Source: Anaeromyxobacter sp. | Lineage (GTDB): Bacteria; Myxococcota; Myxococcia; Myxococcales; Anaeromyxobacteraceae | NCBI GenBank assembly: GCA_049840735.1 | Contig: JASGJN010000013.1 | Location: 32,001 to 96,000, forward strand | Length of the DNA stretch: 64,000 bases | Direction: 5' to 3' | Position numbers and translations under genes: made by a program | In this document: positions 1 to 64,000 of the stretch, piece after piece | How the letters are laid out: each line of letters begins with the position of its first letter | How positions within the stretch are numbered: the stretch's first letter is position 1 | The notes under the pieces: generated by a model | What the model was told of the DNA's origin: nothing | The model's database searches: none | Seen by the model: the letters and a program-made list of their open reading frames with translations, nothing else

Positions 1-1209
1 CGCGGCCGCGAGACGGTGGGCGACCTGGACGTGGTGGCCGCCTCGACCGACCCCGCCGCGGTGGCGGAGCGGCTCTGCAGCTGGCCGCAGGTGGCGGAGG
101 TGCTGGCCCGCGGCGACACCAAGACCACGGTGCGGCTGGCGGGCGGGCTGCAGGTGGACCTGCGGGTGGTCCCGCCGGAGGACTTCGCCACCCTGCTCCA
201 CCACCTGACCGGCTCGAAGGCGCACCACGTCCGGCTGCGGGGGCTGGCCCGCGAGCGCGGGTTCACCCTGAGCGAGTGGGGGCTGCACCGGCTGCCGCCC
301 CGCGCGCCGGACGCGCCGCCGCCGGAGGCCGCCGCGGCCCGGCTCGACCCGGAGGCCAAGGTGCCCATCGCCAGCGAGGCGGCGCTCTACGCGGCGCTGG
401 GGCTGCAGGAGGTGCCGCCGGAGCTGCGCGAGGACGCGGGCGAGGTCGAGGCCGCGCTGGCCGGGGCCCTGCCCGCCGACCTGGTGGCCGAGGCCGACGT
501 GCGCGGCCTGGTCCACGCCCACACCACCTGGTCCGACGGCAAGGCCAGCGTGGAGGAGATGGCCCGGGCCGCCGAGGCGCTGGGCATGGCCTACCTCACC
601 ATCACCGATCACTCCGGCGCGGCCTTCTACGCCGGCGGGCTGGACCTGGACCGGCTGCGCCGGCAGTGGGACGAGATCGACGCGGTGCAGGAGCGCGTGA
701 AGGTCCGGCTGCTGAAGGGGACCGAGGCGGACATCCTGGAGGACGGGCGGCTGGACTGGCCGGACGAGGTCCTGGAGCGGCTGGACGTGGTGGTGGCCTC
801 GATCCACTCGCGCATGAAGATGGACGAGGACCAGATGACCCGGCGGCTGGTCGCGGCCATGTCGCTCCCCTGCTTCAAGATCTGGGGGCACGGCCTGGGC
901 CGGCTGCTGGGCGAGCGCGAGCCCTACGCCTGCCGCGTGGAGGAGGTGCTGGACGCGCTGGCGAAGGCGGGCGGCGCGGTGGAGGTGAACGGCGACCCCC
1001 GGCGGCTGGACCTGGAGCCGCGCTGGGTGCGCGCCGCCCGGGCGCGCGGCGTCCCGCTGGTGCTCTCGGTGGACGCGCACTCCACCGCGGCGCTCCGCTA
1101 CCTGCGCTACGCCGTCCTGACCGCCCGCCGGGGCTGGGCCCGGCGCGGCGAGGTGCTCAACACCCGGCCCGCCGAGTCCTTCGCGGCGGCGGTCCGGCCG
1201 GCGCGCTGA
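1..1209 (+). CDS. polX: DNA polymerase X with PHP domain (5' end outside window)
   Basis: Open frame from base 1 (RGRETVGDLD). PolX motifs GDLD, DLRVV and TGSKAH, then PHP motifs HAHT, TDHS and DAH. Confidence 0.93.
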   Translation, partial: RGRETVGDLDVVAASTDPAAVAERLCSWPQVAEVLARGDTKTTVRLAGGLQVDLRVVPPEDFATLLHHLTGSKAHHVRLRGLARERGFTLSEWGLHRLPPRAPDAPPPEAAAARLDPEAKVPIASEAALYAALGLQEVPPELREDAGEVEAALAGALPADLVAEADVRGLVHAHTTWSDGKASVEEMARAAEALGMAYLTITDHSGAAFYAGGLDLDRLRRQWDEIDAVQERVKVRLLKGTEADILEDGRLDWPDEVLERLDVVVASIHSRMKMDEDQMTRRLVAAMSLPCFKIWGHGLGRLLGEREPYACRVEEVLDALAKAGGAVEVNGDPRRLDLEPRWVRAARARGVPLVLSVDAHSTAALRYLRYAVLTARRGWARRGEVLNTRPAESFAAAVRPAR

Positions 1210-1223
1210 CCCCACCCCCCGGC

Positions 1224-1252
1224 TTGCCCTCCAGCCGGCCCCCCCCTACCCT
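1224..1252 (+). promoter_or_regulatory. Putative sigma70 promoter for the ampG-like gene
   Basis: TTGCCC (1224-1229), 17 nt spacer, TACCCT (1247-1252), 10 nt before GTG at 1263. Confidence 0.45.
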
Positions 1253-1262
1253 GTCCAGCCGC

Positions 1263-2855
1263 GTGTCCAAGACCAGCTCCGCCAGCCCGCCGCCCGCGCC
1301 CGCCCCCGGCATGGGCGCCAGCTTCCGCATCGCCTTCACCTCCTGGCGGACGGGGGCCGTGACGCTGCTCGCCTTCCCCTCGGGGCTGCCGCTGGGCGTG
1401 GTGCTCATCACCATCCCGTACTGGCTGCAGCAGGAGGGGATCGACATCAAGACCATCGGGCTCGTCTCGGCCGCGCAGATCCCCTACGCGTTCAAGTTCC
1501 TCTGGTCGCCCCTCATCGACCGGTTCGCGCCGCGCTGGGGCCGCAAGCGCGCCTGGATCATCCTGGGCCAGCTGCTGGTCTCGGCCACCCTGGCCGCCTT
1601 CGCGGCGATGTCGGGGAGCCCGTCGGTGGCGGTGGTGGCGCTGCTCACCGTCTTCCTGTCGTTCGCGTCGGCCACCCAGGACATCGCCTACGACGCCTAC
1701 ACGGTCGAGGTCCTCCGCCCCACCGAGCGGAACCTGGCGGTCGGGGCCAAGACCGCGCTGGCGCGCGCCGCCGCGTTCATGGGGCGCATCCTCAACACCG
1801 TCGGGCCGGCCTTCGGCTGGGCCCGCGCCTTCGCCGTGCTCGCGGTCTCGTTCCTCCCGTTCATGGCCGTGACCGCCCGGGCGCCGGAGCCGGACGCGCC
1901 GCCGGCGCCGCCGCGCACGCTCCGCGAGGCGGTCTGGGATCCCTTCGTCGGCTTCTTCCGGCAGGCGCGCGCGCTCGAGATCGCCGCGTTCCTGTTCTTC
2001 TACAAGTTCGCCGACAACCTCGCGGTCTCCCTCATCTCGCCGTTCCTGGGGCAGCTGGGCTACTCGCCGGTGGACGTCGGGCTGGCGCAGGGGCTCATCA
2101 GCCTGGTCGCCGGCATCGCCGGCACCTTCGTGGGCGGCATGCTCTGCAACGTGATGGGCACCGGCCGCGCGCTCTGGATCTTCGGCTTCCTGCAGGCCGC
2201 CTCCAACCTCGGCTACGTGGTGGTCGCGAAGGCCGGCGTGGTGCCGTGGGTCATGTACGCCGCCACCGCCGTCGAGGCCGGCACCAGCGGGCTCGGGACC
2301 GGCGCGTTCGGCATCCTCCTCGTCCGCCTGACCCAGCGGCGGTTCAGCGCCACCCAGTACGCGCTCTTCTCCAGCATCTTCGCCCTGGGGCGCACCTTCG
2401 CCGGCCCGCCGGCCGGAGCGGTGGTGGACGCCGTGGGCTGGACCACGTTCTTCTACTTCACGGTGCCCATGGCCATCCCCGGCCTGCTGCTGCTGAACCG
2501 CTTCGTGCCGTGGGGCGCCCGCGAGATCCCGGAGGCGCTGGACGAGGACGCCGCGCCGCCCACCCACGGGACGCCGGTCGGCCTGCGCGGGCTGGTGGCG
2601 CGCGCCTGCGTGGGCGCCGCGACCGGGACCCTGGTGGCCTACGCGCTGAACGTCCTGCTGCTGGCGCTCAAGCGGGCGCGCGGGGAGGCGCCGTTCGACG
2701 TCCTGGCCGCCGCCTCCGCCCTCCTCCACCCCACCCGCGCCGTGGACTGGGTGGACCTCGTGGGCCCGCCCGTCGCAGGCGTGGTGATCGGGCTGGCGGT
2801 GGCCGCCTTCGTGGCGGCGCGCCGCGGGGTGGCCCCTGCCGCCCGGCCAACCTGA
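1263..2855 (+). CDS. ampG: AmpG-like MFS muropeptide transporter with C-terminal membrane extension
   Basis: SGLP, KFLWSPLIDR, SATQDIAYDAY and FSATQYALFSS motifs. Start is GTG 1263 or ATG 1311; the upstream part of the ORF-track entry is spurious. Confidence 0.88.
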   Translation: MSKTSSASPPPAPAPGMGASFRIAFTSWRTGAVTLLAFPSGLPLGVVLITIPYWLQQEGIDIKTIGLVSAAQIPYAFKFLWSPLIDRFAPRWGRKRAWIILGQLLVSATLAAFAAMSGSPSVAVVALLTVFLSFASATQDIAYDAYTVEVLRPTERNLAVGAKTALARAAAFMGRILNTVGPAFGWARAFAVLAVSFLPFMAVTARAPEPDAPPAPPRTLREAVWDPFVGFFRQARALEIAAFLFFYKFADNLAVSLISPFLGQLGYSPVDVGLAQGLISLVAGIAGTFVGGMLCNVMGTGRALWIFGFLQAASNLGYVVVAKAGVVPWVMYAATAVEAGTSGLGTGAFGILLVRLTQRRFSATQYALFSSIFALGRTFAGPPAGAVVDAVGWTTFFYFTVPMAIPGLLLLNRFVPWGAREIPEALDEDAAPPTHGTPVGLRGLVARACVGAATGTLVAYALNVLLLALKRARGEAPFDVLAAASALLHPTRAVDWVDLVGPPVAGVVIGLAVAAFVAARRGVAPAARPT

Positions 2856-2969
2856 CCGGGGCGAGAGCGCACACCCCGAGTGGCTCCGCGACGATCGAAA
2901 CGGTTCCCGTCCCTCGTTCCAGGGACTAGGATGCGCGCCACTCGGCATCATCCATCAAGGAGAAAGCAG

Positions 2970-3506
2970 ATGAAGATCCGTACCCTGGGCGGCCTCGTGG
3001 CCGCCGCCCTCCTCGCGCTCCCCGTCGCCGCCCACGCGCAGAGCGCCAACCGCCACGCCGCGCGCCCGTGGGGCGGCCTCGCCCTCGGCGTCGAGACCGG
3101 CGATCTGGACGGCTTCCAGCTCCGCGGCGACCTCGAGTACCCGGTCCAGCGGATGGCGCCCCAGCTCGTCTTCGCCTTCGTCGGCTCGCTCAACTGGTCC
3201 CATCTGTCCGAGCACAGCGTGGACCTCGACGAGCTGGGCTTCACCCCCACGGCCCGCTTCCTGTTCGAGGCCACCCCCACCATCGACCTCTACGGCGACC
3301 TGGGCCTGGGCCTCTACTACGCCAACCTGGACTGGGACACCGGCGACGACTCCGACGTCGGCCTGATGATGAAGCTGGGCGTGGGCGTGGGCTTCGAGGT
3401 CTCCCCGACGGTGCGGCTGGGCGGCGAGCTGGGCTTCCGCCCGCACTTCGGCGACTACGACGACACCACCACCTCGCTGCTCTTCACGGCGCTGTTCAGG
3501 CTGTAG
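2970..3506 (+). CDS. Outer-membrane beta-barrel protein
   Basis: AAGGAG RBS, signal peptide ending AHA, alternating beta-strand pattern, aromatic C-terminus (LFRL). Confidence 0.8.
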   Translation: MKIRTLGGLVAAALLALPVAAHAQSANRHAARPWGGLALGVETGDLDGFQLRGDLEYPVQRMAPQLVFAFVGSLNWSHLSEHSVDLDELGFTPTARFLFEATPTIDLYGDLGLGLYYANLDWDTGDDSDVGLMMKLGVGVGFEVSPTVRLGGELGFRPHFGDYDDTTTSLLFTALFRL

Positions 3507-3540
3507 CGCCCGGGCGCTCGCGCCCGTCGCGTGGAGCTCC

Positions 3541-3582
3541 AGACCCGCTCGCCCTCCCGCAGGGCGGGCGGGTCTCTCTTCT
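3541..3582 (+). terminator. Intrinsic terminator
   Basis: Stem AGACCCGCTCGCCCT / AGGGCGGGCGGGTCT followed by a pyrimidine tract, between convergent genes. Confidence 0.65.
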
Positions 3583-3590
3583 CAGCGCCG

Positions 3591-3616
3591 CCCTTCGCCA
3601 GGCTCAGGGCGGACGG
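3591..3616 (+). repeat. Short variant of REP-like element
   Basis: CCCTTCGCCAGGCTCAGGGCGGACGG shares both ends with the copies at 4673 and 58866. Confidence 0.55.
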
Positions 3617-5202
3617 ACCTCGGCTGCCCTGCCGGGTGAGCGGCGCGGCGGTCCCGCCAGCACCACCACCTCGACGGTGGCCAGCCGCTGCACCGGCGCC
3701 ACCGGCCAGAGGCCGAAGTCGCGCAGCCAGCGGTTCGCGTCGGCCTCCTTGCCGATCACCCGGCAGATGCGGAGCGCGTCGCGCCGGTCCTGCCAGGCGG
3801 GCATGGTGGGCGTGGCCCGGTGGGTGAGGCCGTAGACCGGCACGCCGCCGTGCTCCGCCGCCGTCCACGCCGAGTGCCAGACGGCGGGCCAGACGCTCCA
3901 GTAGTCCCCGGCCACCAGGTCGCAGCGCCCGGCGCGCAGGTCGGCCGTCCAGCGCCCCGCCACCGCGTCCAGGTCCGAGCGCACGCGCGGAAGGGAGGGC
4001 GGGCCGGCCGCCAGCAGCGCGGCCAGCGGGAGGGCGGCCAGCGCCGCCGGGAGCGCCAGCCTCCGCAGCCGCGGGGCCCGGGCCAGCGGCTCCGCCAAGA
4101 GCGACAGGGCCGCCAGGTGCACCAGCACCAGCGAGGGCGCGCTGTACCGCCAGTGGAAGCCATTCTCCGCCACCCAGGCCAGCGAGCCGGTCACCAGGAG
4201 ATACGCCGCGGCCGCGGCCAAGAGCGCCAGCGCGCGGAGCAGCGCCGGACCGCGCCCGCCCCGGCGGCCGCCCTCCGCGGGCGGGCCCCAGGGCAGCGCC
4301 AGGCCCAGCGCCGCGGCCCCCGCCAGCGTCCAGAGCCAGGGCAGCCCGGCCCCTTCCACGGTCCGCGCCAGCAGCCGCCCCCAGGCGGCCGGGAGCGCCG
4401 CCAGCGGCAGCGGGGTGACGTCGAGGCGCAGCGGGTGGCCGGAGAGCAGCGGGTAGAGCTGGATCAGCCCCTGCCCGGCCGCGAGCCCCAGCAGCAGCAG
4501 CCCACCGTCCACCGCCAGCCGCGCCCGCAGCGCCGGCCGCGGCGCCCCCTCCAGCGCGTCCACCGCGGCGCGCGCCACCGCCAGCGGCAGCAGCAGGAGG
4601 CCGGTGGCCGCGTTCACCCAGTGGGCGGCGAGGACCAGCAGGAGGCCGCAGACGAGCCGCAGGCGACGCCTGCCCTTCGACTCCGCGCCCGCTGTGCGGG
4701 CGCTACGCTCAGGGCGAACGGGGTCGAAGGGCCCGGCGCGAACGGATGGCGCCTCGGCGCAGGCCAGCCCCAGCAGCCCCAGCGCCAGCGACAGGCCGTA
4801 GGGTTGGTCGCCCAGGTACTCGAAGGCCCACGGCGCCGGGGCCAGCGCCAGGAGCAGGACCACCCCCAGGAGCCCGGCCGGCCGCCACTCGCGCCCGGCC
4901 AGCGCGTGGCGCGCCAGCAGCACCACGCTGCCGAGCCCGGCCAGCACCAGCAGGCCGCGCTGCAGGAGCAGGTTCCAGAGCGGATCGCGGACCGGGAGCG
5001 CCAGCAGCGGGACCAGCATCCCGTACCGCTCCTGGTCCCAGTAGAACGGCGTCCAGCGCTGCAGCGAGACCAGCACCGGCACGATGGCGTCGGCGTGCTC
5101 CTGCGCGTGGACGCGCCCCAGGTCCACCAGCGCCGCGGCGGCGGCGAGCGCCAGCAGGCAGGCGGCGGCGAAGGTCCGGGGGCGGTCGAGGGTGGACGGC
5201 AC
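3604..5202 (-). CDS. Polytopic membrane protein, possibly GT-C-like glycosyltransferase
   Basis: 532 aa with many TM segments, an early acidic loop (HAD...FYWDQERYG) and a soluble C-terminal domain. Function is inferred only. Confidence 0.65.
   Translation of the reverse strand: MPSTLDRPRTFAAACLLALAAAAALVDLGRVHAQEHADAIVPVLVSLQRWTPFYWDQERYGMLVPLLALPVRDPLWNLLLQRGLLVLAGLGSVVLLARHALAGREWRPAGLLGVVLLLALAPAPWAFEYLGDQPYGLSLALGLLGLACAEAPSVRAGPFDPVRPERSARTAGAESKGRRRLRLVCGLLLVLAAHWVNAATGLLLLPLAVARAAVDALEGAPRPALRARLAVDGGLLLLGLAAGQGLIQLYPLLSGHPLRLDVTPLPLAALPAAWGRLLARTVEGAGLPWLWTLAGAAALGLALPWGPPAEGGRRGGRGPALLRALALLAAAAAYLLVTGSLAWVAENGFHWRYSAPSLVLVHLAALSLLAEPLARAPRLRRLALPAALAALPLAALLAAGPPSLPRVRSDLDAVAGRWTADLRAGRCDLVAGDYWSVWPAVWHSAWTAAEHGGVPVYGLTHRATPTMPAWQDRRDALRICRVIGKEADANRWLRDFGLWPVAPVQRLATVEVVVLAGPPRRSPGRAAEVRPP
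4673..4731 (+). repeat. REP-like palindromic element inside a CDS
   Basis: CCCTTCGACTCCG-[hairpin]-CTACGCTCAGGGCGAACGG, closed by GTCGAAGGG. Same family as 58866-58974. Confidence 0.8.
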
Positions 5203-5241
5203 GGGGCGGGAGTGTAGCCCGCCCAGGCCCCTCCGCCGCGG

Positions 5242-5952
5242 CTACTTCCGCGGCTCCCGCGCGCGCGCCTCGGCGGCCAGGGTGCGGACCGAGAAGCCCG
5301 GGGTCTGGCTGGCCTCGTCGGTGGCGGTCGAGGGGAAGGGGCGGGCCCGGGCCCGCAGCGCCTCCAGCTGCTCCGGCGGGATGCCCGGGGCGTCGCGGCG
5401 GAGCCAGGGGTCGTACTGGTACGAGACCGACGGCCCGCGCAGCAGCCGCTGCTCGTCCCAGACCTGCGCGCTGCGCTCGTAGGACGGCGGCGCGTGCTCG
5501 CCGGTGTCCATGCGGATGGCGTCCTTCGGGCAGGCCTCGACGCAGAAGCCGCACACGATGCAGCGCAGCTCGTCGATGACGAACTTGACCGGGTACTTCT
5601 CGATGGGATCGCCCTCGACCTCGCCGGCCTCGATGTAGATGCACTGGGCCGGGCAGATGGTCGCGCACATGTAGCAGGCCACGCAGCGCGGGCGGCCGTC
5701 CTCGCGCGGCACCAGGCGGTGCAGGCCGCGGTAGCCGGGCGCGTAGGGCGCCTTCTCCTCCGGGTACTGGACGGTGACGTTGTCCGACCAGGCGCCGCCG
5801 CGCTTGCGGGCCAGGATGTCCGGGTTCTTGTCCCGCGCGAAGAAGAGGTTGCGCAGGAAGTGCTTCGTGATGGCGCCGATGCCCCGGAAGATCTCCGGGA
5901 AGTACATCGACTCGCGCAGGTCCGGCGGACGGTTCTCGAGCTGGTAGGGCAT
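5242..5952 (-). CDS. nuoI: NADH-quinone oxidoreductase subunit I (cluster 1)
   Basis: TVQYPEE and two CxxCxxCxxxCP ferredoxin motifs. Confidence 0.95.
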
Positions 5953-5955
5953 GGC

Positions 5956-7368
5956 TCAGTGTCCCGCGGCGGCGTGGGTGGTCGCGTCGGCTGCGGCCAG
6001 GGGCGAGGGGGAGCCGCTGCGGCCCACCGCGGCGGTCACCACCGCGATCGCCACCAGGGTGGCCACGCCCAGCCAGGCCAGCAGGTGCAGGGGCTGGACG
6101 CCCGTCTCCTGCTCGACCAGCAGCACGCCGGCCGTGACGAAGACGTTGGCCAGCGCCGCCGGCAGGAGCAGCTTCCAGCAGAGCTTCTGGATCTGGTCGT
6201 AGCGGAAGCGCGGCAGCAGCCAGCGGATGGTGAGCTGCAGCCACATCATGATCACCATCTTGACCAGGAAGGCCGCCGCGCAGACGGCGCCATACCAGGC
6301 CGGCTGCAGCTGCTCGCGCAGCCAGTCGCTGGAGACGAAGATGGGGTGCCAGCCCCCCAGGAAGACCGCCGTGACGATGGCGGAGAGGACGGTGATCTCC
6401 ACGAACTCGGCCAGGAACATCAGGCCGAACTTCATGCCCGAGTACTCGATGAAGTAGCCGACGATCTCGCTCTCGCCCTCCGGCAGGTCGAAGGGGGCGC
6501 GCTTGGTCTCGGCGAAGGCGCTCGCGAAGAAGATCAGGAAGCCCACCGGCTGGAGCAGGATGCCCAGCGCCGGCACCGGGCCGATCACCTGCGCGCCCTG
6601 GGCCACCACCATCTCGTCCAGGCGCAGCGTGCGGTAGGCCAGCATGCAGCCCACCAGCGAGAGGCCCAGCGAGACCTCGTAGCTGATCATCTGCGAGGAG
6701 GCGCGCACGCCGCCCAGCAGCGCCAGCTTGTTGTTCGAGGCCCAGCCGGCGAGCGAGGTGCCGTACACCTGCAGCGAGGCGATGGCGAAGACGTAGATGA
6801 GGCCGGCGTCGATGCGGGCCACCTGGAGCGGGACCTCCAGGGTGCCCGGGGCGCCGTCCACCAGCTCCTGCAGCGGGACCGGCGGGCCCACCGGGACGAT
6901 GGCAAAGAGCGCGAAGACCGGCGCGAAGGCCAGGATGGGCGCCAGCTCGTAGAGGAGGTGGGTGCGGCCGGTGGGCTCCACCCGCTCCTTGGTCAGCATC
7001 TTGAGCGCGTCGGCCACCAGGAACGGGATGCCGCCCAGCGGCAATCCGAGGACCTTGATCCGGTTGGCGCCGATCCGGTTCTGCATCATGGCCGACCACT
7101 TGCGCTCGGCCACGGTGAGCAGGGAGCCGGAGACCATCATGGCCACCAGCATCAGCGTGAGCAGGTTGCCGATGGCGGCGCCGTAGGAGAACCAGGCCTC
7201 GTCGATGGGCCGGGTCGCGACGTCCCAGCGCCAGACGCCCCACCAGTGCCCGAGGAAGTTGGTGGCGAGGCCGAGCCCCGCGGCCACGTAGTAGAAGAGC
7301 CAGGACACGCACACGAAGAGCGCGACCACCGCCGCGATGACCAGCACCATGCCCACGAAGCGTTTCAC
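5956..7368 (-). CDS. nuoH: NADH-quinone oxidoreductase subunit H (cluster 1)
   Basis: ERK..A.MQNRIG, ADALKMLTKE, APFDLPEGESE, PRFRYDQ. Confidence 0.95.
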   Translation of the reverse strand: MKRFVGMVLVIAAVVALFVCVSWLFYYVAAGLGLATNFLGHWWGVWRWDVATRPIDEAWFSYGAAIGNLLTLMLVAMMVSGSLLTVAERKWSAMMQNRIGANRIKVLGLPLGGIPFLVADALKMLTKERVEPTGRTHLLYELAPILAFAPVFALFAIVPVGPPVPLQELVDGAPGTLEVPLQVARIDAGLIYVFAIASLQVYGTSLAGWASNNKLALLGGVRASSQMISYEVSLGLSLVGCMLAYRTLRLDEMVVAQGAQVIGPVPALGILLQPVGFLIFFASAFAETKRAPFDLPEGESEIVGYFIEYSGMKFGLMFLAEFVEITVLSAIVTAVFLGGWHPIFVSSDWLREQLQPAWYGAVCAAAFLVKMVIMMWLQLTIRWLLPRFRYDQIQKLCWKLLLPAALANVFVTAGVLLVEQETGVQPLHLLAWLGVATLVAIAVVTAAVGRSGSPSPLAAADATTHAAAGH

Positions 7369-7383
7369 GTCGGTGCCCCTCTC

Positions 7384-9147
7384 CTAAGGCCGCCGCGCCA
7401 GGGCGCGCCGGTAGTCCTCGCTCGCCTCGGGCGGCAGCCGGTCGCGGTACCCGGCCAGGCGGCCATCCACCGTCCCGGCCGCCATGGGCTGCAGGCCGGC
7501 GCGCCGCTGCAGGCGCGGCAGGTCCCAGCTGAACTCGCCCAGCGCCCCGCCCAGCTTCGGCGCGAAGGCGCGGAACACGTCGCGCGCGGTGGCGTGGGCC
7601 AGCTCCAGCCCCAGCGCCTTGCCGATGCCCGCGGCGATGGCCCAGTGCGGGCGCGACTCGCCGCGCGGGTAGTAGGCCAGCTCGAACCGCTGCGCGCGCC
7701 CCTCGAAGTTGACGAAGGTGCCGTCGGTCTCCGAGTGCGGGGCGGCGGGCAGCAGCACCGTCGCGGCGCGCGCCAGCGGGCCCTCGTTGAAGGCCTGGAC
7801 CACCAGCGTCGGGACGCCCGCCAGCGCCTCGGCGGCGGCCCCGTCGGCGGGCAGCTCGGTCCCCACCGCCCAGAGCGCCTTCACCTGCCCGGCGCCGGCG
7901 GCGGCCACCAGGTCGGCCAGCGGCCGCAGCGTGAGCCCCGCCGCCTGCGCGGCCAGCTCCAGGCCGCGGCGGTTGGGGTTCTCGTCCGCCCGCTTGAGGA
8001 AGTCGTCCTCCCAGCCCTGCCCGCGCCCGCCCACGAAGGCCTCGCTGACGCCCAGCCCGTCCTTCGCGACGGCGCAGGCCACCAGCAGGTCCTCCAGCGA
8101 GGCGACCGGCGAGAGCAGCACCGCCAGCCCGCCGGCCCTGCGCGCGTCGGCCAGCACCTCGGCGGCGCGCCTGGCGGCCTCGGGGCCGGGGAGCGTCTTC
8201 TCCGAGGCGCCCTTCCCCTCGCGCGCCAGCAGCAGCCGGTCCTTGTTGAGGTATTTGTAGGAGAGCCGGCCGTCGTCGCACATCCACTCCTGGTTGACGG
8301 CCTCGTTCTCCCGCGGGCGGTAGCGGTAGGTGGTGTCGTTCAGGTAGTCGAGGAAGGTGTTGCAGCCCCGCGAGCAGCCGGTGCAGACCGAGCGCGCCGC
8401 GCTCATGAACCAGACCCGGCCGCGGAAGCGGAAGTCGGTGCTGGTGAGCGCGCCCACCGGGCAGATGTCGACGGTGTTGCCGGCGTACTTCGAGTCGAGC
8501 GGCTGGCCGGGGAAGGTGGTGATGAAGCTCTCGTTGCCGCGCTGGGCCACGCCCAGCTGCGGCTCCTCCGCCACCTCGCGCATGAACCTCACGCAGCGGG
8601 TGCAGAGGATGCAGCGCTCCTGGTCGAGCGTGACCAGCGGGCCCAGCGGCACGCGCTTGCCCTTCGCGACCTTGGGCACGTCCAGCCGCGAGGGCTGGCG
8701 GTCGTAGGCCATGTAGTAGTCCTGCAGCTTGCACTCACCGGCCTGGTCGCAGATGGCGCAGTCGACCGGGTGGTTGAGGAGCAGGAACTCCAGCGTGGCG
8801 CGCTGCTGGTCCTTCACGCGCGGCGTGTCGGTCTTGACGGTCACGCCCTCGGCGACCGGCATCTGGCAGGCCGGCATCAGCTTGCCCATGGGCGCGTTGG
8901 ACATCTCGACCAGGCACATCCGGCAGTTGGCCGCGATGCTGAGCCGCTTGTGGTAGCAGTAGTACGGGATCTCGACGCCGACCGACTTGGCGGCCTCGAT
9001 GACGGTGGTCCCCGGCTTCACGACCACCTCGCGCCCGTCCACCATCGCGGTCACGAACCCGGGGTTCCGGGGGGGCGGCGGCGGGGGCGGGCCGGCCGGC
9101 TTGGGCGGCGCGGGGGCGGGGGCTTCCGGCTTCTTCTCGTCTGCCAT
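7384..9147 (-). CDS. nuoG: NADH-quinone oxidoreductase subunit G (short form)
   Basis: CYHKRLSIAANCRMC, HPVDCAICDQAGEC, CILCTRC and CTGCSRGC Fe-S motifs. Confidence 0.93.
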   Translation of the reverse strand: MADEKKPEAPAPAPPKPAGPPPPPPPRNPGFVTAMVDGREVVVKPGTTVIEAAKSVGVEIPYYCYHKRLSIAANCRMCLVEMSNAPMGKLMPACQMPVAEGVTVKTDTPRVKDQQRATLEFLLLNHPVDCAICDQAGECKLQDYYMAYDRQPSRLDVPKVAKGKRVPLGPLVTLDQERCILCTRCVRFMREVAEEPQLGVAQRGNESFITTFPGQPLDSKYAGNTVDICPVGALTSTDFRFRGRVWFMSAARSVCTGCSRGCNTFLDYLNDTTYRYRPRENEAVNQEWMCDDGRLSYKYLNKDRLLLAREGKGASEKTLPGPEAARRAAEVLADARRAGGLAVLLSPVASLEDLLVACAVAKDGLGVSEAFVGGRGQGWEDDFLKRADENPNRRGLELAAQAAGLTLRPLADLVAAAGAGQVKALWAVGTELPADGAAAEALAGVPTLVVQAFNEGPLARAATVLLPAAPHSETDGTFVNFEGRAQRFELAYYPRGESRPHWAIAAGIGKALGLELAHATARDVFRAFAPKLGGALGEFSWDLPRLQRRAGLQPMAAGTVDGRLAGYRDRLPPEASEDYRRALARRP

Positions 9148-9168
9148 GGTCGGGGTCCCGGGGCGGCG

Positions 9169-10422
9169 CTACTGCTCGACCTCGCCGCCGATCATGTTGA
9201 TGCTGTCGAAGGTGGGCACCAGGTCGGAGAGGAGCGCGCCGACCGTCATGTGCGGGAGCGCGGCCAGCATGGGCCAGCCCGGCGCGCGGAGCCCCAGCTT
9301 GTAGGGCCGGCCGCCGCCGTCGGAGACCACGTAGAACCCCAGCTCGCCGTTGGCGGCCTCGGTGTAGCTGTAGGCCTCGCCGGCCGGGACCTGGATCCCC
9401 TCCATCACCAGCTTGAAGTGGGCCATCACGCCCTCGATGGTCCCGTAGACCAGCGGCTTGGGCGGCAGGGCGAAGCGGAAGTCCTGCACGATGATGTCGC
9501 CCGGGGGCAGCTGCGCCAGGCACTGGCGCAGATCCCGGTCGGACTGGCGCATCTCCTCGATGCGCATCAGGTAGCGATCGAAGTTGTCGCCGTTGGAGCC
9601 CACCGGCACGTCGAAGTCGAGCCGGTCGTAGACCAGGTAGGGGGAGGCCTTGCGCACGTCGTAGGCCTCGCCGGAGGCGCGCAGGCAGGGACCGGTGAAG
9701 CCCAGGTCCAGCGCGTCCTCGCGGCTCACCTTGCCGGTGTTGCGGCAGCGGTCGATGAAGATGCGGTTGCGGGTGAGCAGGCCGTCAATCTCGTCGCGCA
9801 GCGCCTGCACGCGGTCGAGCGTCTGCAGGGTCTTCTCGGCCCAGCCCTCCGGCAGGTCGCGGGCCACGCCGCCGACGCGCGCGTAGTTGGAGGTGAGCCG
9901 GGCGCCGCACAGCTCGGAGAGCCGGTCCCAGAGCAGGTCGCGGGCCTCGATGCCGTAGAGGAACACGGTCATCGCGCCCAGCTCGAGCCCCATGGCGCCC
10001 ACCACCGTGAGGTGGTCGCAGATGCGGTGGAGCTCGCTCGCGAGGACGCGCAGGTACTTGGCCCGCTCCGGGATGTCGAGCTTGCACAGCTTCTCGACCG
10101 CCAGCGCGAACCCCACGTTGTTCATGATGGCGCTGACGTAGTTGAGCCGGTCCGTGTACGGGAAGCACTGCGTCCACGTCACGTTCTCGCAGCTCTTCTC
10201 GAAGCCCCGGTGCAGGAACCCGATGTCGAGCTTCATGGAGCGGATGATCTCGCCGTCCAGCTCGACCACCGCCCGCGTCACCCCGTGCATGGCGGGGTGC
10301 GACGGGCCGAGGTTCACGACCATGTTCTTCGAGGGGAGCGGCGCGTCCAGCTCGCTCTCGCCCAGCGGGCGCCGCGGCGCCTGCTGCGCCTGGAGCCCGC
10401 CCTTGCCGTGTGGATCGCTCAT
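9169..10422 (-). CDS. nuoD: NADH-quinone oxidoreductase subunit D (cluster 1)
   Basis: [28 protein letters not shown] at 10422. Confidence 0.95.
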
Positions 10423-10427
10423 GGCGT

Positions 10428-10949
10428 TCAGTCCCGGGTGGCGGGGCCGGGCCCGCGGAAGATGTCGCGCACCTCGCGCTCGGGGACCAGCGGCTGGCGC
10501 CCCTTCAGCGGGTAGTCCTTGCGCAGCGGGTGGCCCACGAACTCGTCGTACATGAACAGGCGGCGCAGGTCGGGGTGGCCCGAGAACCGGATGCCGTACA
10601 TGTCGAAGCAGTAGCGCTCGAACCAGTCGGCGCCGCGCCACACCGGCGTCACCGAGGGCACCGGCGCGTCCTCGCCCTCCGGCACCTTCACGCGCAGCCG
10701 GATGCGGGTGTTGTTGGCGACGGAGAGCAGGTTGTAGACCACCTCGAAGCGCGGCTCCTGGCCCAGGTAGTCCACCGCCGTGATGTACGGCGACAGGTCG
10801 AACCGGAGCTTCTCCTTCAGGTGCCGGCAGACGTCGAGGATGGCCTCGCGCTTCACGAAGGCGCAGTCGTCGCCGCCCACGCCCTCGTAGGCCTCGTACA
10901 CCGCGTCCGGGAAGCGCTCGACGAGCACGCTGATCACGGCCTTGGACAT
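10428..10949 (-). CDS. nuoC: NADH-quinone oxidoreductase subunit C (cluster 1)
   Basis: [35 protein letters not shown]. Confidence 0.95.
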
Positions 10950-10960
10950 GGCGGCCTTCC

Positions 10961-11511
10961 TCAGCGCCCCGCGCCCGGGACGGGCGGGAGCGGCGGGTGC
11001 TTGCAATCGACCAGCTTGTGGCCCTGGTCCTGGATCTTCTGCTGCAGGAGCATGATCCGTCGAGGACCTGCTCCGGCCGCGGCGGGCAGCCGGGGATGTA
11101 GACGTCCACCGGCACGATGCGGTCGATGCCCTGCACCGTGGCGTAGTTGTCGTAGAAGCCGCCGGACGAGGCGCAGACGCCGAAGGCCACCACCCACTTC
11201 GGCTCGGCCATCTGCTCGTAAATCCGCTGCAGGATGGGGGCCTGCTTGCAGTTGACCGTGCCGACGACCATCAGCAGGTCGGCCTGGCGGGGGGAGAAGC
11301 GGGGGAGCGCCGCGCCGAACCGGTCCACGTCGTACCGGGCCGAGGCCAGCGTCATGTACTCCATGCCGCAGCAGGCGGTGACGAACGGGTACTGGAACAG
11401 CGAGTACTTGCGGGCCCAGCCCAGCCCCTTGGAGACCATCCCCTGGAGCCAGTTCTGCGCCTCGTCCCGGCGGGTGGTGATGGCCGGGATGACGTCGATC
11501 TCGGATGCCAT
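10961..11511 (-). CDS. nuoB: NADH-quinone oxidoreductase subunit B (cluster 1), apparent 1-nt deletion near 11057
   Basis: [21 protein letters not shown]. The C-terminus IMLLQQKIQ continues in another frame. Confidence 0.92.
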
Positions 11512-11528
11512 GGTGTCCTGCGACCTCT

Positions 11529-11918
11529 CTAGTCGGCCCAGTCCAGCACGCCCTTCTTCCAGACGTAGACCAGCCCTGCGATGAGGGTGGCGACGAAGAT
11601 GCCCATCGAGATGTAACCGGACCAACCGAGCCCGGGGGCATGACCTTGCGCGTCCGCCAGCAGGAGCACCGCCCACGGGTAGAGGAAGATCGCCTCGATG
11701 TCGAAGACGATGAAGAGGAGCGCCACCACGTAGAACTTCACCCCGAAGCGCTCGTGCGCCGAGCCGACCGGCTCGGAGCCGCACTCGAAGGGCGTGGACT
11801 TGACGGCGCTCGGGCGGCGGGGCCCCAGCACGTTGGCCAGCCCGACCATCAGGCCGGCGAGCCCCACGGCGACCAGCAGGACGAGGCCGATCGGGAAGTA
11901 GATCTGGAGTGGTGTCAT
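11529..11918 (-). CDS. nuoA: NADH-quinone oxidoreductase subunit A (cluster 1)
   Basis: [27 protein letters not shown]. Confidence 0.95.
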
Positions 11919-12082
11919 AGAAGGTGGGCGGGGGTCGGGGCCCTTAACTGCCTGCGACAACTAGGTTTGTCAATCGGTTTTGCCCCTTGACTGGAACGGG
12001 GCCGTCAGTACCATGCCGTACCGCATGCCCTTTCGGTTTTCCTAGGTTTGCCGAGAGGATAGTTGGCCTTGGAGCACTCCGC
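11919..12082. promoter_or_regulatory. Divergent promoter region for the two nuo operons
   Basis: Lower GC. Plus strand TTGACT (11987), 16 nt, TACCAT (12009). Minus strand TTGACA at 11968-11973. Repeated CTAGGTTTG and TCGGTTTT. Confidence 0.65.
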
Positions 12083-12529
12083 ATGGGTTTCGACTTCGGC
12101 GCGGTCCTCGTGTTCGCCATCGTGGCGGTCGGCTTTGCGCTGGGTGGAATCACCCTGTCCCGCGTCCTGGGGCCAAGGGTCCCCAACCAGGACAAGGCGT
12201 CCATCTACGAGTGCGGAGAGCGCCCCATCGGCGTGGCCTGGTTCAACTTCAACCCGCGCTTCTACCTGGTGGCGCTGGTCTTCGTGATCTTCGAGGTGGA
12301 CATCGCGCTCACCTTCCCGGTGGTCGCGGTCTATCGCCGCTGGGTCGAATCCAGCCCCATGCTCGCCTGGGTCGCGTTCGGCGAGCTGTTCCTCTTCACC
12401 GCCATCCTGGTGGTGGGCCTGGTCTGGGTCTGGGCCCACGGCGACCTGGAGTGGGTGAAGGGGCTGGGCGCGCGCGCGGAGCGGCCGCCCGAGGCGGCGG
12501 CGCCGGAGAAGCCGCGCAGCGCGGCGTAG
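12083..12529 (+). CDS. nuoA: NADH-quinone oxidoreductase subunit A (cluster 2)
   Basis: YECGE, FYLVALVFVIFEVD, GDLEW. Confidence 0.94.
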   Translation: MGFDFGAVLVFAIVAVGFALGGITLSRVLGPRVPNQDKASIYECGERPIGVAWFNFNPRFYLVALVFVIFEVDIALTFPVVAVYRRWVESSPMLAWVAFGELFLFTAILVVGLVWVWAHGDLEWVKGLGARAERPPEAAAPEKPRSAA

Positions 12530-12592
12530 GCCGGCGGAGCAGCGGGCGGGTCGAGGCGGGCGCAGACCAACCGGAGCGGGCGAGGAGCGGCG

Positions 12593-13111
12593 ATGCACGA
12601 CGCAGGCGCACGGCACGGCGAGGGCGAGATCTCGCTCTTCCACACCAGCCAGCTCGATCACCTGATCAACCTGGCCCGCGAGAACTCGCTCTGGTACCTG
12701 CTGTTCGGGCTCGCGTGCTGCGGCATCGAGCTCATCCAGACCGGCGGCCCCCGGGCCGACCTGATGCGCTTCGGCGCCATCCCGCGCGCCTCGCCGCGCC
12801 AGGCCGACTTCATGATCGTGGCCGGCACGCTCACCTACAAGATGGCCGAGCGGGCCAAGCTGCTCTACGACCAGATGTCCGAGCCCAAGTACGTGATCTC
12901 GATGGGCAGCTGCGCCAACTGCGGCGGCCTCTTCCAGCTCGCCTACTCGGTGTGCAAGGGCGTGGACAAGGTCATCCCGGTGGACGTCTACGTCCCCGGC
13001 TGCCCGCCGCGCCCGGAGGCGCTCACCGAGGGGCTGCTGCGGCTCCAGGGAATCGTCCGCCGCGAGCGCTGGGCCGACAAGCGGCGGCCGGCCGGCAGCG
13101 CCGCGCCGTAG
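12593..13111 (+). CDS. nuoB: NADH-quinone oxidoreductase subunit B (cluster 2)
   Basis: [27 protein letters not shown]. Confidence 0.95.
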
Positions 13112-13196
13112 CGCGGGTGATGTCCGGGCGCCCTCGCGGCGCCCGAGCCGTGTGGTGGTTCGAAGAGCCAGCGCCGTCGCTTCACCCGGAGGCCAG

Positions 13197-13802
13197 ATGA
13201 CCACGCAGGAGCTCCACGACCGGCTGCGCGCCCGCTTCGGCGAGGCGGTGGGCCCGCTCACCGAGGCCAAGGTCGACCCCTGGTGCCTGGTGGCGCGGGA
13301 CCGCCTGGTCGAGGTGTGCCGCTTCCTCAAGCAGGAGCCGGGGCTGGAGCTGGACTTCCTCGAGGACCTGACCGCGGTCGACTGGCCGAAGCGGAGCGTG
13401 ATCGAGGTGGTCTACCACCTCCTCTCCTACCGCCACCGGCACGGCCTGGTGCTCAAGGTGGAGGCCGACCGCGCCGCCCCGGTGGTGCCCACCGTGCAGG
13501 GCGTCTGGAAGGCCGCCAACTGGCACGAGCGCGAGGTGTACGACCTCTTCGGCGTGGACTTCCCCGGCCACCCCGACCTGCGCCGGATCCTGCTCCCGGA
13601 CGACTGGGAGGGCCACCCGCTGCGCAAGGACTACCAGGAGGCCGGCGGCTACCACGGCCTGGCCAACGTCCGCGAGAACCCGCTGGTGGAGCTGAAGCGG
13701 CTGGACGACAAGCGCCGCGCCGAGGCCGCCCCGCCGCCGCCGCCTGCCCCGCCCCCCGCGGCCGCCCCCGCCGCGCCCCCCGCCGACGCGCCCAAGGCCT
13801 AG
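13197..13802 (+). CDS. nuoC: NADH-quinone oxidoreductase subunit C (cluster 2)
   Basis: [28 protein letters not shown]. Confidence 0.95.
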   Translation: MTTQELHDRLRARFGEAVGPLTEAKVDPWCLVARDRLVEVCRFLKQEPGLELDFLEDLTAVDWPKRSVIEVVYHLLSYRHRHGLVLKVEADRAAPVVPTVQGVWKAANWHEREVYDLFGVDFPGHPDLRRILLPDDWEGHPLRKDYQEAGGYHGLANVRENPLVELKRLDDKRRAEAAPPPPPAPPPAAAPAAPPADAPKA

Positions 13803-13805
13803 ATC

Positions 13806-14945
13806 ATGGAAAAGCTCATCCTGCGCCGGGTGGACCGCGACAGCGAGGAGATGATCCTCAACTTCGGGCCGCAGCACCCGTCCACCCACGGCGTGATCAA
13901 CTTCGTGGTGGAGACCGACGGCGAGGTGCTCCGGCGCGCCGTCCCGGACGTCGGCTACCTGCACCGCTCCATCGAGAAGATCGGCGAGCTGGTCGGCTAC
14001 CCCGGGTTCATGCCCTTCACCGACCGCGTGGACTACGTGGCGGCCATGTTCGCGAACGAGGGGTACGCCACCGCGGTGGAGCGGCTGCTCAAGCTGGAGA
14101 TCCCGCCGCGCGCCCAGTACCTGCGCCTCATCTCCTGCGAGCTGTGCCGGATCGCCTCCCACCTGGTCTCGGTGGGCACCATGGCCATGGACATCGGCGC
14201 CTTCACGCCCATGCTCCACGGCATCCGCGAGCGCGAGACCATCAACGACCTGCTCGAGGCGCTCTGCGGCGCGCGGCTCACCTACAACTACCACCGCATC
14301 GGCGGCGTGGCCTTCGACCTGCCGGAGGGCTGGCGGGACAAGGTGCTCCGCTTCCTCGACCACTTCGACCGCTTCCTGCCCGAGTTCGACCGGCTGATCT
14401 CGTTCAACGAGGTCTACATCAAGCGGCTGGCCGGCGTGGCCGTCATCCCCGGCCCCATGGCCATCGACTACGGCCTGGTGGGCCCGAACCTGCGCGGCTC
14501 GGGCGTGGACTGGGACCTGCGCCGCGACCTGCCCTACGGCGCCTACCCCGACCTCGCCTTCAAGGTGCCGGTGGGCGAGGGGTTCGTGGGCCAGGTGGGC
14601 GACTGCTTCGACCGGTACTACGTGCGCTGCCTGGAGATGGGCGAGTCCTCGAAGCTGGTCCGCCAGGCGCTGGAGCGGATCCCCGAGGGCGAGTACATGG
14701 CCAAGGTCCCGCGCAAGGTGAAGCCGGAGGCGGGCGAGGCGCTCTCGCGCGTCGAGAGCGCCCGGGGCGAGATGGCCTACTACGTGGTCTCCGACGGCAC
14801 CGAGAAGGCCTGGCGGGTGCGGGCGCGGACCGGCTCGTTCACGGCCATGGGGATCATCGAGGACATCTCGCACGGCCTGATGGTGGCCGACCTGGTGGCC
14901 CTGATCGCTTCACTGGACGTGGTTGCGCCGGAGATCGACCGATGA
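13806..14945 (+). CDS. nuoD: NADH-quinone oxidoreductase subunit D (cluster 2)
   Basis: [22 protein letters not shown]-terminal EIDR. No NiFe-binding CxxC motifs. Confidence 0.95.
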
Positions 14946-16363
14946 CGACCGTCACCACCGAGGCCGCGCAGCGCCACGCGCGGACCCCGCACATCGGCGC
15001 CAACCCGCGCGGCGTGCTGCTGGCCACCCTGGGCTTCGGCCTGGGGCTGCCCTTGCTGCTCTTCTCGGCGGTGCTGGTGCTGTCGCCCATCTCCAAGCCG
15101 GCGCAGCTGGGCCACCTGGTCCAGGCGCTGGGCGCGGCCTTCGGGCAGCAGTGGGATCCCGCCGCCTGGCCGCTCACCGCCCAGCTGCTCCTCTACGGCG
15201 TGTCGGTGCTGGTGCTGGCCTTCGTGCTGCTCAACTTCGGCGCCATCATCTCCGGCATGACCGTCTGGTGGGAGATGCGGGTCTCCTCCCGCATGCAGAG
15301 CCGCGTCGGCTACAACCGCGTCGGCGCCGGCGGCTTCTTCCAGTGGGTGGCGGACGCGGTCAAGCTGCTCTTCAAGGAGGACCTGGTGCCGGCCGAGGCC
15401 GACCAGCTCCTCTTCCGCGCCGCGCCCTACTTCGTGCTGGTCGGCTTCACGCTCACCTTCGTGGCGCTCCCCTTCGGCGAGAGCCTGATCGCCGCCGACC
15501 TGAACGTGGGCATCTTCTACGTCATCGCGGTCACGGCGCTGGTGGTGGTGGGCATCCTGCTGGCCGGCTGGTCCTCCAACTCCAAGTGGTCGCTCTTCGG
15601 CGGCATGCGGTCGGCCGCGCAGGTCATCTCCTACGAGATCCCGGGCGGCCTGGCGGTGATGGTCCCGGTGCTGATGGCCGGCACCCTCTCCATGCAGGGG
15701 ATCATCCGGGCGCAGGGGCCGTGGCCCTGGGACTGGTTCATCTTCGCGAACCCCTTCGCCCCGGTGGCCTTCATCATCTTCTTCATCGCCCAGCTGGCGG
15801 AGGGGAACCGGACCCCGTTCGACCTGCCCGAGGCCGAGTCGGAGCTGGTGGCCGGCTACCTCTCCGAGTACTCCTCCTTCCGCTTCGCGCTCTACTTCCT
15901 GGTGGAGTTCGGCAACCTCTGGGTGATGGCGGCGGTGGCCACCACGCTCTTCCTCGGCGGCTGGCAGGTGCCGTTCACCACCGCGGCGACGTTCGAGGCG
16001 GCGCGCGGCGCCGGCGCCATCCCCGGCGCCGCCTGGTGGGGGCTGCAGGTGCTCTCCATGGCCGTCTTCGCCGTGAAGACGCTGCTGGTCCTGAACCTGA
16101 TCGTCTGGGTGCGCTGGACGCTGCCCCGCATCCGCGTGGACCAGATGATGGCGCTCTGCTGGAAGTACCTCGTCCCCTTCGCCTTCGCCTGCTTCGTGGG
16201 CACGCTGCTCTGGCAGATCCTGCTGGCGCGGGTGCCGCAGGCGCGGCTCTGGACCGGGCTCGCCTGCACGCTCGGGTTCACCGTGGTGGCCTTCTTCTTC
16301 CTCCGCCAGACCCGCCGGAACATCCAGGCCGCCGGCGATCGCGTCGACCTCTCCAACTGGTGA
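14942..16363 (+). CDS. nuoH: NADH-quinone oxidoreductase subunit H (cluster 2)
   Basis: [41 protein letters not shown] overlap with nuoD. Confidence 0.94.
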
Positions 16364-16373
16364 CCGGGCCGCC

Positions 16374-17075
16374 ATGATCCGCTCCTTCCACTCGTACACC
16401 GGCGCCATCCGGGAGACCGTCCGGTCCCTCTGGCACGGCATGTCCATCACGCTCTCGTACCTGGTCCGGCGCCCGACCACGGTCCAGTACCCGGACCGGA
16501 CCCCGATGCCGGTGCGCGACATGCTGCCGCCGCGCTACCGCGGCTTCCTCGAGGTGGACCCGGCCATCTGCACCGGCTGCCAGGCCTGCGAGCGCGCCTG
16601 CCCCATCAACTGCATCCAGATCGTGCTGGAGAAGGACCCGCAGAACCCGAAGCAGCGCGTGGTCACGCAGTTCGACATCGACGAGGCCAAGTGCATGTTC
16701 TGTGGCCTGTGCGTCGAGCCCTGCCCCACCGGCTCGATCCAGCACACGCGCGAGTTCGAGGGCTCGCAGCGAAACATCCGCAACCTGGTCTTCCGCTGGT
16801 CCGACCCGCTCGCCCCCTGGCCGGTCTACAAGGTGGCCAAGGACGCGACCTACTACCCGCGCGTGCCGCTGGGCTCGCTGGTGCGCGCCAAGCTGGAGGC
16901 GCAGGCCTGGGACGCGCCCGGGCCGGTCTTCCTGCCGCCGGACGCGAGCGCGCCGGCGCCGGTGAAGAAGGTGGCGGCGGCGGCGCCCGCCCCCGCGGCC
17001 CCGGCGCCCGCAACCGAAGCCGCGCCCGCAACCGGAACCGGATCCGGTTCCGGTTCCTCCACCACGGGGACCTGA
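16374..17075 (+). CDS. nuoI: NADH-quinone oxidoreductase subunit I (cluster 2)
   Basis: TVQYP, CTGCQACERACP, CMFCGLCVEPCP. Confidence 0.94.
   Translation: MIRSFHSYTGAIRETVRSLWHGMSITLSYLVRRPTTVQYPDRTPMPVRDMLPPRYRGFLEVDPAICTGCQACERACPINCIQIVLEKDPQNPKQRVVTQFDIDEAKCMFCGLCVEPCPTGSIQHTREFEGSQRNIRNLVFRWSDPLAPWPVYKVAKDATYYPRVPLGSLVRAKLEAQAWDAPGPVFLPPDASAPAPVKKVAAAAPAPAAPAPATEAAPATGTGSGSGSSTTGT
17030..17055. repeat. Perfect 26-bp palindrome
   Basis: AACCGGAACCGGATCCGGTTCCGGTT equals its own reverse complement. Confidence 0.85.
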
Positions 17076-17078
17076 CCC

Positions 17079-17759
17079 ATGAACCTCCGCACGCTGGCGA
17101 CCTGGGCCGCGGCCTCGATCCTGGTGGTGGTGTTCGTCGCCACCATGGGGGCCCTGGCCATCGTCCCCGCCGCGCAGGCCGCGCCGCCGCGCGCGCCCGG
17201 CGCGTTCGGCCTCCCCGAGCTGCTCTTCTACGCGCTGGGCGCCGTCGCGCTGGGCGGCGCCGCGGTGGTGGCCTTCGCCCGCAACATCCTCTACACGGCG
17301 GTGGGGCTCCTGGCCGCGCTGCTGGGGGCCGGCGCGCTCTACGTCCTGCTCAGCGCCGACTTCGTGGCCATCACGCAGCTCTTGGTCTACGTCGGCGGCG
17401 TGCTGGTGCTGGTGCTCTTCGCGGTGATGCTCACCAACCGCATCACCGAGGTGAACGTCTCCAACCGCAGCTTCGGCCTCTTGGGCGGCGTCCTGCTGCT
17501 GGTGGCCATGGCCCCGGTCCTGGTGACGGTGGCGGTGTTCACGCCCTGGCGCGCGACCGCGCCCGGGGCGCTGGAGAAGGGCACCACCGCCGCGCTGGGC
17601 GACGCCCTGCTGACCCGCTGGCTCCTGCCCTTCGAGGTGGCCTCGCTGGTGCTGCTGGCCACGCTGATCGGCGCGGTGGTCATCGCCCGCAAGGAGCTCA
17701 AGGCCGACGACCCGCCGGAGGGCCCCGCCGGCGCCCCGGCCCAGGAGGACGCGCCGTGA
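17079..17759 (+). CDS. nuoJ: NADH-quinone oxidoreductase subunit J
   Basis: QLLVYVGGVLVL, LLPFEVASLVLL. Confidence 0.93.
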   Translation: MNLRTLATWAAASILVVVFVATMGALAIVPAAQAAPPRAPGAFGLPELLFYALGAVALGGAAVVAFARNILYTAVGLLAALLGAGALYVLLSADFVAITQLLVYVGGVLVLVLFAVMLTNRITEVNVSNRSFGLLGGVLLLVAMAPVLVTVAVFTPWRATAPGALEKGTTAALGDALLTRWLLPFEVASLVLLATLIGAVVIARKELKADDPPEGPAGAPAQEDAP

Positions 17760-18064
17760 ACATCTCGCTCGCACATTTCCTGGTGGTCGGCGCCGGCCTG
17801 TTCGCGCTGGGGCTGGTGACGGTGGCCACCCGGCGCAACGCGGTCGGCGTGCTGATGGGGGTCGAGCTGATCCTCAACGGCGCCAACGTGAACTTCGTGG
17901 CCTTCGGGCGGTACGTGGGCGGCGGGGTGGGCGGCCAGGTCTTCGCGCTGTTCGTGATCGTGCTGGCCGCCGCCGAGGCGGCGGTCGGCCTCGCCATCGT
18001 GCTGGCCCTCTTCCAGATCTCCAAGTCGATCGACGTCCGCCAGGCGGACCTCCTCCGGGAGTGA
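17756..18064 (+). CDS. nuoK: NADH-quinone oxidoreductase subunit K
   Basis: GTG start, RRN..GVLMGVELILN, AAAEAAVGLA. Confidence 0.93.
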   Translation: MNISLAHFLVVGAGLFALGLVTVATRRNAVGVLMGVELILNGANVNFVAFGRYVGGGVGGQVFALFVIVLAAAEAAVGLAIVLALFQISKSIDVRQADLLRE

Positions 18065-20439
18065 GCATGGAACACGCCGTGGAGCACGCCGCCGGGGCGC
18101 TGGGCCCCATCGCCGTCACGCCGGCCGGCTACCTCTGGCTCATCCCGCTCTTGCCGCTGGTGGGCGCGGCGGTGAACGCGCTGGTGGGCTGGAAGCTGCA
18201 GCAGGTGCTGGGCAGGAGGATCGTCCACCGCATCGCGGTGGCGGCCGTGGCCGGCGCCTTCGGCGTGGCGGTCTACGCCTTCACCCAGCTGCTCGGGCTG
18301 GAGGAGGGGCACCGCCACCTGCAGCAGACGCTCTGGAACCTGCTCACGGCCGGCCGCCTGCAGGTGGACGTGGCCTTCGCCCTGGACCCGCTCTCGATGC
18401 TGATGGTGCTGGTCATCACCGGCGTCGGCACGCTCATCCACGTCTTCTCCATCGGCTACATGGCCGACGAGCCCGCCTACTGGCGGTTCTTCTGCTACCT
18501 GAACCTGTTCGTCTTCGCGATGCTGCTCCTGGTGATGGGGGACAACTTCGCGGTGATGTTCTTCGGGTGGGAGGGCGTGGGGCTCGCCAGCTACCTGCTC
18601 ATCGCCTTCTGGTACACCGACCCGCAGAAGGCCGCCGCCGGCATGAAGGCGTTCGTGGTCAACCGGGTGGGCGACTTCGGCTTCATCCTGGGGCTGTTCA
18701 CGCTCTTCTGGGCCCTGGGCGGCGCCTGGAGCCCGCGGGCCGACGCGCCGCTGCGCCCGGAGTACCGGCCGGCCCCCGGGCTGGCCGCGCTGGCGCCGGC
18801 GGCCACGGCGGCCGAGGGCGCGGCGCTGGCGCCGGAGGTGGCGGGCGTGAAGGTCGGCCCCACCCTCTCCTTCCGCGAGCTGCGCGACCAGGTGACCATC
18901 GAGGCCACCGGCGTGAAGGAGCGGCTGGCCGGCGCCACGCTCCTCGGCCTGCCGGTGCTGGCGCTGGTGGGGTTCCTCTTCTTCGTGGGCGCGATGGGCA
19001 AGAGCGCCCAGCTGCCGCTCTACGTCTGGCTCCCCGACGCCATGGCCGGCCCCACCCCGGTCTCGGCGCTCATCCACGCCGCCACCATGGTCACCGCCGG
19101 CGTGTACATGGTGGCGCGCCTCTCCTTCCTGTTCGCGCTCTCCCCCAGCGCCATGGGCCGGGTGGCCACCATCGGCGCGCTGACGGCGATCTTCGCCGCC
19201 TCGATCGGCTTCCTCCAGCACGACATCAAGAAGGTGCTGGCCTACTCCACCGTCTCCCAGCTGGGCTTCATGTTCATCGGCGTGGGCGTGGGGGCCTACT
19301 GGGCCGGCGTCTACCACCTGCTGACGCACGCCTTCTTCAAGGCCACGCTCTTCCTCGGCTCCGGCTCGGTGATCCTGGGCTGCCACCACGAGCAGGACAT
19401 GCGGAGGATGGGCGGCCTGGGGAGGCTCATGCCCCGCACGCGCTGGACCTACCTCATCGCCTGCTGGGCCATCGCCGGCTTCCCCATCGCCAGCGGCTTC
19501 TACTCGAAGGACGAGATCCTCTGGAAGGCGTTCTCGAGCCACCACCTGGCGCTCTTCGGGGCGCCGGTGCCCTGGCTCGGCCCCGCCATCTACGTGGTGG
19601 GCATCACCGCCGCGGTGGGCACGTCCTTCTACATGTTCCGCTCCTACTACCTGACCTTCACCGGCAGCTACCGGGGAGGCGCGGCGCACGGGGACGACCA
19701 CGGCGCGCACGCGGCGCACGGCGCCCACGGCGCGGCCGGCGCGCACGCCGCGGCCCCGCACGCCGGCGGCCACGGGGGCGGCCACGGCGACGCGCACGGC
19801 CACGCGCCGCACGAGTCGCCCTGGACCATCACCTGGGTGCTGATGGCGCTGGCGGCCGGCTCGGTCCTGACCGCGCTGCTGGGCCTGCCCATGCTCTGGA
19901 CCGGCCACGAGCCGGCGCTGGAGCGCTGGCTCTCGCCGGTGCTGGCCGAGGTGGAGTTCGCCCACGCCCCGCACGCCCTGGAGTGGCTGTTCCAGGGGAT
20001 GGGCGTCCTGGCCGCCTTCGGCGGCTGGGCGGCGGCGCGCGCGCTCTACAAGGACGGCCAGAGCCAGGTGCCGGCGCGGCTCCAGGCCCGCTTCCACGCG
20101 GCCTGGCAGGTGGTCTACGACAAGTACTACGTGGACGAGCTGTACGGCTGGCTGGTGCTCCGCCCCGCCGCCCGCCTGGCCCGCGCCCTGGCCTGGATCG
20201 ACGCGCACGTCATCGACGCGCTGGTGGACCTGGCCGCCTCCGTGACCCGCTTCGTGGCCAGCGTGGACGGCGCCATCGATCGCTACCTGGTCGACGGCGC
20301 GGTCAACGGCGTGGCCGGCGCCACCGCCGCGGCCGGGCGCTCGCTGCGCCGGATCCAGACCGGCCGCATCCAGACCTACCTCTACGGCGCGCTCGGCGGC
20401 GCGCTGGCCGTGGTCCTGCTCAACTTCCTCCTGCAGTAG
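18061..20439 (+). CDS. nuoL: NADH-quinone oxidoreductase subunit L
   Basis: GWEGVG, NRVGD, KSAQLPL..WLPDAMAGPTPVSALIHAATM. Start GTG 18061 or ATG 18067. Confidence 0.96.
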   Translation: MSMEHAVEHAAGALGPIAVTPAGYLWLIPLLPLVGAAVNALVGWKLQQVLGRRIVHRIAVAAVAGAFGVAVYAFTQLLGLEEGHRHLQQTLWNLLTAGRLQVDVAFALDPLSMLMVLVITGVGTLIHVFSIGYMADEPAYWRFFCYLNLFVFAMLLLVMGDNFAVMFFGWEGVGLASYLLIAFWYTDPQKAAAGMKAFVVNRVGDFGFILGLFTLFWALGGAWSPRADAPLRPEYRPAPGLAALAPAATAAEGAALAPEVAGVKVGPTLSFRELRDQVTIEATGVKERLAGATLLGLPVLALVGFLFFVGAMGKSAQLPLYVWLPDAMAGPTPVSALIHAATMVTAGVYMVARLSFLFALSPSAMGRVATIGALTAIFAASIGFLQHDIKKVLAYSTVSQLGFMFIGVGVGAYWAGVYHLLTHAFFKATLFLGSGSVILGCHHEQDMRRMGGLGRLMPRTRWTYLIACWAIAGFPIASGFYSKDEILWKAFSSHHLALFGAPVPWLGPAIYVVGITAAVGTSFYMFRSYYLTFTGSYRGGAAHGDDHGAHAAHGAHGAAGAHAAAPHAGGHGGGHGDAHGHAPHESPWTITWVLMALAAGSVLTALLGLPMLWTGHEPALERWLSPVLAEVEFAHAPHALEWLFQGMGVLAAFGGWAAARALYKDGQSQVPARLQARFHAAWQVVYDKYYVDELYGWLVLRPAARLARALAWIDAHVIDALVDLAASVTRFVASVDGAIDRYLVDGAVNGVAGATAAAGRSLRRIQTGRIQTYLYGALGGALAVVLLNFLLQ

Positions 20440-20454
20440 ACGGGAACGACGCCC

Positions 20455-22098
20455 ATGTTCACGACCGGCAACGTCCTCAGCTGGGCCACCTTCGCGCCGC
20501 TCCTCGGCGCGGCCCTGATCGTGGTCCTCCTCGCGCTCCGCTCCCTGGCCGGCCTCTCCCGCCAGCGCGTGGACGACCTCTCGCGCGTGCTGGCGCTGGC
20601 CGCCAGCGGCGTCTCGCTGCTGGCCGCGGTGGTGGCCTGGCGGCTCTACGACCCGAGCCAGGGCGCGCCGCCGGTGCAGCTGGTCCAGCACCTCCCCTGG
20701 ATCCCGTCCTTCAACGTCGAGTACTTCGTCGGCGTGGACGGGCTGTCCATCTCGATGGTCCTCCTCTCCGGCCTGATCAGCTTCGTGGCCACGGTCGCCT
20801 CCATGCCCTGGTGGTCCGGGGCCCGCGCCGCCGAGCTGGCCGGGATCCACGACGGCCCGGACGACCCGCACCACCCGAAGCACTTCTCGGTCCGGATGGT
20901 GCCGGGCTACATGGCCCTGCTGCTGCTCCTGCAGACCGGCATGATGGGCACCTTCGTCGCCCTGGACATGTTCCTCTTCTACGTGTTCTGGGAGGTCATG
21001 CTCCTGCCGATGTACTTCCTCATCGGCGTCTGGGGCGGGCCGCGCAAGGAGTACGCGGCCATCAAGTTCTTCCTCTACACGCTGGCCGGCTCGGTGCTGA
21101 TGCTGCTGGCCATCATCGGCATCTACTACAACAGCCTCCCGGCGCCGCTGGCCACCGGCGAGCTCTCCGCCGGCCACACCTTCAACCTGATCGAGCTGGC
21201 GCGGCAGGGCGCGGCCGGGCAGTTCGCCCACGCCCCGGCGGTGCTCGGCTTCGACTTCGCCAAGCTGGCCTTCGTCGGGCTCTTCATCGGGTTCGCCATC
21301 AAGATCCCGATGTTCCCCTTCCACACCTGGCTGCCCGACGCGCACGTCGAGGCCCCCACGCCCATCTCGGTGATCCTGGCCGGCGTGCTGCTCAAGATGG
21401 GCGCGTACGGCATCCTGCGCTTCAACTTCGGGATCCTCCCCGAGGCCACCCTCTGGGCGGCCGACGCCATGGCCGCCTTCGGCGTGATCAACGTCGTCTA
21501 CGCCGCCTTCGTCTGCCTGGCGCAGAAGGACCTCAAGCGGCTCATCGCCTACTCGTCGGTCTCGCACATGGGCTTCACGCTGCTGGGCATGGCGGCCATG
21601 ACGCCGGCCGGCATCTCCGGCGCGGTGCTCAACCTCTTCACCCACGGCCTGATCAGCCCCATGCTCTTCCTCATCGTGGGCGTGATCTACGACCGCGCCC
21701 ACCACCGCGAGATCGAGCGGTTCGGCGGCCTGGCCAGCGCGCTCCCCGAGTACTCGGCGGTGATGGGGCTGGCCTTCTTCGCCTCGCTGGGGCTGCCCGG
21801 GCTGGCCGGCTTCGTCTCGGAGTTCATGGTCTTCACCGGCAGCTTCCCACGCTACACCCTCTTCACGGTCCTCGCCGCGACCAGCGTGGTCATCACGGCC
21901 GCCTACTACCTGTGGGCCATCCACCGGATGTTCCTGGGCAAGCTCAACCCCGCCTACGCCGGCTACCCGGACCTCTCCTGGCGCGAGCGGCTCACGCTCT
22001 ACCCGCTGGGCGCCGGCGTGATCCTGCTGGGCGTCTACCCGCAGGCCATCCTGGACGTCATCAACCGCTCGCTCCACGCGCTCCCCGGGATCCACTGA
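20455..22098 (+). CDS. nuoM: NADH-quinone oxidoreductase subunit M
   Basis: FYVFWE, HTWLPDAHVEAP, AYSSVSHMG. Confidence 0.96.
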   Translation: MFTTGNVLSWATFAPLLGAALIVVLLALRSLAGLSRQRVDDLSRVLALAASGVSLLAAVVAWRLYDPSQGAPPVQLVQHLPWIPSFNVEYFVGVDGLSISMVLLSGLISFVATVASMPWWSGARAAELAGIHDGPDDPHHPKHFSVRMVPGYMALLLLLQTGMMGTFVALDMFLFYVFWEVMLLPMYFLIGVWGGPRKEYAAIKFFLYTLAGSVLMLLAIIGIYYNSLPAPLATGELSAGHTFNLIELARQGAAGQFAHAPAVLGFDFAKLAFVGLFIGFAIKIPMFPFHTWLPDAHVEAPTPISVILAGVLLKMGAYGILRFNFGILPEATLWAADAMAAFGVINVVYAAFVCLAQKDLKRLIAYSSVSHMGFTLLGMAAMTPAGISGAVLNLFTHGLISPMLFLIVGVIYDRAHHREIERFGGLASALPEYSAVMGLAFFASLGLPGLAGFVSEFMVFTGSFPRYTLFTVLAATSVVITAAYYLWAIHRMFLGKLNPAYAGYPDLSWRERLTLYPLGAGVILLGVYPQAILDVINRSLHALPGIH

Positions 22099-22101
22099 GC
22101 C

Positions 22102-23655
22102 ATGGACCTCCAACCGCTCGTCCAGGACAACCTGGCCTCGCTGCCGCGCTTCCTCCCGGAGCTCTGGCTGGGGCTGGGCACCCTGGCGCTGTTCCTGCTG
22201 GACGTGATCTGGCGGAGGGCCTCGCCGGCGGCGCGCGTGGCGCGCCTCTCGGTGGCCACGCTGCTGGTGCTGGCCGCGGCCGGCGCGCTGCTGGCCCTGG
22301 CGCCGGTCGCGCCCGGCCCGCTCTTCAACGGCATGCTGGCCACCGACGCCTTCGCCACCTTCTTCAAGTGGCTGTTCCTGGCGGCCGGCGCGGTCACGGT
22401 GCTGCTGGCCGGCGGCGGGCGCGAGGTCACCTCGGCGCGCATCGGCCAGTTCCACGGCCTGCTGGTGGCGGTGGTGCTGGGCATGTTCCTGATGGCCGGC
22501 GCCAGCGACCTGCTCATGATGTACCTGGCCATCGAGCTGGTCTCGATGACCAGCTATGCGCTGGCCGGCTTCCGCAAGGGCGACCGGCGCGCCGCCGAGG
22601 CCTCGCTCAAGTACGTCATCTACGGCGGCGTCGCCTCCGGCGTGATGCTGTTCGGGATGAGCTACCTCTACGGCCTCACCGGCACCTTCTCCTTCGCGGA
22701 GCTGGGGCCGCGGCTGCTGGCGGTGCAGGCGGCGGGGCTGCCCCTGGCGGCCACGCGCGTGGCGCTGGTGGTGGGGCTGGTCTTCGTGGCGGCGGGCATC
22801 GCCTACAAGGTGGCGGCGGTCCCCTTCCACATGTGGTGCCCGGACGTCTACGAGGGCGCCCCCACCCCGTTCACCGCCTTCCTCTCGGTGGGCCCCAAGG
22901 CGGCCGGCTTCGCGCTGGCGCTGCGCTTCTTCCTCTCCGCCTTCGCGCAGGTGGACCCCTCCACCGGCGCGCTGGCGGCGCTGGGCGGCATCCCCTGGCC
23001 GGCCGTGCTGGGCGTCCTGGCGGCCGTCACCATGACGCTCGGGAACCTGACCGCGCTCTCCCAGACCAACCTGAAGCGCCTGCTGGCGTACTCGTCCATC
23101 GCGCACGCCGGCTACGCGCTGATGGGCCTCTCGGCGGTCTCCACCGCCGGGGCGCACGCCGTGATGCTCTACCTGGCCGTCTACCTGGTGATGAACCTGG
23201 GCGCGTTCGCGGTGGTGATCGGCGTGGCCGACGCCACCGGCTCCGAGTCCATCCTCGACTACCAGGGGCTCTCGCGGCGCCAGCCGCTGGCGGCGCTGAC
23301 CTTCGTGGTCTTCCTGCTCTCGCTGACCGGCCTGCCCCCCTTCGCCGGCTTCATCGGCAAGTGGTACCTGTTCACCGCCGTCTGGGAGCGCACCGGCGGC
23401 CCGGGCGGCGGCTGGTACGCGGCCCTGCTGCTGGTGGCGGCGGTCAACACCGCCATCTCGCTCGGCTACTACGCGCGGGTCATCCGGGCCATGTTCCTGG
23501 ACCCGCCGCACGCGGCGGAGGCCGGGCGGCTGCGCTGGCCGGTGGGCCAGCAGCTGCTGCTGGGGGCCTGTGCACTGCTGGTGATCTGGGCCGGCGTGGT
23601 GCCGCAGCCGGTGATCGCCTGGACCCTGGCCTCGGTGAGCATGTTCCGGGGATAG
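22102..23655 (+). CDS. nuoN: NADH-quinone oxidoreductase subunit N
   Basis: EASLKY, PFHMWCPDVYEGAP, KRLLAYSSIAHAG. Confidence 0.96.
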   Translation: MDLQPLVQDNLASLPRFLPELWLGLGTLALFLLDVIWRRASPAARVARLSVATLLVLAAAGALLALAPVAPGPLFNGMLATDAFATFFKWLFLAAGAVTVLLAGGGREVTSARIGQFHGLLVAVVLGMFLMAGASDLLMMYLAIELVSMTSYALAGFRKGDRRAAEASLKYVIYGGVASGVMLFGMSYLYGLTGTFSFAELGPRLLAVQAAGLPLAATRVALVVGLVFVAAGIAYKVAAVPFHMWCPDVYEGAPTPFTAFLSVGPKAAGFALALRFFLSAFAQVDPSTGALAALGGIPWPAVLGVLAAVTMTLGNLTALSQTNLKRLLAYSSIAHAGYALMGLSAVSTAGAHAVMLYLAVYLVMNLGAFAVVIGVADATGSESILDYQGLSRRQPLAALTFVVFLLSLTGLPPFAGFIGKWYLFTAVWERTGGPGGGWYAALLLVAAVNTAISLGYYARVIRAMFLDPPHAAEAGRLRWPVGQQLLLGACALLVIWAGVVPQPVIAWTLASVSMFRG

Positions 23656-23868
23656 GCGCGCGGTCCGATCCGGCGCCGGCCACCCGGCGAGCCGGCGCGG
23701 ATCCGCCAGCGGCGGGCCACATCCGACCACAGGGGTTTCCCCGTAGCGGGCTCGCTGGACGCGCAGCCACGCCGCAGCCCGTTTCCTTGCGGGAGCGCCG
23801 GCCGGCATGCTACCGGCACGGGTAACACCGGCCGTGTCACCGCGGCCGAATGCTCCGGGGGGAAGCCC

Positions 23869-25764
23869 ATGCGCCGCGCCGTCACTGCCCTGTCCCTGTG
23901 CCTTGCCGCGGCCCTCGTCGCGGCCGGCTGCGGGAGCTCCGACTCGAGCTCGCCCAGCTGCGGAGCCTCCGGCGGAGCGTGCTGCGAGGGATCGGTCTGC
24001 AACACCGGCCTCACCTGCAACGCGGGCACCTGCGAGCCGGACCCGGCGGCCTGCGGCCGGCTCGGGGCCGCCTGCTGCGCGACCGCCCCGGCCTGCGCGA
24101 ACGGGGTGGTCTGCCACGCCGGGGTGTGCGGCGGGGGCAGCACCGAGCCGGACACCACCGTCACGCGGTCGGTCTGTGGCACCGGCGCCACCCTGGAGAT
24201 CGCCGGCGCGACGCTGACCATCCCGGCCGGCGCCCTCACCGCCTGCAGGCAGATCACCTTCTCGAGGAGCGTCCTCTCGCCCGGCGGCTACACGCTCTAC
24301 TCCCCGGTGATCGAGGTCTCGCCGGCGACGCTCACCTTCGCGACCCCGGCCACGGTCTCGATCGACTACGTGGCCTCGTCGCAGTCGGCGGCGCTGTTCT
24401 GGTCCCGCAGCGACACCACCGGCTACCTGCCGGTGAACGGGGTCGACGGCGGCACGGCGCTCTCGGGTCCATCAGCCGGGGCGGGTCGGGCTTCGTCGCC
24501 GACGTGCTCGACGTGCAGGAGGAGCCGGACCGGAGCTGCGTGGTCGGCAAGCTGCTGCAGGGCCGCACGCAGGCCGGGTCCTCCACCGTGGCCCTCTTCT
24601 TCTCCTTCGACGACTGCTGGGGCCGCCCGCTGACCGGGCTGCAGGACTCGGACTTCCAGGTGCTGGAGAACGGCTCCCCCATCAGCCCTGCCGAGGCCTC
24701 CGCCACCATCCTGCAGCGCAACGGCGTGCAGGTCTTCGCCTCGCTCGTGATCGACGTCTCCGCCTCGACCCAGCCGCTGCTGCCGCAGGTGATCGAGGGG
24801 GCCAAGGCCTTCGTGACCAGCCTGCAGGTGACGAAGCAGCTCCCGGTCCAGAATCTCCATCCAGCTCTTCGCCGGCGAGGCGGCGCTGACGGAGTGGCAG
24901 GCCCCCACCCTGGACACCGCCAGGCTCCTCGGCAAGCTCGACCAGCTCCCGCTGTACACCCCCGCCGACCGGTCCTCCACCAACCTCAACGGCGCGGTGG
25001 TGACCTCGCTGACGCGCCTCCGCGGGGCCCAGTCCACGTTCATCGCCCGCAACCACGGCGGCGCGTTCACGACCGGCTACGTGGTGCTGTTCACGGACGG
25101 CAGCGACACGGCCGCCCGCGTGAGCGCCGCGGACGCCACCTCGGCCGAGGACGATGGGCCGGAGCAGGTCATCGCGGTCGGGCTCAAGAGCGCGGAGTAC
25201 GACGGCGAGGCCCTGGCCAAGCTCGCGCCCTACGGCGTCATCACCGCGTCCGACTCGACGCAGCTCGCGGCGGCGTTCACGGCGCTGACCGACCGCATCG
25301 AGGGACAGGTCAGCCGCTCCTACCTCCTGGGCTACTGCTCCCCCAAGCGCGCCGGCACCGCGCACGAGGTCACGGTGGAGATCCTGGGGGCGGACAACCA
25401 GGCCAGCCCTGCGTACGAGTTCGACGCCTCGGCGTTCACGCCCGGCTGCTCCACCGCGAGCTTCGCCACCCTGTGCGATGGCATGGCCTGCGGCGGCCTG
25501 GGCTGCGGCGCCTGCGACGACCGGCAGGCGGCGTGTGACCCGGCCACCTGGACCTGCGCCGACTACTGCATGACCGCGCAGCACTGCGACGGCTCCACCT
25601 ACACGAACCCGCTGGGCTACAGCCAGGTCTGCACGGAGGGCGCGTCCAACTCCAGCTGCGGCGGCGCCTGCGTGGACACGCGGGTCAATCCGGACAACTG
25701 CGGGACCTGCGGGCACGCCTGCGCCACCGGGCAGCGCTGCGCCTCCAGCGCCTGCGTGAACTGA
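23869..25764 (+). CDS. Cys-rich VWA-domain lipoprotein (two apparent frameshifts near 24467 and 24852)
   Basis: Lipobox LVAAGC, Cys-rich repeats, MIDAS DVSAS and FTDG, C-terminal CGGACVD...NCGTCGHAC repeat. Pieces join across three ORF-track entries. Confidence 0.75.
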
Positions 25765-25780
25765 CGCCGGTCAGGCCGGT

Positions 25781-25841
25781 GCCCGCCCCACGGGGCGGGC
25801 GTGGCGTTCCAGGGGCCCCGGCCGGCGACGGCCGGGGCCTT
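25781..25841 (+). terminator. GC hairpins downstream of the VWA gene
   Basis: GCCCGCCCC / GGGGCGGGC and GGCCCCGGCCG / CGGCCGGGGCC followed by TT. Confidence 0.45.
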
Positions 25842-25943
25842 CCTGTCCCGGAGGGCCCGAGGCGCCCTCGACGGGCGATTCGGGTTGTGGCCGGGCGCTG
25901 CGGCGCCGTACCATCCGTCCACACCTCCGGAGGGGATGCCATC

Positions 25944-27251
25944 ATGATCTCGTCGTCCGCGCTCGCCGCCACCACCGCCCTGCTCCTCGGACTCCAGCCG
26001 CCCGGAGGCTGGGTGGACGTGCTGAAGGACGCCGCCCGGCAGGAGCGCGACGAGGCCATCCAGGAGGGCACCGACGCGGCCGCCGACGCCGCCAAGGACA
26101 CCGCCCGCGACGCCGCCTCCGGCAAGAACAAGAAGAAGGCGAAGAAGGCCCCCGCGGCCGAGCCGGCCGAGGACGCGGAGGAGGCGGCCCCCGCCGAGGA
26201 GGCCGAGGCGGCCCCGGCGCCGGCCAAGGCCGGCAAGCCCGCCAAGGCCGCCGCGCCGGCGGGCCAGGACGCGGGCGAGCTGTACGGCAACACCTTCGAC
26301 TTCGTCCCCGGCGACCGGGTCCTCTTCTTCGACGACTTCGGCGAGACCGACGTCGGCGATTACCCGGTCCGCTGGACCATCAAGGACGAGGGCGGCGGCG
26401 CGCCCGCCGAGGTGGTGGAGGCCAAGGGGCGCCGCTTCTTCCGGACCGTCCAGCCGGAGGAGTCGCTGGACGACTCGATCCACTGGGTCCGCATGGACCT
26501 CAAGGACAAGGACCTCCCGCAGAAGTTCACCCTCGAGCTCGACGCCGACCTGGGCGGCGGCCTGTGCCTGATGTTCAGCGCGGCCAGCAACTGGGGCGGC
26601 CAGGAGATCTGCCTGCGCGGCGACGGCGAGGTGCGCTCGGCCAACGTCGAGCAGCGCGTGAAGCCGTTCGGCCCCGGCCTGCGCCACGTCTCGGTCTCGG
26701 TCAACGGCACCTACGCCAAGGTCTACGTGGGCGGCGCCCGCGTGCTGGCCGATCCGGACGCCATCACCCGCCCCGTGTCGCGGATCGGCTACCGCTTCTA
26801 CGCCTTCTGGGCGGCCGGCTCGGACTACGAGGAGGGCGTGCGCGCGCACCTGCTCTTCACCAACTTCCGGCTGGCCGAGGGCGGCAAGGACTACAACAAG
26901 GAGCTCACGTCGGTGGGGCGCATCGTCACCCACGGCATCACCTTCGACACCGGCTCGGACGCCATCAAGCCCGAGTCCGGCCCGGCGCTGCGCGGCATCC
27001 TCAAGCTCCTGCAGGACCAGCCGGCGCTGCGCTTCGAGGTGGGCGGCCACACCGACAACCAGGGCGCCGCCAAGGTGAACGGCCCGCTCTCGGAGAAGCG
27101 CGCCGCGGCGGTGAAGGCCTGGCTCGTCGCCCAGGGCGTGGACGCGAAGCGGCTCACGGCCAAGGGGTTCGGCGACTCGAAGCCGCTCGAGCCGAACGCC
27201 ACGCCCGAGGGGCGCGCCATGAACCGGCGGGTGGAGTTCGTGAAGATTCAG
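25944..27251 (+). CDS. OmpA-family peptidoglycan-binding exported protein (stop inferred)
   Basis: GGAGG RBS, FDTGS, GHTD, LSEKRA, NRRVE. Read-through at 27246-27251 (ATTCAG) is probably ATCTAG. Confidence 0.85.
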
Positions 27252-27258
27252 GGATCAG

Positions 27259-27280
27259 GGGGAGGCCTCCGGGCCTCCCC
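27259..27280. terminator. Hairpin between convergent genes
   Basis: GGGGAGGCC-TCCG-GGCCTCCCC. Confidence 0.6.
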
Positions 27281-27282
27281 CG

Positions 27283-28113
27283 CTACGGCCGCCGCTTCTC
27301 GAGCTGCTCGAACAGCTCCGGATCCATCGAGACGTCGCCGAGGTGGCGGTTGGGGGCCACCACCTCGCCGTGGAAGTCCGAGCCGGCGGTGGGCACCAGG
27401 TCCAGCGCCTCGGCGATGCGCAGGAACTTCTCGCGCACCGACGGGTTGTGGTCGGTGTGGTGCACCTCCACGCCCTCGATCCCGGCCGCCTTGAGCCGCT
27501 CCAGGTCGTAGCGCTCCAGCTTGGAGACGCCCGGGTGCGCCACCGTGGTGGTGCCGCCGGCCCCCTTCACCAGCGCCACCGCGTCCGCCGCCTCCAGCCG
27601 GAAGCGCTGCACGTAGGCCGGCTTCCCCTCCCCCAGGAACCGGTCGAAGGCCTCCTTCACCGAGGCCACCGCGCCGGTGTCCAGGATGGCCCGGGCCACG
27701 TGCGGCCGGCCGATGGTCTTGCCCCCGCTGTGCTTCTCGATGTCCTCCTCCCGGATCGGCACGCCCACCGCGGCCAGCTTCTCCACGATGAGGTGCATGC
27801 GCTCGCGGCGGCGGTCGGCCAGGAAGTCCTCGAACCGCTTGAGCTCCGGGTGCTCGGGATCCACGAAGTGGCCCAGCAGGTGGATCTCGCGCCTGTCCAG
27901 GAAGGCGGAGAGCTCGATCCCCGGCACCAGCCGCACGCCGAGCGGGCGAGCGGCTGCCTCCGCTGCGGCCAGCCCGGCCACGGTGTCGTGGTCGGAGAGG
28001 GCCCACACGTGGAGCCCGGCCTCGGCCGCGCGCCGGGCCACCTCCTCCGGCGCGTACTGGCCGTCGGAGGCGCGGCTGTGGGAGTGCAGGTCGATGCGGG
28101 GGGCGTTCACCAT
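27283..28113 (-). CDS. PHP-domain phosphoesterase (YciV/TrpH family)
   Basis: DLHSHS.ASDG, SDHD, GIELS, AHP, GSDFHG. Confidence 0.92.
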   Translation of the reverse strand: MVNAPRIDLHSHSRASDGQYAPEEVARRAAEAGLHVWALSDHDTVAGLAAAEAAARPLGVRLVPGIELSAFLDRREIHLLGHFVDPEHPELKRFEDFLADRRRERMHLIVEKLAAVGVPIREEDIEKHSGGKTIGRPHVARAILDTGAVASVKEAFDRFLGEGKPAYVQRFRLEAADAVALVKGAGGTTTVAHPGVSKLERYDLERLKAAGIEGVEVHHTDHNPSVREKFLRIAEALDLVPTAGSDFHGEVVAPNRHLGDVSMDPELFEQLEKRRP

Positions 28114-28201
28114 GAAATCGGGGCCTCGGGCGTGTTAAGAAGTGTGCCGGACCTCGAGCGTGGCGCGCCCGTCCGGCCGGGCGGCGCGCCAAGGATCTCC
28201 C

Positions 28202-28660
28202 ATGCAGCACGTACTGCGGATCTCGCGAAAGATCGACTACGGGCTGCGGGCCATGATCTACCTCGCCTCGATCCCCCGCGACGCGGTCGTCCCCTTCCGG
28301 GAGATCGGGCGGCAGATGGACGTCCCCGAGGACTTCCTGGCCAAGATCCTGAAGACCCTGGTGGACGCGCAGATGGTCCGCTCCAGCCGCGGCCCCCACG
28401 GCGGCTACGCGCTCTCGCGGCCGGCGGAGGAGATCAGCTTCCTGGACGTGATCGAGGCGGTGGAGGGGCCGGTGGCCCTCAACGTCTGCCTGGACGGGGA
28501 CGACGCCTGCGGCCACTCCACGCAGTGCACCATGGTGTCGGTGTGGCGGCTCGGGCAGGAGCGGATGCTGGACGTCTACCGTCAGGCCAAGCTCTCGGAG
28601 CTGGCGTTCAAGCCCGGGTGCGGCAACCTCGGCCTGGTGCAGCTGCAGGCCCGGGGCTGA
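28202..28660 (+). CDS. Rrf2-family transcriptional regulator
   Basis: DYGLRAM, SSRGPHGGY, three Cys (C-x6-C-x5-C) typical of Fe-S-binding members. Confidence 0.92.
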   Translation: MQHVLRISRKIDYGLRAMIYLASIPRDAVVPFREIGRQMDVPEDFLAKILKTLVDAQMVRSSRGPHGGYALSRPAEEISFLDVIEAVEGPVALNVCLDGDDACGHSTQCTMVSVWRLGQERMLDVYRQAKLSELAFKPGCGNLGLVQLQARG

Positions 28661-28702
28661 AGGGGCTTTGCGGCGGGGCGCGGCTGGTTTAAGTCAGCCC
28701 CC

Positions 28703-29737
28703 ATGTCCTTCGACCCCTCCGCCGCGGCCCAGCCCGGCTCCGGCATCTTCGGCCTCCCGCACTCCGCCACCGAGGCGGCGCTGCTGCTCGTCCCGGTGCC
28801 CTTCGAGGCCACCACCTCGTACGGCGGCGGCACCGCCGGCGGCCCGGAGGCGATCCTCTCCGCCAGCCGGCAGGTGGACCTGTTCGACGTGGAGACCGGC
28901 CGGCCCTACGAGGCCGGCATCCACCAGCTGCCCATCCCGGAGGCGATCGCCGCGCTGGACCGCGCCGCCCGCGCCGCCGCTGCCCCCATCATCGAGGCGG
29001 GCGGCTCCGACGGCAGCCCCGCCCACGCCCGCGCGCTGGCCGAGGTGAACCAGGCCTGCGAGCGGATGAACGCCTGGGTGGAGGCGCAGGTGGAGGAGGG
29101 GCTGGCCCGCGGCCAGGTGGTGGGGCTGGTGGGCGGCGATCACTCCACCGCCCTGGGCAGCCTGGCGGCCCACGCGCGCCGCTACCCGGGGATGGGCGTG
29201 ATCCACGTGGACGCCCACGCCGACCTGCGCGTCGCCTACGAGGGGTTCACCTACAGCCACGCCTCCATCCTCTACAACGCCTGCGAGCGCCTGTCCGGCC
29301 TCTCGCGGCTGGTGCAGGTGGGGCTGCGCGACCTCTCCGAGGAGGAGCACGCCTACGCCGCCGCCTCGCGCGGACGGATCGTCCAGCTCCACGACGCCGA
29401 GCTGGCCCGGGGGCAGCTGGAGGGTGAGCGCTGGTCGGCCCAGGTCGAGCGCATCCTGGCGCCGCTGCCGCAGGACGTCTACGTGACCTTCGACATCGAC
29501 GGCCTCGACCCGGCCCTCTGCCCGCACACCGGGACGCCGGTCCCCGGCGGCCTCTCCTACCAGCAGGCGACCTACCTCGTGGGCGCGGTGGTCCGGAGCG
29601 GCCGGCGCCTGGTCGGCTTCGACCTGGTGGAGGTCGCCCCTTCGCCCGACGGCGGCGAGTGGGACGGCAACGTCGGCGCGCGGCTGCTCTACAAGCTCTG
29701 CGGCTGGGCCCTCCAATCGCGCGCCGCGCGGCGCTGA
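28703..29737 (+). CDS. Agmatinase/arginase-family ureohydrolase
   Basis: GGDHS, DAHAD, SHAS, FDIDGLDP, GFDLVEV. Confidence 0.92.
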   Translation: MSFDPSAAAQPGSGIFGLPHSATEAALLLVPVPFEATTSYGGGTAGGPEAILSASRQVDLFDVETGRPYEAGIHQLPIPEAIAALDRAARAAAAPIIEAGGSDGSPAHARALAEVNQACERMNAWVEAQVEEGLARGQVVGLVGGDHSTALGSLAAHARRYPGMGVIHVDAHADLRVAYEGFTYSHASILYNACERLSGLSRLVQVGLRDLSEEEHAYAAASRGRIVQLHDAELARGQLEGERWSAQVERILAPLPQDVYVTFDIDGLDPALCPHTGTPVPGGLSYQQATYLVGAVVRSGRRLVGFDLVEVAPSPDGGEWDGNVGARLLYKLCGWALQSRAARR

Positions 29738-29764
29738 GCGCGCGGTCGTGGATCGCAACCCTCG

Positions 29765-30886
29765 ATGATCGCTCCCCGGGTTGCGCCTCCGCCGGGGCGG
29801 GATGACCGTTCAGGGGTGAAGAGCTCCCCACGCCTCGACGAGGCCACCCCCCTCACCCCGCGCCAGATCCACGAGCGCCTCTCCCTCCACGTCGTGGGCC
29901 AGGAGCGCGCCAAGCGAGCCCTCTCCGTGGCCGCCTACGCGCACCTCCGCCGGACCGGGCTGCGCCGCGGGCGCCGCGCCGCCGCGCCGCGCAAGGCCAA
30001 CGTGCTGCTGATCGGCCCCACCGGCTGCGGGAAGACGCACCTGGCCCGGAACCTGGCCAGCATCCTGGAGGTGCCGTTCCACGTCGCCGACGCCACCGAG
30101 TTCACCGAGGCCGGGTACTACGGCAAGGACGTGGAGGTGATGATCGCCGAGCTGCTGGTGAAGGCCAACCACTCGGTGGACGAGGCGCAGCGCGGGATCG
30201 TCTTCATCGACGAGGTGGACAAGATCGCCCGGCGCAGCCACGGGCCGCGCAGCGGCTCGGCGCGCGACATCGGCGGCGAGGGGGTGCAGCAGGCCCTGCT
30301 CAAGCTGCTGGAGGGGCGCGAGGTGATGGTGCCGCTCAACCTGCAGCAGCACTGGGCGCGCCAGGACGCGGTCCCGGTGGACACCACCGACATCCTCTTC
30401 ATCTGCGCCGGCACCTTCTCCGACCTGCACGCCTACGCGGCCGAGTCGGCGCGCGGGCTGGGCTTCGGGGCGCGGGACCGGCGCGGCGGGCGGCGGCCGC
30501 TGCGCCACCGCGAGCTCGTCGAGTACGGGATGCTGTCGGAGTTCCTGGGCCGGCTGCCGGTGCTGGTGCAGCTGGACGAGCTGGGGCCGGCCGAGCTGCT
30601 CGAGGTGCTGACCGGCCCGCCGGACGCGGTGGTGCGCGAGGTGCGCGAGCTGCTGGCCGCGGATGGCGTGGAGCTGATCTTCAGCGACGGCGCGCTGCGC
30701 GAGGTGGTCCGCCACGCGCTCGAGCGCTCGGCCGGCGCCCGCGGCCTGCGCGCGGTGGTCGAGGAGGTGGTCTCGGACCTGCTCTTCGAGGCCCCGGAGC
30801 GGCGCGGCACGCGCGTGCTGGTGGACGCCGGCTACGTGCGCAGGCGCCTGGAGCGGCTGGAGGGGCCGACGCTGGAGGGCGGCTGA
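29765..30886 (+). CDS. clpX: ClpX-like AAA+ ATPase lacking the N-terminal zinc-binding domain
   Basis: [35 protein letters not shown] loop, GARGLR. Start uncertain. Confidence 0.85.
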
Positions 30887-30904
30887 GGCGGCGGGGGAGG
30901 CGCC

Positions 30905-31597
30905 TCGAATCCCCGCGGCCGGGTCCTGCTGGAGGGCCTCCACCAGCTGCTTGACCTGGGGATCGGCCAGGAGCGTCGCCGCCTCGGCCGGATCGACCGG
31001 TCCGCCCGCGTCCAGCCCCTGGAGCCGTGGATCGGCCAGCAGCCGGGCGGCCGCCTCCGCCTCCGGCCCGCCGCGGCGGCGGAGCTCGCGGGCGGTCTGG
31101 AGCGCCCGCATCACCTGCTCGGCCTTGGCCGGGTCGAGCCGCACCAGGAGGTTGTGGGCCTGCGCCAGGCGGGCGAAGTCGCTGCCGCGCGGATCGAGCA
31201 CCCCGCCCTCCGCCCCGGCGCCGACCAGCGCCAGCGCGGAGAGGAAGATCCAGGCCGCCAGCGCGCCCTTGGCGCCGCCCAGGAGCGCGCCCACGCCGCG
31301 ATCGGCGGGGCCCTGCGCGCCGCCCCTGAGCCGGCTCCGGAGCAGCGCGCCCGCCACCAGCGAGACCAGCGCCCAGGTGCCCACGAACAGCAGGCCGGCC
31401 GCGGCCGGCCGGGCCAGCAGGCCGGGGAGCCAGCGGTGCAGCCCGACCGCCACCGGGTCCACCAGGTGGCGCGCGGCGAGCCCGGCCAGCACCACCGCGC
31501 CCAGCCCCGCCAGCTGGCGCAGCGCGCCGCCCAGCGCGCCGTGGACGGCGGTGACGAGCAGCAGCGCGAGGACGAGGAGGTCGAGGGACACGGTCAC
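30905..31597 (-). CDS. cvpA: CvpA-family membrane protein (stop inferred)
   Basis: GTG overlaps the J-domain stop. LDLL..., four TM segments, DRGVGALLG. Stop probably lost at 30905-30907. Confidence 0.75.
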
Positions 31598-32157
31598 TTG
31601 ATCCGGTAGTCGCCCTTGACCCGCGTCTTCTCCAGCTCGCCCTGCACCGCCGCCAGCTGCTCCTTGAACCGCGCGTTGCCGGGCTCGTACATGAGCGCGC
31701 TCTTGAGCGCGCGCTCGGCCGCGTCCCAGCGCCCGGCCTCCAGCTCCTTCAGCGCGGCGGCGTAGAACTTGCGGCCGTTGGGCGTCTGGCCCAGCTGCTC
31801 CTCCAGCTTGCGCTTCTGCTCCTCCTTCACCTGGGCCTCCTCGGCCTCGGTGAAGCGGAGCTTCCTGGCCCGGTCCGGCCCGGCGATGTCGGCCACGTAG
31901 CGCGCGCGCTTCTTGTCGTCGCGCAGCACGGTGTAGGCCTCGTTGACGCGCCGGTAGATCCTCCCGATCAGCTCGCGCAGCTCGGCGCTGGGCACCGCCG
32001 CGTAGCGATCCGGGTGGTAGACGCGCGACTCGCGGTAGTAGGCCGCCTTGATCTCGGCCGGCGAGGCGGTCTGCGGCAGCTTGAGCACGCCGAAGTAGTC
32101 GAGCTGGTCGAGGGCCTCGGCCAGCGTCTCGACCTCCAGGAGGAAGCCGGCGTCCAT
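31594..32157 (-). CDS. J-domain co-chaperone with TPR-like C-terminus
   Basis: DYFGVL, EIKAAY, YHPD, NEAYTVL.D. Confidence 0.9.
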
Positions 32158-32160
32158 GGG

Positions 32161-33775
<1,615 letters not shown>

Positions 33776-33945
33776 TTTGCAGGAGGACCAGGGGTTACGC
33801 CGGGTTACGGAATCCTAGCGGCGGCCTCGGCGGGCTGTCAAACGCCCGGCGGCCGCCCTGGGATGTCCATCGGCCGCGGGCCCGTTATTACTCTTGTGGA
33901 GGCGGTGCCGTCCTGCCGCCGCCGCGGAAAAGAGGTCGAAACGCC

Positions 33946-34791
33946 ATGGGTGCGGTCGCCGCGATCCTCCAGAGCGATGCGAGCCTGATGCGCTGCCAGC
34001 TGGCGCGCCTCCGGCCCTACGTGTCGCTCCAGCCGGGCGGAGAGGCCCCGCCCGACGCGTACGGGTTCGGCTACTACCAGGCCGGGAACGTGCTGGTCGG
34101 CAAGCGCCCCGCCGGCGCCGCCGCGCAGCTCTCGCTGCCCGACCTGGTGGGGCGGGTGGACACCGAGGCGCTGCTGGTCCACGCCCGGCGGGCCACGGTG
34201 GGCAAGCCCAAGGACGAGAACACCCACCCGTTCCGGTTCCGCCGCTGGCTCTTCGCCCACGACGGCCAGGTGGAGGGCTGGGACCGGGTGAAGCCGCGCC
34301 TGCTCGACGCCCTGCCGGACTTCCTGCGCCGCAACGTGCAGGGCGAGACCGACTCCGAGCACGTCTTCATGTGGTTCCTCAAGCTGCTCAAGGACGACGG
34401 GGCCCTGGACGACCTCGACCTGGACGCCCAGGCGGCCGGGCGGGCGCTGGGGCGGACCGTGCGGCAGCTGGAGGCCTGGGCGCGCGACGTCGGCGAGGGA
34501 CGCCCCTCGCGCCTGACCTTCGTCGCCACCAACGGGCGAATCCTGGTGGCCACCCGCCGGGGCGGCCCGCTCCACTACGCGCTCCTGGAGGGCATCGTCC
34601 CCTGCGAGCTGGACGAGCTGGCGGTGGACACCCCGGAGAGCGACCCGCGCGTGCGGCCGCACCGGCGCGTGAAGGCCGTCTGCTTCGCCTCCCGCCTCTC
34701 CGCCCCGGACGGCTTCATCGAGGTGCCGGAGGGGAGCGTGGTCTCCGTCGGGCGGACGCTGCAGGTGGCGGTGAACGGGCTGCCGGGGTAG
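33946..34791 (+). CDS. Class II glutamine amidotransferase-like protein (YafJ/EgtC-like), degenerate
   Basis: HARRAT, ENTHPF, GETDSE. No N-terminal Cys. Confidence 0.8.
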   Translation: MGAVAAILQSDASLMRCQLARLRPYVSLQPGGEAPPDAYGFGYYQAGNVLVGKRPAGAAAQLSLPDLVGRVDTEALLVHARRATVGKPKDENTHPFRFRRWLFAHDGQVEGWDRVKPRLLDALPDFLRRNVQGETDSEHVFMWFLKLLKDDGALDDLDLDAQAAGRALGRTVRQLEAWARDVGEGRPSRLTFVATNGRILVATRRGGPLHYALLEGIVPCELDELAVDTPESDPRVRPHRRVKAVCFASRLSAPDGFIEVPEGSVVSVGRTLQVAVNGLPG

Positions 34792-34800
34792 CCCCCCCGC

Positions 34801-35850
34801 TCAGACCAGCGACCACGGCCGCGGCACGAACCGCTGCTCCCAGGCGGCGAGCGCGAAGCGGTCGGTCATGCCGGAGAGCCAGTCGGTCACCGCCCGCTCC
34901 AGCGGCTCGCCTGGGCGCGGCGCGACGACCTGCTCCCGCGCCAGGCGCGCCGGATCCTCGAGGCACCAGCCCCACAGGTCCCGCAGGATGCGCTGCGCCT
35001 TGCGGAACTCGTCGTGCACCACCGGGTTCTCGTAGACGCGGGCGTACAGGAAGTCGCGCAGCGCCAGCAGCGCCTCGTGCACGTCGGGTGACATCTCGAT
35101 GTGCCCGCCGCCGTCCACGTCGGAGCGGCGGATCACGTCGTGCACCAGCCGCGCGAAGCGCTCGGAGCGGCCCCCGCCCAGCACCTCGCGGATGCGCGCC
35201 GGCAGGTCGGCCTCGGCGAAGAGCCCGGCCCGCAGCGCGTCGTCCAGGTCGTGGTTCACGTAGGCCACGATGTCGGCGATGCGGACGATCTCGGCCTCGA
35301 GCGTGAGCGACTTCTCTCCCGAGCCCTTGAGCAGCACGTTCCCGCGCCCCTTGGAGTGGCGGAGGATGCCGTCGCGGACCTCGGCGGTCAGGTTGAGCCC
35401 GCGCCCGTCCTTCTCCAGCACCTCCACCACGCGCACCGACTGGACCACGTGGTGGAAGCCGCCCGGCACCACCTCGTTGAGCAGCCGCTCGCCGGCGTGG
35501 CCGAAGGGCGTGTGGCCCAGGTCGTGCCCCATCACCATGGCCTCGACCAGCATCTCGTTGAGCCGCAGCGCCCGCGCGATGGAGCGGCCCACCTGCGCCA
35601 CCTCGAGCGTGTGGGTCAGGCGGGTCCGGTAGTGATCGCCCATGGGCGCCAGGAAGACCTGGGTCTTCCCGGCCAGCCGGCGAAAGGCCTTGCAGTGGAC
35701 GATGCGGTCGCGGTCCCGCTGGAAGGCCGGGCGCTCGTCGTCCGGCGCCTCCGGCCGCTCGCGGCCCCGGCTCCGCGCCGAGCGCGCGGCGCGCGGGTGC
35801 AGCGTCCGCTCCTCCAGGTCCTCCAGCATCTCGCGGATCGAGCCGGGCAT
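34801..35850 (-). CDS. dgt: Deoxyguanosinetriphosphate triphosphohydrolase (HD family)
   Basis: FQRDRDRI, KTQV, RTRLTHTLEV, HDLGHTPFGHAGE. Confidence 0.94.
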   Translation of the reverse strand: MPGSIREMLEDLEERTLHPRAARSARSRGRERPEAPDDERPAFQRDRDRIVHCKAFRRLAGKTQVFLAPMGDHYRTRLTHTLEVAQVGRSIARALRLNEMLVEAMVMGHDLGHTPFGHAGERLLNEVVPGGFHHVVQSVRVVEVLEKDGRGLNLTAEVRDGILRHSKGRGNVLLKGSGEKSLTLEAEIVRIADIVAYVNHDLDDALRAGLFAEADLPARIREVLGGGRSERFARLVHDVIRRSDVDGGGHIEMSPDVHEALLALRDFLYARVYENPVVHDEFRKAQRILRDLWGWCLEDPARLAREQVVAPRPGEPLERAVTDWLSGMTDRFALAAWEQRFVPRPWSLV

Positions 35851-35944
35851 CCGGCGGTTCTAGCGCCGCGGGGAGGGGCTGTCGACGTGGCGTGGTCGGC
35901 GCCGACGGGGCGTGGCGAGACGGCTCACGGGGCGGGGCGCCGGC

Positions 35945-36730
35945 TCACCGCGGCCCGTAGAAGCTCGCCTCCAGCGTGGTCAGGAACAGGTTCGACAGGG
36001 CGTGCACCACCACCGGCGCCACCAGCCCCCCGGTGCGCTCGCGCAGCCAGCCGAACAGCAACCCTGGGAAGAACGTGGCCAGCCGCCAGGGCTGCAGCAC
36101 CACCAGGTGCCCGGCGGCGAAGAGCAGCTGCGTCCAGAGGAAGCCGGCCCCGAGCCGGGCGCCCAGCACGGTCACGCCGCGCCCGGGCGCGCCCCGGGCC
36201 CAGCTGGTCTGGAGGAACCCCCGGTAGAAGAGCTCCTCCGGCAGCGCCACCACCAGCAGCTGCACCAGCGCCAGCGTGGCGAACCCCTCCGGCAGCCGGG
36301 GCGCGAGGTGCGGGGTGCCGACGTACGGCGCCAGCTGGTGGGCCAGCCCCGCCGGCAGGTTCGGCAGCGCCGCCGCGTAGGCGGCGAAGAGGCCGGCGAA
36401 GGGGGGGAGGATCAAGGCGCACACCAGCAGCCCCTGGCGCACGCCGCGGCCCAGCGCCCGCCAGGTGTCGGGATCGCGCGCCGAGAGGTGCGGCAGGCCG
36501 TACGCGTCCCAGCCCTCCCCCCTGGCCCGCAGCTTCGCGTCGGGCAGCCAGATGAAGAGGAAGGCCGCCACGCCGGCCAGGTTCGCCGCCAGGAGCCCGG
36601 TGGGCTCCAGGAGCGAGAGGCCGCGCGCCAGCGCCAGGCCGCCCACCGCCAGGCACCAGGTGGCCACCAGCGCCCGCCGCGGCAGGGGCGCGGGTGTGGC
36701 GTCGTCGGTCGCAGGGGGCTGCGCGCTCAC
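35945..36730 (-). CDS. CPBP/Abi-family glutamic intramembrane protease, myxosortase-like
   Basis: EELFYRG, LFAAGH and HALSN motifs in a polytopic protein. Confidence 0.88.
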   Translation of the reverse strand: MSAQPPATDDATPAPLPRRALVATWCLAVGGLALARGLSLLEPTGLLAANLAGVAAFLFIWLPDAKLRARGEGWDAYGLPHLSARDPDTWRALGRGVRQGLLVCALILPPFAGLFAAYAAALPNLPAGLAHQLAPYVGTPHLAPRLPEGFATLALVQLLVVALPEELFYRGFLQTSWARGAPGRGVTVLGARLGAGFLWTQLLFAAGHLVVLQPWRLATFFPGLLFGWLRERTGGLVAPVVVHALSNLFLTTLEASFYGPR

Positions 36731-36875
36731 GCGCCGGGGATCTCACGGCCCGGGGAGCCGGTCAACGCTCCTCCCCCTCGAATGTGGGCAGCTTCCCGAC
36801 CTGTGCCGCCAGGCCGCGCGTCCCTCGAACCGGCGACGGGGCGCGTGTTACTCTCCACGCCCAGGAGTGAAAACG

Positions 36876-39800
36876 ATGACCTCTCGCCGCCCGTTCCCCA
36901 GGCGCCGGCTCCTCGCCGGCCTCGTCCCGCTGCTCCTCGTCGCCGCCGCGCTGCCCTTGATGGCGCCGACCTGCGGCGGAGGAGCGGAGGGCTGGCGCAC
37001 CTTCCAGCGGAACTCGCTCATCATCCCCATGGACCGCTGCTGGCAGAACCAGACCGACGCGGTCACGCCGGGCACGGTGGCGAACTGCAGCTCGCCGCAG
37101 ACCGGCGACGTGATCCGCGCCTACGGCCTGGTCTACCAGCTCATCCGCAACAACGTGGCGGTGTACTGGGTCATCAGCCCGGACAAGGCCGCGCTCACCG
37201 GCCAGGACCTGGCCGTCCAGTACTCGGGCGGCTTCCCGGTCCTCAAGTACGACTGGACGGCGGGCGCGCCGGGCGCGGGGCTCGGCGCCGATCACACCAT
37301 CCGCTACCTGGGCGGCCCCTTCATCGTGGACGGGTCCGACTACGACAAGGCGGTGGCGGTGCTGGCCAGGTACCGCACCAGCTTCTCGGCCGTGAACGTG
37401 CACGTGTCCAACGTGGCCTTCCGCGGCTACGTGAAGAAGACCATGGCCGGCGGCTGGAACGCCGGCGGCACCGTGCCGCCCAAGCTGGCGCTGCTCGACA
37501 TCGGCAGCGGCAACATCTCCAGCCTGAGCCCGCTCGCCATCCGCGACCCCAAGAACGCCGAGCCGGTGATCTCCGGCTACCTGAACCGCGCCGGCATCGG
37601 CTCCGGGACCGCGGCCGGCACCGCCACCGGCACGCACGGCGAGATCTACGACCGGCTCACCATCGACGACTTCCAGCCGGCCTCCGGCTCCACCGACCCC
37701 ACCACCAGCCGCCTCTTCACCAACGGCTACCAGATCCTCTGGGTGCCGCACTGGGTCGCGCCGGGCTCCTGCTCCAACTACAGCTCCACCACCAACTGCG
37801 CCAACAGCAAGTACAGCGACGCGCGCATCGCGCAGACGCTCCAGACCATCGGCGCCTTCGTGGCCTCCGGCAAGGACGTGTTCGCCGAGTGCGCCGGCAT
37901 GGGCAGCTTCGAGGGCGCGTTCAAGCGCGGGAACGCCGGCACCTCGGACAGCGCCTACACCATCGACTACCAGAAGGGCGATCCGAGCACGCGGTTCCAG
38001 ACGCTCAACGGGCTCCGCTACAACGAGCTGCCCAACAACCCGTTCCCCGCCCCCACCTTCCCCGGCAACTTCAGCTCCCCGCTGCTGCAGCTGGGCGACT
38101 TCCCGTTCTCGCCCTACACCGGCGCGATCGAGGACTACCGGCCCCAGAACCCCACCTCCGGCGGCGGCTACCACGCCGACGTGACGCGGCTCATCCGCGG
38201 CACCGCCGGCGGCGCCAACACCTCCTACGGCGACCCCTACGACGCCTGGGACTACTTCACCATCCGTCCCTCCGCCTCCGGCCGCGGCACCATCGTGTAC
38301 CTGGCCGGCCACAGCTACTCCGGCGTCCAGGGCACGTTCCAGGTGGCCGGCTCGCGCCTGGTGCTCAACACCCTCTTCAACCTGGGCGCGGGCTGCACCG
38401 ACAGCGGCGTGACCTGCGACACCGGCAAGCTGGGCGTCTGCGCCAAGGGCACCCTGGCCTGCTCCCAGAGCGGCGCGTCGGTGTGCACCCAGTCCGTCTT
38501 CCCCAGCGCCGAGACCTGCAACGGCCTGGACGACGACTGCGACGGCCTGGTGGACGAGGACCTCGAGGTGGGCTGCTACGACGGCCCGGCCGCCACCCGG
38601 AACGTGGGGCTCTGCCGGCAGGGCGTGAGCGCCTGCGAGCGGAAGACCGACGGCAGCTACGGCATGAGCGCCTGCGTCGGCCAGGTGCTGCCGGCGGACG
38701 AGGTCTGCAACGGCCTCGACGACAACTGCAACGCCACCGTGGACGAGGCGCTGCAGCAGGCCTGCTACTTCGGCCCGCTCTCCTCGCTCGACGACCAGGG
38801 CCGGCCGCAGGGCGCCTGCAAGGCGGGCACCCAGACCTGCAGCCAGGGCACCTGGGGGGAGTGCGCGGTCTGCCCGGCCGGCATCCAGCCCTCCGACCCG
38901 GGCTACGCCGCCTGCCAAATCCTGCCGGCGGGCGAGACCTGCCAGGACACCACCGACGTCGACTGCAACGGCTACGTGAAGGAGCTGGCCGGCGAGTGCG
39001 GCAGCTGCACGCCGGGCGCCACGGCCACCTGCTACACCGGTCCGGGCGGCACGGTGAACGTGGGCCTCTGCCACGCCGGCACCCAGACCTGCAGCTCCAG
39101 CGGGAGCTGGGGCCCCTGCGTCGGTGAGGTCAAGCCGGTCTCCGAGAATCTGCACCGCCACCGGCGGCACGCCGCGCGACGAGGACTGCGACCACGAGCT
39201 CGACGAGGGCTGCGCCTGCCGCGACGGCGACACCGAGTCCTGCTACACCGGCCCGACCGGCACCGAGGGCAACGGCATCTGCGTCGCCGGCCACCGCACC
39301 TGCGCCAGCGGCCAGTTCGGCGAGGCCTGCGAGGAGCAGGTGCTGCCCATCCCCGAGACCTGCAACGGCAAGGACGACGACTGCGACGGCGCCGTCGACG
39401 ACGGCGCCACCTGCGCCTCGGGCTTCTCCTGCGAGCACGGCGTCTGCGTGCCCAGCTCCTGCGGCGTGGAGAACGCCTGCCCGGAGGGCTACGACTGCAA
39501 GGTCCCGTCCGGCGCCAGCGCCGCGACCTGCGTGCTCGGCAGCTGCGGCGGCACCACCTGCGCCGACGGCAAGGAGTGCCAGTACGGCAGCTGCGTGGAC
39601 CCCTGCGACAACGTCACCTGCGGCGCCGGCGCCACCTGCGCCTCCGGCGCCTGCGTGGGCGGCAGCTGCTACTTCGAGGGCTGCCCGGCCGGCCAGCTGT
39701 GCCGCAACGGCAACTGCGCCGCCGACGCGTGCGACGGCGTGACCTGCCCCTACGGCACCTTCTGCCGCGAGGGCGACTGCGTGCAGGCCTGCACCTTCGT

Positions 39801-42187
39801 CAGCTGCCGCAGCGGCGAGAAGTGCGGCACGGACGGCTTCTGCGAGTCCGACCCGTGCGCCAACCGGACCTGCGGCCCGACCCAGACCTGCGTGGCCGGG
39901 ACGTGCGTCGAGGACCCGTGCCTGGGCCTCGGCTGCGGCCAGGGCCAGGTCTGCAAGGCCGGCGTGTGCGTTGACGACGCCTGCAACGGCATCTCCTGCC
40001 CGGCCGGCCAGTGCCTCCAGGGCCAGTGCTACCCGGTGGGCAACCCGCAGGACGTGACCACGCCCACGAAGGAGACCAGCAGCGGCGGCTGCGGCTGCGG
40101 GACCGGCGCCGCCAGCCCGCTCACCGCCCTGCTGTTCCTGCTGGCGGTGCCGCTGGCCCGGCGCCGCCGCGGCGGCCAGGGCACCGGCCGCTGGGCCGCC
40201 CTGGCCCTGCTGCTGGTCGCGGCGGGCGCCAGCGGCTGCTCCTCCAAGAGCGACGGCGTCCCGGACCTGGCCCGCTGCGCCGGAGACCGGCGGGACGGTG
40301 TGCGAGGGCGAGAACCGCTGCATCGACACCTGGACCGACCCGGCCCACTGCGGCTACTGCGGCAACGCCTGCGGGGCCGGCAACGTCTGCGTGGACAAGA
40401 CCTGCGGCCCGGCCAGCGGCGTGGCCCCGTTCATCACCGGCCTCTCGCCCGGCTCCGGCCCCAAGGGCGGCTCGGCCCCCGTCACCGTCCAGCTCAACGG
40501 CCAGCGCTTCGCCCAGGGCGCCACCGTGCGCAGCGTCACCCCGGCCGGCACCCACACCTACGAGACCACCTGGGTGTCGGCCTCCTCGCTGCACGTGGAC
40601 CTCGACCTGTCCGCGTCGCCCGCCACCATCAGCTACCTGCGGGTGGTGAACCCGGACAAGGTGATCTCCAACCCGGTCCGCTTCGAGATCACCACCCCCA
40701 CGCCGGCCATCACCGGGCTCTCCCCGGCCGGCGCCGTCACCGGCCAGGTGACCCAGTTCACCGTGGCCGGCACCGGCTTCCTGGCCGAGAGCGAGTGCCA
40801 CTACTCGGGGCAGGGCAACGCCCAGGCGCTCCTCACGGTCGTGAACGGCGACGGCACGCTGACCTGCACCTTCGACGCGACCTCCCTGCCGCCCGCCACC
40901 GGCTTCCAGCTCTGGGTGGAGAACCCGGCCCTGCCCACCTCGGTCGCCTCCCAGCCCCGCTCCTTCAACGTGATCAGCGCGACGCCGGTGGTGAACAGCG
41001 TCAGCCCGAGCCAGGCGGCGTCCAACGAGGCGGTGGCCTTCACCGTGGACGGCGACGGCTTCGACGTCACCAGCCAGGTGCTCTTCGACGGCACGCCCCT
41101 CACCGCCACCACCTTCGTCTCGGCGCGCCAGCTCTACATCCCGCAGTACCTGCCGGCGGCCTGCTCCAGCGGCACCTGCCCGCACGTCGTCCGCGTCCGG
41201 AACGGCACCGCCGGCACGCCCTCCGAGACCTCCGCGACGTTCTACGTCGGCGCGCAGCCGCCGCAAATCACCGGCCTCTCGCCCGGCTCCGCCTATCAAG
41301 GCGCCACCGACGTGGTCCTCACCTTCACCGGCAGCGGCTTCCCGACCGGCACCCAGCTGCAGCTGCAGCCGCCCGGCGGCGCCTTCGGGACGCCCATCAG
41401 CGCCACCGTCAACGGCACCGGCACCCAGGTCACCGCCGTCGTGCCCTCGTTCGTCGACAGCCCCGTGGGCACGGCGCCGGAGGGCACCTGGCTGGTCCGG
41501 CTGGTCTACCCGGGCCCCATCAACTCCGCCTCCTACCCGTTCCGCCTGCTCTCGAACCTGGCCACGCTGGTGAGCTCCAACGTGCGCGGCGAGATGCAGG
41601 GCAAGCAGGTGACGGTCACCCTCTCCGCGGTGAACCTGCGCCCCTCGGCGGCGGCCACCGTCGACCGGGACATCCGGGTGGTGTTCGCCGGCCAGGACCG
41701 GACGCCCAGCGCCGTCAACATCACGCAGGCCTCCTCCGGCACCGGGACCGTCACGGTCCAGCTCAGCACGGTGGACCTCGACACCGGCACCTACACGGTG
41801 CAGGTGAGGAACCCGAGCGCCCAGCCCTCCAACGCGCTCTCCTTCAACGTCACCCCCGGCCAGCCCACGGTGGTCACCGTCACCCCGTCCAGCGCGGTCC
41901 AGAGCGACACCCCCACGCTGATCGTGCTGACCGGGACCAACTTCGCGAAGCCGGACGCCAGCGGCAACGGCGGCTCCATCGTGCACGTGGCCTCGACGGC
42001 GCTGGGCATCCTCGACTTCGCGCTGCCGGCCTCGGCCACCACGGTGGTCAACTCGAAGCGGCTCGAGGTGCGGTTCGACACCCGCACCGGCGTGCCGGGC
42101 ACCTACGACGTCTCGGTCTGGAACCCGGGCGGCCCGACCCCGCCCCAGAAGTCCAACTCGCTCACCGGCGCCTTCACGATCCAGTAG
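36876..42187 (+). CDS. Giant Cys-rich surface protein (about 1770 aa) with internal MYXO-CTERM-like signal, second lipoprotein signal and IPT/TIG-like repeats. Apparent frameshifts near 39147 and 40282.
   Basis: AGGAG RBS, signal ending MAPTC, ETCNGLDDDCDG repeats, GGCGC-TM-RRRR at 40084-40170, ASGC lipobox at 40228-40239, P.ITGLSP repeats. Confidence 0.78.
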
Positions 42188-42208
42188 GTCCCGGCCCTGA
42201 AGCGAGGC

Positions 42209-42237
42209 GGCCCCCGGCGCGGACGCGACCGGGGGCC
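42209..42237. terminator. Hairpin between convergent genes
   Basis: GGCCCCCGG...CCGGGGGCC. Confidence 0.5.
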
Positions 42238-42267
42238 TGCTGCTTCAGCCGGGGGCGAGGAGCGGCC

Positions 42268-42645
42268 TCAGCCCTTCTGCAGGGCCTTCCCGACCAGCTG
42301 GACCGCCAGCGAGGGATCGAACGGCTTGCGCATGATCTCGTCGGCGCCGAGCTTCCGGTAGACGTCCACCTCGCGCTCGCTGATCCGCGAGGACATGAGG
42401 ACCAGGAAGATCTTCCGCCAGTGGGGGTGCGCCTTGACCAGGCGGCACACGTCGGCGCCGTTCAGCTTGGGCATGTAGATGTCCAGCATCACCGCGTCCG
42501 GGCTGGCGGTGGACATCTTCCGGAAGACCTCCTCGCCGTCGCAGGCGCTGGAGACCTCGTAGCCTTCGTCCTCGAAGGCGGAGGTGAGGGCGTCCACCAT
42601 GGAGGGCGAGTCGTCGACGATGAGGACGGTCGGCCGGCGGGTCAT
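42268..42645 (-). CDS. Single-domain response regulator
   Basis: VLIVDD, LDIYMP, KPF. Confidence 0.92.
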   Translation of the reverse strand: MTRRPTVLIVDDSPSMVDALTSAFEDEGYEVSSACDGEEVFRKMSTASPDAVMLDIYMPKLNGADVCRLVKAHPHWRKIFLVLMSSRISEREVDVYRKLGADEIMRKPFDPSLAVQLVGKALQKG

Positions 42646-42716
42646 CGGCCTCGGGTTATACCTCAGTTCGCGCGGGACCGCCGTCCCCGGACACCTGTGG
42701 TAGGTTCCGCCCCGCC

Positions 42717-44132
42717 ATGCCAAAAGTCCGCGTCCGCTTCGCACCCTCTCCCACCGGCTACCTCCACATCGGTGGCGCACGCACAGCCCTCTTCAACTGG
42801 CTGTGGGCCCGGCGCACCGGCGGCGTCTTCGTGCTCCGCATCGAGGACACCGACCGCGAGCGCTCGACGCAGGCCGCCGTGGACGCCATCCTCGACGCCA
42901 TGAAGTGGCTGGGGCTGGACTGGGACGAGGGCCCCGAGGTGGGGGGGCCGCACCCGCCCTACTTCCAGACGCAGCGGCTCGAGCTCTACAAGGCGCACGC
43001 CGAGAAGCTCATCGCCGAGGGGAAGGCCTTCGCCTGCTACTGCACGCGCGAGGCGCTGGACGTGCAGCGCAAGGCCGCCGAGGCCGAGAAGCGCCAGTTC
43101 CGCTACCCCGGCACCTGCCGCCACAAGCCCTACGATCCCTCGAAGCCGCACGTGATCCGCTTCCGCGTGCCGGAGACCGGCGAGACCACCTTCGTGGACC
43201 TGGTGAAGGGGGCCATCTCCACCCCGCACGACACGCTGCAGGACGAGGTCATCCTGCGCGGCGACGGCGTGCCGCTCTACAACTTCGGCGCGGTGGTGGA
43301 CGACATCACCATGGAGATCAACCTGGTCGGGCGCGGCGACGACCACGTCAACAACACCGCCCGGCAGATCCTGATGTACCAGGCGCTGGGCTACCCGGTC
43401 CCGACCTTCGCCCACTTCCCCATGATCCTGGGCGCGGACAAGACCCGCCTCTCCAAGCGCCACGGCGCCACCAGCGTCACCTCCTACCGCGACATGGGCT
43501 TCCTGCCCCAGGCGGTGGTGAACTACCTGGTGCGGCTGGGCTGGAGCCACGGGGACCAGGAGATCTTCTCGCTCGAGGAGCTGGTGCAGCTCTTCGACAT
43601 GAAGGACGTGGGCGCCACCGCCGGCGTGTTCAACCCGGACAAGATGGCCTGGGTGAACCACGAGTGGCTGAAGAAGCTCCCGGACGAGGAGCTGGCCCGG
43701 CGCGCGCTGCCGCACTTCCAGGCCGCCGGCCTGCCGGCGCAGGACGACCAGAAGCTGCGCCACGTCTGCGCGGTGGCCCGCGAGCGCGCCCGCACCTTCG
43801 GCGAGTACGTGGCCCAGTTCCGCTACTTCTACGCGCCCATCGCGCTCGACCCCAAGGCCAAGGACAAGTTCCTGACCGCCGACGCGAAGCCCATCCTCCA
43901 AGGGCTCCGGGAGGCCATCGCCGGGATGGCGGCGCTGGAGACGGCCGCGCTGGAGAAGCTCTTCCAGGACGCCGCCGCGGCGCGCGGCGTGGGGCTGGGC
44001 AAGATCGCCCAGCCGGCGCGCGTGGCCCTCACCGGCGGCACCGCCTCCCCGGGCATGTACGACGTCATCCAAATCCTGGGGAAGGACGAGACGCTGAAGC
44101 GGCTCGACGACGCCCTGGCGCTGATCGGGTAG
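42717..44132 (+). CDS. gltX: Glutamate-tRNA ligase
   Basis: RFAPSPTGYLHIGG, RIEDTD, LSKR. Confidence 0.97.
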   Translation: MPKVRVRFAPSPTGYLHIGGARTALFNWLWARRTGGVFVLRIEDTDRERSTQAAVDAILDAMKWLGLDWDEGPEVGGPHPPYFQTQRLELYKAHAEKLIAEGKAFACYCTREALDVQRKAAEAEKRQFRYPGTCRHKPYDPSKPHVIRFRVPETGETTFVDLVKGAISTPHDTLQDEVILRGDGVPLYNFGAVVDDITMEINLVGRGDDHVNNTARQILMYQALGYPVPTFAHFPMILGADKTRLSKRHGATSVTSYRDMGFLPQAVVNYLVRLGWSHGDQEIFSLEELVQLFDMKDVGATAGVFNPDKMAWVNHEWLKKLPDEELARRALPHFQAAGLPAQDDQKLRHVCAVARERARTFGEYVAQFRYFYAPIALDPKAKDKFLTADAKPILQGLREAIAGMAALETAALEKLFQDAAAARGVGLGKIAQPARVALTGGTASPGMYDVIQILGKDETLKRLDDALALIG

Positions 44133-44199
44133 CCCTCTTTCCCAGCAAGAGCGAGAGGTTGCGTCGCAGGCCCCGGTGGAGTACCACCAGGGCTCGACT

Positions 44200-46512
44200 A
44201 TGAGCGACGCCCCTCGCCCCCAGAACTTCCTCGCCGACATCATCGAGGACGACCTCGCGCACGGCCGCACCGGCGGCCGGGTGGTCACCCGCTTCCCGCC
44301 GGAGCCCAACGGGTTCCTGCACATCGGCCACGCCAAGTCAATCCTGCTCAACTTCGGCCTGTCCCGGGCCTACGGCGGCCGGACGCACCTGCGCTTCGAC
44401 GACACGAACCCCGTGACGGAGGAAACCGAGTACGTCGAGGCCATCCAGGCCGACGTGAAGTGGCTGGGCGGCGAGTGGGGCCAGCACCTCTACTACGCCT
44501 CCGACTTCTTCGACCGCATGTACGCGTGCGCCGAGCGGCTGATCCGCGAGGGCAAGGCGTACGTGGACAGCCAGGCCCAGGACCAGATCCGCGAGCAGCG
44601 CGGCTCGTTCGACCGGCCCGGCACGAACAGCCCGTACCGCGACCGGCCGGCGGAGGAGAGCCTGGACCTCTTCCGGCGCATGCGCGCCGGCGAGTTCACC
44701 GACGGCACCTGCGTGCTGCGCGCCAGGATCGACATGGGCCACCCCAACGTGCTCATGCGCGACCCGCTGCTCTACCGGATCCGCCACGCCCACCACCACC
44801 GGACCGGCGACAAGTGGTGCATCTACCCGATGTACGACTACGCCCACCCGCTGGAGGACGCGTTCGAGGGGGTGACCCACTCCATCTGCACGCTGGAGTT
44901 CGAGTCCAACCGCGAGCTGTACGACTGGGTGCTCGACGCCCTCGGCCCCTGGGATCCCCGCCCGCGCCAGTACGAGTTCGCGCGGCTGGCCCTGGGCTAC
45001 ACGGTGATGTCGAAGCGCAAGCTGCTCCAGCTGGTGAACGAGAAGCGCGTCTCCGGCTGGGACGACCCGCGCATGCCCACCGTGGCCGGCATGCGCCGGC
45101 GCGGCGTCACCCCCGAGGCGCTGCGCGACTTCGCCGAGCTGATCGGCGTGGCCAAGAACAACTCGCTGGTGGACATCGGCAAGTTCGAGTTCGCCATCCG
45201 CAGCGACCTGGAGGAGCGCTCGCCGCGCGCGCTGGCGGTGCAGAACCCGCTGCCCATCACCCTCGAGAACTGGCCGGCGGGCAGGATCGAGGAGCTGGAC
45301 CTGCCCTGGTGGCCGGGCGAGCCGGCGCGCGGCGGCAGCCGCAAGGTGCCGTTCGGCGCCGACCTGCTCATCGAGCGCGAGGACTTCACCGAGGACCCGC
45401 CCAAGGACTGGAAGCGGCTGGCGCCCGGGCGCGAGGTGCGCCTGGTGGGCGGCTACGTGATCCGCTGCCTGGACGTGGTCCGCGGCGAGAGCGGCGAGGT
45501 GAAGGCGCTCCGCTGCAGCTACGACCCCGAGTCGCTCGCCGGCGCGGGCGCCACCCGCCGCGTGGCCGGCACCCTCCACTGGGTCCACGCCACGAAGTCG
45601 GTGGCGGCCACGGTCCGGCTCTACGACCGGCTCTTCGGGGTGGAGCAGCCGGACGCCGAGCCCAACTTCCTCGACGTCCTCAACCCGCACTCGCTGCAGG
45701 TCGCGAGGGGCGCCCGGACCGAGCCGGCGCTGCGCCAGGCCGAGCCGGGCAGCCGCTACCAGTTCCTGCGGCTGGGCTACTTCTTCGCCGACCCGGTGGA
45801 GTCCAGGCCGGGAGCGCCGGCCTGGAACCGGACCATCACGCTCAAGGACACCTGGGCGCAGAGGGCGGACAAGCCGGCCGGGGAGACCCGCAAGCCCAAG
45901 GCCAGGAAGGAGCCGGCCGAGGGGGCGGCGCCGCGCAAGGGCAAGGGCGAGGCCCGGGCCGAGGCGCACGCGGCCGATCCCGCCCGCGCGCAGCGCTTCG
46001 CCCAGCTGGTGGCGCAGAAGCTCTCCGAGGACGAGGCCGACATCCTGGCCGCCGACGCCGACACGGCCGCCTGGTTCCAGGCCGCGGTGGGCGCCGGCGC
46101 GAAGCCGGCCACCGCCTCGCGCTGGCTGGTCAACGAGCTGCTGGGGCTGGCCGACGGCGCCCCGCTGGCCTCGCTGCCCCTGCCCGCGCCCGCCTTCGGC
46201 CGCTTCGCCGCGCTGGTGGACGCGGGCCGGCTGGCCACCGCCGCCGCCAAGGCGCTGCTGGCCGACCTGGTCGAGCAGGGCGGCGAGCCCGAGGCGCGCA
46301 TGAAGGCGCTGGGGCTGGAGAAGGTGGAGGACCGCGGGGCGGTGGAGACCGCCGTCGGCAAGGTGCTCGCCGCCCACGCCGCCGAGGTGGCGCGCTACCG
46401 CGCCGGCGAGAAGAAGCTGCTGGGCGTGCTGCTGGGCGCCGCCATGCGCGAGACGCAGGGCGCGGCCGACCCGGCGCTGGTCCGCCAGGTGCTGACGCAG
46501 CGGCTGGGATAG
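44200..46512 (+). CDS. glnS: Glutamine-tRNA ligase with C-terminal GatB/YqeY-like domain
   Basis: RFPPEPNGFLHIGHAK, MSKR, GWDDPR. C-terminal YRAGEKKLLG..LG..M...G.ADP. Confidence 0.95.
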   Translation: MSDAPRPQNFLADIIEDDLAHGRTGGRVVTRFPPEPNGFLHIGHAKSILLNFGLSRAYGGRTHLRFDDTNPVTEETEYVEAIQADVKWLGGEWGQHLYYASDFFDRMYACAERLIREGKAYVDSQAQDQIREQRGSFDRPGTNSPYRDRPAEESLDLFRRMRAGEFTDGTCVLRARIDMGHPNVLMRDPLLYRIRHAHHHRTGDKWCIYPMYDYAHPLEDAFEGVTHSICTLEFESNRELYDWVLDALGPWDPRPRQYEFARLALGYTVMSKRKLLQLVNEKRVSGWDDPRMPTVAGMRRRGVTPEALRDFAELIGVAKNNSLVDIGKFEFAIRSDLEERSPRALAVQNPLPITLENWPAGRIEELDLPWWPGEPARGGSRKVPFGADLLIEREDFTEDPPKDWKRLAPGREVRLVGGYVIRCLDVVRGESGEVKALRCSYDPESLAGAGATRRVAGTLHWVHATKSVAATVRLYDRLFGVEQPDAEPNFLDVLNPHSLQVARGARTEPALRQAEPGSRYQFLRLGYFFADPVESRPGAPAWNRTITLKDTWAQRADKPAGETRKPKARKEPAEGAAPRKGKGEARAEAHAADPARAQRFAQLVAQKLSEDEADILAADADTAAWFQAAVGAGAKPATASRWLVNELLGLADGAPLASLPLPAPAFGRFAALVDAGRLATAAAKALLADLVEQGGEPEARMKALGLEKVEDRGAVETAVGKVLAAHAAEVARYRAGEKKLLGVLLGAAMRETQGAADPALVRQVLTQRLG

Positions 46513-46797
46513 GCTCGCCCGCCACCCCGGCGCGCTGCGACGCGGCCCCCGGCCCCCGGGGGCCGCGCTGCTTCAGCGCAGCCACGCGCCGCGGCGGCTC
46601 ACCTCCCGGGTTGCGGCCGCGGCGGGCAGACCGCCGCTGGTCATGCCGCGCTCGCACCTGGCCTGCGACGGAGCGCTGCCCCAGGACCGCGGGGCACGGC
46701 TGCGATCGCCGGGCGGCGGCTGACGTTCGCCCCCGGGAGGGCCGACGTGCTGGCCAGCCCGAGGCGCTACACTCGGGCTGCCAGGGAGGGGAGCCGG

Positions 46798-48510
46798 GTG
46801 CAGCAGGACGTGGCCAGCAGGGAGGCGAGCGAGCAGGAGGCGTGGCGAGCGTCCACGGCCGACCTCGCGCTGCGCGTGAACCTGGCCGTCGGCGCCACCT
46901 GCATGGTGGTCCTGACTCCGCTCTGGGTGCTGGTCCCCCAGGCCGGCTGGGCGGTCCTGGGCGGCTGGGCCCTCACCGCCCTCATGGCCGGCGCCACCTT
47001 CGCCCGCCTGCGCTGGCAGGTGCGCGCTGGCGCGCTGCTGGGCGGGTACTTCGTGGCGATGCTCCTGGCCGCGGCCTCGCTCCGGCCCAGCCCCATCGCC
47101 TTCGCCTTCGGCGTCGCCCTGGTGGTGCTCGCGGGCCTGCTCTTCGGCGGGCGCGGCGCGCTGGTGGCCGCCGGCGGGGTGGTGGCGGCGCTGGCGGGCT
47201 TCGCGGTGGCGGGCACCCTCGGCGCCCGGCCGCCGCCCTCGCTGCCCGCGCCGCTCGACTGGCTGGTGGCCCTCTCCGCCACCGCCGTCCCGCTCCTCAC
47301 GGTGGTGCTGGCGGTGCGGCGGCTGGTGGAGCACCTGCGGGCGGCGTCGGAGGGGGCGCTGCGCGCCCTCCGGCAGCTGGAGAGCACCCGCTCCCGGCTG
47401 GCCGACTCGGAGCGGACCGAGCTGGTGGGGCGGGTGGCCGGCGCGCTGGCCCACGACCTCAACAACACGCTCACCGTGGTCCTCTCCTCGGCCGAGTGGC
47501 TGGAGGAGTCGGCCACCAGCGCCGAGCAGGCGCACGTGGCCTCGCAGGTCCGCGACGCGGCCCGCAGCGCCACCGGCCTGACCCAGCAGCTGGCGCTGGT
47601 GGGGCGGCAGGGACCGCCGCGCCCGCGCGCGCTGGACCTGGCGCGCGCCGCCGCCGACGCCGGCCGGGCGGTGCGCCGGCTGCTGCCGCCGGGCGTGGAG
47701 GTGGAGGCGCGCGCCGCCGGGCCGGTCTGGACCTGGGCCGATCCCAGCCAGCTGCAGCACCTGATCTTCTCGCTGGCGCTCCACGCCGGCGAGGCCATGA
47801 CCAAGGGCGGCTCGCTCGGCATCACCGCGCACCCCGGCCCGGACGGCGCCCCGGTGCTGGACGTCTCGCACACCGGCGGCGACGCCGAGGTGCTGCGCCG
47901 CGCCTTCGCCCCCAACCCCTTCGAGAGCGTCAGCTCCGGCCCGGTCCGCTCGGTGCTGCAGGTGCGGGAGCTGGCCCAGGCGCTGGGGGGCGCGGTGGCG
48001 CTCCGCTCCTTCGCCGGCGCCGGCGCGGTGCTGTCGGTCACGCTCCCGGCGGCGCAGCCTCCCGCCGGCAGCCCGGCGCCCCCCGCCGCCTCCCACCACC
48101 GCGCGCGCGTGCTGGTGGTCGAGGACGACATCCGCGTGCGGGCGCTCATCTGCACCGCGCTGGCCGACGCCGGCCACAAGGTGGACGAGGCCAGCGACGG
48201 GACCAGCGCCATGCGCGCCATCGAGGATCTGGGCGACCTCGACCTGCTGGTCACCGACCTGCTCATGCCGGGCGTGCCGGTGGTGGACGTCATCGCCACC
48301 TTCCGCGCCCGCCACCCCGAGGGGCGCGTGCTGGTCTGCTCCAGCCACGCCGACGACGAGGCCGTGCGCCGCCGCGTGCTGGAGGGCGAGTACCGCGCCC
48401 TCCCCAAGCCGTTCGACCGGGCCGAGTTCCTGGAGGCGGTGGCGGCCACGCTCGACGGCGGCCGCGCCGCGCCGGCCGCACCGGCCACCGGCCACCACGC
48501 CTCGCCCTGA
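46798..48510 (+). CDS. Membrane hybrid histidine kinase-like protein with degenerate ATPase domain
   Basis: TM N-terminus, AHDLNN H-box, C-terminal receiver (VEDD, TDLLMP, KPF). Confidence 0.82.
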   Translation: MQQDVASREASEQEAWRASTADLALRVNLAVGATCMVVLTPLWVLVPQAGWAVLGGWALTALMAGATFARLRWQVRAGALLGGYFVAMLLAAASLRPSPIAFAFGVALVVLAGLLFGGRGALVAAGGVVAALAGFAVAGTLGARPPPSLPAPLDWLVALSATAVPLLTVVLAVRRLVEHLRAASEGALRALRQLESTRSRLADSERTELVGRVAGALAHDLNNTLTVVLSSAEWLEESATSAEQAHVASQVRDAARSATGLTQQLALVGRQGPPRPRALDLARAAADAGRAVRRLLPPGVEVEARAAGPVWTWADPSQLQHLIFSLALHAGEAMTKGGSLGITAHPGPDGAPVLDVSHTGGDAEVLRRAFAPNPFESVSSGPVRSVLQVRELAQALGGAVALRSFAGAGAVLSVTLPAAQPPAGSPAPPAASHHRARVLVVEDDIRVRALICTALADAGHKVDEASDGTSAMRAIEDLGDLDLLVTDLLMPGVPVVDVIATFRARHPEGRVLVCSSHADDEAVRRRVLEGEYRALPKPFDRAEFLEAVAATLDGGRAAPAAPATGHHASP

Positions 48511-48525
48511 GCAGGCGGCGCCGGC

Positions 48526-50307
48526 TCAGCCGGCCAGCCGCGGCGGCGCCTGGGTCCGCGCCCGGGCGGGCTCGCGCGGCAGGATCACGGTGAAGGTGGA
48601 CCCCTCCCCCGGCGCGCTCTCCACCGCGATCCGCCCGCCGTGCGCGTCGATCATCTTCTTGGTGATCCAGAGCCCCAGCCCCAGCCCCTGCGCCACGCCG
48701 GCGTTGGCGCCGCGCTCGAAGCGCTCGAACAGCAGGCCCCGGCTCTCCGGCGGGATGCCGATGCCGTGGTCGCGGATGGTCAGCACCGCCTCGCCGTCGC
48801 GCGCCGCCACCTCCACGTCCACCGGCCGGGCGTTGCCGTACTTGATGGCGTTGGTGAGGAGGTTGGTGACCGCCTGGTCGATGCGGGCGCGGTCCCACAG
48901 GCCGCGCACCTCCGACGCCGCGACGCGCACCGGGCTCCCCGCGCTCTCGGCCACCGGCCGCAGCCGCTCGGCGGCCTCCCGCGCCAGCGCCCCCAGGTCC
49001 ACGCTGGCCAGCTCGAGGCTGAGCTTGCCGTCGTTGATGCGCGAGACGTCCAGCAGCACGCCCAGGAGCTCGTCCAGCCGCCCGATCTGCCCCTCGATGG
49101 CCGACAGGCTCCGGAGCAGCCGCTCGTCCTCCTGGCCGGACGGCCGCCGCAGCCGCCGCCGCAGCATCTCCACCTGCAGCCGCATGGCGGTGAGCGGGGT
49201 GCGGAACTCGTGCGAGGCCATGGAGAGGAAGTCCTGCTTCAGCTTGTCCGCCTGGCGCAGCAGCTCCTGCGACATCTTCAGGTCGTGCACGTCGGTGCAG
49301 GTGCCGAGCCAGGTCCGTCGGCCCGGGCCCACGCCCGGCGCGTCCAGGGCCACCGCCCGCCGGAGGAACCAGCGGAATCCGCCCTCCTGCCCTCGCAGCC
49401 GGTGCTCGATCTCGAACCCCGAGCCGGTCGCCACCGCCTCGCGCCACACCGCCAGCACCCGCTCCCGATCGTCGGGGTGGAGCACCGGGTCCCAGTCCTC
49501 GGTGCCGGCGCGCTGGCCGGTGTAGTCGCGCCAGCGCTGGTTGAACCAGGTGCGCTGGCCGCTGGCGTCGGCGGTCCAGACCAGCTGCGGCAGCGCCTCG
49601 GCCAGGTGGCGCAGCCGCGCCTCGCTGTCGCGCAGCGCCTGGCCCGCCTCGTGGCGCGCCGAGATGTCGCGGATCACCGACACGAGCGTGCGCTGCCCCT
49701 CGTCGCCGGCGCCCTGCGAGCTCACCTCGACCGGGAAGGTGGAGCCGTCACGCCGCCGGTGGACCGTCTCGAAGAGCAGGCCGTGCGCATCGGCCGCCGC
49801 CATCTGCTCGGCGGTGTGCGCCTGGGTGCCGGGCGCGCGCAGGTCGTGGACGGTGAGCCGGCGCAGCTCCTCCTGCGACCAGCCGTAGGCCTTGGCCGCG
49901 GCCGCGTTGGCCTCCAGCAGCCGGCCCTCCCGGTCCATCCAGAGGATGATGTCGCGGCTGTGCGCGGCCACCAGCTGGAAGCGGCGCTCCTGCTCCTGGG
50001 CCCGCAGCCTGGCCCGGCGCCGCGAGCGCTCCAGCGCCAGCGCCGCGCCCACCAGCGAGAGGCTCAGCACCAGCGTGACCACGTGGGCCACCACCGTCCG
50101 CCGGGCCGCCTGCCGCGAGGCCTCGGCCTCCAGCGCCAGCTCGCGCTGCTCGGCCCCGGCCACCCGCTGCGCCATGCGCTCCTCCGCCTCGGCGGAGCGG
50201 CGCACGTTCATCACCACGAGCGCGGCGTTCGCGCCCAGCGCGAGCGCCGCCAGCAGCGCCATGGACGCCGGCACGAGCTGGGCTCTGCGGTCACCTGCGA
50301 TGGACAT
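48526..50307 (-). CDS. PAS-domain sensor histidine kinase
   Basis: Two TM segments, two PAS/PAC, SHEFRTP, NAIKY, DHGIG, GLGLGL. Confidence 0.92.
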   Translation of the reverse strand: MSIAGDRRAQLVPASMALLAALALGANAALVVMNVRRSAEAEERMAQRVAGAEQRELALEAEASRQAARRTVVAHVVTLVLSLSLVGAALALERSRRRARLRAQEQERRFQLVAAHSRDIILWMDREGRLLEANAAAAKAYGWSQEELRRLTVHDLRAPGTQAHTAEQMAAADAHGLLFETVHRRRDGSTFPVEVSSQGAGDEGQRTLVSVIRDISARHEAGQALRDSEARLRHLAEALPQLVWTADASGQRTWFNQRWRDYTGQRAGTEDWDPVLHPDDRERVLAVWREAVATGSGFEIEHRLRGQEGGFRWFLRRAVALDAPGVGPGRRTWLGTCTDVHDLKMSQELLRQADKLKQDFLSMASHEFRTPLTAMRLQVEMLRRRLRRPSGQEDERLLRSLSAIEGQIGRLDELLGVLLDVSRINDGKLSLELASVDLGALAREAAERLRPVAESAGSPVRVAASEVRGLWDRARIDQAVTNLLTNAIKYGNARPVDVEVAARDGEAVLTIRDHGIGIPPESRGLLFERFERGANAGVAQGLGLGLWITKKMIDAHGGRIAVESAPGEGSTFTVILPREPARARTQAPPRLAG

Positions 50308-50531
50308 CTCGGGAGCGCCGGGGCGCGCAGGAGATTCTGTGGCCAGCGCGGGGAAGCCGCGACCTGGCCAAGCGGGGAGACCTCAGCGGGACGGCCTGGG
50401 AGTGACGGACAGCCGTCAACCGGCGGTCAAGGGCGCTGGCGGGCGGGCGACGCGCCGCCTGGCTGCCCAGGCGCTCCGGCGAGCAGGCCGCCTGGGAACG
50501 CCGGGAGGCGCTCCAGCAGCGGCGGCCCTAG

Positions 50532-50569
50532 AAAGAAGAACCCCGCCAGAGGGACGAGCTCTGGCGGGG
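50532..50569 (-). terminator. Intrinsic terminator after the tRNA pair
   Basis: CCCCGCCAGAG / CTCTGGCGGGG stem followed by TTCTTCTTT on the minus strand. Confidence 0.85.
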
Positions 50570-50574
50570 CAAAG

Positions 50575-50649
<75 letters not shown>

Positions 50650-50718
50650 ACGAACTCGAAACTTGGGTGGCCTTCTACCCTCGGACGCTGCGGCAGTCAA
50701 CGCCGAGGAGCAACAAAG

Positions 50719-50793
50719 TGGCTGGGGGACTAGGATTCGAACCTAGATAGCCAGAATCCAGAGACTGGCGTCCTGCCGTTAGACGATCCCCCA
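50719..50793 (-). tRNA. tRNA-Gln (CTG)
   Basis: TGGGGGA...TCCCCCAGCCA, loop CTCTGGA, GTTCGAATCC. One apparent extra base in the anticodon arm. Confidence 0.9.
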
Positions 50794-50802
50794 GTAAGCG
50801 CC

Positions 50803-51150
50803 TCACTTCCCTTTCACGAGCACGAAGACGCGGACCTCGCCCTTCAGCTCGTAGACGTTCAACCCTTCCCAGCTCCCCGGCTTCGCGTCCGGGTTCTCGA
50901 TGTGCACGGCCTTCACGCCAGGTTCATCGGCGATCGTCCGTCTCACATACCGCGGCCCGTACACCTGCTTGAAGTACTTGAGCGCGTCCTCGTAGCTCCG
51001 AGGGACGCGGTACCGGTTCTCCGCCACCTTCTCCGAACCGTCCGGGAGGACCGCCCCGGCGACCTTGAGGTCGGCGGCAGCGGCGAGTCCCGGCACGGCC
51101 AGGAGGAGGACCGCGACGAGGGCGGCCTTATATCGAGGAGCGCGGGGCAC
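50803..51150 (-). CDS. Small exported hypothetical protein
   Basis: Signal-like AALVAVLLLAVPGLAAA. Start uncertain. Confidence 0.65.
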   Translation of the reverse strand: MPRAPRYKAALVAVLLLAVPGLAAAADLKVAGAVLPDGSEKVAENRYRVPRSYEDALKYFKQVYGPRYVRRTIADEPGVKAVHIENPDAKPGSWEGLNVYELKGEVRVFVLVKGK

Positions 51151-51318
51151 GGTCAAGGGTTGCAATCGCGTGAATCCGTTCCAGCGAAGCTTGCCCCGAG
51201 CGGCCCCGGGTTTCCAGCGTTTTTCAGGGCTTGGGCGGACGCCGGGCGGACCGTTCTGCCGCAGGCCGCGCGGCCGGGACTCATCGCACATCGGGCCCGG
51301 CGGGGCCCGGCCGGCTCC

Positions 51319-51864
51319 TCAGCGCCAGACGCCAATCAGCTCACCGCGGTGGCCGGGCTCGCGGAGCTTGAGCTCCCCGCGCTTCCAGGCGTCGCCGGCC
51401 CGCGGGCCGACCCAGTAGCCCTTGGGATCGCTCCGCCGCCAACCCTTGCGGAAGAAGTCGCGGCACTCCAGGAAGAGCGCGTTGAGCGCGCGCGGCTTGC
51501 CCTTGCGGTCGTTGGGGTCGTCTGTGACGTCCAGCTCCCCCCAGAGCCGCCCCGCCACCAGCTCGCCCTCGTCGTTCCGCATCGAGCGCTCGAAGTGGAT
51601 CACGGGCGAGGGGATCTCCTCGATCTTCATGAGCCCCTTGTCCGGCCCGCGCTTGATGGGGTGCGCGATGACCGGCCCGAGCCGCTCCAGCGCCAGGTAA
51701 TACGAGGAGCCGTCCAGCTGGGCGGGCGCGTTCTCGTCCGCCTTGATCGGCTGGTAGCCGGGCGGGACGAGCTCCGGGTACACGGTGACCTCGCGGCGCG
51801 CCAGGATGCGGAAGAAGGCGCGCTCGTCCTCGGGGAGCATGAAGTAGTGAAGCGTGGCAGCCAT
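51319..51864 (-). CDS. Hypothetical protein
   Basis: 181-aa ORF with native codon bias and globular composition. Confidence 0.75.
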   Translation of the reverse strand: MAATLHYFMLPEDERAFFRILARREVTVYPELVPPGYQPIKADENAPAQLDGSSYYLALERLGPVIAHPIKRGPDKGLMKIEEIPSPVIHFERSMRNDEGELVAGRLWGELDVTDDPNDRKGKPRALNALFLECRDFFRKGWRRSDPKGYWVGPRAGDAWKRGELKLREPGHRGELIGVWR

Positions 51865-51924
51865 CGGCCGGCAGGATACCCGGTCCGGCTCCGCGGCGCA
51901 CCGGCGGCCTGCCAGCGCCCGGGC

Positions 51925-53232
51925 CTACCCACCCCGGACCGCGGAGAGGAGCCGCTCGTAGCTCTGCGCGATGCGCGTGGCCAGGATCAGCAGCTCGCCC
52001 ACGCCGCCGGCGTCCACCAGCGCCCCGCGCCCGGCGTCGCCGTAGAACACGTTGACCACCCGGCCCATGGCCAGGATCGGCACCAGGAAGGCGTTGGCCG
52101 GCACGCCGCCGCCCAGCCCGCGCAGCAGCGCCGCGTTGGCCACGGTGCGCGGGATGGGGCCGAGGAGGTGGGCCTGGGTGCGCACCACCGTGTCCACCAG
52201 GCCCGGCTCGCCCAGCGAGAGCCGCAGCCGGCGCACCATGAGCGGCGTCAGCCCCTCCCCCAACCCCACCCACCCGCTGGCCACCCCGCGGTTGACGGTC
52301 AGGAGCACCGCCCGCTTGAAGTGGCGGCGGGCGTAGCGGAGGACGGCCTCGGCGATGGCGTCGCGGGCCGACACGCCGGCCAGGAGCCGGACCGCCTCGT
52401 CGAAGGAGAGCGGCGCCGGCTCCAGCTCCTCCAGCTCGTCGGTCAGCTCGATGACCTCGTCCGGCGGCGGCGCGGAGGGCGTCCAGGGGCCGGGCACCGG
52501 GGTCCCGGGGAGCAGCGGCCCCTCCTCGAGCGGCGGCGAGGCGAGGGAGGGAGGACCCGGCGGCCCGGCCAGCCGTGGCGGGGGCTGCGTCGGCGTCGGC
52601 GGCGCCCAGGCCGGAGGCGCGGCTGGCGTCGGCGGCCGGGCCAGCAGCGGCTCGAAGGGCGCGCCCGGTGGGCGGGTCCGGTAGAGCGCGTCGAAGGCCG
52701 CCTCGTCCATCAGCTCGACGCCGCCTGCGCCGCTGCCCGCGCCCACCTCGCCCGGCGCCGCGGGGCGGGGCCGCTGCCCGAAGTCCACGTCGATGCCGCG
52801 GAGGTGGTGCTCGATGCCGTAGAGCTGGCGCAGCAGCGCCCAGATGCGCGCCTCGGCGGCCACCAGCGGCTGGACCTGCTTGCCCGAGGCGAACGAGAGG
52901 CCGTCCAGGGCGGCCAGGTCGGACGGGTCCCGCGCCAGCACCGCCAGCTGCCGGCCCTGCAGCGCGTAGGGGACCATCTGGTAGCGGTCGGCCACCTCGG
53001 GCCGGACCAGCCGCACGGCCACGGGGTCGATCCCCGGCGAGCCGGCCACGTAGGGCACGCCGTGGCGGCGCCCCAGGGCGCGGGCCAGCGGCTCCTCCTG
53101 CACCCCGCCCAGCTCGAGCAGGTTGGTGCCGAGGCGGCCGCCGAAGATGACCTGGTTGCGCAGCGCGTCGCCCAGGGCGTCGCGAGTGATCGCGCCCTCC
53201 TCGATCAGGAGCTGTCCCACGCGCTGCGCCAT
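51925..53232 (-). CDS. GspE/PilB N-terminal (MshEN/T2SSE_N-like) domain protein
   Basis: RVGQLLIEEGAI...RLGTNLLELG, Pro-rich linker, no ATPase motifs. Confidence 0.8.
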   Translation of the reverse strand: MAQRVGQLLIEEGAITRDALGDALRNQVIFGGRLGTNLLELGGVQEEPLARALGRRHGVPYVAGSPGIDPVAVRLVRPEVADRYQMVPYALQGRQLAVLARDPSDLAALDGLSFASGKQVQPLVAAEARIWALLRQLYGIEHHLRGIDVDFGQRPRPAAPGEVGAGSGAGGVELMDEAAFDALYRTRPPGAPFEPLLARPPTPAAPPAWAPPTPTQPPPRLAGPPGPPSLASPPLEEGPLLPGTPVPGPWTPSAPPPDEVIELTDELEELEPAPLSFDEAVRLLAGVSARDAIAEAVLRYARRHFKRAVLLTVNRGVASGWVGLGEGLTPLMVRRLRLSLGEPGLVDTVVRTQAHLLGPIPRTVANAALLRGLGGGVPANAFLVPILAMGRVVNVFYGDAGRGALVDAGGVGELLILATRIAQSYERLLSAVRGG

Positions 53233-53272
53233 CCCCGGGATCCTATCGCGCTCCAGGCCCCGCGGCGCCTTT

Positions 53273-54677
53273 TCAGGCGCGGCCGGGCCGGGTGAGCTTC
53301 AGCGGGTCGAGCAGGCGGCGGGCCTCGGCCGGCCTCAGCGCCGCCATCGAGAACCGCCACCTCCGGGATGGACCGGCCGCTGGCCACCGAGGCCTTCACG
53401 ATCTCCGCCGCCCGGGCATAGCCCAGGCGCGGGGCCAGGGCCGTGGCCAGGCTCACGGTCCGCTCGGCGAAGGCGCGGCAGCGCTCCGCGTCGGCCGTGA
53501 GCCCGCGCGCGCAGCGCCGGTCGAAGGCGGTCACCGCCGCCGCCAGGATCTGCAGCGCGTGGCAGAGATCGAACGCCACCAGCGGCATCATCACGTTCAG
53601 CTCCAGCTGCCCGCCGCTGGCCGCCCAGGCCACCGCGCCGTCGAGCGCGACCACCTGGTAGGAGACCATGGCCAGCATCTCGGCCATGGAGGGGTTCACC
53701 TTGCCCGGCATGATGGACGACCCCGGCTGCACCGGCGGCAGGCGCAGCTCCGCCAACCCGGTGGCCGGCCCGCTCCCCAGCAGCCGGACGTCGCCGCCGA
53801 TGCGGAGCAGCTCCAGGGCCGCGGCCCGCAGCGCCCCCGAGAGCGCCACGAAGGGCGCCAGCGACTGCATGGCGTAGAAGGGGTTCTGCGCCGGCGAGAG
53901 CGGCACGCCGGTGAGCCGCTCCAGCTCCGCCACCACCTCGCGCGCGTAGCGCGGGTGGGCGTTGAGCCCGGTCCCCACCGCGGTGCCGCCGAGCCCCAGC
54001 ACCGACAGCTCCGGCAAGGCGTCGCGCACCCGGCCGGCCGCCGCCCGCAGCGCCGCCGCCCAGCCGGAGACCTCCTGGCCCAGCCGGATGGGCGTGGCGT
54101 CGGCCAGGTGCGTCCGGCCGGCCTTGACCACGCCGTCCCAGGCCCGCGCCTTCTGCTCGAACGTGCCGGCCAGGCCGGCCAGCGCCTCGATCACCCCCGG
54201 CGCCAGCTCCAGCGCGGCCAGCCGGATGGCGGTGGGCACCACGTCGTTGGTGGACTGGCCCAGGTTCACGTCGTCGTTGGGATCGACCCGCTGCCGCCCG
54301 CCCAGCAGCTCGGTGGCGCGGTGCGCCAGCACCTCGTTGACGTTCATGTGGTGCGAGGTGCCGGCCCCGGCCTGGTAGACGTCCACCACGAACTGGTCGC
54401 GGTGGGCGCCGGCCAGCACCTCGCGGGCGGCCTGGGCGATGGCCCGGGCCCTGGGCCGGGGCAGCACGCCCAGCCGGCCGTTGACGCGCGCCGCCGCGAG
54501 CTTGATGCGGACGGTCGCGTCCACGAAGGCCGGGTGCGGGCCCAGCCCGGAGATGGGGAAGTTCTGCAGGGCCCGGGCGGTCTGCGCGCCGTAGCGGGCG
54601 CTGGCCGGCACAATCATCTCGCCCATGGTGTCCCGCTCGACGCGGGTGCTGGCCCTCGCGCGACGCCGCTTCGCCAT
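53273..54677 (-). CDS. Aspartate ammonia-lyase / class II fumarase (apparent 1-nt insertion near 53352)
   Basis: GAQT.R, GAGTS, QSTND, GRTH, GSSIMPGKVNP. The natural C-terminus LLDPLKLT is in another frame. Confidence 0.9.
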
Positions 54678-54940
54678 CCGGCACCTCCGGTGAGGTTCTA
54701 ACGGCCGCGGGCGTCAAGCCTCGGACCTCAGGTGAAGCGACGCTTCTCCCGAGGCCTGGAATCTGGGGCCTGCGGCGCCGCAGCGAGTCTCGGTACGTCC
54801 CCGCTGGGTCACTGCCCGCGAGACGCCCCTGCGCGGGGTACCGAGGAGCGAGCGGCGGCCCCACCGTGCAACCCCAGGTGCGCTCCCCGCGCTCCGGAGG
54901 CCCACGCCGGGCCGGCCGCCGCGAGGGCACGGAGGACGGC

Positions 54941-57193
54941 ATGGGAACGGTCGGGTGGCGTGGCCTGCTCCTGGCGGCGGCGGTCGCCTTGACGATCGGG
55001 TTCCTGGCCAGCAGCGGCTGCGGCCCGAGCGGGAACAAGAGCGGTGGCAGCGCCGGCGGCACGCCCCCGGCAACGGCGGGAACCAGCCTGCAGCTGGAGA
55101 TCCAGTCGGTGCAGGTCCCGCAGACCGGGACGGCCACCGTCACCTTCCGCGCCACCGACGGGAGCGGCCAGGCCGTGGACCTCTTGCAGGAGATCCGCAA
55201 CGCCGGCGCCGGCGCCTACCCGCGCACCTCCGCGCCCCGGTTCACGCTGGCCGAGCTGCAGCCGGACGGCACCTACCTCTCGGCCTACGAGCGGAGCATC
55301 ACCGGCAAGCCCTACCAGCTGACCGACGGCGGGCCGGAGCAGCCGCCGGCGCTGGCCGCGACCCCGCAGGCGGTGGCTGACCCAGTGCCGGCCGCCGACC
55401 CGGACCTGGGCAACCGCCTCACCGCCCAGGGCGACGGCGTCTACACCTTCCAGCTCTCCGCGCCGGCGCGGACTGACCTGGACCGGACCCGCACCTGGAC
55501 CGTGGCCATGTGGGCCACCCGCACCCTCTCCGCCACCGACGGCGGCCACCCGGCCAGCGCCGCGCTCCCCTTCGTGCCGGACGGCGGCATGGCCCAGGGC
55601 TGGCACGTGGTGATCGACGCGGCCTGCAACACCTGCCACGGGCGGCTCGAGGCGCACGACCGGCGCACCGGCGTGGCCCTGTGCGTCACCTGCCACTCGC
55701 CGCAGACCACCGACCCGGAGAGCGGGAACAACGTGGACCTGGCGGTGATGGTCCACCGCATCCACCGCGGCGCCGGCCTGCCCTCGGTGGCGAACCCACC
55801 CGGGATCCCGTACCGGATCGTCGGCTTCGCGCCCAACAACCCGGCGGTCCTCCCGCCCTCGGCGGTGCAGGACTACTCCGAGGTGACCTTCCCGCGCGCC
55901 ATCGTGGACTGCACCGCCTGCCACCAGGGAGCGGACGCCGACCGCTGGAAGAGCGCCGCCTCCTACCGCGCCTGCAACTCCTGCCACGACAACGTCCGCT
56001 TCGACGTGTCCGCCCCGGCCCGCTGCGCCAGCGGCGCGCCGGACCTCGCGCCCTGCAACCACACCGCCGGCGAGGTGCCGGGCGCCCCCACCGCCAACTG
56101 CGCCGGGTGCCACACCGCCGAGGCGGTCGCGGGCCACCACGTGAACCAGCTGGCGGGCTGGGCCTCGCGCTTCCGCTACGAGCTCGTCTCGGCGACGGTG
56201 GACGCGAACCGGCAGCCGGTGGTCCAGTTCCGGGTGGTGGACCCCACCAGCGGCGACGCGCCCTACGACATCAAGACCGACCCGGCCTTCACCGCAGCAG
56301 GCGGCGCCTCCTCGCTCACGGTGGACGTGGCCTGGCCCACCACCGAGTACAGCAACGCCGGGTCGAGCCGACCCTACGGCCAGCCCATCGCCATGAACGC
56401 GCTCACCACGGCCACGGCCGTGGACGGGCAGCCGGGGGTCTTCCAGGTCACCACGCAGCCGGGCCAGGGCGGCGCGCCGGCCGCCACCGTGCCGGCGGGC
56501 GTGGACGCGATCACGGTGGTGATCGAGGGGCACCCGGCGCAGGGCACCCAGCGGCTCCCGGTCACCTCGCTGGTGCAGGACGTTGCGCTGGGCGGGGGGA
56601 CGCCGCCCGCGCGGCGGGTGGTGGTGGAGACGGCGAAGTGCAACGCCTGCCACGGCCAGCTCTCCGCGCACGGCTCCAACCGCAACGGCGACGTGCGGGC
56701 CTGCCAGGTCTGTCACAACCCCGAGGCCACCGACAAGGGCCGCCGCACCGCGGCCGCCCCGCCCGTCGCCGGCGAGGAGTCGGTGGACTTCAAGGTGCTG
56801 ATCCACGAGGTCCACGGCGTGGGCGTCCGGACCAGCGACGTCACCATCATCGGCTTCGGCGGCAACCCGAACGTCTTCCCCATCGGCCTGCCCTTCACCG
56901 GCGACTGCGCCAAGTGCCACGTCGGCACCAGCTACGCCATCCCGCTGGACGCGGCGGTGGTGCGCGACACCACCGTGGACTCCGGCGCCGACCCGCAGGG
57001 CCCGGACGACAACCTGCGCCGGCCGAAGAACCAGGCGGTCTGCCTAGCCTGCCACGACAACGCCACCATCCACGTGGCGCAGTACACGTCGGACGGGGTG
57101 GAGCGGTGCCAGGAGTGCCACGCCGCAGGCGGGACCGTGGACGTGGCCAAGGTCCACCCGATCACGCCGGCCGCGCAGACAATCAGGCGATGA
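54941..57193 (+). CDS. Decaheme c-type cytochrome lipoprotein, OmcA/MtrC family
   Basis: GGAGG RBS, lipobox ASSGC, ten CxxCH in two groups of five, each after a beta-rich domain. Confidence 0.92.
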   Translation: MGTVGWRGLLLAAAVALTIGFLASSGCGPSGNKSGGSAGGTPPATAGTSLQLEIQSVQVPQTGTATVTFRATDGSGQAVDLLQEIRNAGAGAYPRTSAPRFTLAELQPDGTYLSAYERSITGKPYQLTDGGPEQPPALAATPQAVADPVPAADPDLGNRLTAQGDGVYTFQLSAPARTDLDRTRTWTVAMWATRTLSATDGGHPASAALPFVPDGGMAQGWHVVIDAACNTCHGRLEAHDRRTGVALCVTCHSPQTTDPESGNNVDLAVMVHRIHRGAGLPSVANPPGIPYRIVGFAPNNPAVLPPSAVQDYSEVTFPRAIVDCTACHQGADADRWKSAASYRACNSCHDNVRFDVSAPARCASGAPDLAPCNHTAGEVPGAPTANCAGCHTAEAVAGHHVNQLAGWASRFRYELVSATVDANRQPVVQFRVVDPTSGDAPYDIKTDPAFTAAGGASSLTVDVAWPTTEYSNAGSSRPYGQPIAMNALTTATAVDGQPGVFQVTTQPGQGGAPAATVPAGVDAITVVIEGHPAQGTQRLPVTSLVQDVALGGGTPPARRVVVETAKCNACHGQLSAHGSNRNGDVRACQVCHNPEATDKGRRTAAAPPVAGEESVDFKVLIHEVHGVGVRTSDVTIIGFGGNPNVFPIGLPFTGDCAKCHVGTSYAIPLDAAVVRDTTVDSGADPQGPDDNLRRPKNQAVCLACHDNATIHVAQYTSDGVERCQECHAAGGTVDVAKVHPITPAAQTIRR

Positions 57194-57196
57194 GGC

Positions 57197-57529
57197 CTAC
57201 TCCAGCCCGACCTCGACCGCCTTCGCGCCGCCGTCCTCCAGCACGAACCAGACGCGCACCGGGCGGCCGGCCTGGAGCGCGTCCGCGCCCAGCGGCGCGC
57301 CGGTCCGGTCCAGCACCGGCACGTCCGGCGCCAGGCGGAAGGTGACGATCCCGGCGGCGGTCATGACCTGAAACGTCACGGTCTGGAGCCGGAACCGCTC
57401 CGCGTCCAGCCGCAGCACCGTCCCGGCGTCGGAGCGGAGCCGGTCGGTGACCGGCGCCTGGCGCGGGGCCGGGAACGGGAGCGCGGCCAGGGCCAGCGCC
57501 AGGGTGAGCGCGTGCAGCGCGGCGGTCAT
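57197..57529 (-). CDS. Small exported hypothetical protein
   Basis: ATGA overlap with the NUDIX stop, signal-like N-terminus. Confidence 0.65.
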   Translation of the reverse strand: MTAALHALTLALALAALPFPAPRQAPVTDRLRSDAGTVLRLDAERFRLQTVTFQVMTAAGIVTFRLAPDVPVLDRTGAPLGADALQAGRPVRVWFVLEDGGAKAVEVGLE

Positions 57530-58221
57530 GGGCGCGGAGTATCCGCGATCCCCAGCCGCGCCGCCAGCCGCCTGAAGGCCAGCTCGGTCTTGGCGTCCTC
57601 GATCTCCCCGCGATCGCAGGCGGCCAGCGCCGCGCGCAGCTCGCGCCACTCCAGCTGCGCCCCCTCCTCCAGCGGCGAGCCGTCGCCGACCGCCGGCGCG
57701 TCGTAGGGGCCGGTCACGTCCGCCGGCTTCTCCACCTCCGCCTCGAGCAGGTCGATCTTCTCCGAGGCGATCCCGGGCAGGAGGAAGAACGGCCCGCCCA
57801 GCGGCCGCAGGCGGGCCGGGTCGAGCCGCAGCCCGGCCTCCTCGTGCGCCTCGTCGGCGCCGCGCCGGCACAGCGCCTCGAACCCCCGCTCGCCCGGCTC
57901 CAGCACCCCGGCCACGATCTCCTCGACCAGCAGGTAGCGCGGCTCGGGCAGGGCCGCGGCCTTGCCGGCGCGGAAGAGCGCCGCCGGGCGCAGGCCGCGG
58001 CGGGTGAGCACCTCCACGCCGGCCGGGGTGCGGGCCCACAGGCAGACCGCCACCGCGTCCAGCGTGGGCCGGTCGATGAGGTCGATCCGGTACTCGGGGG
58101 AGGCGCTGCCGTCGGCGCGCCGGTTGACGGCCAGCAGCCGCTTGAGCCGCAGGAAGCCCTCGTCCAGGCGCGAGCGGGCGGTCAGGTCCTCGACGATCTC
58201 GATGTCTGCGACGCGGGGCAT
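57526..58221 (-). CDS. NUDIX hydrolase (ADP-ribose pyrophosphatase-like)
   Basis: AGVLEPGE...DEAHEEAG Nudix-like box, GEIEDAKT. Confidence 0.85.
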   Translation of the reverse strand: MPRVADIEIVEDLTARSRLDEGFLRLKRLLAVNRRADGSASPEYRIDLIDRPTLDAVAVCLWARTPAGVEVLTRRGLRPAALFRAGKAAALPEPRYLLVEEIVAGVLEPGERGFEALCRRGADEAHEEAGLRLDPARLRPLGGPFFLLPGIASEKIDLLEAEVEKPADVTGPYDAPAVGDGSPLEEGAQLEWRELRAALAACDRGEIEDAKTELAFRRLAARLGIADTPRP

Positions 58222-58381
58222 GGGCCCTCCCGCCCGGCGGCGTGGCCGGGCCAGCCTCATGGTGCACCGGCGCGACGGCGGCGAGAAGGGACCGGACGCC
58301 GCGCTGGCCGCCTGCCCGCCCGGGCCGCGTGCCCGCGACGCGAGGCGTCGCCAGCTTTCGCGGACGGAGGAAGCCCGCCCC

Positions 58382-58939
58382 ATGACCCTGCAGGAGATCA
58401 CCGACGGCGTGACCGAGCTGGCGCAGCTCGATCTGGACGCCATCGCGGCCTACGACCGCGCGCTCGCCGCCCTGGACGACGGCCCCATCGCCCACCAGCT
58501 GGCCGGGTTCAAGCTCGATCACCAGCGCCACGTGCTGGAGCTGTCGCAGCTGCTGCTCGCCGCCGGCCGCTCGCCGCCCGAGGCGCGCCCGGACGTGAAG
58601 GGCGCCATCCTGGGCGGCGTGACGGCGCTCCGCTCGCGGCTGGGGACCGAGCAGGCCCTGGCCGCCATGCGGACCAACGAGTCGCTCACCACCTCGACCT
58701 ACGCGCGCATGCTGGCCCGCCCGTTCCCGCCCGACGTGCTGGAGGCGGTCCGGCGCGGCTACGCCGACGAGCAGCGCCACCTGTCCTGGATCGAACGGGC
58801 GCTCGACCAGCGGCTGTGGGAGCAGGAGGCGGGCGCGGGGATCTCGAGCGCAGGGACGGGGCCCGCCCTTCGACTCCGCCGCGGCGGTGCGCCGCGGCTA
58901 CGCTCAGGGCGAACGGGCGTCCGCGCCCGTTCGGCCTGA
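58382..58939 (+). CDS. Ferritin-like four-helix-bundle protein
   Basis: DLDAIAAY, DHQRH, DEQRHL.W. The C-terminal tail is encoded by the repeat element. Confidence 0.8.
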   Translation: MTLQEITDGVTELAQLDLDAIAAYDRALAALDDGPIAHQLAGFKLDHQRHVLELSQLLLAAGRSPPEARPDVKGAILGGVTALRSRLGTEQALAAMRTNESLTTSTYARMLARPFPPDVLEAVRRGYADEQRHLSWIERALDQRLWEQEAGAGISSAGTGPALRLRRGGAPRLRSGRTGVRARSA

Positions 58940-58974
58940 GCGTAGCGCCCGCGCAGCGGGCGCGGAGTCGAAGG
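58866..58974. repeat. Inverted pair of REP-like elements
   Basis: 58866-58916 and its inverted copy 58927-58974 share CCTTCGACTCCG and CTACGCTCAGG.CGAACGG. Confidence 0.85.
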
Positions 58975-58999
58975 CCAGGGGCAAGCGGATCCTCCCCGC

Positions 59000-61531
59000 C
59001 TACCGGTACCCCTCAATCTCGTCGAACTGCAGGTACCGGTACACCTGCCCTGCCTTGGGCGCGATCTTCTCCCCGTACGCGGCCAGGTACTCGGCCGGCG
59101 TGGGCAGCCGGCCCAGGCTGGCGGCCACCGCGCCCAGCTCGGCCGAGCCGAGGAACACCTTGGCGCCCTTGCCCATGCGGTCGTCGAAGTTGCGGGTCGA
59201 GGTGGAGTAGACGGTCACGCCGTCCGGGACCCGCGCCTGGTTGCCCATGCAGAGCGAGCAGCCGGCGGTCTCGATGCGGGCGCCCACCTGGCCGAAGACC
59301 GAGAAGAAGGCCTCCTCCTTGAGCTGCTCCTGGTCCATCCGCGTGGGCGGGACGATCCAGGTGCGCGCCACGCCCGTCCCCTTCCCGCCGCGCCACACCT
59401 CGCCGGCGGCGCGGAAGTGGCCGATGTTGGTCATGCAGGAGCCGAGGAAGACGTCGTCGATCCTGGTGCCCTGCACCTCGGAGAGCGGCTTCACGTCGTC
59501 CGGGTCGTTCGGGCAGGCGACGATGGGCTCGGTGATCTGGTCGAGGTCGATCTCGAGGTCCGCCGCGTAGCTGGCGGCCGGGTCGGCCCGGAGCAGCTCG
59601 GGCCTGGCCAGCCAGGCCTCCACCGCCGCGATGCGCTTCTCCAGCGCGGCGCGGTCGCCGTAGCCGTCGGCCAGCATCCTGCGCATCAGCGCCGCGTTGG
59701 ACCGCAGGTAGTCGGCCACGCTCTTCACCGACAGGTCCACCGTGGCCGCCGCCGCGCTCCGCTCGGCCGCGGCGTCGGTCAGCTCGAAGGCCTGCTCCAC
59801 CGTCAGGTCGGGCAGCCCCTCCATCTCCAGGATCCGGCCGTTGAAGACGTTCTTCTTGTTCTTCTTGGGGACGGTGAGCAGCCCCTGCCGGATGGCCCAG
59901 AGCGGGATGGCGTTGACCACGTCACGCAGCGTGATGCCCGGGCGCAGCGCCCCCTTGAACCGGACGCGGACGCTCTCCGGCATGTCCAGCGGCAGGAAGC
60001 CCAGCGCGGCGCCGAAGGCCACCAGCCCCGAGCCGGCCGGGAAGGAGATGCCGATGGGGAAGCGGGTGTGCGAGTCGCCGCCGGTGCCCACGGTGTCGGG
60101 CAGGAGCAGCCGGTTGAGCCAGGAGTGGATCACGCCGTCGCCCGGCCGCAGCGAGACGCCGCCCCGCACCTGGATGAAGCCCGGCAGCGCGCGCTGCATC
60201 TTCACGTCGGCCGGCTTGGGGTAGGCCGCGGTGTGGCAGAAGGACTGCATGACCAGCGGCGCCTGGAAGCGCAGGCAGGCCAGCTCCTTGAGCTCGTCGG
60301 CGGTCATGGGCCCGGTGGTGTCCTGCGAGCCGACCGTGGTCATGCGCGGCTCGTAGTAGCCGCCGGGCAGCGCGCCGGGCAGCCCGCAGGCGCGCCCGAC
60401 CATCTTCTGCGCCAGCGTGTAGGCCTGCGCGGGCGCCGGCTCCGGGTTCTTCGGCCGCGCGAAGGCGGTGGCCGGCCCCTGCCCCAGCGCCTGGCGGGCC
60501 TTGTCGGTGAGCGCCCGGCCCACGATGAGCGGGATCCGGCCGCCGGCGCGGAACTCGTCGGGCAGCGTGACCGGGTCGAGCGCGAAGGTGGCCAGCACCT
60601 CGCCGCCGGCGCCGCGCAGCTCGCCGCGGGCGGTGTCGACCTCGATCACGTCGCCGGTCCTGAGCTTGCTGACGTCGGCGCGGATGGGCAGCGCGCCCGA
60701 GTCCTGCGCCGTGTTGAAGAAGATGGGGGCGATCTGGCCGCCGATGATCACGCCGCCGCGCCGTTTGTTGGGCACGAAGGGGATGTCCTCGCCGATGTGC
60801 CAGAGCACCGAGTTGATGGCGGACTTGCGCGAGGAGCCGGTGCCGACCACGTCACCCACGAACGCGACCTGGAAGCCCTCGGCGCGGAAGCCGGCGATGG
60901 TGGCCAGCCCGCCGGGGAAGCGGGTCTTGCCCATGGCCAGCGCGTGGAGCGGGATGTCCGGGCGCGTGGCGGCGTCGCCCGCGGGCGAGAAGTCGTCGGT
61001 GTCGATCTCGCCGTCCACCTTGAAGACCTTGAGGCGGAGCCGCTCCGGCAGGCCGGGGCGGCCGGTGAACCAGCTGGCCCCGGCCCAGCGCTCCAGCACG
61101 CGCCGCGCCGCCGGGAGGCGCGCCGCCAGGGCGGCCACGGCCTCGAAGCCGTCGTGGACGTAGGTGGTCTGGGCCAGCGCCTGCACCGCCTCCTCGGCCA
61201 GCGCCGGGTCCTCCAGCGCGGCCAGCAGCGGCGGGACGTTGTAGCCGCCCATCATGGTCCCGAGCAGCGCCACCGCCTGCGCCGGCGTCACCACCGGGGA
61301 GCGCTTCTCGCCCCGGACGATGGCGCCCAGGAAGGTGGCCTTCACCTCGGCGGCCGGATCGACCCCGGGGGACACCCGGTCACGCAGCAGCCCCAGGAGG
61401 AACGCCTCCTCCCCGGCCGCCGGGCGCTCCAGCGCCTCCACCACGGCGCGGGCCTGGGCGGGATCGAGGGGACGGGCCGGGATTCCGAGCGCCTTCCGCT
61501 CGGACTCGTGCTGACGGTACTGGTCGAACAA
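59000..61531 (-). CDS. acnB: Aconitate hydratase B
   Basis: GAGGAG RBS with TTG start. GTGSSRKS, SQDTTG, QSFCH, GGDSHTR, GSCM, GCSLCMGNQ. Confidence 0.96.
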   Translation of the reverse strand: MFDQYRQHESERKALGIPARPLDPAQARAVVEALERPAAGEEAFLLGLLRDRVSPGVDPAAEVKATFLGAIVRGEKRSPVVTPAQAVALLGTMMGGYNVPPLLAALEDPALAEEAVQALAQTTYVHDGFEAVAALAARLPAARRVLERWAGASWFTGRPGLPERLRLKVFKVDGEIDTDDFSPAGDAATRPDIPLHALAMGKTRFPGGLATIAGFRAEGFQVAFVGDVVGTGSSRKSAINSVLWHIGEDIPFVPNKRRGGVIIGGQIAPIFFNTAQDSGALPIRADVSKLRTGDVIEVDTARGELRGAGGEVLATFALDPVTLPDEFRAGGRIPLIVGRALTDKARQALGQGPATAFARPKNPEPAPAQAYTLAQKMVGRACGLPGALPGGYYEPRMTTVGSQDTTGPMTADELKELACLRFQAPLVMQSFCHTAAYPKPADVKMQRALPGFIQVRGGVSLRPGDGVIHSWLNRLLLPDTVGTGGDSHTRFPIGISFPAGSGLVAFGAALGFLPLDMPESVRVRFKGALRPGITLRDVVNAIPLWAIRQGLLTVPKKNKKNVFNGRILEMEGLPDLTVEQAFELTDAAAERSAAAATVDLSVKSVADYLRSNAALMRRMLADGYGDRAALEKRIAAVEAWLARPELLRADPAASYAADLEIDLDQITEPIVACPNDPDDVKPLSEVQGTRIDDVFLGSCMTNIGHFRAAGEVWRGGKGTGVARTWIVPPTRMDQEQLKEEAFFSVFGQVGARIETAGCSLCMGNQARVPDGVTVYSTSTRNFDDRMGKGAKVFLGSAELGAVAASLGRLPTPAEYLAAYGEKIAPKAGQVYRYLQFDEIEGYR

Positions 61532-61717
61532 GGGCGCACTCCTCAGGCGGACGGTACCGGGTGTGTATAGCACGCCCCAGGGGGTCAAACCCGCCGCGCC
61601 TGGGGCGCCTCGACCCGGGCGAAGCCACGGCTTTCCGCGGACTTCGAGCGCGGCTAGAGTCTGCCACCGGCGCCGCGCACCCGTCCGGCCCGGAGGCCGC
61701 TTCCGAGCTCGCTCCAC

Positions 61718-64000
61718 ATGACCACCTCTCCCTCGACAGGGCCCCGCCGGACGGACGCTACCGACGTACGCATCCAGGACCACGCCTGCCACCTGTACGA
61801 GACCGCCGACGAGGCGCTGGCCGCGGCGGCCCGGGTGCTGGCCACGGCGCGGGCCCGCGGCGAGCGCGCGCTGTGGCTCCACGCGCCCGGCGCGCCGGTG
61901 GAGCAGGCGCTGCGCGCGGCCGGGGTGGACGTGGCCGCCGAGCAGGCGCGGGGCACGCTGGAGCTGATGCCGGCGCGCCAGTTCTTCCTGCCCGGCGGCA
62001 CCTTCGAGCCGGAGGTGGTGGTGAGCGCGTGGCGCGCCCGCGCCAACGACGCCGCCCGCCACGGCTTCGGCGGCGTGCTGGCGGTGGCCGACATGAGCTG
62101 GGGCCTCGAGCCCCGGCTCGAATCCCGACCGGCTGGCCGTGTACGCGGCCCACCTCGGCCCCGCGCTGGAGCTGGGCGTGGGCGTGCTCTGCCAGTTCAA
62201 TCGCACCCGCTTCCCGCCCGCGGAGCTGCTGGGGGTGGTCCGGATGCACGACCTGGTGCTCCACGCCGGCCGCCTGCTGCGAAACCCGGAGGTCCTGCCG
62301 GCGCACGCGCTGATCACGCCCGAGCCCCCCTCCGCCGCGCTGGACCGCTTCCTGGCCCGGCTCCACGAGCGCGAGTCCAGCGAGGGCGCGCTGCGCGACA
62401 GCGAGCGGCTGCACCGGCTCCTGACCGAGAACGCCAAGGACGTGGTCTTCCGCATCCGGCTCGTGCCCGCGGTCGCGTTCGAGTACGTCAGCCCCTCGGT
62501 CACGGACATCACCGGCTACACGCCCGCCGAGCTCTACCAGCACCCGGAGCTCAACCAGGCGCTCGTCCACCCCGACGATCGCTGGCTGATCGGCGCGTCG
62601 GTCTCGGGCGAGGTCCAGCGCGAGGGCCCGTGGCGGATCCGCTGGGTGGGGCGCGACGGCCGGCTGATCTGGACCGAGCAGCAGGTGGTCTTCCTGCGGG
62701 ACGCCGAGGACCGCGTCGTCGCCGTCGAGGGGATCGTCCGGGACATCACGGCCCGGATCGCCGGGGAGGAGCGGCTGCGCGAGAGCGAGGAGCGCTTCCG
62801 CTCGGTGGTGGCCTCGCTGAGCGAGGGGATCGTCTTCTTCGACGCGCGCGGGCTCATCACCGACTGCAACGCCTCGGCCGAGCGGATCCTGGGGCAGCCG
62901 CGCGACCGGCTGCTGGGGCGCGCCGCCGCCGAAAACTGGAACGCCCTGGGCGACGACGGCTCGCCCGTGCCGCCGGACGCGTATCCGATCAACGTCACGC
63001 TCCGCACCGGCCAGCCGGTGCGCAACGCGATGCTGGGGCTGCCGCAGCCGGACGGCACGCTGCGCTGGGTGACCCTCAGCTCCGAGCCGCTGACCCGGCC
63101 CGGCGAGCCGCGGCCCTACGGCGCGGTCAGCTCGGTGAGCGACGTGAGCGCCGAGCGGCGCGCCTGGGTGGAGGTCCGGCGCCGGGAGGCGCAGCTGCGC
63201 GTGGCCATGGAGTGCGCCGGCCACGCCTACTGGGAGGTGGACGTCCTCACCGGCCAGATGATCGGCACCCCCTGGACGCTGGCCGGCTACGCCGCCGCCG
63301 AGATCACCCCGCAGCTGGACAGCTACACGGAGCTGGTGCACCCCGACGACCGCGGCCGCCGGCACGACGCCTACATGGCCCACGTGGCCGGGGTGGGGCC
63401 GGCGCGCGACGCGTACCGGGCCGAGTACCGGCTGCGCCACCGCGACGGCACCTGGATCTGGGTCATGTCCAGCGGGCGCGCCGTGTCGCGCGATCCGGCC
63501 GGGCGCGCGCTGCGCATGGCCGGGACCATCACCGACGTCACCGAGCACCGCCGGCTGGAGGAGGAGCTGCGCCACGCCGACCGGCTGGCCAGCGCCGGCA
63601 CGCTGGCGGCCGGGCTGGCGCACGAGGTGAACAACCCGCTGGCCTATGTGGTCGCGAACCTGGGCTTCCTGGAGGAGGGGCTGGCCGGCCTCACCCCCGG
63701 CCCCGAGGTGGACGAGCTGCGGCGGGCGGTGCGCGAGTCGCTGGACGGCGCGGCCCGGGTCCGGGGCATCGTGGCCGGGCTCCGCCAGTTCGCCCTCCCC
63801 TCGCGCCGCGCCGTGCCCACGCCGGTGGACGTCCGGCAGGAGATCGACGCGGCGGTGGGCATCGCCCGCACCGAGGTCACCGCCCGCGCGCGGCTGGTCC
63901 TGGACCTGCCGCCCTCGCTGCCGCGGGTGCGGGCCGGCGAGCACGAGCTGGGGCAGGTGCTGGTCAACCTGCTGGTCAACGCGGCCCAGGCCATCCCGGA
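61718..64000 (+). CDS. MEDS-PAS-PAS-PAS sensor histidine kinase (3' end outside window, apparent frameshift near 62121)
   Basis: DHACHLY...DMSW...LCQF MEDS-like domain, three PAS/PAC, AHEVNNP, NLLVNA. Confidence 0.85.
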   Translation, partial: MTTSPSTGPRRTDATDVRIQDHACHLYETADEALAAAARVLATARARGERALWLHAPGAPVEQALRAAGVDVAAEQARGTLELMPARQFFLPGGTFEPEVVVSAWRARANDAARHGFGGVLAVADMSWGLEPRLESRPAGRVRGPPRPRAGAGRGRALPVQSHPLPARGAAGGGPDARPGAPRRPPAAKPGGPAGARADHARAPLRRAGPLPGPAPRARVQRGRAARQRAAAPAPDRERQGRGLPHPARARGRVRVRQPLGHGHHRLHARRALPAPGAQPGARPPRRSLADRRVGLGRGPARGPVADPLGGARRPADLDRAAGGLPAGRRGPRRRRRGDRPGHHGPDRRGGAAARERGALPLGGGLAERGDRLLRRARAHHRLQRLGRADPGAAARPAAGARRRRKLERPGRRRLARAAGRVSDQRHAPHRPAGAQRDAGAAAAGRHAALGDPQLRAADPARRAAALRRGQLGERRERRAARLGGGPAPGGAAARGHGVRRPRLLGGGRPHRPDDRHPLDAGRLRRRRDHPAAGQLHGAGAPRRPRPPARRLHGPRGRGGAGARRVPGRVPAAPPRRHLDLGHVQRARRVARSGRARAAHGRDHHRRHRAPPAGGGAAPRRPAGQRRHAGGRAGARGEQPAGLCGREPGLPGGGAGRPHPRPRGGRAAAGGARVAGRRGPGPGHRGRAPPVRPPLAPRRAHAGGRPAGDRRGGGHRPHRGHRPRAAGPGPAALAAAGAGRRARAGAGAGQPAGQRGPGHPG

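Follow-up and report, generated by a model that had tools for sequence, protein, structure and literature searches.

The MYXO-CTERM tag was defined by Pathak (2012), and the described system closest to the one reported here is that of TraA in Myxococcus xanthus. The myxosortase MrtX cleaves the tag of TraA and requires the Cys of that tag, also in E. coli (PMC11980579). The same paper places mrtX of Anaeromyxobacter divergently adjacent to MYXO-CTERM open reading frames (ORFs) (Guo, Haft, and Wall 2025, PMC11980579); it describes internal tags as rare, calls MXAN_5598 atypical, and proposes for it a gene fusion with processing of the N-terminal part. An internal MYXO-CTERM (MXAN_5598) and the mrtX pairing of Anaeromyxobacter are known already, whereas a second signal does not appear in the published passages considered here: the consulted text of Guo et al. 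2025 (PMC11980579) does not mention one, and the consulted part of the preprint by Haft (bioRxiv 10.1101/2023.06.07.544157) mentions no internal tags, polyproteins, lipoproteins, or Anaeromyxobacter. In the openly accessible literature searched here, we found no description of a polyprotein that joins an internal tag to a second signal.

Here, we analyzed a 64,000-nucleotide stretch of an Anaeromyxobacter genome (referred to as the window), in which mrtX neighbors a gene for a predicted polyprotein. The locus resembles TraA and MrtX of M. xanthus in its tag, its protease family, and a Cys-rich stalk beneath a head domain, but in the window 700 residues separate the tag from the C terminus, and a lipoprotein signal and then a second protein come after the tag. 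Identity with TraA was rejected, as the head is GATase1-like rather than PA14-like and there is no adjacent traB. With MXAN_5598, an adhesin joined to a barrel/OmpA part and compared here by its published description, the locus shares the internal tag, the proposed fusion, and the proposed processing of the N-terminal part, but the second signal of the window is of the lipoprotein type and the domains are unrelated. A layout like that of MXAN_5598 does occur in the window's genome, in a protein that combines Kelch/Ig domains, a tag, a TraB-like barrel, and OmpA.

Sorting tags in the middle of a protein have other parallels. A substrate of ArtA in Haloferax, from work attributed to Abdul Halim in 2017, reportedly carries a non-terminal tripartite signal, and the NCBIfam entry 'midcut-by-XrtH' (NF033207) likewise has its tag mid-protein. 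The protease families of both differ from that of the window, where the match to NF033207 is below the cut-off, and we know of no re-export of the downstream part in either system. In Bradyrhizobium, FbcH is a cytochrome b-c1 precursor that is cut at an internal signal. Like the gene predicted here, it gives two proteins from one bacterial gene through an internal signal peptide; unlike it, FbcH uses signal peptidase I only, yields respiratory subunits, and has neither a sorting tag nor lipid anchors.

The predicted polyprotein gene in the deposited sequence

The polyprotein gene begins with an ATG at 36876 on the plus strand, 145 bp from the divergent mrtX (35945 to 36730, minus strand), and no match to a sigma-70 promoter or a terminator was found in this gap. 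Its neighbors are mrtX, a dGTPase, a response regulator, and gltX. Farther away in the window, positions ~5200 to 23700 hold the nuo (complex I) genes, as judged from translations read by eye, and an ORF at 24832 to 25761 (plus strand) has terminal Cys-rich repeats that resemble the module after the second Cys of the polyprotein.

The preliminary description presented the gene as one continuous ORF, which the deposited sequence does not bear out. As deposited, the gene is spread over three frames, with switches at ~39150 and ~40285 according to codon-position GC. The frame opened by the ATG at 36876 ends at a stop at 39974, and the IPT part (630 aa) sits in a third frame, entered near 40282 and closed by the TAG at 42185-42187. 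Reading the frames against relatives placed one duplicated base each at 39147-39148, within the Cys-rich stalk, and at 40282-40283; by arithmetic only, their removal gives a predicted polyprotein of 1,769 aa. These extra bases are likely sequencing or assembly errors. That the family encodes a polyprotein while the window's own copy is truly broken, as a pseudogene or a phase-off gene, would fit the two frame switches that the assembly carries, but we consider it quite unlikely, as each switch is a single duplicated base and third-position GC holds at 0.93-1.0 along the whole gene. The adjoining DnaK-like gene (~33200, minus strand) is likewise frameshifted in comparison with four relatives, which points to indel errors in the window's assembly. 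A conservative and crude scan, which missed the known sites in the polyprotein gene, adds weak evidence in the same direction: in 2.47 Mb of the window's genome it counted 25 phase switches free of stops, and in 0.32 Mb of comparison loci, where ~3 were expected, it counted 0.

The internal tag and the second signal

The central observation of the preliminary description, an internal MYXO-CTERM that runs into a second signal, was borne out in a single frame with zero stops. The tag (40075 to 40170, plus strand) begins with TSSGGCGCG at 40075, has the Cys codons of its GCGC motif at 40090 and 40096, and passes through a hydrophobic, transmembrane helix to RRRR at 40159-40170. The sequence then continues through GGQGTGR and a second hydrophobic stretch to ASG-C, with its Cys at 40237; the lipoprotein-type signal, with a basic n-region that includes RRRR, spans 40159 to 40239 (plus strand). 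The proposed scoring with TIGR03901 gave values above the cut-off of 20, namely 22.7 bits for a 94-aa junction piece and 20.2 bits for a 373-aa piece, and the junction reached 24.1 bits in a genome-wide scan; the tags of several relatives fall slightly below the cut-off (19.0 and 16.8 bits). The protein thus has the Cys motif, transmembrane helix, and Arg cluster of a MYXO-CTERM protein, along with a conserved N-terminal leader of 33 basic and hydrophobic residues (read by eye), but its tag is not terminal: ~670 residues follow it in the predicted polyprotein, and a stop beyond the Arg cluster is absent from every orthologous locus.

The same arrangement is found in relatives. Of 301 genomes of the order, 101 gave a match to the head domain, and the match was strong in 53 of the 91 other genomes of the window's family; some matches are distant paralogues. 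None of our claims draws on the unpublished genome G180. From 59 regions taken around head matches (60, with one split), we set aside 11 loci with PilY1-like or C-terminal-head proteins and counted 49 orthologous loci, which span the window's family and two others. A single ORF runs uninterrupted from the N-terminal signal to the C-terminal repeats in 39 of the 49, five end with their contig, and five are frameshifted, two of them across the junction itself and still without a stop; a stop after the Arg cluster was seen in 0 of the 49, though the relatives share phylogeny and such counts overstate independence. Two named isolates belong to these loci and agree, Anaeromyxobacter sp. PSR-1 (L249, a frame of 1,768 aa) and A. 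oryzae Red232 (L256, a frame of 1,830 aa). A pattern search of the best 150 cluster representatives found an internal tag with a second signal in 27 and a terminal tag in one (P0036), which consists of the first half alone ending in its MYXO-CTERM. The other 122 showed neither and comprise fragments, PilY1-like proteins, and other fusions; P0048 holds a further junction that the pattern missed.

In 40 aligned junctions, the two Cys are the sole invariant columns, and the frame is always retained although they lie 42 to 72 codons apart. The second Cys is preceded by G in 22, A in 16, and S in 2, and by A in three more junctions read separately, so that G/A/S stands at -1 in 43 of 43. The background is 35% (2,779 Cys in 28 family proteins), whereas 128 of the 136 N-terminal signal-plus-Cys sequences of the window's genome follow the rule. 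Position -3 is Ala/Gly in 34 of the 40, whereas Leu is the top residue there in the N-terminal signals of the window's genome (60 of 136); by sequence, this is a mild departure. The segment before the second product has the n-region, hydrophobic region, small -1 residue, and invariant Cys of a bacterial lipoprotein, but it is internal rather than at the N terminus of the translated chain. The proposal that RRRR also serves as the n-region of the second signal stood in part: it fits the shortest junctions only, and many relatives add a basic linker, with 21 to 51 residues between the Arg cluster and the second Cys.

The predicted products and the myxosortase

An N-terminal export signal is present as proposed, but MAPTC, with which it was identified, forms the end of a 33-residue signal (36876 to 36974, plus strand) that starts with MTSRRPF at 36876. 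The Cys of APTC was rejected as a standard lipobox because the -1 rule is broken; it is among the 8 of 136 signal-plus-Cys N termini of the window's genome without G/A/S at -1. It is retained where the head is internal, and its occurrence is paired with that of a Cys immediately behind the head domain. Taken together, these features of the sequence make it probably a disulfide partner rather than a lipid site. Tat export through RRRLL was also rejected, since the twin Arg is missing there in many relatives.

The 476-aa head (36966 to 38393, plus strand) matched no Pfam or NCBIfam family, and a sequence comparison with the PDB returned no useful match, while Atlas matches were all under 0.9. 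Its structural model (pLDDT of 91) is predicted to have a class I glutamine-amidotransferase-like (ThuA/GATase1) fold: residues 170 to 476 aligned with 4jqs at a Z of 13.4 (rmsd of 3.7, 228 residues aligned), and many GATase1/ThuA entries followed at a Z of 9 to 12. The head has an invariant Cys (codon at 37890) and two invariant His (38310 and 37749). In the model, Cys309 occupies a strand-helix elbow between strand 304-308 and helix 310-316, and His449 comes after the last strand. Neither varies across 52 rows, and among aligned representatives Cys309 is conserved in 138 of 141 and His449 in 135 of 138. There is no Glu at His+2. We give about even odds that Cys309 and His449 form a putative Cys-His hydrolase or ligand site, and Cys309 could alternatively pair with the invariant Cys41 as a disulfide. 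The head profile matched 1,304 representatives, with relatives in Nitrospirota and Geobacteraceae records. GATase1-like heads also open Myxococcaceae proteins of 1,300 to 1,600 aa with weak PilY1 propeller matches below the cut-off (L102 to L107 and L120), and they close 700-aa proteins of another family (L096 to L098). Their position at the front of PilY1-like proteins fits an outward-facing role. Among published PilY1 proteins, the consulted text of PMC13190605 gives no N-terminal domains besides vWFA and DUF4114. In the window, the head is followed by a Cys-rich stalk (38394 to 40074, plus strand) of PF11617 (MopE-type) repeats, short Cys-rich repeats, and a Thr/Pro linker.

The predicted second product of ~650 aa (40237 to 42187, plus strand) consists of a Cys-rich module, which is MXAN_6577-like below the cut-off, and six choice-of-anchor Z/IPT-TIG repeats (NF058597, 134.8 bits over six stretches with a cut-off of 30, and a match to PF01833). 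Stand-alone choice-of-anchor Z proteins carry a lipoprotein-like N-terminal signal, read by eye, in 14 of the 15 loci with the start in view (of 30 surveyed, with the start outside the locus in 11 and four unparsed). No stand-alone close homologue of the second half was found among 44 matches, the close ones being short-contig fragments or frameshifted assemblies, and a metagenome scan for a stand-alone first half returned only repeat-sharing proteins. Lys is the most frequent residue at +2 after the second Cys (14 of 40 junctions), and in M. xanthus, according to the consulted text of PMC3222651, a +2 Lys is associated with inner-membrane lipoproteins; the second product may therefore remain at the inner membrane. 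Some polyproteins carry a further, terminal MYXO-CTERM at the end of the second half, which would then be anchored at both ends (L153 and L155) or sorted twice; L174 and L187 also belong here.

The neighboring protease has the intact EExxxR, FxxxH, and HxxxN motifs first described for it (EELFYR, FAAGH, and HALSN). Its resemblance to known myxosortases holds, with a match to MrtX (NF040593) of 211.6 bits against a cut-off of 180, and we assign it to this group of CPBP/Rce1 glutamic intramembrane proteases from this score, the three motifs, and its single occurrence in the window's genome. The window's genome has three PF02517 genes, and MrtX is the only one of two matches to the Mrt core (NF040914) that lies over the cut-off. 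Of the 49 orthologous loci, 35 have a divergent mrtX, eight have it downstream in the same orientation, and six have none, one of these for want of flanking sequence. In a shorter subfamily, mostly with frames of 1,300 to 1,470 aa (L099 to L101 and L112 to L116), mrtX lies directly downstream on the same strand. We rejected a dedicated protease-substrate pair: in four genomes tested of two other families, mrtX and the polyprotein gene are on separate contigs, and one genome (G023) has mrtX with no polyprotein found. By this distribution, MrtX is a housekeeping enzyme of the cell, and its linkage to the polyprotein gene has outlived a rearrangement without being required.

Proposed processing of the precursor and the joint in other proteins

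Joints of the same kind occur in unrelated proteins. In six genomes, 9 of 76 TIGR03901 matches are internal, in a scan that scored part of the candidates and missed known joints, and a second signal follows all nine; it is A-x-A in seven, and the other two belong to the polyprotein family of the window. Among 79 metagenome loci, 3 of 12 tags are internal, each with a lipobox. A junction profile run on 301 genomes of the phylum gave many stop-free, full-length matches. We chose 20 of these matches, 19 of them for being stop-free, so that no frequency can be derived from them. Nineteen proved to be single ORFs; they come from five further families, and their domains are unrelated. Of the 19, 16 have a lipoprotein-type second signal, and three have A-x-A preceding a barrel/OmpA. 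The window's genome itself has a second internal MYXO-CTERM on contig C26 (~470500 to 475700; L121:6532-11676, plus strand), in a protein of 1,714 aa without a frameshift that has, in order, an N-terminal lipobox, Kelch and Ig repeats, the tag, an A-x-A signal, a TraB-like barrel (NF033763, 191.6 bits, below the cut-off), and OmpA. In this protein and in L163, L165, and L169, an outer-membrane barrel comes next and the second signal is A-x-A; a barrel of this kind has to get out of the inner membrane, which we count in favor of a joint that is cut. At the level of sequence, the succession of MYXO-CTERM, Arg cluster, and second signal appears to be a general design in Myxococcota.

We consider it likely that a precursor of ~1,770 residues inserts as a hairpin and is cut by MrtX and by Lgt/LspA processing into two lipid-anchored proteins. 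Sec would export the first 1,070 residues until the MYXO-CTERM helix stops transfer; the Arg cluster would remain cytoplasmic, and the second helix would restart export of the last 650 residues, resulting in a membrane hairpin with one Cys per periplasmic side. As has been proposed for TraA, cleavage by MrtX would take place after the lipidated first Cys, and the first product, the GATase1-like head on its Cys-rich stalk, would keep a C-terminal anchor and be carried to the surface through type II secretion. At the second Cys, lipidation and cleavage would fall to Lgt and LspA, both encoded in the window's genome, which would leave the Ig-like repeats of the second product as an ordinary lipoprotein anchored by its N terminus. 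The hairpin peptide would be discarded, and the fusion would give both products in equal numbers at one place. Comparison supports the two-product reading well, through the single ORFs of relatives, the conserved lipobox, the lack of a conserved restart, and the joint elsewhere. Counted against it are the departure at position -3 of the second lipobox, the frameshifts in the window's copy, the lack of a precedent in our literature search for Lgt/LspA acting so far into a chain, and the fact that, for tags with so long a C-terminal extension, cutting by MrtX is no more than a published proposal.

A single cut would free the first product by MrtX and leave the second half on the hairpin, or free the second product by LspA and leave both helices on the first. 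The frequent +2 Lys, with its inner-membrane link in M. xanthus (PMC3222651, consulted text), would suit such an outcome, and our literature search found no precedent for internal lipobox processing and no description of Lgt/LspA acting 1,100 residues into a chain; both Cys are nevertheless invariant and the -1 rule holds in 43 of 43 junctions, whereas a site out of use ought to drift, and we regard a single cut as unlikely. Drift would equally be expected of relics in a chain that is never cut and would sit in the inner membrane by two helices, with a large periplasmic arm on either side and motifs left over from a gene fusion, yet these motifs do not vary across three families, outer-membrane barrels follow sister junctions, and head homologues on PilY1-like proteins point outside. 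A fusion origin is plausible in itself: in the linker of P0033, a Met is still present ahead of what looks like a normal lipoprotein signal, and L171 has a terminal-tag gene followed by a separate lipoprotein gene in frame. We consider an uncut protein very unlikely all the same. It is barely credible that an internal in-frame start yields the second product separately; the window does have an in-frame GTG at 40147, just upstream of the Arg cluster, but no Shine-Dalgarno-like sequence precedes it, 22 of the 40 junctions have no ATG, GTG, or TTG in frame from the first Cys up to the second helix, and no stop is available to terminate the first product.

Beyond processing into two anchored proteins in the window, we lean toward a broader reading, in which Myxococcota use a general, virus-like joint of MYXO-CTERM, Arg loop, and second signal for any two exported proteins, with Lgt/LspA acting more than 1,000 residues into the chain; the Anaeromyxobacter gene would be an ancient, myxosortase-linked case with a new Cys-His hydrolase-like head that is shared with pilus-tip proteins. 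About one in eight sampled MYXO-CTERM matches (9 of 76) is such a joint; if these are cut as predicted, many myxobacterial envelope proteins annotated as one would be two, and their lipoprotein halves would escape signal predictors. Lipoprotein maturation would then need no N-terminal signal, and bacteria would make secreted polyproteins through a reusable membrane hairpin, a joint that may offer a route to the co-display of two proteins at a fixed ratio.
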